Of a stretch of 64,000 nucleotides of DNA, positions 1 through 64,000 are shown one piece after another; position 1 is the first letter of the stretch; each line of letters begins with the position of its first letter. The notes under the pieces were generated by a model. The model saw only the letters and a program-made list of their open reading frames with translations, did not search any database and was not told the DNA's origin. The DNA is taken from assembly GCA_037379345.1 (NCBI GenBank), contig CM074513.1, forward strand, positions 60,677,195 through 60,741,194. Direction: 5' to 3'. The translations under genes and the position numbers were made by a program. Source of the DNA: Perna viridis. Lineage: Eukaryota.

Positions 1-1693
1 TTTATTGGTGAATTCTGTATTGATTTTATCATTCATTCTATTGTTGGTTATAACATTGTTACAAACACAGTTAGTGGATGATAATACTTTTTATTCCCCT
101 CTACTCTATAATCTGGTATGAATCTATGGAGTTAGAACCTTGATTCATGTAAAGGTAACATAATTTAGATGGGCTAATTCTTGAATTCTTAGGTTTAATT
201 TGAATTGGGTAACATGCCTCTATGTGTCTTTGTACTAACAAATTACAGCTCTTATATCTATTAGTGGAGAAGACTGCCATTGAATGTTGCTATAATCAAT
301 CAATTAATCAACCCAGTCTTGTAGACCTTGTATATAACTTGTTTATCTCAGTGTTCAGTGAAGCAGTAATAACACAGTATTTTGGCACTGTATTGAAAAA
401 TCTTATCTATCTGTGTCATCCTTTACTCTTCAAAACAAGTTGAAATTCTATCAAAGAAAATTCCAAATCTTTTCAATACTGAAAGTTATCATTTCCCTGT
501 TAAACAAATTCATATGCAAATTCTTTATACTAGAATGAATTCCTTTCATATCTATCCTAAAAATGAATATTCTATGGAGTTAAAGGAAAAATACATCCTT
601 ACAATAATATAACCATTTTACTTTGAATCGTTTAGTATAGAGATGGTTTAGTTGGATAAAATCTAAATATAAACTGAAGAGATAAATTTTCAGATTAGAA
701 TAAACTGGCCTTAAAAGGGGAAATGAATAAGTCTCATTGAGAAATATTCTTAAGAAAATACTGTGTAAGTAGTAATAATACAGTTACCAATTAGTACCAA
801 CTTATACATAGGGGTGAATGATATAAGGAGATTGGAACTTAAATCATTATTGGCTCTATACAAGGTCCAAATAAGCAATATTCTTATGGGCCTGTTTGTA
901 TAATGGTGGAGTGGATGGACTGCACTATAATGGACGAGGAAACGACTAATGTATAATTATGTCAGGGACGTTTAGGAAGGCATTTTAGAATATATCAGTT
1001 TTATGCAACAGATGTTGTGTAAAATATTTACTGTGATGTAATAAGGCACCTTAAATTGTCATCTGAGATGGAATTAACAAATCTATCAATGATTGATCAA
1101 TGTGGTACCAATCAAGTTATTGGGACTTCAATTAATTGACTTGGAATTTATTCTGTCTGCTGCAAGAGAAAAATACAGCTATTGGATGCACATGCACCTT
1201 GAATCAGACTGCTGAGAAATGCATTTAGTACACATAGGGATTTTAATTACATCTTGACAGAGAGGGTTATGTATATCTCTGTGGTATTTTACTGAAAGGA
1301 TTTATTAAAAATACATTTTGTACTTGTGTCAGTTCAATGTATAATTAAACTTCAAAGAGATAATGGATTAGTGAAATAAATTGAAACATATGGTGGGGTA
1401 TCATTTTATGGATGAATCATATTTTGTAGTGAAGGGAGAAGGACAGGTGACATTCTAGTAGTGTTGCAATGATTTTATATCAGACTTTAACAAGGAATGC
1501 TGAGTTGCCATGTATGATTGATTGTTAAAATGGTTCACACCCTGTCCTTTAAGTTCTTTCTGATCAATTTCTTAAAGAAAGAAAGTTGCTTCAAGTGTTC
1601 AAGGTTTATTGCTCTGATTTTTGGCATAATGATATTCAGAGACTGCTAAGAAAGTTGTATGAGGTGTAAAGTTTATAAATACAATCATCTAAA

Positions 1694-2071
1694 ATGAATG
1701 ATCACAAGGATTTACATCAAACACTAGAGAGTTTTTCTGATGATAACGCAGAAGTGAAATCAGGATTAGTGATTCACTTTGAAGATAATGGTAACACAGA
1801 TCAAAACTTGCAGAAATTTGATAATATCTGTCTATTTTATAACAATCAAGGAAAGGGAAATAACTCTATCAATGATAATAGTTACACCAGTAAAGAAGTG
1901 ACAAAATGTTTTGATAATAGTGAAAGTGAATGTGACAGTGAAATGACAGAAAATACTGACGGAACTATAGAGAAGACAGGCAGTCAGTCATCAGAGGACT
2001 GTCAGTCTGTGTGTGATCCTATGGAGGAAAGTACTGATGATCAATCTGTAACCATATCTAATATCTTTGAG
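1694..2071 (+). CDS. DAPK1: Putative alternative first coding exon of DAPK1 (126 aa acidic, Ser/Asp/Glu-rich, likely disordered)
   Basis: AAAATG start with an in-frame TAA at 1676 and no AG between them. Open for 126 codons with strong D/E/S/N bias and ends GAG|GTAAAA in phase 0, matching the phase-0 acceptor at 6022. Confidence 0.6.
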
Positions 2072-2239
2072 GTAAAATTCTGTAGCTTTCAGGTACATGT
2101 ATTTATATATATATATTAATGTATTGAGGTAAGACTTTGTAGAGATACTTGAAAACTGGTTCATTAAGACATAATAAATTGAAATGAAAAACAGAATCAA
2201 ATTTAGTATACTTTGATACAACAGTAAGTTTTGGTAAAA

Positions 2240-3220
2240 TAAATGTCAGAACCAGTTAATAAATGTACATGTCAGAACCAGATAATAAATGTACATGTCA
2301 GAACCAGTTAATAAATGTAACATGTCAGAACCAGTTAAAAAATGTACATGTCAGAACCAGTTAATAAATGTACATGTCAGAACCAGTTAATAAATGTAAC
2401 ATGTCAGAACCAGTTAATAAATCTAACATGTCAGAACCAGTTAATAAATGAACATGTCAGAACCAGTTAATAAATGTAACATGTCAGAACCAGTTAAAAA
2501 ATGTACATGTCAGAACCAGTTAATAAATCTAACATGCCAGAACCAGTTAATAAATCTAACATGTCAGAACCAGTTAAAAAATGTACATGTCAGAACCAGT
2601 TAATAAATGTAACATGTCAGAACCATTTAATAAATGTAACATGTCAGAACCAGTTAATAAATCTAACATGTCAGAACCAGTTAATAAATGTACATGTCAG
2701 AACCAGTTAATAAATGTAACATGTCAGAACCAGTTAATAAATCTAACATGTCAGAACCAGTTAATAAATGAACATGTCAGAACCAGTTAATAAATGTAAC
2801 ATGTCAGAACCAGTTAAAAAATGTACATGTCAGAACCAGTTAATAAATCTAACATGTCAGAACCAGTTAATAAATCTAACATGTCAGAACCAGTTAAAAA
2901 ATGTACATGTCAGAACCAGTTAATAAATGTAACATGTCAGAACCATTTAATAAATGTAACATGTCAGAACCAGTTAATAAATCTAACATGTCAGAACCAG
3001 TTAATAAATCTAACATGTCAGAACCAGTTAAAAAATGTACATGTCAGGACCAGTTAATGAATCTAACATGTCAGAACCAGTTAATAAATCTAACATGTCA
3101 GAACCAGTTAATAAATGTACATGTCAGAACCAGTTAAAAAATGTACATGTCAGAACCAGTTAATAAATCTAACATGTCAGAACCAGTTAATAAATGTACA
3201 TGTCAGAACCAGTTAATAAA
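2240..3220. repeat. Minisatellite, 26/27-bp unit ATGTCAGAACCAGTTAATAAATGT(A)AC
   Basis: About 36 tandem copies. The variant pattern recurs at 320 bp. Confidence 0.97.
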
Positions 3221-3689
3221 AGAATATATGTTTCAGAAGGACTTGTATTAAGTAGGGGTACTTGAAAAATGATAATGAATGTACCAAATACTTGTTGATT
3301 TTGGCTGTGTGTATGTTTAATTCACAGCAATCTGATTTTTGATTAGGTTTTGTTATGTATATGAACAAAATTCTAGATTGTTATTTCTCTAAACATAGAA
3401 ACAAATCCTAATAGTGCTTTGAATATAGAGTTGGTCATTAGTCAATATATTTATAGACAGGCCGAAATAGATCATTTATTTTCTGAGTTTAATAAACAAA
3501 CACCAGACACATATAATTATGGACTATAAAATGTATTGCTAATTTCAATGTTAAACTGATGTTTTAATTACTGATTGAGGTATCTGGTTGAGGCTAGATA
3601 GGAAATGCAGTGTTTACTGTTTTCTGTCAATTAGAAAATTGAAGCAGTAGTTACTTTATTACTCTTTCTTTGTAATTTTCAAAGATCTG

Positions 3690-4105
3690 AAGTGAGAGTT
3701 GAAGGTGAAATGAATGTTACTAACATTTTGAGATCTATAAAGTAGAGTTGAAGGTAAAATGATTGTTACTCAGGTTCAGTAGAAGGTGAAATGAATGTTT
3801 CTCAGTTCCAGAGATCATTGTAGAGTTTGTTTCTCAGGTTCAGAGATATTAGTTGGATTGAAGGTGAAATAATTGTTACTCAGGTTCAGTGATTATAGTA
3901 CAGTTGAAGGTGAAATGATTGTTATCCAGATTCAGAGATTATAGTACAGTTGAAGGTGAAATGATTGTTACCCAGATTCAGAGATTATAGTACAGTTGAA
4001 GGTGAAATGATTGCTACCCAGATTCAGAGATTATAGTACAGTTGAAGGTGAAATGATTATTAATCAGGTTCAGTAGAAGGTGAAATGATTGTTACTCATT
4101 TTCAG
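3690..4105. repeat. Minisatellite, ~46-bp unit (GTTGAAGGTGAAATGATTGTTAC..)
   Basis: Tandem copies, degenerate at the left edge. Confidence 0.9.
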
Positions 4106-5402
4106 ATTTTATGGAACTGGTTTTCTGTTACTGTTGATATTGGGTCCTGATATTGTCTGCTGCACTCTATTGTTCTGGTTGTATATAGATTATTTCAAAG
4201 AAATGTCATGTATTGTACAATCTTAACTTAAGTGTTATCATAAACAAATGTCAAGAATTTGGCCAAAGATCAGGAATTTATGTTAACTGTCAGTTTTACA
4301 ATCAAAATGACCTCTACAGTGATGTTATAATAGAGAGAATTTCAAGCATATGAAGGAAGGGCAGTTATTTTTTTTTTATTTTGCACACAGTATTTCTTGT
4401 TGCAACAAAATTTAGTTGATATTTACACAAAAACAAAGCTCTTAGCGACTGTAGCAATGAAAACAAATAATAAAGTGAGACACCTGAATGTAATCATGTT
4501 GTATTAATGAGTGATGATTATAATGTATTGATACAGTAGTCCTGATTAGATCTGGCAACACTAGAATCTTCAGTTAACATGATGGTAAGTTCTTATTCTT
4601 CTCACAGATAATTTGACCATTGAACTTAACACAGTAATAATTTATTTCATTGAAGATTGGAATGATTACCAGATACTTGAGTTTCTGTATAGCATTTAAT
4701 TCTGGCAAAGTTTTGAAGAACTGTCTAAAGTATGTCCATACTGGACAAATTATTTATATCAGAAAAACTAATTGATATATTCACTTCAGTTCATCTTCAT
4801 TCAGCCTCAGTACTGATTAACATCCCTCTGCTTCCCTGTTTTTTAGTGAGAGAAATGATTTGGTTATTTATAGAAACTTCCACTGCTGTTTTTTTTAATT
4901 TATTTTTGGGTGTTTTTTTCTTTTTTTTTTAATCCTTCATCTGTTGAATTAGTCACAGTTTCATTAAGATCATGCAGTATTATCAGTTAATATCCTCTTG
5001 GCATCTGTTCTAGTGTAATTATGTGGAAATTGTTGTTTGGAATTTTAAAATTTCTGGACTAAATCTAAGATGAACAAAAGTACTCATTGATGTGAAGGGA
5101 AACTTAGACTTAAGGTTTGACACTATATTTAAGCATCATGCTGATTTAGGTTGAACCCCAAATTTTACTGTTAAGAGTCTGACAGTTTCATCTTACAAAA
5201 TACATGATTGCTCATTTTAGACACATCTGTCTTCATCTAGGACTATTAAAAAAACATTTCAGGTAGTTGAGGATAAAATGTCTTAACAACTTTGGCCATG
5301 CTGAACCTATAGATCTTTGGTTGATATAGTTGGACAGATGAATAGTCAAGAGAAGTCTGTTGGATTTTGAAAATGTGATCTGCTATGTATATTCTTTTTG
5401 CA

Positions 5403-5780
5403 AATTACTTCAGTTAGAAATAGGGCGTATTCAGAATTACGTCAGTTAGAAATAGGGAGTATTCAGAATTACTTCAGTTAGAAATAGGGCGTATTCAGAA
5501 TTACATCAGTTAGAAATAAGGTGTGAATACGTCAGTTAGAAATAGGGCGTATTCAGAATTACGTAAGTTAGAAATAGGGCGTATTCAGAATTACATCAGT
5601 TAGAAATAAGGTGTGAATACGTCAGTTAGAAGTAGGGCGTATTCAGAATTATGTCAGTTAGAAATAGGGCGTATTCACAATTATGTCAGTTAGAAATAGG
5701 GCGTATTCACAATTACGTCAGTTAGAAATAGGGCGTATTCAGAATTACATCAGTTAGAAATAGGGTTTTATTCAGAATTA
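5403..5780. repeat. Minisatellite, 32-bp unit CAGTTAGAAATAGGGCGTATTCAGAATTACGT
   Basis: About 12 tandem copies. Confidence 0.95.
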
Positions 5781-6021
5781 AGGGGTGCTTTGTTTATTAG
5801 ATAATTGTTATTTGTTAAGTGTTTATTGTAGAATAGATATCATATAAACCTGTTAGAAAGATTGAGCTGTGCCAGTCAGTAGTTATAAAGTGTACATGTG
5901 ATCAACAGTTTAAAGCAGGGTATCATATATAATGTGTTACTGGGTATTATCTTTTCAGGTAATGACAAGTGTGTGACTTTCTTGGTGGAGGCATTGGAAT
6001 TAATGTACATTATATTTTCAG

Positions 6022-6141
6022 GAAAAGACTGAAAACTTTGTAATGGCTGCATTATTTGGTGCTTCAGAAGAAGGAAACTTACAAGGGATAAAAGATCTGG
6101 TAGAAATGGCTCAGAACATTGACTTATTGTCTACTAATAAG
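6022..6141 (+). CDS. DAPK1: DAPK1 exon: EKTENFVMAALFGASEEGNLQGIKDLVEMAQNIDLLSTNK (pre-ankyrin/first ankyrin-like)
   Basis: ttttcag acceptor and AAG|gtaaac donor, 120 nt. Resembles the vertebrate DAPK1 EEDSFVMKA..NK segment. Confidence 0.9.
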
Positions 6142-9100
6142 GTAAACATGCATTCAATAGCAAAAACACACATAAAGCACCTTTTTACTGGATGTCCATT
6201 ATCTTAAGTTCCAAGATCATTTTCTTTTAGGACAGTAAGTAGAATTTCTCAATAAAACAAAGTCTGTGAGTGAAGATCTCGCCTTCATGTGATATATGTA
6301 CAATTTTTCCCTCATCTGGGAGTGAAAATATTCCCTATATGCATGTGATGTCTACAAATTCTCCAAGTCTTGGAGTGAAAATCTTCCCATCATGCATGTG
6401 ATGTCTAGAAATTCTCAAACAAAGTCTTGGAGTGAAGGTCTTACCATCATGCATATGGTGTCCAGACATTCTTTCTCAAAGTCTTACAGTGAAGATCTCT
6501 CCTTCATGCATGTGATGTCTAGAAATTCTCACTCAAACTAAGTCTGGGAGTGAAGGTCTTCCCATCATGCATGTGATGTCTAGAAATTCTCACTCAAACA
6601 AAATCTCAGAGTGAAGATCTTCCCGTCATGCATATGATGTTCAAAAATTCTCTCTCAAACAGTCTTAGAGTGAAGATCTTCCCTTCATGCATGTGATCTC
6701 CAGAAATTATCTCTCAAAGTCTTAGAGTGAAGATCTTCCCATCATGCATGTGATGTCTAAAAATTCTCACTCAAACAGAGTCTTAGAGTAAAGATCTTCC
6801 CTTCATGCATGTGATGTCCAGATATTCTCACTCAAACAAAGTCTTAGAGTGACGGTCTTCCCATCATGCATGTGATGTCTAGAAATTCTCACTGAAACAA
6901 AATCATAGAGTGAAGATCTTCCCATCATGCATGTGATGTCTAGAAATTCTCACTCAAACAAAACCTGGGAGTGAAGATCTTCCCATCATGCATGTGATGT
7001 CTAGAAATTCTCCCTCTAACAAAGTGTGGTAGTGAAGATCTTCCCATCATGCATGTGATGTCTAGAAATTCTCCCTAAAACAAAGTCTTAAACTGAAGGT
7101 CTTCCCTTCATGCATGTGATGTCTAGAAATTCTCCCTCTAACAAAGTGTGGGAGTGAAGATCTTCCCATCATGCATGTGATGTCTAGAAATTCTCCCTAA
7201 AACAAAGTCTTAGACTGAAGGTCTTCCATTCATGCATGTGATGTCTAGAAATTCTCACTCATACAAAGTCTTAGAGTGAAGATCTCCCTTCTGATATGTC
7301 TATCAATTTATCTAAAACTACAATGAAAAGCATGGCCTCTGATACTCAAGTTTTTCACATAAATCTCCAAAACCGTTAGGTTTAGTCAAATTCTGACTGG
7401 GTAAAAGTGTTAAGTATAATGAATTCTATCAGTGTCAAATTTCTGTGTAAATCTGTTCAGTCATGTTGGAGTTTTGCCCTTTTTCAGTGTTTTTTTTTTC
7501 TCTATTTTAAATTTTTGTTAAAGCTTCTCTGACACTACTGGACCAAACTTGGTTTGAATGTTCCTTAGGATGTTTTGCATAGAATTCATCTGGAGATGTT
7601 TGACTCATCAAAAAAGCATGGCCACTGTTACTTAATATAGAACATAGGAGTCAGACCAAAGTTTTTTGCATACATTTCCAAAACTATTAGGATAAGCCAA
7701 ACTTGACATAGGGTAAAATGTTCAGCATGATGAGATCTCATAATCTTTGCTCAAATGTTTATGTAAATTTGTTATCCATGTTGGATTTATTGCCCTTTTG
7801 TTTGTTATTTTTGATGGTATTACTGAAAAAACTTTTTTCCTCAGAAAATACTGGACAGAATTGAATGAAAATTAATGTAGGAATTTTTATCCTAGAAAAA
7901 AACATGGTCGCTTTTACAATAGTAGCATGTTGCTTATCAAATCTTTAGAACCTGTATTTGTTGTTATTACTTTAAAAAATTGTGTTCTCTGAAACTGTTT
8001 AACAGATTCTTACCAAAAATTGTATATATGTTCCAGAGGGTATTGTGCACAAAACTTATGTGGGCATTAAACATGGCTGTGGTTACTAAGTATAGACTAT
8101 ATGGATCAAACAGTGTTTGTGTAATATTATGCTGTTGTCTTCGTTGTCTATAAACACCTAGTGGTTTTGCAATAACTTGAATATAAGTTGTCTGATCTTT
8201 ATCAATGATCAGAATCAATGTTTCAAACAACAAAAGGAAAGTTGGCATTGATTAAGAGGTTTATGGTCTCAACAGTTTTGGGGCCACACTAGGTTTGATC
8301 TGTCAGATGGAACATTTCAGAAAATAAACTTTTAGTGTTCAGTCAGCCAATGAGGTTTGAGGATTCAGGCTCCTGGGGCCTCTAGTTGAGTGGATGTTGT
8401 TGAAACTTTTTATAAAGGTTGGTAATCGTTTAATGAGTTGTACTTTTAACCAGAAATTCTTGGTAGATGATGCTTCCAAGAAAGGAAGTTCTAAATTAGA
8501 AAGGCTTCTCATGTACGGAGTCATTCTAAATGTTTAATGGATTTTATTGAAACTTTATATGAAAGTTCTTAATTATGTGGTGGTATGCAGAATGAGAGAA
8601 AATTATTGTTGTATTATTTCAAGGAAAGAATTTTCCATATTTTAGTCCAATAAGATGTAATACACTAACAGTACATATTATTGTTCTTTTTTCAGCATGG
8701 TGAAACAGCCCTGCATATGGCAGCCAGTGGTGGTCATACAGAAATTATAAAGTACCTCCAATCAAAAGGGGCAGATGTTGGTGTTAGAGATAAGGTAGTT
8801 TTTTTTTTAAACTTCTGTTTTATTTTAGTGGTACTGTTAAGTACCTTCAATCCAAAAATAGTACGTTGATATTATGTTTCATTTTAGAGAGGACCAAAGA
8901 ATACAGCACTATTTGATATAAAAAATAAAAACAAACAAATATGAAGGCTGTGACTATTTGGTTACAATCATCCAAAATACAAATTTACACAGTAAGCTGG
9001 TTATGTGACAGTAGAGATTGATTCTTATGGTCTCCTTTGCAGAATGGAGACAGTTGTATATACTGGGCAGCAAGACAAGGTCATATGGAGGTTGTAAGTT

Positions 9101-12100
9101 ACCTTAGAGAAGAAAATGTTTCCCTGGACACTCAGAATAGGGTAACTACCTTTACTGACCATTAATGATAACTAAAATAAAGTGACACCACATAATCATC
9201 ACATTCTAGTAACTGGTGTGTCGCCACTATATATAGATGAGGATTTAAATAGTGGGAGTGTATGAGGCTGCACAGAGCAGTTTCACTTGTTTGAGCTAAA
9301 TTTGCATACAAAGTTATTGTCAAATCAATGTCAATAAAAATTAAAAGAAAAGTAATGTTTTAAGCCAAAAAAGTTTTTAAAAAGTTTTTTATATTAGAAG
9401 CAAGTGACATCTTGCCAACATCAAAGCAGTGTAACATTTTGATTCACTCAGTGATCATATATCACTTGTAAATACAGGCAGTGCATTTTGGCTGCTCAAG
9501 TAGAACAGTTACAGTGCAAAAATTATAGAAACTGAATGCAAATTAGTCACAAAGGACTGTTGGTCAAAAAGTCCTCTAGTTTCCAAATTAGGTGTTTTTA
9601 ATCATATTTCGCATTATTTTGAAAGTTACTGTATGGAAAATGCTTAATATGCGTATGTGCAACTACTTATTTTTGCCAAAAAAATACTGATCATGGTATA
9701 AGTGAAAATAAATACACCAGGAAAATAAGTATAATTATGAATATCATTGGCCCTCTTGTTTTTGGATGTTCCTTTGGCCATATCGTTTTTCTAGATATAA
9801 GCTCTCCATTTAAAATATTGAAGGATTTTATTCCGTAGTCTCTGAACCCTTAGGAAATGACAAAATGTTTTGATACACCAAAATACCTGTTGAGGCTGGC
9901 ATTCCATTAAATTTACCATAAAACATATACCTTATTTAGTAAATTTTTGCTATGCACTCAAGTTTTAGGACACACTTCACTCTGAGTATTTATATTGCTA
10001 CTGGTTCTGAGTATTAAATAGCACGAGGGTCTGTCTATTATTGCTTGTTCATTTGACTCAGGTCAAAGTTCATTAGCAACATTGGGTCGTATGACTTTAA
10101 GTTAATGTTGATATTTCATTTTTTGGCTTGAAATCTTTTTCACAAAATTGATGTACTTATGAAAATTATTATAAAAAAACTAGTTACAGAAGATGTAGAA
10201 AGAAAACCAAGAAACATTATTTTTTTTATACTGTTTTATTAGTCTGGTGAATCAGCTTTACATGTAGCTGCTAGGTATGGACATGCAGCTATAACAACCT
10301 ACCTGGTCACAGAAGGTGCTAATCTCAATTTACAGGACACAGTAAGTATTCTGTCTGATTATGGTAGGATTTTTACATAGGTTTTTATAAATTCAAAGTT
10401 TTCATTCTATCAGTTTACTGAATCATACCTTTATTTTGTGTGTGCTAGTAGCTAGTTATTCTGCTTTTTTTTGAGAATTTCTGTGAAATTTTGAAAGACA
10501 ATTGTTCTTAGAAAATTCTACATTCTATTGACTTTAAAGTAACTTTTTGTAAGAAAAAACTGTTATCTTACTCATTTGTTACAGCTAGGAGATACAGCTT
10601 TACACAGTGCCGCGTGGCATGGCTTTAATCAAATTGTAGCATCTTTATCTTCTGGTGGAGCAAACCTTGACATTCAGAACAAGGTATTAAAACTTCTCAT
10701 GTAGTCTGTATTTGTTATGTTAGGTAACTAAAAATATTTTATAAAAATTCTGTTGGTATAAGGGGATTTTTTTTTTTATGTTCATGTAATTTACTCAAAT
10801 CACTAATTTTAACAAATCTTTTGACAAAAATGAATTTTCATCCTAAGTTGCATATGCATTCAAGCCATTTGTATAATTTGAACAACTTGAGTTAAGAGTA
10901 AAGCTGTTTGTCTTTAATTCTACACTTTGGACTGATAGGATTTGTTTTGCATGATAGGGCAAGATTAGTCAGTCCATGAGTATATTTAGTACTTAAACTA
11001 AGGTGAGCCTGCCAAGAAATAATTTCTTAAGAAATCCATTGTTCATACAACATTTCCTTGCGTATGTTTTGGAAAAGAATGATATTCTGTTTTAGGATGG
11101 TGAAACTGCACTTCATTGTGCTGCAGCTAGAGGGTTTCTGGATAGTGTGAAGACCTTGTTGGATTGTGGATCTCCAATCAATCAAGTAGATAAGGTAAAT
11201 AGATTTATGTTAGGTTGTATGATGGGGTTTGATGTGTGAGTAGATTGGATAGGGGTGGATAGAGGGACTTGTCAGATGGGCATTTGATAGTGTAAAGAAA
11301 AATGTTGGATTGTGGGTCTCCATTGAATGAAGTAAGTAAAAAATGTTATCGGTAGAAGTGTCTTAAGGGGTTCTTATATAATGTATTGTGGTATTCATTT
11401 AACAAAGTCAATAAAAGGAAGGGAATTGAGAATATTCAATTTAATTGTGAGTCTACATACATACATGAAACAACAAAAAAGCACTAAATAACATGATTTT
11501 ACAACCAATTCATGGATAAAATGGTAGTCTTCTGCTTTACTTCAAACATGTGTTTTAACAAAAGAATATCCCAAGACAAAATTAATGAAAACAAAACAAA
11601 ACAAAACAAAAAAGAACAAAGAAAGATATATATAAGAACTATTTTGTATTTTTTTACAGAGAGGCTGCACAGCTCTTCACTTGGCCTGTAGTAGAAGACA
11701 TAGTAATATAGCTATGTTACTGTTACATGCAGGATGTCTAATGGATACACAAGACAAGGTCTACCATATTGTTGTCAGCCAGCATTATGTCAAATGAACA
11801 CTGTAGAAGTAGATTTAGAGGATTTCAACCAGACCTGTTCCATATTTGATTATCTACAATCCTTTCCAATTAAATGATCAAAGGGTTGATGGTCAAAGTT
11901 ACAGAAACTAATTATAATTTCCAAACACTTTTAAGACAATGTTATGTAAAGGTTGTGATCAGATTTGTGCTTTAGCGTGGGGGCACAGAAACAGCGATGC
12001 TTAATCTGACTTCATTGGTCAAATTTTTCTCCATTAATATGTGTAGATAGGGTTAGTCATTAGTATGATAATGAAGTAATATACATTTTTGTGATATTAA

Positions 12101-15100
12101 AGGAAGGCTTTTATCTGATGTAAAGCAGTTGTTATTGTTATTACTAACGAAAGACAGGACAATTTTGTACAATACTTATGTTATTTCTACATTTTTGTTT
12201 GATTATTTGAATAATGATTTTTTTTTCTGCAGGAAGCTGGTGACAGTCCTCTACATTCTGCTGTGAAGGAAGGAATGACTGCTGTAGTTCAGACCATGTG
12301 TGCGTATGGAGTTCTTCCTAATGTTGTTAATAAGGTATTCAAAGTATATATGTATATAAAAATGTTTTTAAAGTTTATGCTGTGTAGCTATCATAGGTAC
12401 ATGGATATAATGTCTACAACATATATTTTGTAAGTACCGTATTTTCCGGACTATAAGTCGATACTTTTTTTTAGCAAAGTAAACTGCAATCAACAAAAGC
12501 TGTCACTCAAACAGTCTAACCAGCGATTGAATTCAAATATTATTGATCATTGCCGGTATCATTTATGAATGATTACAACGATGTTAATAAAAACTTTGAA
12601 ACTGTTAAAATATATAAACAAACTCTAGAAGATATGTTAACAAAACTCTTTTTTAACTGGAAAGACATTTTCGAGTGTTCAGAGTTATCAGTCGTTTGAT
12701 ATGCAAATTTGTATGTTGTAACACATTTGCATGTGGCACAAGTTATAATCAGTTAAGGTGTTATCAAAATGGCTAATTGCAACCAAATTTACAGGTAACA
12801 ATTTTTTTTATTGAATTTCGAAATACCAGGTAATATTGTTTATTAATAACTGCTCGTTTATTATGACCTATTCATCAATTTCACACATAGGTGACCACAC
12901 TTGACATGTTTACGATTTCGTACACCTGATGATGTAATAGTATACAAAATAACATCACTGGAATAATATGCTGCTCAACTCGGATCGCCGCTGACACCTA
13001 CGATTTAAATGCACACGTCTGACCCTCAACTTATCTTGCAAATTCGCTTTACCAATGTTTTTTTTGTCAATTTTGGTCAATATTAGGCAAATTGACTTGT
13101 AGTCCGGAAAATATAGTATGAGTTGAGTGATAATGTCCAGTATTGTCAAGAAAGTATAAATAAGTTGATTAATTGTCCTGTGTTAACCTGTAAAGTCTCC
13201 TTCATTATTTTTGTACGGATATTTTATTCTCTTGATGACATCATAGGTTATAATCTTTAGACCATAATTCATTTTTGCAATAGAAACATGTTTGTGGGAA
13301 TATTCTTAAAAAATCAAAATATTAATGTTTGCCATTTTTAGGAGGGTTTAACCCCTTTACATATTGCCAGTAAAGATGGACTGTCAGAAATTGTGAGAGC
13401 TTTGTTATTAAGGGGAGCTAATCCAGATTTACATTACAAGGTATGTTGTGGTTGTCTTATCATTAATTCTGCACACCTTGAGTTCACTCTTAGTTTTAGT
13501 TAAGTTGTTATATTCTGATTTACACATGTCATGTCCATCTAAAGAATTCAGAATGAGTTAAAGACTGATACAATACAAAAAAACATGCTGATGATCATTT
13601 TAAATGACATGTATGTGGAAGGGTAAATAAGGATAATGCAATCTAGAAGACAAGATATTGTTTTTAAACAAAATTTTGATAATGCAATTTAGAAGACACA
13701 ATATTGTTTTATTAACAACAAATGTACAAAATTCACATTCAGTTTGTCTAGCTGTACATGTTTTTAAAAATATCCAAGATTTAATAAGGCTTCCATTTTT
13801 TGTTGCTATCCAATATCAACTTCCTGTACTAGTGGGGGGTATGCATAGTGTGCAACTTTATCTTGAGCTTGTCTGGCTATACATGTTTTAAAATAATTCC
13901 CAGAATTATGTATGCTTCCAATTATAGTTTTTATAATTATTTATAAGTCTAACATCTTATGTTGGTAGTAGAAATACTTTTTTTTTTTATAGTTTTCATA
14001 CATATGCTATATGAATATAATTTTGAGCACAGATGCACAGAAATGGGGACATTTTCTTTTCCATGTGATGCTGGGATGGGTGGGTACAAGTTTTAGAATG
14101 TATGTGCTTAATATATTGGTCAATTGAAAGAGTTATACCATTTGTGTTGCATCAGAACCCAGTAGACATCATAGCCTCAAAGAAGTTAAAAATAAACTTT
14201 TCCATCAAGTGAATTCATGAGGTTCATTAAACATTTAGATGAAACTTAATAAAGTATTTAATTCAACTGCTTGATCTCCTTTTGTCTTCTCCATAATGTC
14301 TATTCAAATATTTTTTATTGAACACCAGTATTAATTTATTTATTTTATCAGGATGGTGTTACAGCAGAAATAATGGCATTAGCTCAGGGCTACACTGATA
14401 TTGCAGAAATTCTCAACAAAGTCAAAGGGGTATATAAATGTGTTTTACTGTCATCTGTTGTATAAAAATATTCTTTAAGAATAAATTGATACTTCACATG
14501 TATCAAATAATCTGCTGAAACAAAATACACATACTGGTAAATACATGTATGATTTCGGTTGGTCAAAACCACTTTAATAAGAAACTTATTATATGTTTAC
14601 AGGTCATTTTATTTACCTTATTTTATTGGTAAAAAATAAACTTTGTTCGGGTTGATAAATATCACTGGTTAATTGATGGACAAAGCTTTTAATGTATAAA
14701 ATGTTGTAAAAGGAATGTTACTATTGATTTGCTGACTTTGTAGGACAAGGGAGAAATCTATGTGAGTCAGTTAATTCCTCAGAACCAGCCATTGTCGAGA
14801 ATTAAGTTGAAATTGTTTGGTGCTAGTGGCGTAGGAAAGACAACATTTATAGAGTCCATGAAATGTGGCATGTTTTCTGGTTTCTTCAGAAGAAGACTAA
14901 CAAGTCAATCTTCTACTTCTATAACCAGAGGTAAAATCTTTTTCTATTAGATATATATACTTGTGCTTCTGGTTGCTTTTTTTTCTTCTGTTCAAAAATT
15001 TCCATACCAATAAATAAAAAAACATGTTGCGCTAACATGGTGACTTGATATATGTGTGATACTTCTATAACATGTACAACCATGACCCTTAAAAAGAACT

Positions 15101-18100
15101 TTCAAATAAAATATAAATTTGTTGAGGAAAAACTGAAGATGCAGATTTATTTTATTCTATTTTTTTTTTATGAAAAAACATGTTTGGTTATTTGTTAACA
15201 TCAGATTTCTCTGCAAATTCAAACTAGCCTTGTCTGTTATCTATGACAATTATGAATTTCAATGATTAACACATATGTCTTTTGTTGCAGAATATGAAAA
15301 TAATGAAAAGCCTTCTAAGTCCTTTATGATGACATTTTTGTGAACTTTACAATTTCAATCAAGTTTTAGTATTTATGAATAGTTTGCATTTCAGAGCTTA
15401 CTTGATGACCTGTGTACATGTGTTGAAGACCTTTAAGTGATACCAAAAGTATTTACTATTTTGATTTAGGATATATGTTGTTGTGTACCTTCATACCCAT
15501 TCTTTTTTCCTTCATTGTATGCTTTATTTGACAGGTCGTGATGGTAAACTAACCAGACAATACAGTCTGCCTATACCTCTGACCTACAGTGTTAATAATC
15601 CTACCTACACCAAGGGTATCAGTGTCCAGCAGGCACAAATAACAGGTTTGTTGTTTATGGTGTCAACAGTATTTTATTATTTTTTTATCTAAATTTATTT
15701 CAAGTAGTTTACTGATAATGAGGCTCTAAGAAAAAAAATTTCTTTTCAGTTTTGAGATAACAGGTGGTCAGTCTAATTTAAATTATCCTTCTGTCAGAAT
15801 TATCTCCCAGTGATGCATTGTTAACAATAAAACTTGAAATGTTAAACAGAATCCTTTTAGTCTAGAAAAATATTTCAAAAACCTATATGTAAGGGTTATC
15901 TGCACTGTATCATTGTTAAATTATGTTTTTACTGATTCTAACTGACTCTCTTGTTAATAAATTAAGTATTAATTAAGTCTATTATATTTCGTCCTACTTC
16001 CTGACAATACTTTTTATCTTGGCATTTGCATAAAGACCTTGTTTTACTTAAATTTAATTATATGTTTTCTATAAATTCTGTTGGTTAACATACAGACAAC
16101 TGTGTGATCAATTGAATTAATAAGTTCTTCACTAAGGTACTCTATTCCATGTTTTCTAGTATGCCAGTGGCATTTTATATAGTTCTTCGCAAAGTTCAAG
16201 ATTTATGAATCTCGCGTAACTTTATGTGCACTTCATTGCTTTTTGTCTTGGCATAAGCATGAAGACATTGTTTTACTTAGACATATTTTGATATATTTTT
16301 ACTAATTCCTGTTGGACATGATTTTTTTATTGATATTTTGGTTTGAGTAAACAAGGTGTGCTTATCAGTTGCTTTTGGATTTTGAACTAGCTTACATAAA
16401 ATGTGAGTACTCCTTCTAGGTAGATACAGCTTTTTGTCCTGTTAATTATTAAAATAATATCGATCTCAAGAGTTAAATCCAAAGTCTACAGATTTTTATA
16501 GTTTGTTTTTTGTTGTATTTTCCAACCACTGTTCCAGATTAGGGGAGGATTGGACACTCATGAACATGTTAAACCCCAACACATGCTTTATGTGCCTGTC
16601 CCAAGCACCCATAGTCCAGTTATTGTTGTTAATGTTTAATGTTCATTGTTATTCCTTTTATGTTTTTTTTTTCAGTTTTCGTCTTTTATTAATAGTTTCA
16701 CTTCACTTATTGTGGAGCCTTTTACAGCTTGCTTTATGGTTTGGATTTTGCCCATCATTGATGACCATGTGGCAACTTGTAGAAGTTCAATTGTTCAATG
16801 TTTGGCTCTTGGTGGATGACTGTGTCATTGGCAATCATACCACATCTCTTATTTTTATAATGTCTGTCCATCTGCTTTAACATGTTGAATCCCTTAAACA
16901 ATAAACTTCAAACTTCACACATATTATTGTTATAATAGTATAACAGTCTGTACTTTTTGAAGAAAATTTGATTCTTAGTTTCAGGGTTATGGGACTTTTT
17001 CTTATTATATATTTTTTCACATTTTACACTTCAACCTGTATTGCTCCTCACATATCTCACATGGTACAAAAATCCCTGTATTGGCCCTCACACATCTCAC
17101 ATGCTACATGGATAACAGCATACCTGATTATATGTGATATAAAAACTCCATTTCTTTCCATCATAGGGACTAGTATATCATGTGCTTATATTGCAGCTGT
17201 TTATTAGTGATGTTATTTCCCACTGGTTGTAAGTAGATAATACTTGGTACATAGCTTTGGCATGTTGAATTATAAGTCTCTCCTATTTTCAGTTATGTCT
17301 GGTAACAAACTCTTGATCGAAGGGAGTAGGACTATTGAGCAGAAAAATCTTTTTTTTCTCCTATTACTGGGCAGGGTGAGTATTTAAAATCATAATTGGG
17401 TTTTATTTTGCAGGTGTTGGAGATTTGAGTATTTGGGATTTTTCGGGATATGAACCATACTATATGTTGTATGACCATTTTATGGGAGACACAAACTGTA
17501 TCAATGTTGTCATGTTTAACCTCTGTGATGAAATGGCAGAGCAGGTGGCTCAGGTTATTTTTTGGATTGGTTTTATCAAAGGCAGAATTTCACCACAGTT
17601 ACCTTTAGGTAAGTTCAGAAAGTGATAGTGTTCCCTTGTATGACTGTGGTATAAACAACATGGTGATAAATTAATAAAATAATCCCACCAACCCCCTTCC
17701 CCCTACCAAAAAAAAATAAAAAAGAAAAATCAGTAGCATTTTGTTATCCAGTCTCATTTACATGTAATTTAATGTTAGATGAAGTATTTGAAGATGACAT
17801 AATAATGAAATTAAATTGACATGTCAATATATAAGAATGAGCTAGTACTAGAAAAAAATGTTTTTATAAATATTAAAAGCTACATGATCTAATTAGCATA
17901 AAGCATAAAGTATATATCCCAGAAAGTTGTATTTCAGATTATTTTAGAACAGAATGTTTTTTTCCTGGAGGTACATTTATTTCAACACTAGCAGTGCTTT
18001 TTTAGTCTATTTTAAACATTTTGACAGATTATTTAGAGAAGTTAAATTGTCAGTAGTTTATAAGTTAAAACCTGTGTTTAACACTAAAGGTTTCAGAATG

Positions 18101-20643
18101 AAACAATAAACAGCTGGAAATAAATAACAATCATCAATTATTTTTTTTAGAGATTTAGGATCACAATATTATCTTATTTCATAGTAAAAAATCTGTGTTT
18201 CTTAGGTTACTGTGGTAAACTCCCGGTGAGACCAAAGGTCGTACTCATAGCAACTCATGCTGACAAGGTGAAATGCCCTAAAAACTCTAGAGGAGAGCAT
18301 GTTGCTACAGATAACATATACACAGTATACAACAGAGCTAGAGAAATGTTTGGTTCTGACATAGAGCTGGTGGATAGGATCTTCATCATTGATGCTCATA
18401 TCGCCTCATCTCATGACATGAAAGCTGTCAAACATCAACTTTATGAAATTAAATCTCACATATCAAAGGTACCAGTATTTATATTTTACAGTATACAGAT
18501 CCAGATACTCGTTTGAATTTTAATTGAACATGTGTCCTAATGTTTTTTTTTTATATGCACTTAAGTTTAGGTAAGACATTTAGATGAAAATTTTAAAATC
18601 AAATATGTATATAATTTTAAAAATCATATTAAAAACAATTTTTGAAAATATATATACCAATTTATTATATTTTATAGGTTCTTCCAAAGTCCACTAAATT
18701 TTTTGAATCCATGGTAACACAGCTTACCTCTTGGAGACGATCATCTTCTTCATTTCCTGTGTTGTCATGGCAACAGTTTGTTGACCATGTAAGATCTAAA
18801 GTGAATCCATTAGCTGGGGATGATCATATGAAACTTCTGGTCCAACAACTTCAATTGTCAGGAGAGGTATGTATGTATTCAGAATGTCCTGACACACTCC
18901 AGCTTTTGATACAAATATTTTTTTGAAAATGAAATATAGCCTAATGAAATAATTAACATACAATATCTAGTTAGTATTACTTCATAAGGATAACAACAAA
19001 ACTACCGAACACTAATCTGATCCATGATGAGGTCAAGTTCAAATTGAATCTTGCAAAATAGATATTACACCATCAGAGCAACTGGTACTGCAATGACCTG
19101 AAACCTGACAAGTTAGATACTGAATGTTTGAAACTATTCTTGAACTATTGACCTTATGTAGTAAGGTAAAGGTATTGGGGTATGTCTATTGACCTTATGT
19201 AGTAAGGTAAAGGTATTGGGGTATGTCTATTGGACTTAAAATTTATCCAATCTCAACTTCAGTGATTATGAGCATCTGTTCCAGTGTGTAGCTGATTTAG
19301 CTTTTAATTAGTCAATAATTATTATATGAAAACTAAGCAGTTAAAGCAGTATTTTACCTTTTATTAACTTAATAACACTTATTTTATTGATATGTATAGA
19401 GAATGTGTAATTTCAGGTGGTGTACTTAGAAAGTGACACAGGCCAAGATCTAGTGATTCTGAATCCAAACTGGTTATGTAGTGACATTATAGGACACTTG
19501 ATTTCTCATGATAAGATCATACAGTCACGGATCACTGGATGTTTTACAGTCGATGATTTTCAGCTGATGTATCCAGAGACTGATGCTCTAGACCTTCTAC
19601 AAGTCCTGGAAACTTTAGAGGTCTCTACACAGTGTGATTCTGAAGGTGAAATAGAATATGAATTTCCATGTTTAAACTTTGTAGAAACATTGAATGGTCT
19701 GTGGCAGAGAGATCTAAAAAGATTTGGTGATGGTGTGTATGGTGGTGTTAGGATACAGTCTGGACCATTCTATGTAGAACAGTTAGTCCATCTATTCCCT
19801 AGAATCCAAGTCCTTCTAAGAAGGACTGTACTACATGAGACTGAAGACCCTGAAGCTGAGCTCTATCAGTGGCACTATGGGTCTAAATATTGTTGTGGTG
19901 ACTTGGAGGGTATTATAATGATGGATCCTCTGTATGATTGTATAGAAATCAAAGTACGAGGACCTAATGATAAGCAAACACAACTGTTTTATTTTCTGGA
20001 GGATTTCATTAATGTTGTAGAACAAGTGATCCTTAATGTATGTCCTGGTATTTGTACAGAACGACATGTACTCAGTAGCTTAGAACTTAAGGAACATCAT
20101 AAAAATATTAGAGCATATTCACCAAAGGAAATGCTTAAAATGCAGCTACAAAAGAAAACATGTTTGACTCTGTGTGATTCTAAAACTGAGGAGTTTTCAG
20201 ACATTGTTTGTATGGGTTCACATGAAATTGTTCAGAATATTTGTCTTGGTGTTGATCTCCCAGTGTCTCATTTGACAATACACACTCGGCAGCGACTGTC
20301 TCAGGTTCTAGATCCTCCAGATAAGATGGGAAGAGACTGGTGTTTACTGGCAGTATCATTAGGTCTAGAACATTTACTTCCTATCTTAGATAAAGTGGAT
20401 GGTAGTATTGAGAGTAAAACGGACAGGGTTTTAGTGGAGTGGTCTAAAGTGTGTTCTAATCCTACCATTGGACAGTTAATCCTAAAACTACGGGAACTTC
20501 ATAGAGAGGATGCTATTGAAGTCATCCTACAATCAGCTCCTATATTTAAAGTGGTTGTTTATGAAGACCACAGTACAGATGACAGTCAGATTGCTGGACT
20601 AAACACTGACTCAACTAACACTTTGTCTAATCTGTCCAGATGA
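6022..20643 (+). CDS. DAPK1: Death-associated protein kinase 1 (ankyrin-ROC-COR-death domain portion), spliced from 16 exons; kinase exons not in window
   Basis: Phase-consistent GT-AG exon chain totalling 3165 nt (1054 aa + stop). Contains ankyrin repeats, P-loop GASGVGKT, WDFSG (G3), ATHAD (G4), the death domain motif LDPPDKMGRDWCLLAVSLGL and a Ser/Thr-rich tail ending SR. This architecture is diagnostic of DAPK1. Confidence 0.95.
6240..7295. repeat. Minisatellite, ~61-bp unit (AGTGAAGATCTTCCCATCATGCATGTGATGTCTAGAAATTCTC..)
   Basis: About 17 tandem copies. Confidence 0.95.
8696..8794 (+). CDS. DAPK1: DAPK1 ankyrin exon HGETALHMAASGGHTEIIKYLQSKGADVGVRDK
   Basis: 99 nt, phase 0/0, ankyrin consensus. 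Confidence 0.95.
9043..9141 (+). CDS. DAPK1: DAPK1 ankyrin exon NGDSCIYWAARQGHMEVVSYLREENVSLDTQNR
   Basis: 99 nt, tttgcag acceptor and gtaact donor. Confidence 0.93.
10243..10341 (+). CDS. DAPK1: DAPK1 ankyrin exon SGESALHVAARYGHAAITTYLVTEGANLNLQDT
   Basis: 99 nt, tag acceptor and gtaagt donor. Confidence 0.93.
10585..10683 (+). CDS. DAPK1: DAPK1 ankyrin exon LGDTALHSAAWHGFNQIVASLSSGGANLDIQNK
   Basis: 99 nt, cag acceptor and gtatta donor. Confidence 0.93.
11096..11194 (+). CDS. DAPK1: DAPK1 ankyrin exon DGETALHCAAARGFLDSVKTLLDCGSPINQVDK
   Basis: 99 nt, tttag acceptor and gtaaat donor. Confidence 0.93.
11660..11758 (+). CDS. DAPK1: DAPK1 ankyrin exon RGCTALHLACSRRHSNIAMLLLHAGCLMDTQDK
   Basis: 99 nt, ttttacag acceptor and gtctac donor. 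Confidence 0.92.
12233..12334 (+). CDS. DAPK1: DAPK1 ankyrin exon EAGDSPLHSAVKEGMTAVVQTMCAYGVLPNVVNK
   Basis: 102 nt, ctgcag acceptor and gtattc donor. Confidence 0.92.
12437..13116. mobile_element. Non-autonomous Tc1/mariner (pogo-like) MITE, about 680 bp
   Basis: TA|CCGTATTTTCCGGACTATAAGTCGA ... TTGACTTGTAGTCCGGAAAATATAG|TA: ~25-bp imperfect TIRs with a TA target-site duplication and no transposase ORF. Confidence 0.85.
13342..13440 (+). CDS. DAPK1: DAPK1 ankyrin exon EGLTPLHIASKDGLSEIVRALLLRGANPDLHYK
   Basis: 99 nt, tttttag acceptor and gtatgt donor. Confidence 0.93.
14352..14429 (+). CDS. DAPK1: DAPK1 exon DGVTAEIMALAQGYTDIAEILNKVKG (last ankyrin cap)
   Basis: 78 nt, cag acceptor and gtatat donor. 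Confidence 0.9.
14744..14930 (+). CDS. DAPK1: DAPK1 exon, start of ROC domain with P-loop (RIKLKLFGASGVGKTTFIES)
   Basis: 187 nt, phase 0/1, G1 motif. Confidence 0.95.
15535..15645 (+). CDS. DAPK1: DAPK1 ROC exon (..NNPTYTKGISVQQAQIT)
   Basis: 111 nt, phase 1/1, contains switch I-like T-x-G-I. Confidence 0.9.
16525..16860 (+). mobile_element. SINE-like dispersed repeat fragment (resembles molluscan Nin-domain SINEs, from recall)
   Basis: ccagattaggggagg..ttaaacccc..gtgcctgtcccaag core and a tcattggcaatcataccacatctcttattttta tail. A related core occurs at 34580-34660. Confidence 0.45.
17414..17608 (+). CDS. DAPK1: DAPK1 ROC exon (GVGDLSIWDFSGYEPYY..)
   Basis: 195 nt, phase 1/1, G3 motif DFSG. 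Confidence 0.95.
18206..18468 (+). CDS. DAPK1: DAPK1 ROC exon (VVLIATHAD..IIDAH), copy 1
   Basis: 263 nt, phase 1/0, G4/G5 motifs. Confidence 0.95.
18678..18866 (+). CDS. DAPK1: DAPK1 COR exon (VLPKST..LQLSGE), copy 1
   Basis: 189 nt, phase 0/0. Confidence 0.95.
19417..20643 (+). CDS. DAPK1: DAPK1 terminal exon: COR plus death domain plus Ser-rich tail, copy 1
   Basis: tttcag acceptor, 408 codons to TGA, death domain motif. Confidence 0.96.
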   Translation: MVYLESDTGQDLVILNPNWLCSDIIGHLISHDKIIQSRITGCFTVDDFQLMYPETDALDLLQVLETLEVSTQCDSEGEIEYEFPCLNFVETLNGLWQRDLKRFGDGVYGGVRIQSGPFYVEQLVHLFPRIQVLLRRTVLHETEDPEAELYQWHYGSKYCCGDLEGIIMMDPLYDCIEIKVRGPNDKQTQLFYFLEDFINVVEQVILNVCPGICTERHVLSSLELKEHHKNIRAYSPKEMLKMQLQKKTCLTLCDSKTEEFSDIVCMGSHEIVQNICLGVDLPVSHLTIHTRQRLSQVLDPPDKMGRDWCLLAVSLGLEHLLPILDKVDGSIESKTDRVLVEWSKVCSNPTIGQLILKLRELHREDAIEVILQSAPIFKVVVYEDHSTDDSQIAGLNTDSTNTLSNLSR

Positions 20644-23600
20644 CTAGGCAGACTTTCTTAGATGTTAATATTCAGTCATAAAAGACATGATAAATACCAA
20701 TCAAACATAAATTCTATGTTCCTGGTGATATTAATAGCCTTGCTATCATATGGCAAATTATTTTGTATAATCATAGTTAATTCTTGATTTAATTGTTGAA
20801 GCTTATTTGAATTTTTTACAAGAAGCATCAACAACTTTTCCATTCACATTCAAATTGTATTTCATTAATGTGATTGCAGATTTATTTTTATCTTTAAAAT
20901 GTTTTAAATGAAAATTTACATTTTTATTTCAAGCAATCTTTTTTATACTTTGTCTACTTATTTCTTTTTCTATAAATATAGATGTATCAGAAAACCTTCC
21001 TATATTTATTTAAGAAAGCCATGAAGTTGTGTTATGTTTTCATCAATGATTTGTTAGATTTATAATTCATTTTTGTTGCTGAACATAATAACTGCTGAGA
21101 CTTCCATGCAATGATAATGACAATACTCACTATTGTCTGTTGGGAGTCAACTTATTAACAATTTCTGATGTAATTTTGCAATAACAACAATCTTATTCTT
21201 ATGTTTTTAATAACTTAATTAAGACTATTATAATTTTAGTTTTAGCTTGCTACATAAAAATCTACTTTAGAATGAATTTGCAAATAGGAAAGTAGATGTA
21301 AAGTTATTTAAAGGAATGTGCCCTTTAAAACTGTAAAATTTGGTGCACTTTGTTGTGCACACTATGTTGTTTTTTTCAAACCCTTATTTTTCGTTATATT
21401 GTTTGGTGGTTAAAGCTTACTATATAAGGTTCTTATGTCAGGCATTTCTTTACTAAGTTGAGTAACTGATTTCAGTTTATTAATCTATTGAAAATATTTT
21501 TGGAAATATCCTTTAGTTGTTTTCTGCTAATCTGATGCTACTTCAGAACAAACATGATTAAAATGTGATTATGATTTAATCATTGGAAGTATTTATAGTT
21601 GTGTGATCAGTTATAATACTTTAATTTTTTTTATGATTTCTGAGCAGGAAAATCCTATTGTGAGCTTTTCTCACAGCTTTTATATGGCTGCAAAAAAAAG
21701 CAGTCCTATTATGTTATGATCCTGTCATTGTCGGCATTGTTGGTATTTTTTAAATTACTATGCGATAGTTGAAGTTTACCAAATGTCATTAAATTTTGAT
21801 GTATTGTTACTTGCTGTGGTTTTTATTTGACATGAGGTAACTAGCTAACAAATTTTGATTTTTTTCATTCCTTCTGGAAGTCTTTCCCTGCATTTTCAAT
21901 CAGTATTTGAATATTGCTCTTCTTTTTGGAGTAAGAAGAGGTCATAGGGAACAAAAACAATTTTAGGAAGACTATTTCAACAAATTTTCATCAGATTTTA
22001 ATGAATTTTTGGGGGAAAAATTTCTCCTCTTTACAAGGGGTTTAAGCAGTATGCTAGCAAATTTACTTTATCATTAAATGTTTTTGGGGTTCAAAGTGAT
22101 CCATGAAAGCATCCTGACAGTAGGACATTTATCTTAAATTGAATTTCAAAATATTGTGCTAATATTGTTTTTCAAACCAATTGTGTCCTCAATTAACTCC
22201 CTATATGTTCAAGTGTGTCAAAAACTGATATTGTGTTCTCACTTGGCCCAAGTGAATGTAGTTCAACTGGCTGTGGTCATATCATGCTGTGCTCAGCAAA
22301 ACATTTTTTACTCTAGTTTCAGTTACAATCAGATTGTCTGCTTAACATTAGTTTCTTAACAACATAAATTATACATGTGGTGATTCAGCAGTTTTGTGTA
22401 TCATAGTGCAAAAATGTGACATATAATCTGAAATCTGTAAAGTACTATAAAGAAAACTAAAACTGTATTCATAAAAAGAATACATGTTAACCATGCCTTA
22501 TCAGTGGTATTGTCCATATATGTGTTATTGCTAACCCAATCAATCTTATTGTGGGTACATCTTATGGCTCAACATACCCCATTGGTATTATCTTTGGAAG
22601 AGTACCTGATGAGATCTGTGTAACTAATTGTGATCTATCATGGATCACCGATCAGTTTCCTATCAATCTTTGACCCATTCAACCCACATCCATTTCCTAT
22701 CATGTGACTGATGAATGGTAAATATATTTTACTGATTAATTTAATTACATTTAAATTTTTTTTTATTGAAATAGTGTGGATTTAATGGCATTATATTAGG
22801 TTCATGGCAATAAAAAATCTGTAATTTTCATGTATGAATCATCTGTCATTTTACATGATCAGATTGATTATCGATCTTGCAGTGGTCATTGATCCGTCAA
22901 ATAGTTCCAGAGATCAGTTAAGGGACTATATGGGTAACTACATCCCATTAGTGGTTAATATGTATGCTTGATTTAAATCTTGACATCTTTCAGAATGTCA
23001 ATATGAAACCAAGTAATAGTTCAGTAAATGGAACTTTCTTCCTAGCATTGTTTTCTTTAATTAGACAATGATATAAATCAGTGATGATATTATCATTCTA
23101 CCTCCTTTCTATTCTAATAATGGTAGGTAGTGCTGAATCTTTGTATTGTTTAATTGTTAAGTACTTTATGCTTCTGGAATGTGGGAAAGTTATATACCAA
23201 AGGCATTATAATGTATATATCTAATAACCAAATGCATAATTTACCTACATCTGACTAAAAGTCTTTCAGCTTTAGTTCTAGCATTGTATTTTAAGGTATA
23301 TGATTTTATAAGATTTTAAGTTATTTCATAATAAAAAAAGAAGATGTTTTGTTATTGTTTCTGTCATAATTGAGTAGAACCATGTTTTCCTCAGCTTTTA
23401 TTATTATTGTAAATAGTATTTCTTATTTCATTTACTGTCCCAGTTTACTTTTATGTTTTTTGAGTCTATAAGAGCAACTATTTTGTTGTACCTGTGTGTT
23501 ATGTTGCTTTGGGGACATTTGCAGTCTGCCTGGTCGCCTGAGGGTTTCTCGTTCATTAAAGACTAATGAGTGGCCTTGACCTGACAATTTTCTTCCTAAT

Positions 23601-25599
23601 AGGGTTGTTGTTTTTTTGGCATACTCGCCATATCCATTCTCTTTATATTAAGTAAATTGATTGTAGGAGTCAGCAACTGTTATTGTAACTATTTTCTTTA
23701 CATTAAGTGAATTGATTGTGGGAGTCAACTACTGTTTTTTATAACTCAGATGTTAGGACAGATAGTCCAATGTACCTTGTACAAGTTGACAAGACAATGT
23801 TGGCATCATTAAGGTCCAAAGCTTTAACAATATATTCTGAACATAATCAATTATAAACAAAGGATAAATTATTGACTTCCTTCAGCACTTATACAACACT
23901 ATATATTAACAGAGACATAATTTACTAGTACAGTACTTTAAATATGACCTAACAATAAAAATGTTTTAATGTCTATATCAGTTTCAAAAATAAAAATAAT
24001 CACAGATTTATCTTTATAGAAGTCTGTGTTGAATTCAACTGTTAACCAAACTTTCATGCATGTAGATAGATGATTTACAACAATAACTTTAAATTGTTCC
24101 AAGTAGAATAAAATTATAGCAATTAAAATTATTATTTTGACAATGAAATTATAATTCCAACCCAAGGATATAAACAGCTTTAACTGTAAAGATGAAAAAC
24201 GCAAAATGTCACCATTAAGTAGAAGGCTGCTTTGTTAAACATGGATGCCTTCACATACAAACAATAACTTGTTAAATGAGGTACTATTACAGGAGTAAAA
24301 TCTCGTACATGTATCACATAAGCTTGGTAACAATGTATCACTACATAACAACTGTACATTCTATACAGGATAAATTCATATGAAATTCAGACAGTATCTG
24401 ATGGTAACAGTTTACAAAAATCAAATATACTTAGGTTCATCTAAATTTTGTGCTTCTCATGAACTTTTATCTGTAAAGAAATTGTACCATACATTTCAGA
24501 CGATACATGTATTTAAACATACAGGTATTCTTGTTCAGTGTAGACAGTTGTTTGATTTATAAAGGTTCAAACTGACATTAAATGTCTGCTTTATACAGGT
24601 TTATGATCTGGTTTAGACAGGTTTCTGGTTTATGATTTGGTTTAGACAGGTTTCCCTGTAGAGTTTTTTGAGGGGGAGGGGGTAGAAATCATTGATAATT
24701 TTTTTGATTTTTTGTACTTAATTCAAACATAAAATTCCCAATGAAATGTACAAAATCTGTCAAATCTTAGGCACTCAAACAAAATAAACAAATTATAAAT
24801 TCAATGAAACATCTGTACCTTCAGAGTATCTATAATCTAGATTTATATGGCTCTGTCTGAACCCCATATGAAATGAATAACTTATACTGGTTTATATGTA
24901 ATTATAGAATTTGTTTTGAGTTATTACAGGATAAGTCATTTGGTATTACATCAGTAATGGAGACAGGATTTAAAACAGTCTCTACAATGATATGATGTAT
25001 TATTATTGTTACAGAATTAACAAGGAAGCATAATACAGCCAAAAACCTGCAGCAACTAATTAAACTGGGACTTTCTATTCCAGCATCATAATTCTGGTGG
25101 ATGTTAAACAATAACAAGTCTGTTAAATAAAAGACAGAGAATGTAGCAAAATTTGTCATGAGTGCAGCTTCATCATAAAATAGTTATCTTGTATACTCTA
25201 AATATGTTCAGTATTTAACTGTATGTACACATATTAAAATCATACTGATTCATTCCCAAAATACAAAAAAAAAAATAGATAAAAAGCAACAATCAACTTA
25301 CACAAGAGACAAGATAAAGTCAACATAATTGACTCATGTGATATTGACAAAAATGTTTTTCTAGGTACATTTATTTCAACACTAGCAGTGCTTTTTTAGT
25401 CTATTTTAAACATTTTGACAGATTATTTAGAGAAGTTAAATTGTCAGTAGTTTATAAGTTAAAACCTGTGTTTAACACTAAAGGTTTCATAATGAAACAA
25501 TAAACAGCTGGAAATAAATAACAATCATCAATTATTTTTTTTAGAGATTTAGGATCACAATGTTATCTTATTTCATAGTAAAAAATCTGTGTTTCTTAG

Positions 25600-25862
25600 G
25601 TTACTGTGGTAAACTCCCGGTGAGACCAAAGGTCGTACTCATAGCAACTCATGCTGACAAGGTGAAATGCCCTAAAAACTCTAGAGGAGAGCATGTTGCT
25701 ACAGATAACATATACACAGTATACAACAGAGCTAGAGAAATGTTTGGTTCTGACATAGAGCTGGTGGATAGGATCTTCATCATTGATGCTCATGTCGCCT
25801 CATCTCATGACATGAAAGCTGTCAAACATCAACTGTATGAAATTAAATCTCACATATCAAAG
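25600..25862 (+). CDS. DAPK1: Duplicated DAPK1 ROC exon (copy 2; I->V in DAH[I/V]A)
   Basis: Intact splice sites and reading frame. One nonsynonymous and one synonymous difference from copy 1 were seen. Confidence 0.8.
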
Positions 25863-26070
25863 GTACCAGTATTTATATTTTACAGTATACAGATCCAGAT
25901 ACTCGTTTGAATTTTAATTGAACATGTGTCCTAATGTTTTTTTTTATATGCACTTAAGTTTAGGTAAGACATTTAGATGAAAATTTTAAAATCAAATATG
26001 TATATAATTTTAAAAATCATATTAAAAACAATTTTTGAAAATATATATACCAATTTATTATATTTTATAG

Positions 26071-26259
26071 GTTCTTCCAAAGTCCACTAAATTTTTTGAA
26101 TCCATGGTAACACAGCTTACCTCTTGGAGACGATCATCTTCTTCATTTCCTGTGTTGTCATGGCAACAGTTTGTTGACCATGTAAGATCTAAAGTGAATC
26201 CATTAGCTGGGGATGATCATATGAAACTTCTGGTCCAACAACTTCAATTGTCAGGAGAG
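26071..26259 (+). CDS. DAPK1: Duplicated DAPK1 COR exon (copy 2)
   Basis: Same translation as 18678-18866, with intact splice sites. Confidence 0.8.
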
Positions 26260-26809
26260 GTATGTATGTATTCAGAATGTCCTGACACACTCCAGCTTTT
26301 GATACAAATATTTTTTTGAAAATGAAATATAGCCTAATGAAATAATTAACATACAATATCTAGTTAGTATTACTTCATAAGGATAACAACAAAACTACCG
26401 AACACTAATCTGATCCATGATCAGGTCAAGTTCAAATTGAATCTTGCAAAATAGATATTACACCATCAGAGCAACTGGTACTGCAATGACCTGAAACCTG
26501 ACAAGTTAGATACTGAATGTTTGAAACTATTCTTGAACTATTGACCTTATGTAGTAAGGTAAAGGTATTGGTGTATGTCTATTGACCTTATGTAGTAAGG
26601 TAAAGGTATTGGGGTATGTCTATTGGACTTAAAATTTATCCAATCTCAACTTCAGTGATTATGAGCATCTGTTCCAGTGTGTAGCTGATTTAGCTTTTAA
26701 TTAGTCAATAATTATTATATGAAAACTAAGCAGTTAAAGCAGTATTTTACCTTTTATTAACTTAATAACACTTATTTTATTGATATGTATAGAGAATGTG
26801 TAATTTCAG

Positions 26810-28036
26810 GTGGTGTACTTAGAAAGTGACACAGGCCAAGATCTAGTGATTCTGAATCCAAACTGGTTATGTAGTGACATTATAGGACACTTGATTTCTC
26901 ATGATAAGATCATACAGTCACGGATCACTGGATGTTTTACAGTCGATGATTTTCAGCTGATGTATCCAGAGACTGATGCTCTAGACCTTCTACAAGTCCT
27001 GGAAACTTTAGAGGTCTCTACACAATGTGATTCTGAAGGTGAAATAGAATATGAATTTCCATGTTTAAACTTTGTAGAAACATTGAATGGTCTGTGGCAG
27101 AGAGATCTAAAAAGATTTGGTGATGGTGTGTATGGTGGTGTTAGGATACAGTCTGGACCATTCTATGTAGAACAGTTAGTCCATCTATTCCCTAGAATCC
27201 AAGTCCTTCTAAGAAGGACTGTACTACATGAGACTGAAGACCCTGAAGCTGAGCTCTATCAGTGGCACTATGGGTCTAAATATTGTTGTGGTGACTTGGA
27301 GGGTATTATAATGATGGATCCTCTGTATGATTGTATAGAAATCAAAGTACGAGGACCTAATGATAAGCAAACACAACTGTTTTATTTTCTGGAGGATTTC
27401 ATTAATGTTGTAGAACAAGTGATCCTTAATGTATGTCCTGGTATTTGTACAGAACGACATGTACTCAGTAGCTTAGAACTTAAGGAACATCATAAAAATA
27501 TTAGAGCATATTCACCAAAGGAAATGCTTAAAATGCAGCTACAAAAGAAAACATGTTTGACTCTGTGTGATTCTAAAACTGAGGAGTTTTCAGACATTGT
27601 TTGTATGGGTTCACATGAAATTGTTCAGAATATTTGTCTTGGTGTTGATCTCCCAGTGTCTCATTTGACAATACACACTCGGCAGCGACTGTCTCAGGTT
27701 CTAGATCCTCCAGATAAGATGGGAAGAGACTGGTGTTTACTGGCAGTATCATTAGGTCTAGAACATTTACTTCCTATCTTAGATAAAGTGGATGGTAGTA
27801 TTGAGAGTAAAACGGACAGGGTTTTAGTGGAGTGGTCTAAAGTGTGTTCTAATCCTACCATTGGACAGTTAATCCTAAAACTACGGGAACTTCATAGAGA
27901 GGATGCTATTGAAGTCATCCTACAATCAGCTCCTATATTTAAAGTGGTTGTTTATGAAGACCACAGTACAGATGACAGTCAGATTGCTGGACTAAACACT
28001 GACTCAACTAACACTTTGTCTAATCTGTCCAGATGA
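26810..28036 (+). CDS. DAPK1: Duplicated DAPK1 terminal exon (copy 2)
   Basis: Identical 408-aa translation, with a synonymous CAG/CAA change. Confidence 0.8.
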   Translation: MVYLESDTGQDLVILNPNWLCSDIIGHLISHDKIIQSRITGCFTVDDFQLMYPETDALDLLQVLETLEVSTQCDSEGEIEYEFPCLNFVETLNGLWQRDLKRFGDGVYGGVRIQSGPFYVEQLVHLFPRIQVLLRRTVLHETEDPEAELYQWHYGSKYCCGDLEGIIMMDPLYDCIEIKVRGPNDKQTQLFYFLEDFINVVEQVILNVCPGICTERHVLSSLELKEHHKNIRAYSPKEMLKMQLQKKTCLTLCDSKTEEFSDIVCMGSHEIVQNICLGVDLPVSHLTIHTRQRLSQVLDPPDKMGRDWCLLAVSLGLEHLLPILDKVDGSIESKTDRVLVEWSKVCSNPTIGQLILKLRELHREDAIEVILQSAPIFKVVVYEDHSTDDSQIAGLNTDSTNTLSNLSR

Positions 28037-31000
28037 CTAGGCAGACTTTCTTAGATGTTAATATTCAGTCATAAAAGACATGATAAATACCAATCAAACA
28101 TAAATTCTATGTTCCTGGTGATATTAATAGCCTTGCTATCATATGGCAAATTATTTTGTATAATCATAGTTAATTCTTGATTTAATTGTTGAAGCTTATT
28201 TGAATTTTTTACAAGAAGCATCAACAACTTTTCCATTCACATTCAAATTGTATTTCATTAATGTGATTGCAGATTTATTTTTATCTTTAAAATGTTTTAA
28301 ATGAAAATTTACATTTTTATTTCAAGCAATCTTTTTTATACTTTGTCTACTTATTTCTTTTTCTATAAATATAGATGTATCAGAAAACCTTCCTATATTT
28401 ATTTAAGAAAGCCATGAAGTTGTGTTATGTTTTCATCAATGATTTGTTAGATTTATAATTCATTTTTGTTGCTGAACATAATAACTGCTGAGACTTCCAT
28501 GCAATGATAATGACAATACTCACTATTGTCTGTTGGGAGTCAACTTTATTAACAATTTCTGATTTAATTTTGCAATAACAACAATCTTATTCTTATGTTT
28601 TTAATAACTTAATTAAGACTATTATAATTTTAGTTTTAGCTTGCTACATAAAAATCTACTTTAGAATGAATTTGCAAATAGGAAAGTAGATGTAAAGTTA
28701 TTTAAAGGAATGTGCCCTTTAAAACTGTAAAATTTGGTGCACTTTGTTGTGCACACTATGTTGTTTTTTTCAAACCCTTATTTTTCGTTATATTGTTTGG
28801 TGGTTAAAGCTTACTATATAAGGTTCTTATGTCAGGCATTTCTTTACTAAGTTGAGTAACTGATTTCAGTTTATTAATCTATTGAAAATATTTTTGGAAA
28901 TATCCTTTAGTTGTTTTCTGCTAATCTGATGCTACTTCAGAACAAACATGATTAAAATGTGATTATGATTTAATCATTGGAAGTATTTATAGTTGTGTGA
29001 TCAGTTATAATACTTTAATTTTTTTTATGATTTCTGAGCAGGAAAATCCTATTGTGAGCTTTTCTCACAGCTTTTATATGGCTGCAAAAAAAAGCAGTCC
29101 TATTATGTTATGATCCTGTCGTTGTCGGCATTGTTGGTATTTTTTAAATTACTATGTGATAGTTGAAGTTTACCAAATGTCATTAAATTTTGATGTATTG
29201 TTACTTGCTGTGGTTTTTATTTGACATGAGGTAACTAGCTAACAAATTTTGATTTTTTTCATTCCTTCTGGAAGTCTTTCCCTGCATTTTCAATCAGTAT
29301 TTGAATATTGCTCTTCTTTTTGGAGTAAGAAGAGGTCATAGGGAACAAAAACAATTTTAGGAAGACTATTTCAACAAATTTTCATCAGATTTTAATGAAT
29401 TTTTGGGGGAAAAATTTCTCCTCTTTGCAAGGGGTTTAAGCAGTATGCTAGCAAATTTACTTTATCATTAAATGTTTTTGGGGTTCAAAGTGATCCATGA
29501 AAGCATCCTGACAGTAGGACATTTATCTTAAATTGAATTTCAAAATATTGTGCTAATATTGTTTTTCAAACCAATTGTTGTGTCCTCAATTAACTCCCTA
29601 TATGTTCAAGTGTGTCAAAAACTGATATTGTGTTCTCACTTGGCCCAAGTGAATGTAGTTCAACTGGCTGTGGTCATATCATGCTGTGCTCAGCAAAACA
29701 TTTTTTACTCTAGTTTCAGTTACAATCAGATTGTCTGCTTAACATTAGTTTCTTAACAACATAAATTATACATGTGGTAATTCAGCAGTTTTGTGTATCA
29801 TAGTGCAAAAATGTGACATATAATCTGAAATCTGTAAAGTACTGTAAAGAAAACTAAAACTGTATTCATAAAAAGAATACATGTTAACCATGCCTTATCA
29901 GTGGTATTGTCCATATATGTGTTATTGCTAACCCAATCAATCTTATTGTGGGTACATCTTATGGCTCAACATACCCCATTGGTATTATCTTTGGAAGAGT
30001 ACCTGATGAGATCTGTGTAACTAATTGTGATCTATCATGGATCACCGATCAGTTTCCTATCAATCTTTGACCCATTCAACCCACATCCATTTCCTATCAT
30101 GTGACTGATGAATGGTAAATATATTTTACTGATTAATTTAATTACATTTAAATTTTTTTTTATTGAAATAGTGTGGATTTAATGGCATTATATTAGGTTC
30201 ATGGCAATAAAAAATCTGTAATTTTCATGTGTGAATCATCTGTCATTTTACATGATCAGATTGATTATCGATCTTGCAGTGTTCATTGATCCGTCAAATA
30301 GTTCCAGAGATCAGTTAAGGGACTATATGGGTAACTACATCCCATCAGTGGTTAATATGTATGCTTGATTTAAATCTTGACATCTTTCAGAATGTCAATA
30401 TGAAACCAAGTAATAGTTCAGTAAATGGAACTTTCTTCCTAGCATTGTTTTCTTTAATTAGACAATGATATAAAGCAGTGATGATATTATCATTCTACCT
30501 CCTTTCTATTCTAATAATGGTAGGTAGTGCTGAATCTTTGTATTGTTTAATTGTTAAGTACTTTATGCTTCTGGAATGTGGGAAAGTTATATACCAAAGG
30601 CATTATAATGTATATATCTAATAACCAAATGCATAATTTACCTACATCTGACTAAAAGTCTTTCAGCTTTAGTTCTAGCATTGTATTTTAAGGTATATGA
30701 TTTTGTAAGATTTTAAGTTATTTCATAATAAAAAAAGAAGATGGTTTGTTATTGTTTCTGTCGTAATTGAGTAGAACCATGTTTTCCTCAGCTTTTATTA
30801 TTATTGTAAATAGTATTTCTTATTTCATTTACTTTCCCAGTTTACTTTTATGTTTTTTGAGTCTATAAGAGCAACTATTTTGTTGTACCTGTGTGTTATG
30901 TTGCTTTGGGGACATTTGCAGTCTGCCTGGTCGCCTGAGGGTTTCTCGTTCATTAAAGACTAATGAGTGGCCTTGACCTGACAATTTTCTTCCTAATAGG

Positions 31001-33564
31001 GTTGTTGTCTTTTTGGCATACTCGCCATATCCATTCTCTTTATATTAAGTGAATTGATTGTAGGAGTCAGCAACTGTTATTGTAACTATTTTCTTTACAT
31101 TAAGTGAATTGATTGTGGGAGTCAACTACTGTTTTTTATAACTCAGATGTTAGGACAGATAGTCCAATGTACCTTGTACAAGTTGACAAGACAATGTTGG
31201 CATCATTAAGGTCCAAAGCTTTAACAATATATTCTGAACATAATCAATTATAAACAAAGGATAAATTATTGACTTCCTTCAGCACTTATACAACACTATA
31301 TATTAACAGAGACATAATTTACTAGTACAGTACTTTAAATATGACCTAACAATAAAAATGTTTTAATGTCTATATCAGTTTCAAAAATAAAAATAATCAC
31401 ACACAGATTTATCTTTATAGAAGTCTGTGTTGAATTCAACTGTTAACCAAACTTTCATGCATGTAGATAGATGATTTACAACAATAACTTTAAATTCTTC
31501 CAAGTAGATTAAAATTATAGCAATTAAAATTATTATTTTGACAATGAAATTATAATTCCAACCCAAGGATATAAACAGCTTTAACTGTAAAGATGAAAAA
31601 CGCAAAATGTCACCATTAAGTAGAAGGCTGCTTTGTTAAACATGGATGCCTTCACATACAAACAATAACTTGTTAAATGAGGTACTATTACAGGAGTAAA
31701 ATCTCGTACATGTATCACATAAGCTTGGTAACAATGTATCACTGCATAACAACTGTACATTCTATACAGGATAAATTCATATGAAATTCAGACAGTATCT
31801 GATGGTAACAGTTTACAAAAATCAAATATACTTAGGTTCATCTAAATTTTGTGCTTCTCATGAACTTTTATCTGTAAAGAAATTGTACCATACATTTCAG
31901 ACGATACATGTATTTAAACATACAGGTATTCTTGTTCAGTGTAGACAGTTGTTTGATTTATAAAGGTTCAAACTGACATTAAATGTCTGCTTTATACAGG
32001 TTTATGATCTGGTTTAGACAGGTTTCTGGTTTATGATTTGGTTTAGACAGGTTTCCCTGTAGAGTTTTTTGAGGGGGAGGGGGTAGAAATCATTGATAAT
32101 TTTTTTGATTTTTTGTACTTAATTCAAACATAAAATTCCCAATGAAATGTACAAAATCTGTCAAATCTTAGGCACTCAAACAAAATAAACAAATTATAAA
32201 TTCAATGAAACATCTGTACCTTCAGAGTATCTATAATCTAGATTTATATGGCTCTGTCTGAACCCCATATGAAATGAATAACTTATACTGGTTTATATGT
32301 AATTATAGAATTTGTTTTGAGTTATTACAGGATAAGTCATTTGGTATTACATCAGTAATGGAGACAGGATTTAAAACAGTCTCTACAATGATATGATGTA
32401 TTATTATTGTTACAGAATTAACAAGGAAGCATAATACAGCCAAAAACCTGCAGCAAACTAATTAAACTGGGACTTTCTATTCCAGCATCATAATTCTGGT
32501 GGATGTTAAACAATAACAAGTCTGTTAAATAAAAGACAGAGAATGTAGCAAAATTTGTCATGAGTGCAGCTTCATCATAAAATAGTTATCTTGTATACTC
32601 TAAATATGTTCAGTATTTAACTGTATGTACACATATTAAAATCATACTGATTCATTCCCAAAATACAAAAAAAAACATAGATAAAAAGCAACAATCAACT
32701 TACACAAGAGACAAGATAAAGTCAACATAATTGACTCATGTGATATTGACAAAAATGTTTTTCTATACTATCTGTGGTAGGATTCACATGGATAGTTCAC
32801 ACTGTTACAAGTTTTACAAATAGTTTTGTTCCTAAGGTTAGTTTGTGTCAAAACTTTGATTTATAACTTTAGAAATTTAAGAAAATTATTTTTTTCTTAT
32901 AAAAAAATGTACAGCACAATTTCAGTTGAATACATGTCAAATATAAATGAAAAATGTAAATTTTACAACATACTATCAATCAGTTATGATAAAACTACTT
33001 GCTGTATAAGCCAGAGAACACAAGTAAATCTATTACCTGCAGAGAACACATGTGGATTTGAATGGGTTATAGCTTATTTGCACCATAGAAATGGTTCTAA
33101 TTTTATATTATTTTAAATCAAGCTCCAGGAATTATAAATATAAGTAGTAAGAGTTAATCTTCAATATTCAAATCAAGTTTACTTTCATTTAGATGTAAGC
33201 AACAGATTCTTTGTTAATCAGATCAGTCCTGAATTATATTTATGAATTTAAACAGTTTTTAATCAACAATGAAATGTAAAGATTATCTTACTTATAGTAC
33301 CACACTTCCCTAAAATTTATATCCATAAAAATATGCAATAAACAAGAAATTTCCAAATTATATAGCGATGATATTCGTTGGCTAAACATTCATAAAACTT
33401 CATTGGCACATGTTCCAGTGCCAACATTTCATGTCATTTTTTCAATAGTATTGAGGAGTTATTTTTATAGAGAAATACCACCAAATTTTCACATACATTT
33501 ATAAAATTGTTCTAGTCTAAACTGGGCTTTCATTCTCTCTCAGACTTTCATCCATTTATATACA

Positions 33565-33630
33565 TCAATCTGTACCGACTTTAGCTATAAGTTCATCACA
33601 TATTGCTGTTAATTCTTCATTTTCTTTTAT
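33565..33630 (-). CDS. TACC: TACC last exon IKENEELTAICDELIAKVGTD*
   Basis: tttgtag acceptor, TGA stop, conserved ICDELI motif. Confidence 0.95.
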   Translation of the reverse strand: MKENEELTAICDELIAKVGTD

Positions 33631-36600
33631 CTACAAAATAAAAGAGGTATGATTAAAATCACAAAGTTGTTGCATCTGATGTCAGGATCAGCTGTGTACC
33701 ATATATATAAAAATCAATAAAACAAAAAATAAAAAGCTTCACTGACTGCAGCATGATACAATCACAGTGGTCCAACCCTGAACAGTTTGGGCAAGTGTGG
33801 ACACAATTTTAGTTTTTGACACACTTGCACAAAATCTGAAATTCAAATAAAATTTTCAAAATTTAACCAATAATAAAAAATAGATTTTTTGGGGGTGTGG
33901 CCCTTTTTAATCCTTATCACTCGAAAACCATAACAGATATCTGAAATCTGATTGAATAATGTAGACACAGATTTTCATTAGGATTCCAATACAAAATTTT
34001 TTTTAAATCAGTCCAAAAATAACAAGAGGCTCCCAGGAGCCTGAATCGCTCACCTGGTTAAAGTTTGTATTTCAAGGGCAATAAATTTAACAAGGAGTTG
34101 TCCAACAACTTTGACTCAAGAAGACTTTGGTAGAACTATCATAAGGATCTTTTCAGCAAATGAAAGTTTCTTTCTATGCATTATAGTTTTCAAGATATTG
34201 GCTGAAAACTGTAATAAAAAAAAAGAAGTCTTTTTTCATCTTTCAAGAGCAATAACTCTTACAAGGAATCCCTTGACAACTTTGATCCCCCGAAGACTTT
34301 TTAAGGCTTTATAATAAGGGTCATTTCAGCAATCGAAATAATTTTGCTAAAACTAACTGTTTTGGAGATATATGCAAAAAACTACTTTCTGACCCTTATG
34401 TTTTATTTTTAGTAATGGCTGCCATGTTTTTCTACGGATCAAAAATCCCAACATCAGTCCTATGCAGGATACCACAAGGAACATTCATACCAAGTTTCTT
34501 TATTTCTGTTGTACCAGGACTCCGACCTTTTTGAACTGATTTTTTGGTGTGTTTAATTGTGTAATATTTTTTCCACAGTGACCAGATTTTTAAGGGGGAG
34601 GGTTGTGATCACGCTGAAGTATGTCCCAAGTTGGGAATTTCAGGCCTCAGTATATCTTGTTTTGTTTTCACCTTTCGTTTATTTTTTTATGTTACTTGAG
34701 TATAAAATGGCAACTGTACCTGTGTTTAATGATGTTTTAGGGCAAGCTGCAGCCTGCACTGTGGTGTGAGAGTTTCCTCTTTGTTCAATGAAGACCAACG
34801 GCCTTTTGCTGACATTTTCATCCCCGTGGGTTTGTTGTCTCTTTGACATATACACCATACCTATTCTCACTTTATGATATAGCTAATAAACAATGTATAC
34901 AAAGATTGAGATGTAAGGTGTCTGTCTGTCCTCAATGAATACAAAGATAGAGATGTAAGGTTATCTGTCCTCAATGAATGCAAAGATAGAGATGTAAGGT
35001 GTCTGTCTGTCCATCCTCAATGAATAAAAAGACAGAGATGTAAGGTGTCTGTCTGTCCTCAATGAATACAAAGATAGAGATGTAAGGTTATCTGTCCTCA
35101 ATGAATGCAAAGATAGAGATGTAAGGTGTCTGTCTGTCCATCCTCAATGAATAAAAAGACAGAGATGTAAGGTGTCTGCCATTCCTCAATGAATGCAAAG
35201 ATAGAGATGTAAGATGTCTGTCCATCCTCAATTAATACAATGACTGAGATGTAAGCTGTCTGTCCATCCTCAATGAACAAAAAGATTGAGATGTAAGGTG
35301 TCTGTCCATCCTCAATGAATACAAAGACTGAGATGTAAGGTGTCTGTCATTCCTCAATGAATGCAAAGATAGAGATGTAAGATGTCTGTCTGTCCTCAAT
35401 GAATACAAGGATTGAGATGTAAGGTGTCTGTCTGTCCTTAATGAATGCAAAGATAGAGATGTAAGGTTATCTGTCCTCAATGAATGCAAAGATAGAGATG
35501 TAAGGTGTCTGTCTGTCCTCAATGAATACAAAGATAGAGATGTAAGGTTATCTGTCCTCAATGAATGCAAAGATAGAGATGTAAGGTGTCTGTCTGTCCA
35601 TCCTCAATGAATAAAAAGACAGAGATGTAAGGTGTCTGCCATTCCTCAATGAATGCAAAGATAGAGATGTAAGATGTCTGTCCATCCTCAATTAATACAA
35701 TGACTGAGATGTAAGCTGTCTGTCCATCCTCAATGAACAAAAAGATTGAGATGTAAGGTGTCTGTCCATCCTCAATGAATACAAAGACTGAGATGTAAGG
35801 TGTCTGTCATTCCTCAATGAATGCAAAGATAGAGATGTAAGATGTCTGTCTGTCCTCAATGAATACAAGGATTGAGATGTAAGGTGTCTGTCTGTCCTTA
35901 ATGAATGCAAAGATTGAGATATTAAGTATGGGTCTGTCCATCTTCAATGAATACAAAGATTGAGATGTAAAGTGACTGTCTGTCCATCCTCAATGAATAA
36001 AAAGATTAAGATGTAAGGTGTCTGTCCATACTCAATTAATACAAAGATTGAGATGTTAAGTATCTGTCAGTCCATCTTCAATGAATGCAAAGATAGAGAT
36101 GTAAAGTGTCTGTCTGTCCATCCTCAATGAATACAAAGATTGAGATGTAAATTGTCTGTTTGTCCATCCTCAATGAATACAAAGATTGAGATGTTACGTA
36201 TATGTCTGTCCGTCTTCTATGAATACAAAGATAGAGATGTAAAATGTCTGTCTGTCCACCTCACCTACCTTTTGATCTAATGATTTCTGTAAACTTGCTA
36301 CTTGTAAATCTGACTTCCTCATTGCAGCTTCTAACCTGGCCATATCTGATGATGTTGATCTTCGTAGTTTATCCATTTCTACACTAGCTCTGTAAACACA
36401 TCACTTTATTTAGTTCTTTTCTCAGTAGTTTTTATTTTCTTTGTTTACAAATAGTATACTTTGATTGTGCCCAACATTACAAAGTTGATGATTTTGTTTT
36501 TGTTTTTTTTTCACATGTAAGTTTATAGTTATATCCAGTTTTATTTCTAAATGATCTCTTCTTAAAATAAAATAAAATAAGAAATTCAATTCTACTTACG

Positions 36601-39600
36601 AATCTAACTTTTCTTCTGCTTGCTGTTTTATGGTCTGTAACTTTTCATCAGATTTCTTCAATTTTTGTTGATAATCTTCAATACATTTTTTAAGCACCTC
36701 TTCATTCTGTGAGTAAAACATATTTATACTATAACAAATGCCCTCATTATATGAGAACAAACTTTGTAAAAACTAGAAATATCAGTACTTATAGCACTAG
36801 ATTAAGTGAATACAGTTTTATGTACCATCTGTTAATGGTCATTCAGCTAATACTTTTTACAATAATGCCTTCAAAGATTGGCATAGTCTTCCTGGAGATA
36901 TCAAGAAAATCAAAAGGTCAATTGCATATAAATCTAAATTAAAAGAATTTCTTTTCAATAAACAAAATGGATTAGACACAAGTAAAATAAAATACTCTCA
37001 TGCAATAACTAGACATTGCCCCTAATGGGAATAATACCCCCTGCAGCCTGTTGAATCCTGTACATTTGAAAACCAATAAGGACATATGATTCACATTGGA
37101 CACAACGTTTATGAGGAATAAACTAAGCCCTTTTGACACACAATTTTGCTGCCATTCTACAACACCCAACTCCAAACCATAATCAGTACTATTTTTTTCA
37201 ATAACAATACAGAATAAGACTGCAAATTTACTTCAAACATAAATTCCTGACAAAATATACATCCCAAAATGGTAATTTAACACCCCATTAAGTTCCATAA
37301 CAATCTTGCAAGTGGTTGAGGAGGAGTTGTGGACACAACACAAGAGACCAAGTTTTTTCTAAAAAATGCAAAAGTCCATCAGCTGTCAATTCTACTATTT
37401 TTGCCCAAACATAAATTCCTGATGACATACACATCCCAATATGGTAAATGAACACCCCATTAAGTGTTTTGTATCAATCCTGCAAGTGGTTGAGGAGGAG
37501 TTGCAGACGCAACACATGAGACCAAGTTTTGCTGAAAAATGCATAAGTCCACCAGCCGTCAATTCTACAAACGTGCACATCCCCATACACTAATCTAACA
37601 CTCCAATGAGTTTCATTGAAATCCTTTAAGTTGTTGAGGAGAAGTTACAGACAACACATGGTGAAAAACACTTAAGTTCAACAGCTGTCATTTCTACAAT
37701 TTTTGTCCAAACATAAATTTCTGACAGTATGCGCATCTCCATATGTTATATTACATCCTACAAAGTAAATAACAATGCTGCAAGCTGCTAAGAAAATAGT
37801 CTGGACAGACAGACAGACAGGGTGAATCCTCTATACCCCCCAAACTTCCTTTGAGGGGGTATAATATTAATTACAATAAAATAAATATATGTTCTATATC
37901 AACTTTGGGTCAAAACTTCTTCCCGACAGTCTTATAAATGTCTGTATACTTTACAACTGCTGTATGTTTGTGTGTGTGTGTGTGTCTATCTATCTATCTA
38001 TCTATGATGAATGATACATGAACACATTGTGAAATCATTTGTGATACAAAATACTGTGATGTAGATCATAATTTTTTTGGGGTTATAAGGTCATAGATTG
38101 AAAGCATAACAATAGTTTACATTCTGAAGAACGCCAATTTAATTTGTTGTGAACATTCAAGAAATCACTACAAATTTAATGTCAATATTTGTTGTTGACA
38201 ATTTGAAAGCCAACAATATACAAGTCAAAAAATAATAGAGCAGTCTTACCTTTTTGAAGCCTTCTACAACACCTTTTGTTTTTTCATATCGTCTGTGTAA
38301 ATCTGAGAATGCCATTTCTACACCTTGAAGATCATCTAAAGCCTGAAAATAAAAATAAAATATTCTATTATTGTGTTGCCTAAATCTATCAACAAATACA
38401 AAATACAAAAACTACATAACTACTCTGAAAAGACTATAATTCATGGGTACCAATTTTCATGGTTTTGGGAAAAAATATCAGTTTGAAGATTCTTGAATTT
38501 GTGGATCCAACTTCTCTATCATACAATAAAAGAAAAATTTCTTTTCTGTTGGGAACAAAATTTTGTGGTTTACCAAAGACACAAAAACACAAATACTGGT
38601 ACCCAACCAAACAATAAAACACAAATACTGGTACCCAACGAACAATGAAACACAAATACTGGTACCCAATGAATCAATAAAATACCAATACTGGTACCCA
38701 ACAAAACAATAAAACTTTCACAATATAACTTATACCTGCTGTATGAACTTGTAAACATCTTGGTTCCCTTGATTACTCATTGCACAAAATTTGAAATTCA
38801 ATTAAAGGTGAAAGAACTTCTGCTTCAAGGGTGCTTCTTAAAGACCTTAGCCTTTGATCCCTATAACTAAAAAAAGGTGTTATTTTGGGCATGGCCCCCT
38901 TTGGCCCTAATATCTCAAACACCAATAGAGATATCTGAATTAGCAAGCAGGCATTTTCATAAGGAATCCAATACAATAACAAAAATTTCAAATTAGACAA
39001 AAATAATAAAGTTGATTTTTTGTCCCTCAACTCAAAAACTGAAAGAGATATCTAAATCCTTAATGCAAAAAATGTAAGAGATATCTAAATCCTTAACTCA
39101 AAAACTGTAAGGGATATCTAAATCCTTAACTCAAAAAATGTAAGAGATATCTAAATCCTTAACTCAAAAGCTGTAAGGGATATCTAAATCTAAATCCTTA
39201 ACTCGAAAAATGTAAGAGATATCTAAATTGGATTGAAATTGAAAGGATGTGATTTTATGAGGAATCCAATAAATCAGACACCAAGTGATGGTTCACATGG
39301 ACCCTTTGGTAAGCTAACAAGGACTATAATCTATCATAATTACTCATGTATTCTATGTTACAAAAATTGAGATGAATTTATAGATGTGTTTAGATGTACC
39401 ATTGCCACACAAAAGCTAGTTGATAGTTTACTTAATAAACAATACATTTTTTATAGAAAGAGAAGTTTAAGTGGATAGGAAAATGATTACAGCAATTTCT
39501 TTTTTGAGATTGAAATCCTGTTAGCTCTGCTTTCAGGGAAAATTAAATGAACAGTTACTGAACACAATTAAACCTCTGATAGAATACATCACATACATAG

Positions 39601-42600
39601 ATTTCTAAGTATTTCAGAGATGATTTCGAGTGACTCTGCAAACAAAGACAAAATAGTTTTTGAAAACAAATACAAGGACACTCCCACCTGATCTCTCTCT
39701 TTTATTATATCCTCCATGTTACTTTGAGATTCATTCGTTGTCTTCTCTGTTTCAGCTGAAATTTAAACAATGGGTTTTATTACAGATGAAAATCTTTAAT
39801 GAATTTAATATAATTATTAGAGAAATCAGAAAACAATAAATCAGACAGGTCATATAAACCTACTATTTCAACCATTATTAGTAGCATGACTGAAGCTTCA
39901 TAAATAATTCATTTATTTTATTTTACATGTCAGTCCCTCATTTTCATTAACACAAAATAATATAATTATTTTTCTTTTGTTTGTTTGTATAAATGTTTGA
40001 TATGGAGAAGCCTGCATCCTTTCATTCTGTTTGAACAAATTACAATCTAAACTACCCATAAAGCAGTACTGAACTGAAGACAGAAATCAGGAGGCAACCA
40101 ATAAGAGGGATCAGATAGTTAACATAGGGATGCTGAAGCTTTTCTATCCAATATGTGTATATAGAAAAAAAGACATGTGAAACTTCTCTTTACTGAACTT
40201 ATACAGACACTCATAATTTGGTTTCTTGTCAAATACTTGTAGCCATTTAAATTCTTCAATTACTTATTTCAGTTGTGATCATGTTTGCTCTTTTGGATCA
40301 GTAAAAGGGACATAGATCACTCCTATACTTATCTCTGTGGGCAGGCAATAAGTTAATGGATCATTTCCATACTTGTCTCCAAGAAGATGCAATAAAAAGA
40401 TAAGGGAACATTCCCATACTTCTCCCTCGGGACAGACGAAAAAAGATCATAGATAATTTCCAGACTTATTCCTAGGGCTAATAATGAGTCAATAGATCAT
40501 TCCAATACTTCTCCTCCAGGAGAGTAAATAAGGTAATGGATCATTTCAAGACTTATTTCCAGGACAGGTAAAAAGTTAAAGGATCATTCCTGTACTAATT
40601 TGTCCCCAGGACAGGTAATAAGTGAATAGACCATTCCAACACTTGTTCCCAAGACAGTAAATGGGGTAATGGATCATTCATTCCCAAACATTTCCCGAGG
40701 ACAGGCAAAAAGGTTTTTGATCATTCTTGTACTTGTTTCCAGGACAGGTAATGAGTCAATAGATCATTCCAATACTCCTCCAGGACAGTAAATGAGATAA
40801 TGGATCATCTCCATACTTGTTCCCAGAACAGATAATTAGTTAGTGGATCATTTCCAGACTTGTCGCAGTACAGGTAATAAGATAATGGATCATACCCAGA
40901 CTTGTCCCAAGGGCAAAAAAATAAGATAATGGATCATTCCTGTACTTGTGTCTGATGACTAATAATAATAGAATGGATCATAATTGTCTCCCAGGACAGG
41001 TAATAAGAGAATGGATCTTACTTGTCTCCCAGGACAGGTAATAAGAGAATGGATCTTACTTGTCTCCCAGACAGGTAATAAGAGAATGGATCATAATTGT
41101 CTCCCAGGACAGGTAATAAGAGAATGGATCTTACTTGTCTCCCAGACAGGTAATAAGAGAATGGATCTTACTTGTCTCCCAGGACAGGTAATAAGAGAAT
41201 GGATCTTACTTGTCTCCCAGGACAGGTAATAAAAGAATGGATCATACTTGTCTCCAAAGACAGGTACAGTGGAATGCACACATATTTGGATTATCTTGTT
41301 TGTAGGGGTGGATTATTCAGTTTAGTGTAGGGAACAAATGATAAAGTAACTCCATGCTAACACCAAGAGCTGTGCTAACACACTCTTACCATAATACACA
41401 TCACTAGGACTACTACTTTCTATAATGGAAACAAAATGTACAGTCTAACTAGCTTCATCATATCAATATATAATTCTTCATAATTTTATTTCATTACAAG
41501 TTAATTTTCTGTTCACATATAAGTAATTTGCCCTGTGATGCAACAAAAAACTTTCATTTGAAATATTCTGATAATTTAGCATCAAATTATGACTTTAGCA
41601 TTTACGGGTAATCATTTCAATGAAATAAATCATACCTTAGGCATTCTTCATATTAATGCCAGATGTAATATCTATACTTTATGTAACCACTATAAAATCT
41701 TAAAGAGTTTGTTGGCCAGGGTTTTGCCAGACATTATTATGAAAATCTTACTGATCATGTCTAAAAAGGGAAAAGTTGTCAAAACTTGATTAATTTCAAT
41801 GCAGGGGAAAATAAAATTGACATACTGAAAGTAAAAAATTATGTGTAAACAGTTCTCTCACCTTGTAACTGTGCTATAGTCTTCTCAAATTCTGTAACTA
41901 TCATCCTGTATAAGTGATCATATTAATTTATCAATTATAGGCATCACAAGTGATCATACCAATCTGTCATTTATATACATCTCAAGTGGTCATGTCAATC
42001 TGACAGTTATAGAAATCACATGTGGTTATATCAATCTGTCAGTAATAAACGTTACAAGTGGTCATATCAATCTGTCAGTTACAGACATAACAAATGGTCA
42101 TTTCAATCTGTCAGTTATACATTATATAGACATCACAAAAGGCAATGAAAGAATGTACTATTTTAATTAAGGTTATATGGTGTTGGATTTGTCCTGTTTC
42201 AGCATCATATCTGTTCCTTTTCTAATACAATTTATCAGTTGTAAACATCACAAGTGGTCATATCAATCTGTCAGTTATAAACATCACATGTGGTCATATC
42301 AATATGGCAGTTATAAACATTACACATGGTCATATCAGTCTGTCAGTTATAAACATCACATGTGGCTGTATCAATCTGTTAGTTATGAACTTCACAAGTG
42401 GTTAACCAGTCTTTTTTTTTTAAACTTCAGCTTATGAACAGTACATGCTTGTCTATACAATGTACTGTTCATAAAATATTAATGCAAATTTTGCCTAAAT
42501 ACAGGGATTCTTTTCAGAAAATTTAGTTTGTGCAAATCTAATACAGATGAGAGCTAAAAGTTGGTTCAATTTCCTCATTAGTTAGAATTCCCACATACCT

Positions 42601-45600
42601 ATATCCTCCACATGGAATGAAGGATTGGTTTAAGATTGGAAATTTTCATTAATTGAAGACATAAATAAAAACAATTTGGCCACCTTTGACTGTATAATGA
42701 AGGGGTTTCACTTGAAAGATGTTTTCAGATCAAAATTTCCTGGTAAAATGCACAACTACATATTGTATCCAAACTTCATACCAAGTTTTCCTGAAATTCT
42801 GTGCAGTAGTTTGAGAGGAATTGCCCCCTCCCCTTACCAAGAAACAGTTCATTACTTTAAATTTACCTATAGTACTATATTTTATATGTAGTTCTGACAG
42901 ATAACTTACTTCTAAATGATCAATCATCGAGCACTGGCACAGACTGCCGGTAATTAAATCAGGAATGAAGGTTAGAAATGAATCTAATTACTGATCAGAT
43001 ATTTTATGGTCTATAGATACATACTTCATATCATTGTTGGACTGGTGTAACAGTTTATTTTCCTCTCTCATATGAGCTATAGATTTCTCCTTGTCTGCTA
43101 ACTTTTTACCCCACTCTCTCTCTTTGTTAAGCAGTCTGGTCTGGAAATCTAGCTCCAAGTCCTGTTTCATCTTATTCCAATCTGACTGGGAATATTTCAG
43201 CACCTGACGAAACAAATAAAACCAGCCATAGATTAAGGTATAATTTCATATCAAGACTACTCAAAATACACATGGGAGACAAAAATGAAGTGCAAATGGT
43301 AAAATTAGTAATTCACTATTTATAAAACCAATACATTGATCCTCTACAAAACTAAACCTATCAAATTCTTTCTAAAAAAATCTTTCAACAAGTAATATTT
43401 CTCAAAAAAAAGTAATGCTTTCATTCCATGCTGAAAATAATTAAACAAATCAGCTCCAATCAGGACAAACCGGTCACAGCAGCATTATTAGTTACAGCAG
43501 TCATATCATGATTAGAACATAATACACTAGTTTTACCCACCAAAGAACATATACATACAGATAATTTAAAATGAAACAATACAAAGTCAGTTTAAATGTT
43601 AGTTCAATGTGACTTTTATACTTTATTGCATGTGTTTCCAAACTTCTCCATGTGCAACAAAATATCAATCAAAGTATTTTGTACCCATTACATGCTGTGT
43701 TGTTAGTCTCCATGCTATCTATGTACTTTACTTCTCAGTGTTTGATCATGCAGTGTGACTGATAGACTTATGTGGAGATAGAAAGTACTTCAGTGGATAG
43801 ACAGTACAAACTTCATCAAAGAAATCTATTAACCAAGGCTGAGATGATTTCAACAAGAGATGTTCAACAATTTACCTGTATATTCACATTAGGAACATGA
43901 AATTATTTTCTTTACAAATCAAACTTAAACCAGTAATTCTCATCAGGGAAAAATAAATAAGCAAGAGGCTCCAAGGATCCTGAATCACTAACCCGTGAAA
44001 TGTACATTTATATTTATCAATAAAAAATTGAGAAAGCCATTATGGGTCAAAATGAAACAACTGTAGCTTTAATAATAAATTGTTCTGCACATTCTACCAT
44101 GTATCTCTATATAGAATCATTCACATTCTACCATTTATCTCAATAAAGAATCATAAGTTATATGCCAAAAAGTGAAAATTGTTAATTTACTTTAAATGAG
44201 CAATACCTCCTACAAGGAGTCATAGGAAACAGATTTACAAAAGCGTCAAGCTTGTTTCTGAATCCTTTGCTTACATTGTATTTATGTTATTATACTACTG
44301 TTTGAATTTCTAAATAAAATATGTTTACACTAAGGAGTCATAATACAAGATATGATCAGTTTTGCTCTATCATACTTGTTATTTTTCAGTTAATGTACAT
44401 GTACAACCTAAGTTCTGTAGAAAAAAATTGTAGTCTTTATAATACTGTGTTATTTACTGTTGAAGATTTTCAGTAATATTTACTAGTTTTTCACCACTTT
44501 TTCGCAACTGGCAATAACTCCTCCAAATTACTTTATAATTTTAACTAAATAGAAATATTGGAACAGCTTTTAGGATGAATTTAGAGTGTAATTTGAGATT
44601 TTCTTCCTCTCTTCTAATTTAAAAGGTAACACCTAAATACCCAATTTTAGCTGCTATGGCCAATCTGTGCTACTTACTATGAGACATATTTATCGTAAGT
44701 TGCATTGCCCAGTAGCACTATTGATATAAACATTCTAACCAATCTTGTTACAATATTTAAAACTAGTACGAAAAGATATTCTAAATAATACTGTTTCATA
44801 ATCTATAGCATAAAACAAATCATAACTAAATTATGAATTTTGAAGACAGTTAATTTTCTATTTTATTCCTGATCTGAGAAAGAAGAAATAAGTTTTCAGT
44901 GGTTGTAATCAGAACCAGCAACACAAAGTACATACAGGCCTTATTATCATTTTGTTCCCAAACTTTCACTTGTTTTTCATTAATATGAAGCAGTGTTTTC
45001 TACATAAAATCATGTACAAATGGAGTGCTTATAACTGAAATTAGTTCTAAGAACTGAGGCAAATATAAGAATAATATAAGATAAGTGTGTGTATATATAT
45101 ACAATGTCTCAGAATGTGACGACTCTATTCGCTACACTGCTCCATCAGATCAATTGATAAAGGGAAGATATGTAAACGTATAGAAAGGCCTGAAAAATTC
45201 TCAACGATGTTAGAACTGTCAAATTTGCGATGCAAATTTTTGGTCGTTCCCTCCGCGGGACTCGAACTCGTACCGCTGTGACATCTATGGCAACACTGCC
45301 TGCACAAAGTCCAGCACCCTAGACCACTCGACCAGCTAGGCTACATAAAAATATAGCTTTTGCTGGCCGGGTCATTCCTCCTCGTAGGATTAATCTAGGG
45401 CTGTAACTTAGTACACGATGTATGGTAGTACGGGACAGTTCATTTAGATGTTATTGTGTAGGATAGAGGATCAAATTAATGATGCATGTCACAACAAATC
45501 AATATTATACAACGTCTCAAAATGTGACAACTCTATTCGCTACACTGCTCCATCGGATCAAATTGATACAGGGAAGATATGTAAACGTATAGAAAGGCCT

Positions 45601-45852
45601 GAAAAATTCCAAACGATGTTAGTACTGTCAAATTTGTTATGCAAATTTTGGTCGTTCCCTCTGCGGGACTCGAACTCGTACTGCTGTGACATCTATGGCA
45701 ACACTGCCTGCACAAAGTCCAGCACCCTAGACCACTCTGCCAGCTAGGCTATATAAAAATATAGCTTTCGCTGGCCGGATCATATCTTCCCTGTATCAAT
45801 TTGATCCAATGGAGCAGTGTAGCAAATAGAGTTGTCACATTCTGGGACGTTT

Positions 45853-45893
<41 letters not shown>

Positions 45894-48800
45894 CCATCGA
45901 CATGTGTATTAATGGTAAGACAGAACCTATAAAAGTTGCTTGAAGTATCACAGTAACCCTCCAAGGTTCTACTGGTCCCAAGCCCTCAATGCTTGAAGTA
46001 TCATACTAACCCCAAATGTTAAAATTCTACTGGTTACAAAGCCTCACTGCTCGAAGTATCATACTAACTCCCAAGGTTCTACTGGTTCCAAACCCTCACT
46101 GCTTGAAGTATCATACTAACCCCAAATGTTAAAATTCTACTGGGGACAAAGCCTCACTGCTCGAAGTATCATACTAATCCACAAGGTTCTACTGGTTCCA
46201 AACCCTCACTGCTTGAAGTATCACACTAACCCCCCAAGGTTAAAATTCTACTGGTTCCAAAACCACACTGCTTGAAGTATCATACTAACACCCCAAGGGT
46301 AAAATTCTACTGGTTCCAAACCCTCACTGCTTGAAGTATCATACTAACCCCAAATCTTAAAATTCTACTGGTCACAAAGCCTCACTGCTCGAAGTATCAT
46401 ACTAACCCCCAAAGGTTAAAATTCTACTGGTTACAAAGCCTCACTGCTTGAAGTATCATACTAACCCCAAAAGGTTAAAATTCTACTGGTTCCAAACCAT
46501 CACTGCTTGAAGTATCATACTAACCCTCAAAGGTTAAAATTCTACTGGTTCCAAACCCTCACTGCTTGAAGTATCATACAAACCCCCAAGGTTCTACTGG
46601 TTCCAAATCCTCACTGCTTGTAGTATCATACTAACCCACATGGTTCTACTGGTTCCAAATCCTCACTGCTTGAAGTATCACACTAACCCCCCAAGGTTAC
46701 AATTCTACTGGTTCCAAACCCACACTGCTTGAAGTATCATACTAACACCCCACGGTTAAAATTCTACTGGTTCCAAACCCACACTGCTTGAAGTATCATC
46801 TTAACCACCAAAGGTTAAAATTCTAATGGTTCCAAACCCTCACTGCTTGAAGTATCATATTAACCCTCAAAGGTTTAAATTCTACTGGTTCCAAACCCTC
46901 ACTGCTTGAAGTATCATACTAACTCCCAAGGTTCTACTGGTTCCAAACCCTCACTGCTCGAAGTATCATACTAACCCACATGGTTCTACTGGTTCCAAAT
47001 CCTCACTGCTTGAAGTATCACACTAACCCCCCAAGGTTAAAATTCTACTGGTTCCAAACCCACACTGCTTGAAGTATCATACTAACACCCCAAGGGTAAA
47101 ATTCTACTGGTTCCAAACCCTCACTGCTTGAAGTATCATCTTAACCCCTAAAGGTTAAAATTCTACTGGTTCCAAACCCTCACTGCTTGAAGTATCATAC
47201 TAACCCCCCAAAGTTAAAATTCTACTGGTTCCAAACCCACACTGCTTGAAGTATCACACTAACCCCCCCCCCCCTCCCCCCAAGGTTAAAATTCTACTGG
47301 TTCCAAACCCACACTGCTTGAAGTATCATACTAACACCCCAAGGTTAAAATTCTACTGGTTCCAAACCCTCACTGCTTGAAGTATCATCTTAACCCCCAA
47401 AGGTTAAAATTCTACTGGTTCCAAACCCTCACTGCTTGAAGTATCATACTAACCCCCAAAGGTTCTACTGGTTAAAAACCCTCACTGCTTGAAATATCAT
47501 ACTAAGCCCCCCCCCCCCATGGTTAAAATTCTACCGAACCCAGTAAAGAAGGAGAGAAGTTTTGGATTAGCAAAAAATGTATTGCCTCCTTTATACAGCA
47601 ACTGTTACATACTTTTTTTTATGTAGTTGCACACATGTAATATTGGTGTAAATGAATGTTATATTGGTACAATCATGGAGCATGGTTTCTCATTATGGTA
47701 ATATTTGAATTATTCAACAATTAATAATATACAGCTTTAACCATTTTGTCAATTCGTTTTGTTGAATAGAACTGATTTCAAGCAAAAACATATAAGTAAC
47801 ATGTACACTGACACAGCACCATTCTACAGGCTTTTACTAAAATGAAAGCACAGTTCTCTTCATATTCTCTTCAAAGAAGTTACAAAAAAGCATTAAACAG
47901 AGGAAAACAACACCAGGAATTAGAGAATCTATCCTTTTGACATAAAATTATAATTAGACCTGTTATGTACTTTGTAACACCCAAGTTCAACTGCAGCCCA
48001 AATCTTATTGTCACGAAAAAATCATAGCTTGTAGAATCAGTTCAGTGCTAAAAAATTTCAGAAAAATGCAGATGAATTCATTCTATCAAATTTATTATAT
48101 ATACACAAACTTTGGCCATGACTGTGACATGCTTGATGGACCAGGTTTGAACTTAGTACTTATAATTATCTACCTTTACAGGAGTTTAATATTTATCATT
48201 TGCAGGTACAAATGTCATTGTATATAAAACATATTAAAAGTTTGTACGAGCTCTGTGCAGAGGATTATTCTACAAACTATGACTGAGTGACTGAAGGGAA
48301 GGAACAAGTTCTTGGAGATCATGGGATACCACAACCATGTGCAGCAGGGTCGGTGTACATTACCTGACTATTGGCACCATCCTTCAGGAAAATATAACAA
48401 CATCAAACTTATCTTCATTAGAGATAGTATTAATTAAATTATCACATTTGTAGTTATAAAATACAACAAAAAACTTTAATCGTTAAAACTAAAATTAATG
48501 TTTCCTCTTCAAAGTCTTGTCATTTTTGTTAATAGGCAGATATCCATATTACTTCACAGTAAAACTGTAGTTTTGATATATACCATGTGAGACAGCAACT
48601 TGTATAACAATATTACCAAAAGTCTGACTTTGACTGAACAATATCTATATTAAAATATGATGACATACCTGGACAAGCTGTACAATAGAGTCTGTGTTAT
48701 CCATTCTGTCTCTCATTCCATTCTAAAATTAACAAACAGTATAAAGTTATCAACAGACAATGCCTTATTTAGGAATTGGTAATCCAATAACAACATTTAA

Positions 48801-51800
48801 GGAAGCTCATATTTCAAACATAAAATAGTCCTTTAGTAAATTATTGACAATTATCCAGATGTTCATTATTGAGAATCTAGACACCAAGGTTTCAGGGATA
48901 TCAAACAGAAAATCTAAGGACAAACACAATATATCATCATGGTGTGGTATCAAAAAGCCTACCTTCTCAATCAAACACTGAAATTCTGTTTAAGTGATTT
49001 TTCTACAGTAACTTCCTATGTTAAAATTGATTGTATGACTTAATTAAGCTTATGGATAAGTTTTTAGTGAGGTTTAAATATATAAATGACTATTCACTTT
49101 AGTTAAACCTATCCAAAATACAAGTTGGATGATTTCATGTATTAAGGGTCCCATATCTCAACATATATTATTATAATTTTATACTTCATAAAAAATTTGA
49201 AATTTCTATCAAAGAATCAGCATGTATTATTTTGGTCTCTATCTTACTTCCTCCGTCTCCTATACAACAATTGGTTAAAATGATGACCCCCCACAATAAG
49301 ATTAATCCCCCTAGTATATCCCCCTCCTTGGGATATGTCCCTCTGTATCTGTGAAATATCACACACAAGATACTGTTGTCCTGCTTTGCATGGGTAAATG
49401 TATTCAGTAAGGTATACCACAGTTCTGTAGGATAATGTGTTACAACCTCTAGCACATCCCAAAATCATCCTCTTCTTACCTCTCTAAAATTGCCATAATA
49501 CTGACTTCATCTCATCTTCCTGTCTCAAAAGTTGTTATACCTTTCCCAGATCCCATCCCAACTGTCTGTTAGTATACATTGTAGCTCTTTAAAGCTGTCA
49601 TATTAAAAGTGTATCATCATTTGCCATGACCAGACTTACCTAACTTACATAAAACAAGAAGTTTCCCATCCTAACATTACTCACTTTGTTACTTTCTGTT
49701 TCGACCATATAAAACAGGGATTTCTATACTGCCCTACACCTGTTACATCAGGTAATCAATATCTCTCTATATAATTATGTAGATGGATAGATTATGTACC
49801 ACAGCCATAGGGCTCACTATTGAGGTCAGTCATGTGTATTATATAGAACATTATTTCACTTATTTAAAAACAAAAACAACAAGAAATGATTCTCCATATT
49901 TCAGGTTTGGTGGAGTTTTTGGTTTCATATTTTTGTGATAGAAAATAAATATTTGCCACAAAATCCTCCATACAATGGGAAAAGTTGACAATCAAATTAC
50001 TAGGAAGCAGTAAAGTATGTGTTATAGTGTGATAAAACTGGTAAAATCACCAACAAATGCATCTCTCAATCCAACTACACTGCAAAAAATATATAGGTTT
50101 CAAATTCATGCAAAACTTTTTTACTAAAAAAATACAATTTTAAAACTTTGGCAGAAGTAGAAGCTGAAAGCCATTACCAACATCATGCTCATCTAATATA
50201 TACTGAATATAATCTGCCATGCAAAACTATGAGATTAGATTAGAAACAAGTTTTGAGTCATACAAAGATAGTAAGAGCATGCAGTTAGCTAAAGGGAGAC
50301 AACTGTAAAATATAAAAATGATTAAATGTCAATAACTGCTTGCTACATGTATCTAGCAAATGTTGCATCTAAAATATCTCTTAACTATGAAAAAAAAACA
50401 GTTATCAGTAAACAAGCTGTTTCTATAAGACAAAAATAATTATCCTCATTTCCATTTTAACTGTAATCTTAGTAGCTTAACTGAAATGAATATTTACTGA
50501 ATTATTTAAAACAAAAATAAACCTGTATAGACAACACATAAAGAAAGAAAAGAAGACAGCCTTAGTCAAAATTTAAGAAAAACAAGTAGTATACAAGTAG
50601 TGGTATATATATAAATACAATTCAAATGTATGATTGTAGATTTTTAGTAGAATTACTTATCAATTTAAAAAAAAAAAATGTATATATAAATAAAGTAGGT
50701 CCACATCCAAATACTGGGAATAAAAGAAAAAAAATACACCAAATGAATTTAAAACAGACAGTTCAAGCAAATTTTTGATAAATAATAAAAATAAATAGTA
50801 GTTGAATCAGAACTACGTGTTGCAGCAAGCTTAGATTATAGACAGTTTTTACATTTGTTGTCCCACATCCATGCTACGATGAGCCACTACAGATGAGTGG
50901 TACCTTTTTCACCCTGGAGGATTCAGCATGAGATGGAGGATATTCATAAGCATCGTAATACTGGAGATCTTCAACTTCTTCACCATGATGATGCTAATAT
51001 AAAAAAAAACAACTAGCACCTGAACCATAAATGGACACAAAAAACTTGTGTTGTCAATAACCTTCCTTATTTGGAAACTTATAGGATATCTTATAAAATG
51101 CTTCACATGGCACAGCTTGATGTGACAACAGAGAGTTCCGGCAAGAATAGATCCACTATTCAAATTTGATAGAGGTATGATATGAATTTTGGATTGTGAT
51201 TAACCATTTCACACAGTATGAATCTAAGTGGCCCTTTATTAGCCCCATATTTCTAAACATTTCAAGTAACAACCTCCAAAATCAATCCCAGCCTTCCTGT
51301 AGGTGGTTGTCACCTTGTGGTACCTCCAAAATCAATCCCAGCCTTCCTGTAGGTGGTTGTCACCTTGTGGTACCTCCAAAATCAATCCCAGCCTTCCTGT
51401 AGGTGGTTGTCACCTTGTGCTACCACCTAAATACAGTCCCAGCCTCTATTTTGTGGTGTGGCACCTTGTACAACAATTTCCATACAGTTTTCTAGACATC
51501 AATGAAATGTTTGTTTCTAGTCCTCTTTTAGTTCATATACATTTCAATTCACTATGCCAAAAATCAACCCAAGCCTTCCCTTAGTGATATGGCAATTTGT
51601 AATTCTGTTTCATTGAGATCTGTACACTTTTACTCAAGTTATTGTCAAAACTTCAACTGATGAATAAAACAATGACAATGATGACAGACATTATACTATA
51701 ATAGAAAATCTCTTCACTTGGACAGATATTTCATTATTCATTCAGATTTTAGATATGTACCAAAATATTCTTAATCTAATTAAAAGTATTTAAGTTCTGT

Positions 51801-54800
51801 CTTTAAATGAAAATAAAACAGACTAAATTATTGACAACAGCCATATTTATTCTCAAAAAAATTAAACTACACATTGAGAAAATGGAATTCAACTAAAAAC
51901 ATCAACTAAATATAACACAAAGCATTATAATCACACTGCTAAATATCAAACTCATAAAAAATAAGCAGGCAACCAAAGCCCAAATCCCAACTAAAAGCAA
52001 AAAGAAAATCACTAGAAGCTAACATAGCCAAATGAACAAAAGATGAGAATCCATCAAGTTTACCCTTCCTCCTAGTAACGTTTTCACACTCATTAAAATG
52101 ATGATTACGTGTGTTTTGAAGCAAAAAGAAAATTCACAAAGGCTCATATAAAAAAAATAACTAGAGAAAAACACATTTCTTACATATAAACAGCAAATCA
52201 ACTGAGCTGTTTCCCATAAAATAATAATTACTTTAGCAACCAAAAACCACAACATAGCATATGTTAATTTGGTGAAAATATGAATGGAATTAAAATGATG
52301 GTGATACAACAAAATGAAGAAAGTTAACTGAAATCAGACAAATAAAATGTTTAATGTTTAATACAGCTTTAGTTTCTTCACCTGTTACAGGATTTTAAGA
52401 TTTAAAATGGAGTCTGACACCAAAACAAAAAAACAAAACAAACAAACGAACAAAAAAAAGGCAATAAATGATGGAGAATTCTCACTGTATGTTCATTATA
52501 AACCATGCTGAGTCTTACCTTCTCGGATTTCTCCACCTCCCCCTCCAACACCCTCACAGCTGGGTGCTTTGGAACACGGGTTGTACTTTTTGTGGGTACA
52601 GATGACATTAATGAGGATTCATGACTGAAATTATATTAATGGGATTTTAATTGGACATAACTTAATTTCTTACTTAATAATAATCTGACCTTTTTCTACC
52701 AATATTATACTGACAATGTTCACAACTAACACTCTAAACACCACCTACTGGTTACAAAAACAATGATCCTAATCACCATTACTGGTTACAAGAACAATGA
52801 TCCTAATCACCACCTACTGGTTACAAAAACAATGATCCTAATCACCACTACTGGTTACAAGAACAATGATCCTAATCACCACTACTGGTTAAAAGAACAA
52901 TGATCCTAATCACTACCTACTGGTTACAAGAACAATGATCCTAATCACCACCTACTGGTTACAAGAACAATGATCCTAATCACTACCTACTGGTTACAAA
53001 AACAATGATCCTAATCACCACTACTGGTTGAAAGAACAATGATCCTAATCACTACCTACTGGTTACAAGAACAATGATCCTAATCACCACTACTGGTTAC
53101 AAGAACAATGATCCTAATCACTACCTACTGGTTACAAGAACAATGATCCTAATCACCACCTACTGGTTACAAGAACAATGATCCTAATCACTACCTACTG
53201 GTTACAAGAACAATGATCCTAATCACTACCTACTGGTTACAAGAACAATGATCCTAATCACCACCTACTGGTTACAAGAACAATGATCCTAATCACTACC
53301 TACTGGTTACAAAAACAATGATCCTAATCACCACTACTGGTTAAAAGAACAATGATCCTAATCACTACCTACTGGTTACAAGAACAATGATCCTAATCAC
53401 CACCTACTGGTTACAAGAACAATGATCCTAATCACTACCTACTGGTTACAAGAACAATGATCCTAATCACCACCTACTGGTTACAAAAACAATGATCCTA
53501 ATCACCACTACTGGTTAAAAGAACAATGATCCTAATCACTACCTACTGGTTACAAGAACAATGATCCTAATCACCACTACTGGTTACAAGAACAATGATC
53601 CTAATCACCACCTACTGGTTACAAGAACAATGATCCTAATCACCACTACTGGTTACAAGAACAATGATCCTAATCACCACTACTGGTAATGATCCCATCA
53701 TTAACAACAAATTAAATCCCTGAAGGCACTGATGTTATAAGAGATTAGACTTTTCAGGATCAAACACAGAAAAACATACAACATTAAAATTTACAGAGTA
53801 AAATTTGAAGTGTGCTTCAGTTATATTCCTAACATTAACAGTCAATTATTCAAAATGTCTTTGATCTTCACTTCATGTTAAATTCCTGATCAAGACAATT
53901 ATTTGATCAGTTTGTTAGGTACAACTGAATGAGTTATCAGTCAATGAAAACAATACTTGTAGAAGTAAATATAAAATTGTTTGAGGAACAATTATTTTTT
54001 ACCATCGGCACAAATCAGAATTGTTGTCATTGCCACACATGACCACAGACTGTACCTCAAATCAATTATCCAGCAATAGAAAATGTTCAATTTTTCATTT
54101 ACGATAAGTAATATTAAGTAATATTTTTGGAACAGACACATGGCGTCAATTCTTATTGGAACAGAACACATGGTGTCAATTCTTATTGGAACAGAACACA
54201 CAATATCATTCCTTATTGGAACAGAACACACAATATCATTCCTTATTGGAACAGAACACACAATGTCATTCCTTATTGGAACATAACACAGTGTCAATTC
54301 TTATTGGAACAGAACATATGGTGTCATTCCTTACTGGAACAAAACACACAAAGTCATTCCTTATTGGAGTAGAACACACAATGTCATTCCTTATTGGAGT
54401 AGAACACAATGTCATTCCTTATTGGAACAGAACACACAGTGTCAATTCTTCTTGGAACAGAATATATGGTGTCATTCCTTACTGGAACAGAACACACAAA
54501 GTCATTCCTTACTGGAGTAGAACACACAATGTCATTCCTTATTGGAACAGAACACACAGTGTCATTCCTTATTGGAACAGAACACATGGTGTCATTCCTT
54601 ATTGAAACAGAATTCAAGATGTCATTCCTTGTTGGTAAATTACAAACCACAAAAAAGATGTCTAAGTGACCTTATTTCCATGTGAACCATGTTGAGTCAC
54701 TACCACAAACAAAATGTCATTTATTCCATACACACATACCTTTTTATACCATGTATGTGATGTACTTTGTTTAATTGTAAAGCATGAACTTAGAAAAAGT

Positions 54801-55522
54801 TTCAATATATAAAAAAAATAATTAAAAAAAAAAAACAATTATAATAACTCACTGTGTTATTACAATCCTTTCCATATTAAAAGATATAATTTTATAAGCT
54901 ATGATAAATGTACCAGAAATTCTTATGTTGTTGTCCTACCTATCAGTACAGGTGGTATAAGTGGCCTATATACTTGTCAGTACAGGTGGTATAAGTGGCC
55001 TATATACTTGTCAGTACAGGTGGTATAAGTAGTCTATACACTATAAAGTGACTTGATACAGGGTTCTGGTAGATAACTTACCAATATAAAGTATTATTAA
55101 TGTACAATTTCCATATACAGAGCATATTCCATTTGGAATAACATTGTATTTCATATAGTGGCATGTTACCTGAAACTTTTTTTCTTTACATAAATAAACA
55201 ATATTTACATTTTCTAAGAAAACAATATTTAAAGCTAAATCAATCAATATTGTCTTGAACATTTAAAATGTATTATTTATCACAATTATCATGCTAGCTT
55301 ATTGGCTTGCATACTTGGGACAATCTTAACAAATGATTGAAAATGATAAAACCTTATGACATCACCATAAGGAAGACAATATAACACATAAAGGCATTAT
55401 CTCCCCTGAGATGAAATTCCAATACAATACTCAAAGAAACCATTAATTTTTAAATGTGTACATCAGAGTAATTAAACCTTACCCTTCTTCTGTTATATCC
55501 TCATTCTTACTTTCTTCCTTTC
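33565..55522 (-). CDS. TACC: Transforming acidic coiled-coil (TACC) family protein, C-terminal 11 exons; 5' part lies further right or outside the window
   Basis: Phase-consistent exon chain ending ...[33 protein letters not shown]...SLDQKIKENEELTAICDELIAKVGTD*, the hallmark TACC domain C-terminus. Confidence 0.93.
34021..34505 (+). mobile_element. Dispersed repeat family with ~170-bp internal subrepeats (Helitron/HINE-like), copy A
   Basis: Starts aacaagaggctcccaggagcctgaatcgctcacctgg. Homologous to 61155-62190, with a related start at 43961. Confidence 0.6.
34575..34875 (+). mobile_element. SINE-like fragment; its 3' tail is shared with 23540-23650 and 30938-31045
   Basis: The gaagacc..ggcc..gggt(t)tgttgtctctttgacata..ccata..attctc..tttat tail is repeated at three places in the window. 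Confidence 0.5.
34897..36259. repeat. Minisatellite, 38-46-bp unit (CAAAGATAGAGATGTAAGGTGTCTGTCTGTCCTCAATGAATA)
   Basis: Tandem array with a 460-bp higher-order duplication (35098/35558). Confidence 0.96.
36269..36389 (-). CDS. TACC: TACC exon ASVEMDKLRRSTSSDMARLEAAMRKSDLQVASLQKSLDQK
   Basis: 121 nt, phase 2/0. Confidence 0.93.
36600..36706 (-). CDS. TACC: TACC exon [35 protein letters not shown]
   Basis: 107 nt, phase 0/2, gtaagt donor. Confidence 0.93.
37190..37865 (+). mobile_element. Helentron/HINE-like (pearl-type) non-autonomous element remnant
   Basis: Internal ~170-bp imperfect subrepeats (37236, 37407, 37709), an (ACAG)n microsatellite, and a terminal hairpin TATACCCCCC-AAACTTCCTTTGA-GGGGGTATA. 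Confidence 0.6.
38250..38342 (-). CDS. TACC: TACC exon [31 protein letters not shown]
   Basis: 93 nt, phase 0/0, conserved FSDL..RYEK motif. Confidence 0.95.
38420..38727. mobile_element. Degenerate MITE with a tandemly amplified right subterminal motif
   Basis: Left tgggtaccaattttcatgg versus right aaatactggtaccca (inverted). The right motif is repeated about 4 times at a ~33-bp period. Confidence 0.5.
39028..39228. repeat. Minisatellite, ~33-bp unit (AACTCAAAAACTGTAAGAGATATCTAAATCCTT)
   Basis: About 6 copies. Confidence 0.9.
39688..39755 (-). CDS. TACC: TACC exon (A)ETEKTTNESQSNMEDIIKERDQ
   Basis: 68 nt, phase 1/0. Confidence 0.9.
40300..41266. repeat. Minisatellite, 38-43-bp unit (TTGTCTCCCAGGACAGGTAATAAGAGAATGGATCTTAC)
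   Basis: Degenerate over 40300-40980 and homogeneous over 40985-41266. Confidence 0.9.
41862..41905 (-). CDS. TACC: TACC exon (K)MIVTEFEKTIAQLQ
   Basis: 44 nt, phase 2/1, conserved E(Y/F)EKTIAQ motif. Confidence 0.92.
41910..42405. repeat. Minisatellite, 36-bp unit (CACAAGTGGTCATATCAATCTGTCAGTTATAAACAT), interrupted
   Basis: Two blocks of tandem copies. Confidence 0.88.
43025..43203 (-). CDS. TACC: TACC exon VLKYSQSDWNKMKQDLELDFQTRLLNKEREW...NNDM
   Basis: 179 nt, phase 0/2. The YSQxD motif marks the start of the TACC domain. Confidence 0.92.
45100..45854 (-). mobile_element. Composite element: two tandem ~408-bp units with a tRNA-Leu-like Pol III head, bounded by ~72-bp inverted repeats, in (TA)n
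   Basis: The minus strand reads TGGTCGAGTGGTCTAGGGTGCTGGACT (A box, tRNA-Leu-like) ... GAGTTCGAGTCCC (B box) at 45248-45341 and 45656-45749. 45101-45172 is the reverse complement of 45781-45854. Confidence 0.8.
45935..47535. repeat. Minisatellite, ~50/58-bp unit (CTACTGGTTCCAAACCCTCACTGCTTGAAGTATCATACTAACCCC..)
   Basis: About 28 copies, with long and short variants differing by TAAAAT. Confidence 0.96.
48669..48722 (-). CDS. TACC: Probable TACC exon NGMRDRMDNTDSIVQLVQ
   Basis: 54 nt, ttttag acceptor, CAG|gtatgt donor, phase 0/0. Confidence 0.75.
50904..50993 (-). CDS. TACC: Probable TACC exon HHHGEEVEDLQYYDAYEYPPSHAESSRVKK
   Basis: 90 nt open frame, poly-T tract plus tag acceptor, AAG|gtacca donor. 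Confidence 0.7.
51270..51470. repeat. Minisatellite, 50-bp unit
   Basis: 3-4 copies of ACCTCCAAAATCAATCCCAGCCTTCCTGTAGGTGGTTGTCACCTTGTGGT. Confidence 0.9.
52519..52624 (-). CDS. TACC: Probable TACC exon HESSLMSSVPTKSTTRVPKHPAVRVLEGEVEKSEK
   Basis: 106 nt, phase 2/0, AAG|gtaaga donor, GC-richer than its flanks. Confidence 0.75.
52738..53687. repeat. Minisatellite, 34/35-bp unit TACTGGTTACAAGAACAATGATCCTAATCAC(C/T)AC(C)
   Basis: About 27 near-identical copies. Confidence 0.97.
54127..54632. repeat. Minisatellite, 30-bp unit TGGAACAGAACACACAATGTCATTCCTTAT
   Basis: About 17 copies. Confidence 0.95.
54943..55035. repeat. Short tandem repeat, 34-bp unit
   Basis: About 2.7 copies of TCAGTACAGGTGGTATAAGTGGCCTATATACTTG. 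Confidence 0.85.
55483..55522 (-). CDS. TACC: Probable TACC exon KEESKNEDITEE(G)
   Basis: 40 nt, phase 1/2, gtaagg donor. The phase matches the 52624 acceptor. Confidence 0.65.
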
Positions 55523-56567
55523 CTACAATTATAAATCAATAATGTATTACATATCCTTGTGTATTCTGTTCAGGATTCATTAAGATATGGAAATAAACAG
55601 TTCAATGTCGTTCCTGTTGTCACAGGTAAAAAATACCAATTCCATAGAATAAAACATTGGTTCGATCAAGATCTATGCTGTGTCTAATCAATAATGGTAA
55701 ATTGAGATCTATTGACCCATGTTAAAGAGAGGAGGGCTATATATTATAATTATAACAGACACTTGTAAAAGGTGCAAAGAATACTATGTAAGGCTGTTTA
55801 AATACCACATGAATTAAATAGTAAAAGTTTGTGACAATAACTTGTATTGTCATTTTCTTGAGTATGATTATAAAGAGTTCAATTGGTGATATCCAATATC
55901 AGTAAGTTAAGCCAATACACTGCATATTCACAGGGGTATTTAATCAGAGCATAATACACACAGTCAATAGACATTTAAATTGTTAACCTGCCGATTTAGT
56001 TAAACCTTCAAAATATAGTAAAATAAATGGTGTTCCTTTACAGAGGTAATAAAGTATGTATAATATAGAATGGCTGTTACTCAATATTAATATGTTTATT
56101 GATAATATTCTGATCACAGCTTACATTTACTTATTAAACTTTGGCAACATTTAAATACACAATACTCGATTGTAAAACATTTGTGCTTGTAGAAATGAAG
56201 ATGCTAAGGATATTACTGTGAAAAAAAAAATCTGCAAGCAAGCTAACCTGCTTACCTCATATCATGCAAATGATAAAGACTATGTAAAAAAATACATTCA
56301 GGTTTTAAACAAATAAAAAAAAAGATAAATAAATAAGATTAAAGTGAAGCAGTGGTCATGGGACATAAAGAAACATATGTAGTAAATTTTCTCAAATATT
56401 TCTTGTTATTATTAATTACATACAATTCTCCATTTTTGTAAGCAGTAATATGCAATGAGATAAAATCAGGCCAATAAAGATTTAAAGGATGTTCATACTT
56501 CAACATGATTCATCTGAACTTATAACTACCGGTACATGTATAAAAAGGATAAGAAACAAGAGGAGGC

Positions 56568-57105
56568 AGGGAGCACCCGAGAACTGGACTGTACACAATT
56601 TATTTCTATAGGGAGCATCAGGGTACTTGACTGTACAAGAGTTAATTCTATAGGGAGCATCAGGATACTAGACTGAACACGAGTTCATTCTATAGGGAGC
56701 ATCAGGGTACTAGACTGTACACAAGTTAATTCTATAGGGAGCATCGGTGTACTAGACTGTACATGAGTTAATTCTATAGGGAGCATCAGGATACTAGACT
56801 GAACACGAGTTCATTCTATAGGGAGCATCAGGGTACTAGACTGTACACAATTTATTTCTATAGGGAGCATCAGGGTACTCGACTGTACAAGAGTTAATTC
56901 TATAGGGAGCATCAGGATACTAGACTGAACACGAGTTCATTCTATAGGGAGCATCAGGGTACTAGACTGTACACAAGTTAATTCTATAGGGAGCATCAGG
57001 GTACTAGACTGAACAAGAGTTAATTCTATAGGGAGCATCAGGATACTAGACTGAACACGAGTTCATTCTATAGGGAGCATCAGGGTACTAGACTGTACAC
57101 AAGTT
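56568..57105. repeat. Minisatellite, 42-bp unit TCTATAGGGAGCATCAGGGTACTAGACTGTACACAAGTTAAT
   Basis: About 12 copies. Confidence 0.95.
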
Positions 57106-58131
57106 GAGTTACTTCTATGATAATATGACAAAGCAACCTTCACCATGAATAAGTTTTAATCTTAATAGGAAGAAGATGTGTTAAAGCCCTTCCATTTGGC
57201 TGCGGCCATCTATCGAGTTTGATTACCAGTGATTGGCTCAGTATTAGAGAGATGTTTTAGGAACTCATCCACTTGCTGAGCCTTCTGAGCCCCAATAAAA
57301 ATGAAATGTAAGAAGAGGGTTTTCAAATTAACAACTCTACAAAATTTCAAAGCACTGGCCCTCAAGTTTTAGTGGAGCTGATTTAAAAAAAATATTCATC
57401 AACTAAAAACTTACATAATCTCATTCAGCCAAAACGAACAATAAAGCAGAACTAAAATTTAATTGAACATACAAGTTCTTTGCCAAGGTTATCTTTGGCA
57501 GTGTATTAGGAAAGATAAAGACAAACTATATTTGCACATAGTGTTGCTTTGGAAACTTAAGTTGCCACAGTTGCTCATTGAGCCACCTGAGCTGCACAAA
57601 AAGTAGATCTCCATAAAGTTTCAAAAGTCCCTGTAATTTCAGATGAGTTGTTAATTTTTGAATATCTGCCAATCAAAAGCTTCAATAACCATAATATACC
57701 ACTTGTTCAATCAAAAGGAAATGAAAGTTGACCTTAAATAGCATGTCAACTACACAGATGCTAAGATATAACATGAGCTGCATTAGTCTTTAGTCCAGGC
57801 AAGCTTAAATAAAGCAATTAAGCCTGCAAACAAAAGTCTGACAAGTTGATAATGAATATATCATGTGTTGATAAACATGAATTTTCTTAATTTAAGCATA
57901 CAGCACAACTTTTACATTTATATTCAAAAAAATATTTCTACAAAAACAAACAGCATTAGAATCTGATGATACTAGTGCCTGATGTATACAACTAAGATTC
58001 AGGTAATAACTACCTCAAAATAAGGAGCCGACTAAAACTAGGACAGTTATAACTAAGATAAATAGGTTAAAAAATTGGGGGAAAGATAACAGAATTATTG
58101 TAACTAAGCATCCTTTATCATTACTTCATTG

Positions 58132-58507
58132 TTGGACTTCGTGCAAGCGGTGTTGCCGTAGATGTCACAGCAGTACGAGTTTGAGTCCCGCAAAGGGAAC
58201 AACAAAAAATTTTCTTTGCAAACAACAGTTCTAACATCGTTGGGAATTTTTCAGACCCTTCTATAAGTTTACATTATCTTCCCTGTATCAATTTGATCTG
58301 ATGGAGTAGTGTAGTCAATAGAGTCGTCACCTTCTGAAACATTTGTGTAATATTGATTTGTTATGACGTGTCGCTCATTTGATCCTCTATCTTACATAAC
58401 AACACATAGATGAGCTTTCCCGTACTACCATACATTGTGTACTAAGTTACAGACCTAGAGTAATCAACCCGGCAGACAAAAGACACATTTTTTATACAGC
58501 CAACTAG
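58132..58507 (+). mobile_element. Diverged, circularly permuted single copy of the same tRNA-derived unit, in opposite orientation
   Basis: Colinear with the reverse complement of about 45335-45722. It begins within the tRNA-like part and ends at the tRNA 5' start. Confidence 0.8.
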
Positions 58508-59858
58508 CAAATATGGTTACTAGGAGACAGTTATCATTACTTCATTGTACATACGGTTACTAAGAGACACAGTTATCATTACTTCATTGTACATACGGTT
58601 ACTAGGAGACACAGTTATCATTACTTCATTGTAAATACAGTTACTAGGAGACAGTTATCATTACTTCATTGCACATATGGTTACTAAGAGACACAGTTAT
58701 CATTACTTCATTGTACATATGGTTACTAGGAGACACAGTTATCATTACTTCATTGCACATACGGTTACTAGGAGACAGTTATCATTACTTCATTGTACAT
58801 ATGGTTACTAGGAGATACAGTTATCATTACTTCATTGTACATATGGTTACTAGGAGACAGTTATCATTACTTCATTGTAAATACGGTTACTAGGAGACAC
58901 AGTTATCATTACTTCATTGCACATACGGTTACTAGGAGACACAGTTATCATTACTTCATTGTACATATGGTTACTAGGAGACAGTTATCATTACTTCATT
59001 GTAAATACGGTTACTAGGAGACACAGTTATCATTACTTCATTGCACATATGGTTACTAGGAGACACAGTTATCATTACTTCATTGTACATATGGTTACTA
59101 GGAGACAGTTATCATTACTTCATTGTACATATGGTTACTAGGAGACACAGTTATCATTACTTCATTGCACATACGGTTACTAGGAGACAGTTATCATTAC
59201 TTCATTGTACATATGGTTACTAGGAGACACAGTTATCATTACTTCATTGTACATATGGTTACTAGGAGACACAGTTATCATTACTTCATTGTACATATGG
59301 TTACTAGGAGACACAGTTATCATTACTTCATTGTAAATATGGTTACTAGGAGACACAGTTATCATTACTTCATTGTACATACGGTTACTAGGAGACACAG
59401 TTATCATTACTTCATTGCACATACGGTTACTAGGAGACACAGTTATCATTACTTCATTGTACATATGGTTACTAGGAGACAGTTATCATTACTTCATTGT
59501 AAATACGGTTACTAGGAGACACAGTTATCATTACTTCATTGTACATACGGTTACTAGGAGACATAGTTATCATTACTTCATTGCACATACGGTTACTAGG
59601 AGACACAGTTATCATTACTTCATTGTACATATGGTTACTAGGAGACACAGTTATCATATATTAATTGTGCATATGGTTACTAGGAGACAGTTATCATTAC
59701 TTCATTGCACATATGGTTACTAGGAGACAGTTATCATTACTTCATTGTACATATAGTTACTAGGAGACACAGTTATCATTACTTCATTGTACATACTGTT
59801 ACTAGGAGACACAGTTATCATTACTTCATTGTACATATGGTTACTAGGAGACACAGTT
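58508..59858. repeat. Minisatellite, 40/42-bp unit ATGGTTACTAGGAGAC(AC)AGTTATCATTACTTCATTGTACAT
   Basis: About 32 copies. Confidence 0.97.
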
Positions 59859-60639
59859 AACTTTCATGGATCAGCATTCAAAACAAAAACAAAATGTTTT
59901 AAAATTTACAAATAATGATATTGAAAATTAAAGTGAACCACAGCAAATTTTGTGAGTATGACAAGCTTTATTTAAATCCAAACCATTCACCATATCACTT
60001 ACATAGAAATGTGCCATGCAATACTAAAACAGTTTAGAAAATAAAATTCAGTTTTATAAATATACTCAAGCACCAGTTATTCTCAGCTGTGTTCTGTAAC
60101 ATTTATAAGCTGTTACAGACAATCAGAATTTTATAAGCCTAGTTATACATAGCACAGATTATCAATGAAATCATACATGTAATATCAATCACACATGTAA
60201 TACCAATTTCTCCAGTTGATGAGCTTTAACACTAAATCAAGTGTGAACATTTTACTAAGTTGAATCAGATAGAAGGTACTGTAACAATCTGAACAGTTTA
60301 TCACTGGAAAAATCATTGTAAATAGCTAATATAAAGATGCCTTATAACATCTACAAATGTACCTACTGAACACTCTATGAAAAGAATTAAATTTGGTACC
60401 AAAACTCAGGACAACTAAGTATGATTGATTGCTACAGACAAAGTGTAACAGTTCTGCCGTCTAGATACATCATGGTTTTATATGAATCAGTGAGTTATTA
60501 TAAACAAGGAGTCAATGCAAGCAGTGAGTCAATGTAATCAGTGAGTACACAGTTATATTGTAGTATTTTTCACAGTGTACTTATTTTCTATTTTCAAGGT
60601 GAAAAAGAAAAGTGACAAACATCATACAATCATTTCTCA

Positions 60640-60823
60640 TATCAAAACTGTAAATGTTTAAACCTGTAAATATACTCATTTAACCAATCAAAACTGTGAA
60701 TGTTTAAACCTGTAAATATACTCATTTAACCAATCAAAACGGTGAATAGTTAAACCTGTAAATACACTCATTTAACCAATCAAAACTGAATGTTTAAACC
60801 TGTAAATATACTTATTTAACCAA
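60640..60823. repeat. Minisatellite, ~46-bp unit
   Basis: 4 copies of ATCAAAACTGTGAATGTTTAAACCTGTAAATATACTCATTTAACCA. Confidence 0.9.
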
Positions 60824-61154
60824 AGTCTTTAAACAGAAATATAGTTTTATATAGAAACATATCACTAAGTTGAAATTGTATCTGTAGTCAGCTTGGTGGT
60901 TTCTGTTTCTCCAATGTAACATTTGGTTGTTTATCAGTAAGATAATTGGCCATACTTTTGTCCTTTGCCATGGTGAGGTCTATATAATCATTGGAAATAA
61001 TTGTTGCAAACTTTACAAAATAAAACTGTACATGCCCATTCTATATAGGTATTAGGTTGTTACATCCCTGTCAGTGAGTTATTGTTCTTCAGACCAGTCA
61101 TATATTTTTTCAGAATTCAAATATTCAAATATATTTATCTATTCATTTGTTAGA

Positions 61155-62190
61155 TAACTAGAGGCTATAAAGAGCCTAATTGCTCACCTTGTGCAATAAG
61201 TACCATTCTTTTTTTTTGTAAAAGCGATCATGTATTTTCTTGGATAAAAATTCCCAACCCTCATACCAAAGGAACAATCATATCAATTTTCATTTAATTC
61301 TGTGCTGTAGGTTGTGAGGAGAAAATTATTTAATACACTTTAAAATAGCAAAAGAAGTCGAAAAGGGCAATAACACATACGTGGGTTAACAGATTTGCCA
61401 CAGATAGATCAATTCATGCTGAACATTTTGTCAGAATTTGGCTAAACCAAAAAGTTTTGAAAATATATGCAAAAAACTTCTGTCTCACCCTTATATTTTG
61501 TTTTTGTAACAGCAAACATGTTTTTTAACGTATAAAAAATCCCCACTTCAGTTCTATGCAGAACACTCTAATTAACATTCATGCCAAGTTTGGTTCTAAT
61601 TGGTTAAGTATTTTCATAGAAGAAGATATTTAAATAAATTGTTAACGAGGACGACTGACACCAAGTGATGGCATTAGCTCACCTGGTTAAATTTTTGCCA
61701 TTTAAGAGAAATAACTCTAACAAGGAGTTATCCAACAATCATGTCATCAATTGAAAGTTTCTATCTATTACAGTTTTTAAGATATTGGCTGAAAATTGTC
61801 AGAATTTTTTTATCCCCTGCAAACTTTTGTAGACCTTTTCATAAGGATCATTTCAACAATTGAAAGTTTCTTTTTATCTATCATAGTTTTCAAGGGCAAT
61901 AACTCTAACAAGGAGTCGTCAGACAACTTCGATCCAAGCAGACTTTTGTAGGCCTTATAATAAGGATCATTTATGGAATGAAAGAATTTGGCTAAACTTA
62001 ATAGTTTTGGAGATATATGAGAAAAAATTCTGTCTGACCTCTTTAATTTATTTTTAGTAACAGAGGCCATGTTTTTCTACAGATTAAAAATCCTATCATC
62101 AGATCTATGCAGAATACTCTATGAAATATTCATGCCAAATTTTGTTCTAATTGATTAGGTCGTTTCAGAGGAGAAGATTTTGAAAGAAAC
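61155..62190 (+). mobile_element. Same dispersed repeat family, copy B (nested/tandem fragments)
   Basis: Shares caagggcaataactctaacaaggag, ataaggatcattt and ggccatgtttttctac..aaaaatcc blocks with 34021-34505. Confidence 0.6.
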
Positions 62191-62214
62191 AACATCAGAA
62201 ATTAAAAATTACTA

Positions 62215-63300
62215 ATTTCACTGATACACAACTGTAATAATTTGTTTGACTACTGATACACAACTTTAATAACTTTTTTGACTACTGATACACAACAGTA
62301 ACTGCTAGTTTGACTGAATGGATACACAACTATTATAACTATTATTGCTTGTTTGACTACTGATACATAGCAGTAACTGCTAGTTTGACTGAATGGATAC
62401 ACAACCGTTATAACTGGTTTGACTGAATGGATATACAACTGTTATAACTGGTTTGACGGAATGGATATACAACTGTAATAACTTTTTTGACTACTGATAC
62501 ACAACAGTAACTGCTAGTTTGACTGAATGGATACACAATTATGCAAATAAAATATGTTTAAACTAACTGTTATAACCTGTTTGACTACTGACATACAACA
62601 GTAACTGCTAGTTTGACTGAATGGATACACAACTGTTATAACTGGTTTGACTGAATGGATATACAACTGTTATAACTGGTTTGACTACTGATATATAGCA
62701 GTAACTGCTAGTTTGACTGAATGGATACACAACTGTTATTGCTAGTTTGCTGATCTGATACACAACAGTAACAGCTTGTCTGGTTGAACTGATACACTAC
62801 TGTTACAGCTTGTCTGACTGAACTGATACACTACTGTTACAGCTTGTCTGGCTGAACTGATACACTACTGTTACAGCTTGTCTGGCTGAACTGATACACT
62901 ACTGTTACAGCTTGTCTGGCTGAACTGATACACTACTGTTACAGCTTGTCTGACTGAACTGATACACTACTGTTACAGCTTGTCTGACTGAACTGATAAG
63001 CTATTGTTACGGCTTGTCTGGCTAAACTGATACATTAGTGTAACAGCTTGTCTGGCTGAACTGATACACTACAGTTACAGCTTGTCTGACTGAACTGATA
63101 CACTAATGTAACAACTTTTCTAATTGAATTGATACACTACTGTAATTGCTTGTCTGACTACAGTGATACACAACTGTGACAGAATGAAATGATACATAAG
63201 AGAAGTAGCTAGTTTGATTGAACTGATACACAATAAAACTTGCTAGTTTGAAAGAATGAAATGATACATAAGAAAAGTTACTAGTATGAAACAAGTAAAC
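62215..63300. repeat. Compound minisatellite, ~29-34-bp units (GACTGAATGGATACACAACTG.. grading into ACTGATACACTACTGTTACAGCTTGTCTG..)
   Basis: Tandem units with a progressive change of consensus. Confidence 0.9.
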
Positions 63301-64000
63301 AATAAGAATCATTCAAAAGGAGAAATATTTCAAAATATTCACATACCAAACTTTCTCCCTTTTCTAGTGACATGGTTCAATAAAGCTTTTAAGAATGAGT
63401 TTCCTGGAAGTAGATTCCTCAAATAACAGTAAACACACAGATCTTTTAAGTATCAGAATTATTTTTGTTGTGTCTGTAATTCTTATAAAAATAGCTTGAT
63501 ACAACTGCTGAGTTGAATCCTGAACAGTTGGGACAAGTGTGAACTTGATACAGCTCAGACAGACTTTTGACTGTGCTTAAATACTTGACACTAAATAGGT
63601 TTCTGATACAGAATGACAATATCAAAGAACTTGTATCATGACCTGTCAGATGAACCATCCTACACAACTTTGACCTGAACATATAGTATTGCCATAAGGA
63701 TTAGTTATCTTATTTGACTGAATGGAGGCAGATCAGCATGATGACAACTACTCACACAGATCTCTAGTTCACAACTAGAGCCTGATTAGCTTACTTGGGC
63801 AAAAACCTCCAAAAACTATAGGGCCCTCAAACATGTCCTTTGGAACAATGTTTTAAGTAGTACTCCAGCTAAGGATCATGCAAAATGTGATTCCTAGGTA
63901 AAAAGCCTACATATTTTTATTTTTGATATTTTGTTTGAAATGTCACAGTAAACAGAAATTAACATGTGGTTTTTCATATAACCCGTGTTCTTAGGAGATA

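Follow-up and report, generated by a model that had tools for sequence, protein, structure and literature searches.

Work on DAPK1 has centred almost entirely on its kinase activity; what is known of roles independent of the kinase comes from engineered truncations and a single short human variant. Alternative starts that drop domains are a common device. Human MASL1 is a kinase-less Roco protein that combines a ROC-COR GTPase with LRR repeats and is encoded by a separate gene, whereas the Perna viridis form described here would be one of the isoforms of a kinase-encoding gene and would carry ankyrin repeats and a death domain. The engineered counterpart is a C. elegans DAPK-1 deprived of its kinase and CaM segments, which has the same domain content as the predicted Perna isoform and is reported to form motile puncta and to behave as a dominant negative (PMC5053806). 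It differs in being an artificial transgene with no isoform-specific tail and, by the account given there, in acting only in sensitised mutants; the truncations are reported to give wild-type worms no phenotype, and the kinase-dead point mutant to lack any dominant-negative effect (PMC5053806).

Human s-DAPK-1 is, like the Perna isoform, a natural kinase-less product that starts within a DAPK1 intron, and it is reported to destabilise full-length DAPK1 (PMC4917528) and to lower its amount (PMC12192072, PMC4917528). It differs in that it starts in intron 13-14, is 337 aa long with partial ankyrin repeats and the P-loop, and ends in intron 20-21 with a unique C-tail and, as described in these sources, no death domain (PMC12192072, PMC4917528). 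The Perna exon was considered as an s-DAPK-1 start and rejected, its product having all ankyrin exons, ROC-COR and a death domain in 1180 aa. Human DAPK1 dimers are reported to persist without kinase activity (PMC3458246).

Kinase-less DAPK1 forms are annotated in Mytilus californianus (X5, XP_052098512.1), M. galloprovincialis (X5, XP_076103535.1), M. coruscus (CAC5416768.1), Pecten maximus (X3), Haliotis rubra (X3), Littorina (X2), Biomphalaria glabrata (X4) and Octopus bimaculoides (XP_014776681.1), in each case as automatic models and not as characterised proteins. They share with the Perna exon the same junction, the same motif, the ankyrin-ROC-COR-death body and a mostly acidic N-terminus, the tail being 126 aa in Perna as against 170 aa in the Mytilus isoforms. 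The isoform is thus already present in automatic genome annotations; a literature search brought up no paper on a kinase-less DAPK1 isoform in any invertebrate, or on its motif, and an earlier mention is possible.

The DAPK1 locus of Perna viridis

The window analysed is a stretch of 64,000 nt from Perna viridis (GCA_037379345.1, CM074513.1, 60,677,195-60,741,194, forward strand); coordinates refer to it and all features lie on its + strand. Using full-length Mytilus DAPK1 as query, tblastn placed nine intact kinase/CaM exons at window positions -43,524 to -11,520, on the same strand as the window exons and with canonical splice sites. Their 341 aa are stop-free and 89% identical to a Mytilus DAPK1 (P0002), whose best solved-structure matches are DAPK2/DAPK1, and the CaM-regulatory exon ends in phase 0, 11,520 bases 5' of the window. 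The catalytic motifs HLDLKPEN, DFG and APE are intact, and DAPK-type kinases are described as lacking the HRD arginine (PMC4917528).

The remainder of the gene lies within the window. The first shared exon (6022..6141) has an acceptor common to the CaM-regulatory exon and the alternative exon described below. It is followed by nine ankyrin-repeat exons (8696..14429) and five exons for ROC and the start of COR (14744..18866), the latter with the P-loop GASGVGKT and a DFSG motif, both sets being assigned by tblastn, the joined frame and Pfam. The last coding exon (19417..20643) encodes COR, the death domain and the stop in the joined frame, with a Pfam Death match. In the Mytilus orthologues Pfam scored Ank and Death above and COR-A and Roc below the cut-off. 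Across exons upstream of and within the window we found each element by which a DAPK1 orthologue was recognised, namely an N-terminal kinase of the DAPK type, a type marked by a basic loop and a missing HRD arginine, with CaM segment, ankyrin repeats, ROC with a P-loop, COR and a death domain. A search of the Perna genome with the last exon gave at least two matches among five candidates, both within the window, and this appears to be a single DAPK1-type locus with no paralogue. Positions 17,969-32,765 of the window look tandemly duplicated, either truly or through an artefact of assembly.

An earlier, sequence-only reading of the window had seen no kinase or CaM-binding exon in 1-6021, which the tblastn search bears out by placing all of them upstream. 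It had also offered the alternative that the locus lacks the kinase, and had proposed a tBLASTn search upstream of the window. The window indeed contains no kinase exon; however, the tblastn search recovered the nine kinase/CaM exons 11.5-43.5 kb upstream, complete, stop-free, on the same strand, with canonical splice sites and ending in phase 0, so that loss of the kinase, with the intronic exon as the sole start, is refuted at the DNA level and retains next to no probability.

An alternative first coding exon in the CaM-ankyrin intron

The coding part of the alternative exon (1694..2071) was defined from its open reading frame, Mytilus homology and orthologue models. Its ATG lies at 1694, within TAAAATGA, and an in-frame TAA (1676..1678), read directly, closes the frame 5' of it. 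The frame is open for 126 codons to the donor GAG/GTAAAA at 2071; read unspliced, it would extend to 141 codons, with a stop at 2119. The encoded peptide is acidic (28 D+E and 7 K+R; D/E/S/N 47%), predicted to be disordered and matched by no Pfam family, and it ends 3' of the acidic stretch with the conserved junction motif T-I-S-N-I-F-E (2051..2071). A predicted GT..AG intron of phase 0 (2072..6021), supported by the letters, by contig ends and by a pattern test, leads to the acceptor 6021/6022, also phase 0, from which the frame continues as EKTENFVMAALF. This intron also holds three tandem-repeat blocks, at 2243-3220, 3858-4073 and 5403-5780.

Joined to the 16 downstream GT-AG exons (6022-20643), the alternative exon gives a stop-free product of 1180 aa with ankyrin, ROC, COR and death domains and the P-loop in frame. 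The acidic 126-codon frame with its upstream stop and fitting phase-0 donor, seen in the letters at the outset, and the product of about 1180 aa estimated there were both recovered. The predicted isoform would lack a kinase domain; its Mytilus orthologue (P0107) likewise gave no Pkinase match in Pfam.

The length of the frame is only modest evidence for an exon, as an ATG frame of at least 126 codons arose in 41 of 1000 simulated introns and one of at least 141 codons in 16 of 1000. It is by conservation that the exon exceeds chance. With a profile built from the final 11 residues in eight non-mytilid molluscs, the top-scoring of 16,274 windows within the intron was the peptide that stops precisely at 2071 (z 6.2; next best 4.4).

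Conservation of the exon and its junction motif

The alternative exon is 41% identical to the annotated Mytilus kinase-less isoforms, in an alignment that begins at Met1. Searches with the exon alone retrieved Mytilus-like sequences only (one protein among 71 candidates, and two matches including the exon's own unspliced translation). The motif, in the form T-[IL]-x-[NT]-[VI]-F, marks this junction in 15 kinase-less proteins, which come from 14 species of mollusc comprising mussels, scallops, abalone, Gigantopelta, caenogastropods, Biomphalaria and Octopus; it was found in none of the 84 kinase-bearing proteins examined. It is thus conserved over three mollusc classes (bivalves, gastropods and a cephalopod), whose lineages split in the early Palaeozoic, while the tail outside the motif varies freely from 27 to 292 aa. 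In all 12 mollusc pairs compared (11 species), the kinase-bearing and the motif-bearing kinase-less protein were letter-identical from the junction to the end, and are therefore isoforms of one gene. In an unspliced Mytilus-like translation (P0152) the residue that follows the motif is V, which is what a GT donor would give.

These data bear on whether the exon could instead be a cassette or poison exon spliced in 3' of the kinase exons, where it would make the linker longer or truncate the kinase frame. There are weak in-frame AG sites within the exon, and acceptors 5' of the ATG would put a stop after the CaM exon. The absence of the motif from kinase-bearing proteins, however, together with homology from Met1, the stop at 1676 and the annotation of all orthologues as N-termini, makes such a use very improbable. 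A conserved start codon of its own, a closed upstream frame and no occurrence together with the kinase are instead what was found, as for an alternative first exon. The earlier proposal of a kinase-less isoform arising from this intron is supported by the homologous annotated isoforms, by motif conservation and by the RNA-contig ends described below, and we consider it very likely that the isoform is real and translated.

Contigs of presumed RNA runs and the position of the start

Four sequencing runs, presumed to be RNA though none is recorded as such, were compared (X1, X2, X3 and X5). X5 record 32 (272 of 708 letters aligned) and X2 record 16 both follow the window to 2076 with one mismatched letter and then continue elsewhere. 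This four-of-five extension past the donor is reproduced by the 6022 exon alone among the 16 downstream exons, and by 15 of 1165 AG sites. The 2071>6022 splice is thereby supported indirectly, the join being inferred from contig ends. An X1 contig crosses the donor at 2071 unspliced, and an X3 contig ends 13 bases before it.

X2 record 16 (L022 9277-9836) spans the stretch from 1517 past the ATG without a break, so that 1517..1693 is likely 5' UTR, contiguous with the alternative exon in at least one contig. Elsewhere in the intron there are contigs of comparable depth, which points to nascent RNA or DNA among the reads and makes the start site unreadable from them. Contig cover is thin at L022 7683-8350 and returns 5' of the ATG; this thinning might mark a start, although contigs cannot show starts. 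An internal promoter is the likely source of the isoform.

The exon could also be the first coding exon without being the first exon, transcription starting further 5' in the intron and non-coding leaders being spliced before the ATG to yield the same protein. Two AG sites rich in pyrimidines (1553 and 1577) would fit this arrangement, as would the sharing of one kinase-less protein by several transcript accessions, two in Pecten and three each in Biomphalaria and Argopecten. So would the many upstream ATGs, twelve of which lie between 1337 and 1693 and would make translation inefficient from a leader that is long and unspliced. Against it, X2 record 16 is unspliced over both AG sites, and no joint into the region 5' of the ATG was seen among the joints listed. 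We regard a spliced leader as possible but rather doubtful.

Possible roles of the kinase-less isoform

Our preferred explanation, held with somewhat more than even confidence, is that a conserved intronic coding start produces a kinase-less 1180-aa DAPK1 isoform which is likely dominant negative; on analogy with the worm and human forms, dominant-negative action as its main function is evenly balanced. With intact kinase exons upstream and a second coding start 3' of the CaM-regulatory exon, the predicted disordered acidic tail would take the kinase's place on the ankyrin-ROC-COR-death-domain body. The product would probably still bind GTP, oligomerise, be transported along the cytoskeleton and make contacts through its death domain, and for that reason would enter the same complexes as the kinase, diluting or destabilising full-length DAPK1 while itself being beyond calcium/calmodulin control. 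A natural kinase-less form of nearly full length, retained in bivalves, gastropods and a cephalopod, would show that selection maintains a separate function for the ankyrin-ROC-COR-death body, and would be a natural substrate for testing the ROC GTPase without its kinase. Gene-level DAPK1 counts in shellfish immunity and stress studies would mix two proteins, perhaps of opposite action.

The same isoform may alternatively be an independent kinase-free Roco scaffold in cytoskeletal, death-receptor or immune complexes, its tail and motif recruiting a partner of its own with no antagonism of the kinase. In its favour, a pure dominant negative needs no conserved isoform-specific motif, and here the motif persists across all three mollusc classes although the tail is otherwise free in length. 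Chelicerates, crustaceans and a brachiopod have other kinase-less starts at this junction. Among the cluster members listed, none was kinase-bearing in the Ornithodoros (0/5), Ixodes (0/11), Tachypleus (0/4) or spider (0/12 examined, 13 listed) clusters, which suggests that kinase-less forms can work alone; however, the clusters are not listed in full, a single gene may have been split in annotation, and scorpion and spider-mite loci have both forms. Moreover, the worm test of such a truncation is reported to have shown antagonism of DAPK-1 (PMC5053806). We judge the scaffold the less probable of the two, but a substantial contender.

More tentatively, DAPK1 may be an old two-product protostome gene in which the post-CaM intron has long provided another start, from which a Roco protein free of the kinase is made. 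Its conserved docking motifs would differ between lineages, it would have become the sole form in ticks and spiders, and the mollusc motif would be a linear motif new to the literature that binds a partner of its own. The comparison covers protostomes; a search aimed at deuterostome DAPK1 was swamped by ankyrins and listed none.

LxxIxE is the PP2A-B56 consensus, and the mollusc motif was considered as such a site; it fits only 7 of 13 orthologues, and was rejected as the conserved function. A complex prediction with the Mytilus kinase and CaM region and the acidic motif segment scored 0.00, which is no answer and speaks neither for nor against an interaction. AlphaFold2 models of two orthologues show the tail disordered (pLDDT <50) and a helix beginning directly past the motif Thr, also with pLDDT <50 in both; in the Haliotis model the ankyrin, ROC-COR and death domains are folded confidently. 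It is most likely that T-[IL]-x-[NT]-[VI]-F begins an amphipathic helix, one that would extend the first ankyrin-region helix and offer a docking surface. A second first exon of the MY-x-S-Y-x-N-L type was sought in the same Perna intron and not found, the best score being 18 as against 27-36 in true members. Among the lineage motifs, T-[IL]-x-[NT]-[VI]-F belongs to molluscs and TVYF..NFVVVS to chelicerates, and the short MY-x-x-Y-x-N-L type occurs in both.

The kinase exons of DAPK1 lie upstream of the window

The 3' part of DAPK1 occupies the first 21 kb of the window (G000:C3:60,677,195-60,741,194 of the 723-Mb genome), its last exon showing 89% identity to Mytilus DAPK1 and 67% to that of scallop, from which the animal is probably a mytilid mussel. 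A genome search with this exon gave matches at this locus only, in two copies because of a local duplication: a 7.4-kb tandem duplicate, 99.5% identical (17969-25363 and 25363-32765), which carries the last three coding exons with 3' flank and represents either a recent duplication or an assembly artefact. The sequence-only reading had proposed a kinase-less isoform from an internal first exon or, alternatively, a locus lacking the kinase, and had suggested a search for the kinase domain upstream. Full-length Mytilus DAPK1 was used in tblastn against the 200 kb upstream of the window, and the kinase and calmodulin-regulatory exons were indeed found there (-43,524 to -11,520; negative positions lie upstream), eight of them at -28,034 to -11,520 and the first coding exon of full-length DAPK1 at -43,524. 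Joined, they encode 341 stop-free residues with 89% identity to the Mytilus protein and intact catalytic motifs, which refutes the kinase-free locus; full-length DAPK1 comes to 1395 aa. The calmodulin exon ends in phase 0, compatible with the same acceptor at 6022. The gene is therefore intact, with the acidic exon inside one of its introns, 17.5 kb long.

One upstream exon of 90 nt (-15293 to -15204, in the upstream stretch L003) encodes the beginning of the calmodulin-regulatory segment and is skipped in annotated Mytilus, Pecten, Argopecten and Mercenaria isoforms, 30 aa shorter there; these could carry a deregulated kinase.

The acidic exon is probably joined to the exon at 6022

The anatomy first proposed was borne out. 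An in-frame TAA (1676-1678, + strand) precedes the ATG at 1694, and the coding part (1694-2071, +) runs open for 126 codons to the donor GAG|GTAAAA at 2071. Its peptide has 28 acidic against 7 basic residues, with D/E/S/N making up 47%, and matched no Pfam family. Joined to 16 GT-AG exons (6022-20643), it reads 1180 aa with no stop, in agreement with the ankyrin-ROC-COR-death-domain product predicted earlier, which retains P-loop, COR and death domain and is devoid of catalysis and calcium/calmodulin control. A comparable ORF occurred in 41 of 1000 simulated introns, and ORF length on its own is weak evidence for the exon.

The exon stretch was present in 20 of 24 listed runs, which are presumed to be RNA, none being recorded as such. 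Contigs of four runs, from four studies, were aligned to 10 kb ending just beyond the donor. A 708-letter contig of run X5 matches the exon over 272 letters and then diverges, and a 582-letter contig of X2 spans 1517-2076 before diverging with 22 loose letters; both stop five bases beyond the donor, with one mismatch among them. A join to 6022 predicts this ending (GTAAA versus GAAAA); 15 of 1165 AG sites would do so too, and none of the 15 other downstream exons. Against the join, the X1 contig reads through the donor unspliced, that of X3 ends short of it, and low-depth contigs also cover other parts of the intron. From these contig ends the 2071>6022 splice is well, though indirectly, supported. 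Acceptor-like sites at 1553 and 1577, together with multiple transcript accessions per kinase-less protein in three species, leave room for non-coding leader exons before the acidic exon.

The intron also holds high-copy dispersed repeats (3341-4008 and 4677-6680 of the intron stretch L022; window about -4400 to -1100), probably transposon remnants, which attract thousands of contigs.

The junction motif is conserved among kinase-less mollusc proteins

M. coruscus DAPK and M. californianus isoform X5 have N-termini that match the acidic exon at 41% identity from Met1 to the junction; searches with the exon yielded no alignment of the tail outside mussels. What is retained there is the tail end, often an acidic run, then T-[IL]-[SDE]-[NT]-[VI]-F, then the shared E/D-K-A-E/D-N-F-V. 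Among proteins returned by our searches, which are no systematic survey, the motif is carried by 15 kinase-less proteins of 14 species (three Mytilus, three scallops, Haliotis, Gigantopelta, Babylonia, Littorina, Nucella, two Biomphalaria and Octopus; two returned proteins are excluded from the count) and by none of the 84 kinase-bearing ones compared. For several bivalves (Mercenaria, Mya, Dreissena, Pinctada and Solemya) the set covers only the kinase-bearing representatives of their clusters. In Nucella the junction diverges, and this protein may be a paralogue. With a profile built from eight non-mytilid species, the peptide ending at 2071 ranked first of 16,274 intron windows. In 12 of 12 mollusc pairs, the protein with the kinase and the one without it share an identical sequence from junction to end, and both products therefore come from one gene; the same identity holds in 3 of 3 pairs from Lingula, Panonychus and Centruroides, whose N-termini differ from the mollusc type.

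AlphaFold2 models of the Haliotis and M. coruscus isoforms gave the tail a pLDDT below 50, and both place a low-confidence helix that starts one residue after the motif Thr and continues into the ankyrin region's first helix. The Haliotis model has well-folded ankyrin, ROC-COR and death domains (mean pLDDT 81); the M. coruscus model, built from an annotation with a ROC exon missing, scores lower (64).

RefSeq and GenBank carry orthologous kinase-less isoforms as automatic models. The isoform is real, conserved and annotated, and apparently undescribed: a literature search, supplements excluded, found no study of it, and kinase-less invertebrate forms were not found in passages of a paper on DAP-kinase evolution (PMC3050894). 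Human s-DAPK-1 (PMC12192072) is a different product of 337 aa, as against 1180 aa in the mussel, and DAPK1-215 is reported to act on mRNA stability (PMC11744996).

Possible roles of the kinase-less isoform

Excerpts of PMC3458246 describe human DAPK1 as binding GTP via ROC and forming dimers indifferent to loss of kinase activity, and excerpts of PMC4917528 report less TNF-receptor death with the isolated death domain and lowered full-length DAPK1 protein with the kinase-less s-DAPK-1. Because of these facts we chose a reading in which the isoform, given that it is real, would by analogy serve as a promoter-switched dominant-negative brake, to which we give roughly even chances. The main rival, an independent scaffold, gains support from conservation of the motif and from chelicerate clusters in which none of the listed members bears a kinase; we regard it as possible but somewhat doubtful. 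Function, whether as brake or scaffold, is testable.

Other starts at the junction and a neighbouring gene

Nineteen proteins, all those with a named source being chelicerate (P0060-P0063, P0070, P0072, P0076, P0093, P0100, P0157, P0164, P0166, P0169-P0172, P0175, P0177 and P0183), have a second acidic kinase-less N-terminus (TVYF..NFVVVS) at this junction; the tick, spider and Tachypleus clusters have no kinase-bearing member among those listed. A third, very short class, MY-[GSP]-x-[YF]-x-N-L, occurs in gastropods and the tick Ornithodoros (P0015, P0018, P0027, P0028, P0041, P0124, P0153 and P0154) and was not found in the DAPK1 intron of this genome. The kinase-less Lingula anatina X4 (P0194), from a brachiopod, has a 181-aa acidic tail whose hydrophobic end, SCIF, is only loosely similar to the mollusc motif.

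Further along the window, an exon on the minus strand (38247-38351) matches the TACC C-terminal coiled coil and more coiled-coil ORFs lie at 36-43 kb, which suggest a putative TACC gene converging on DAPK1.
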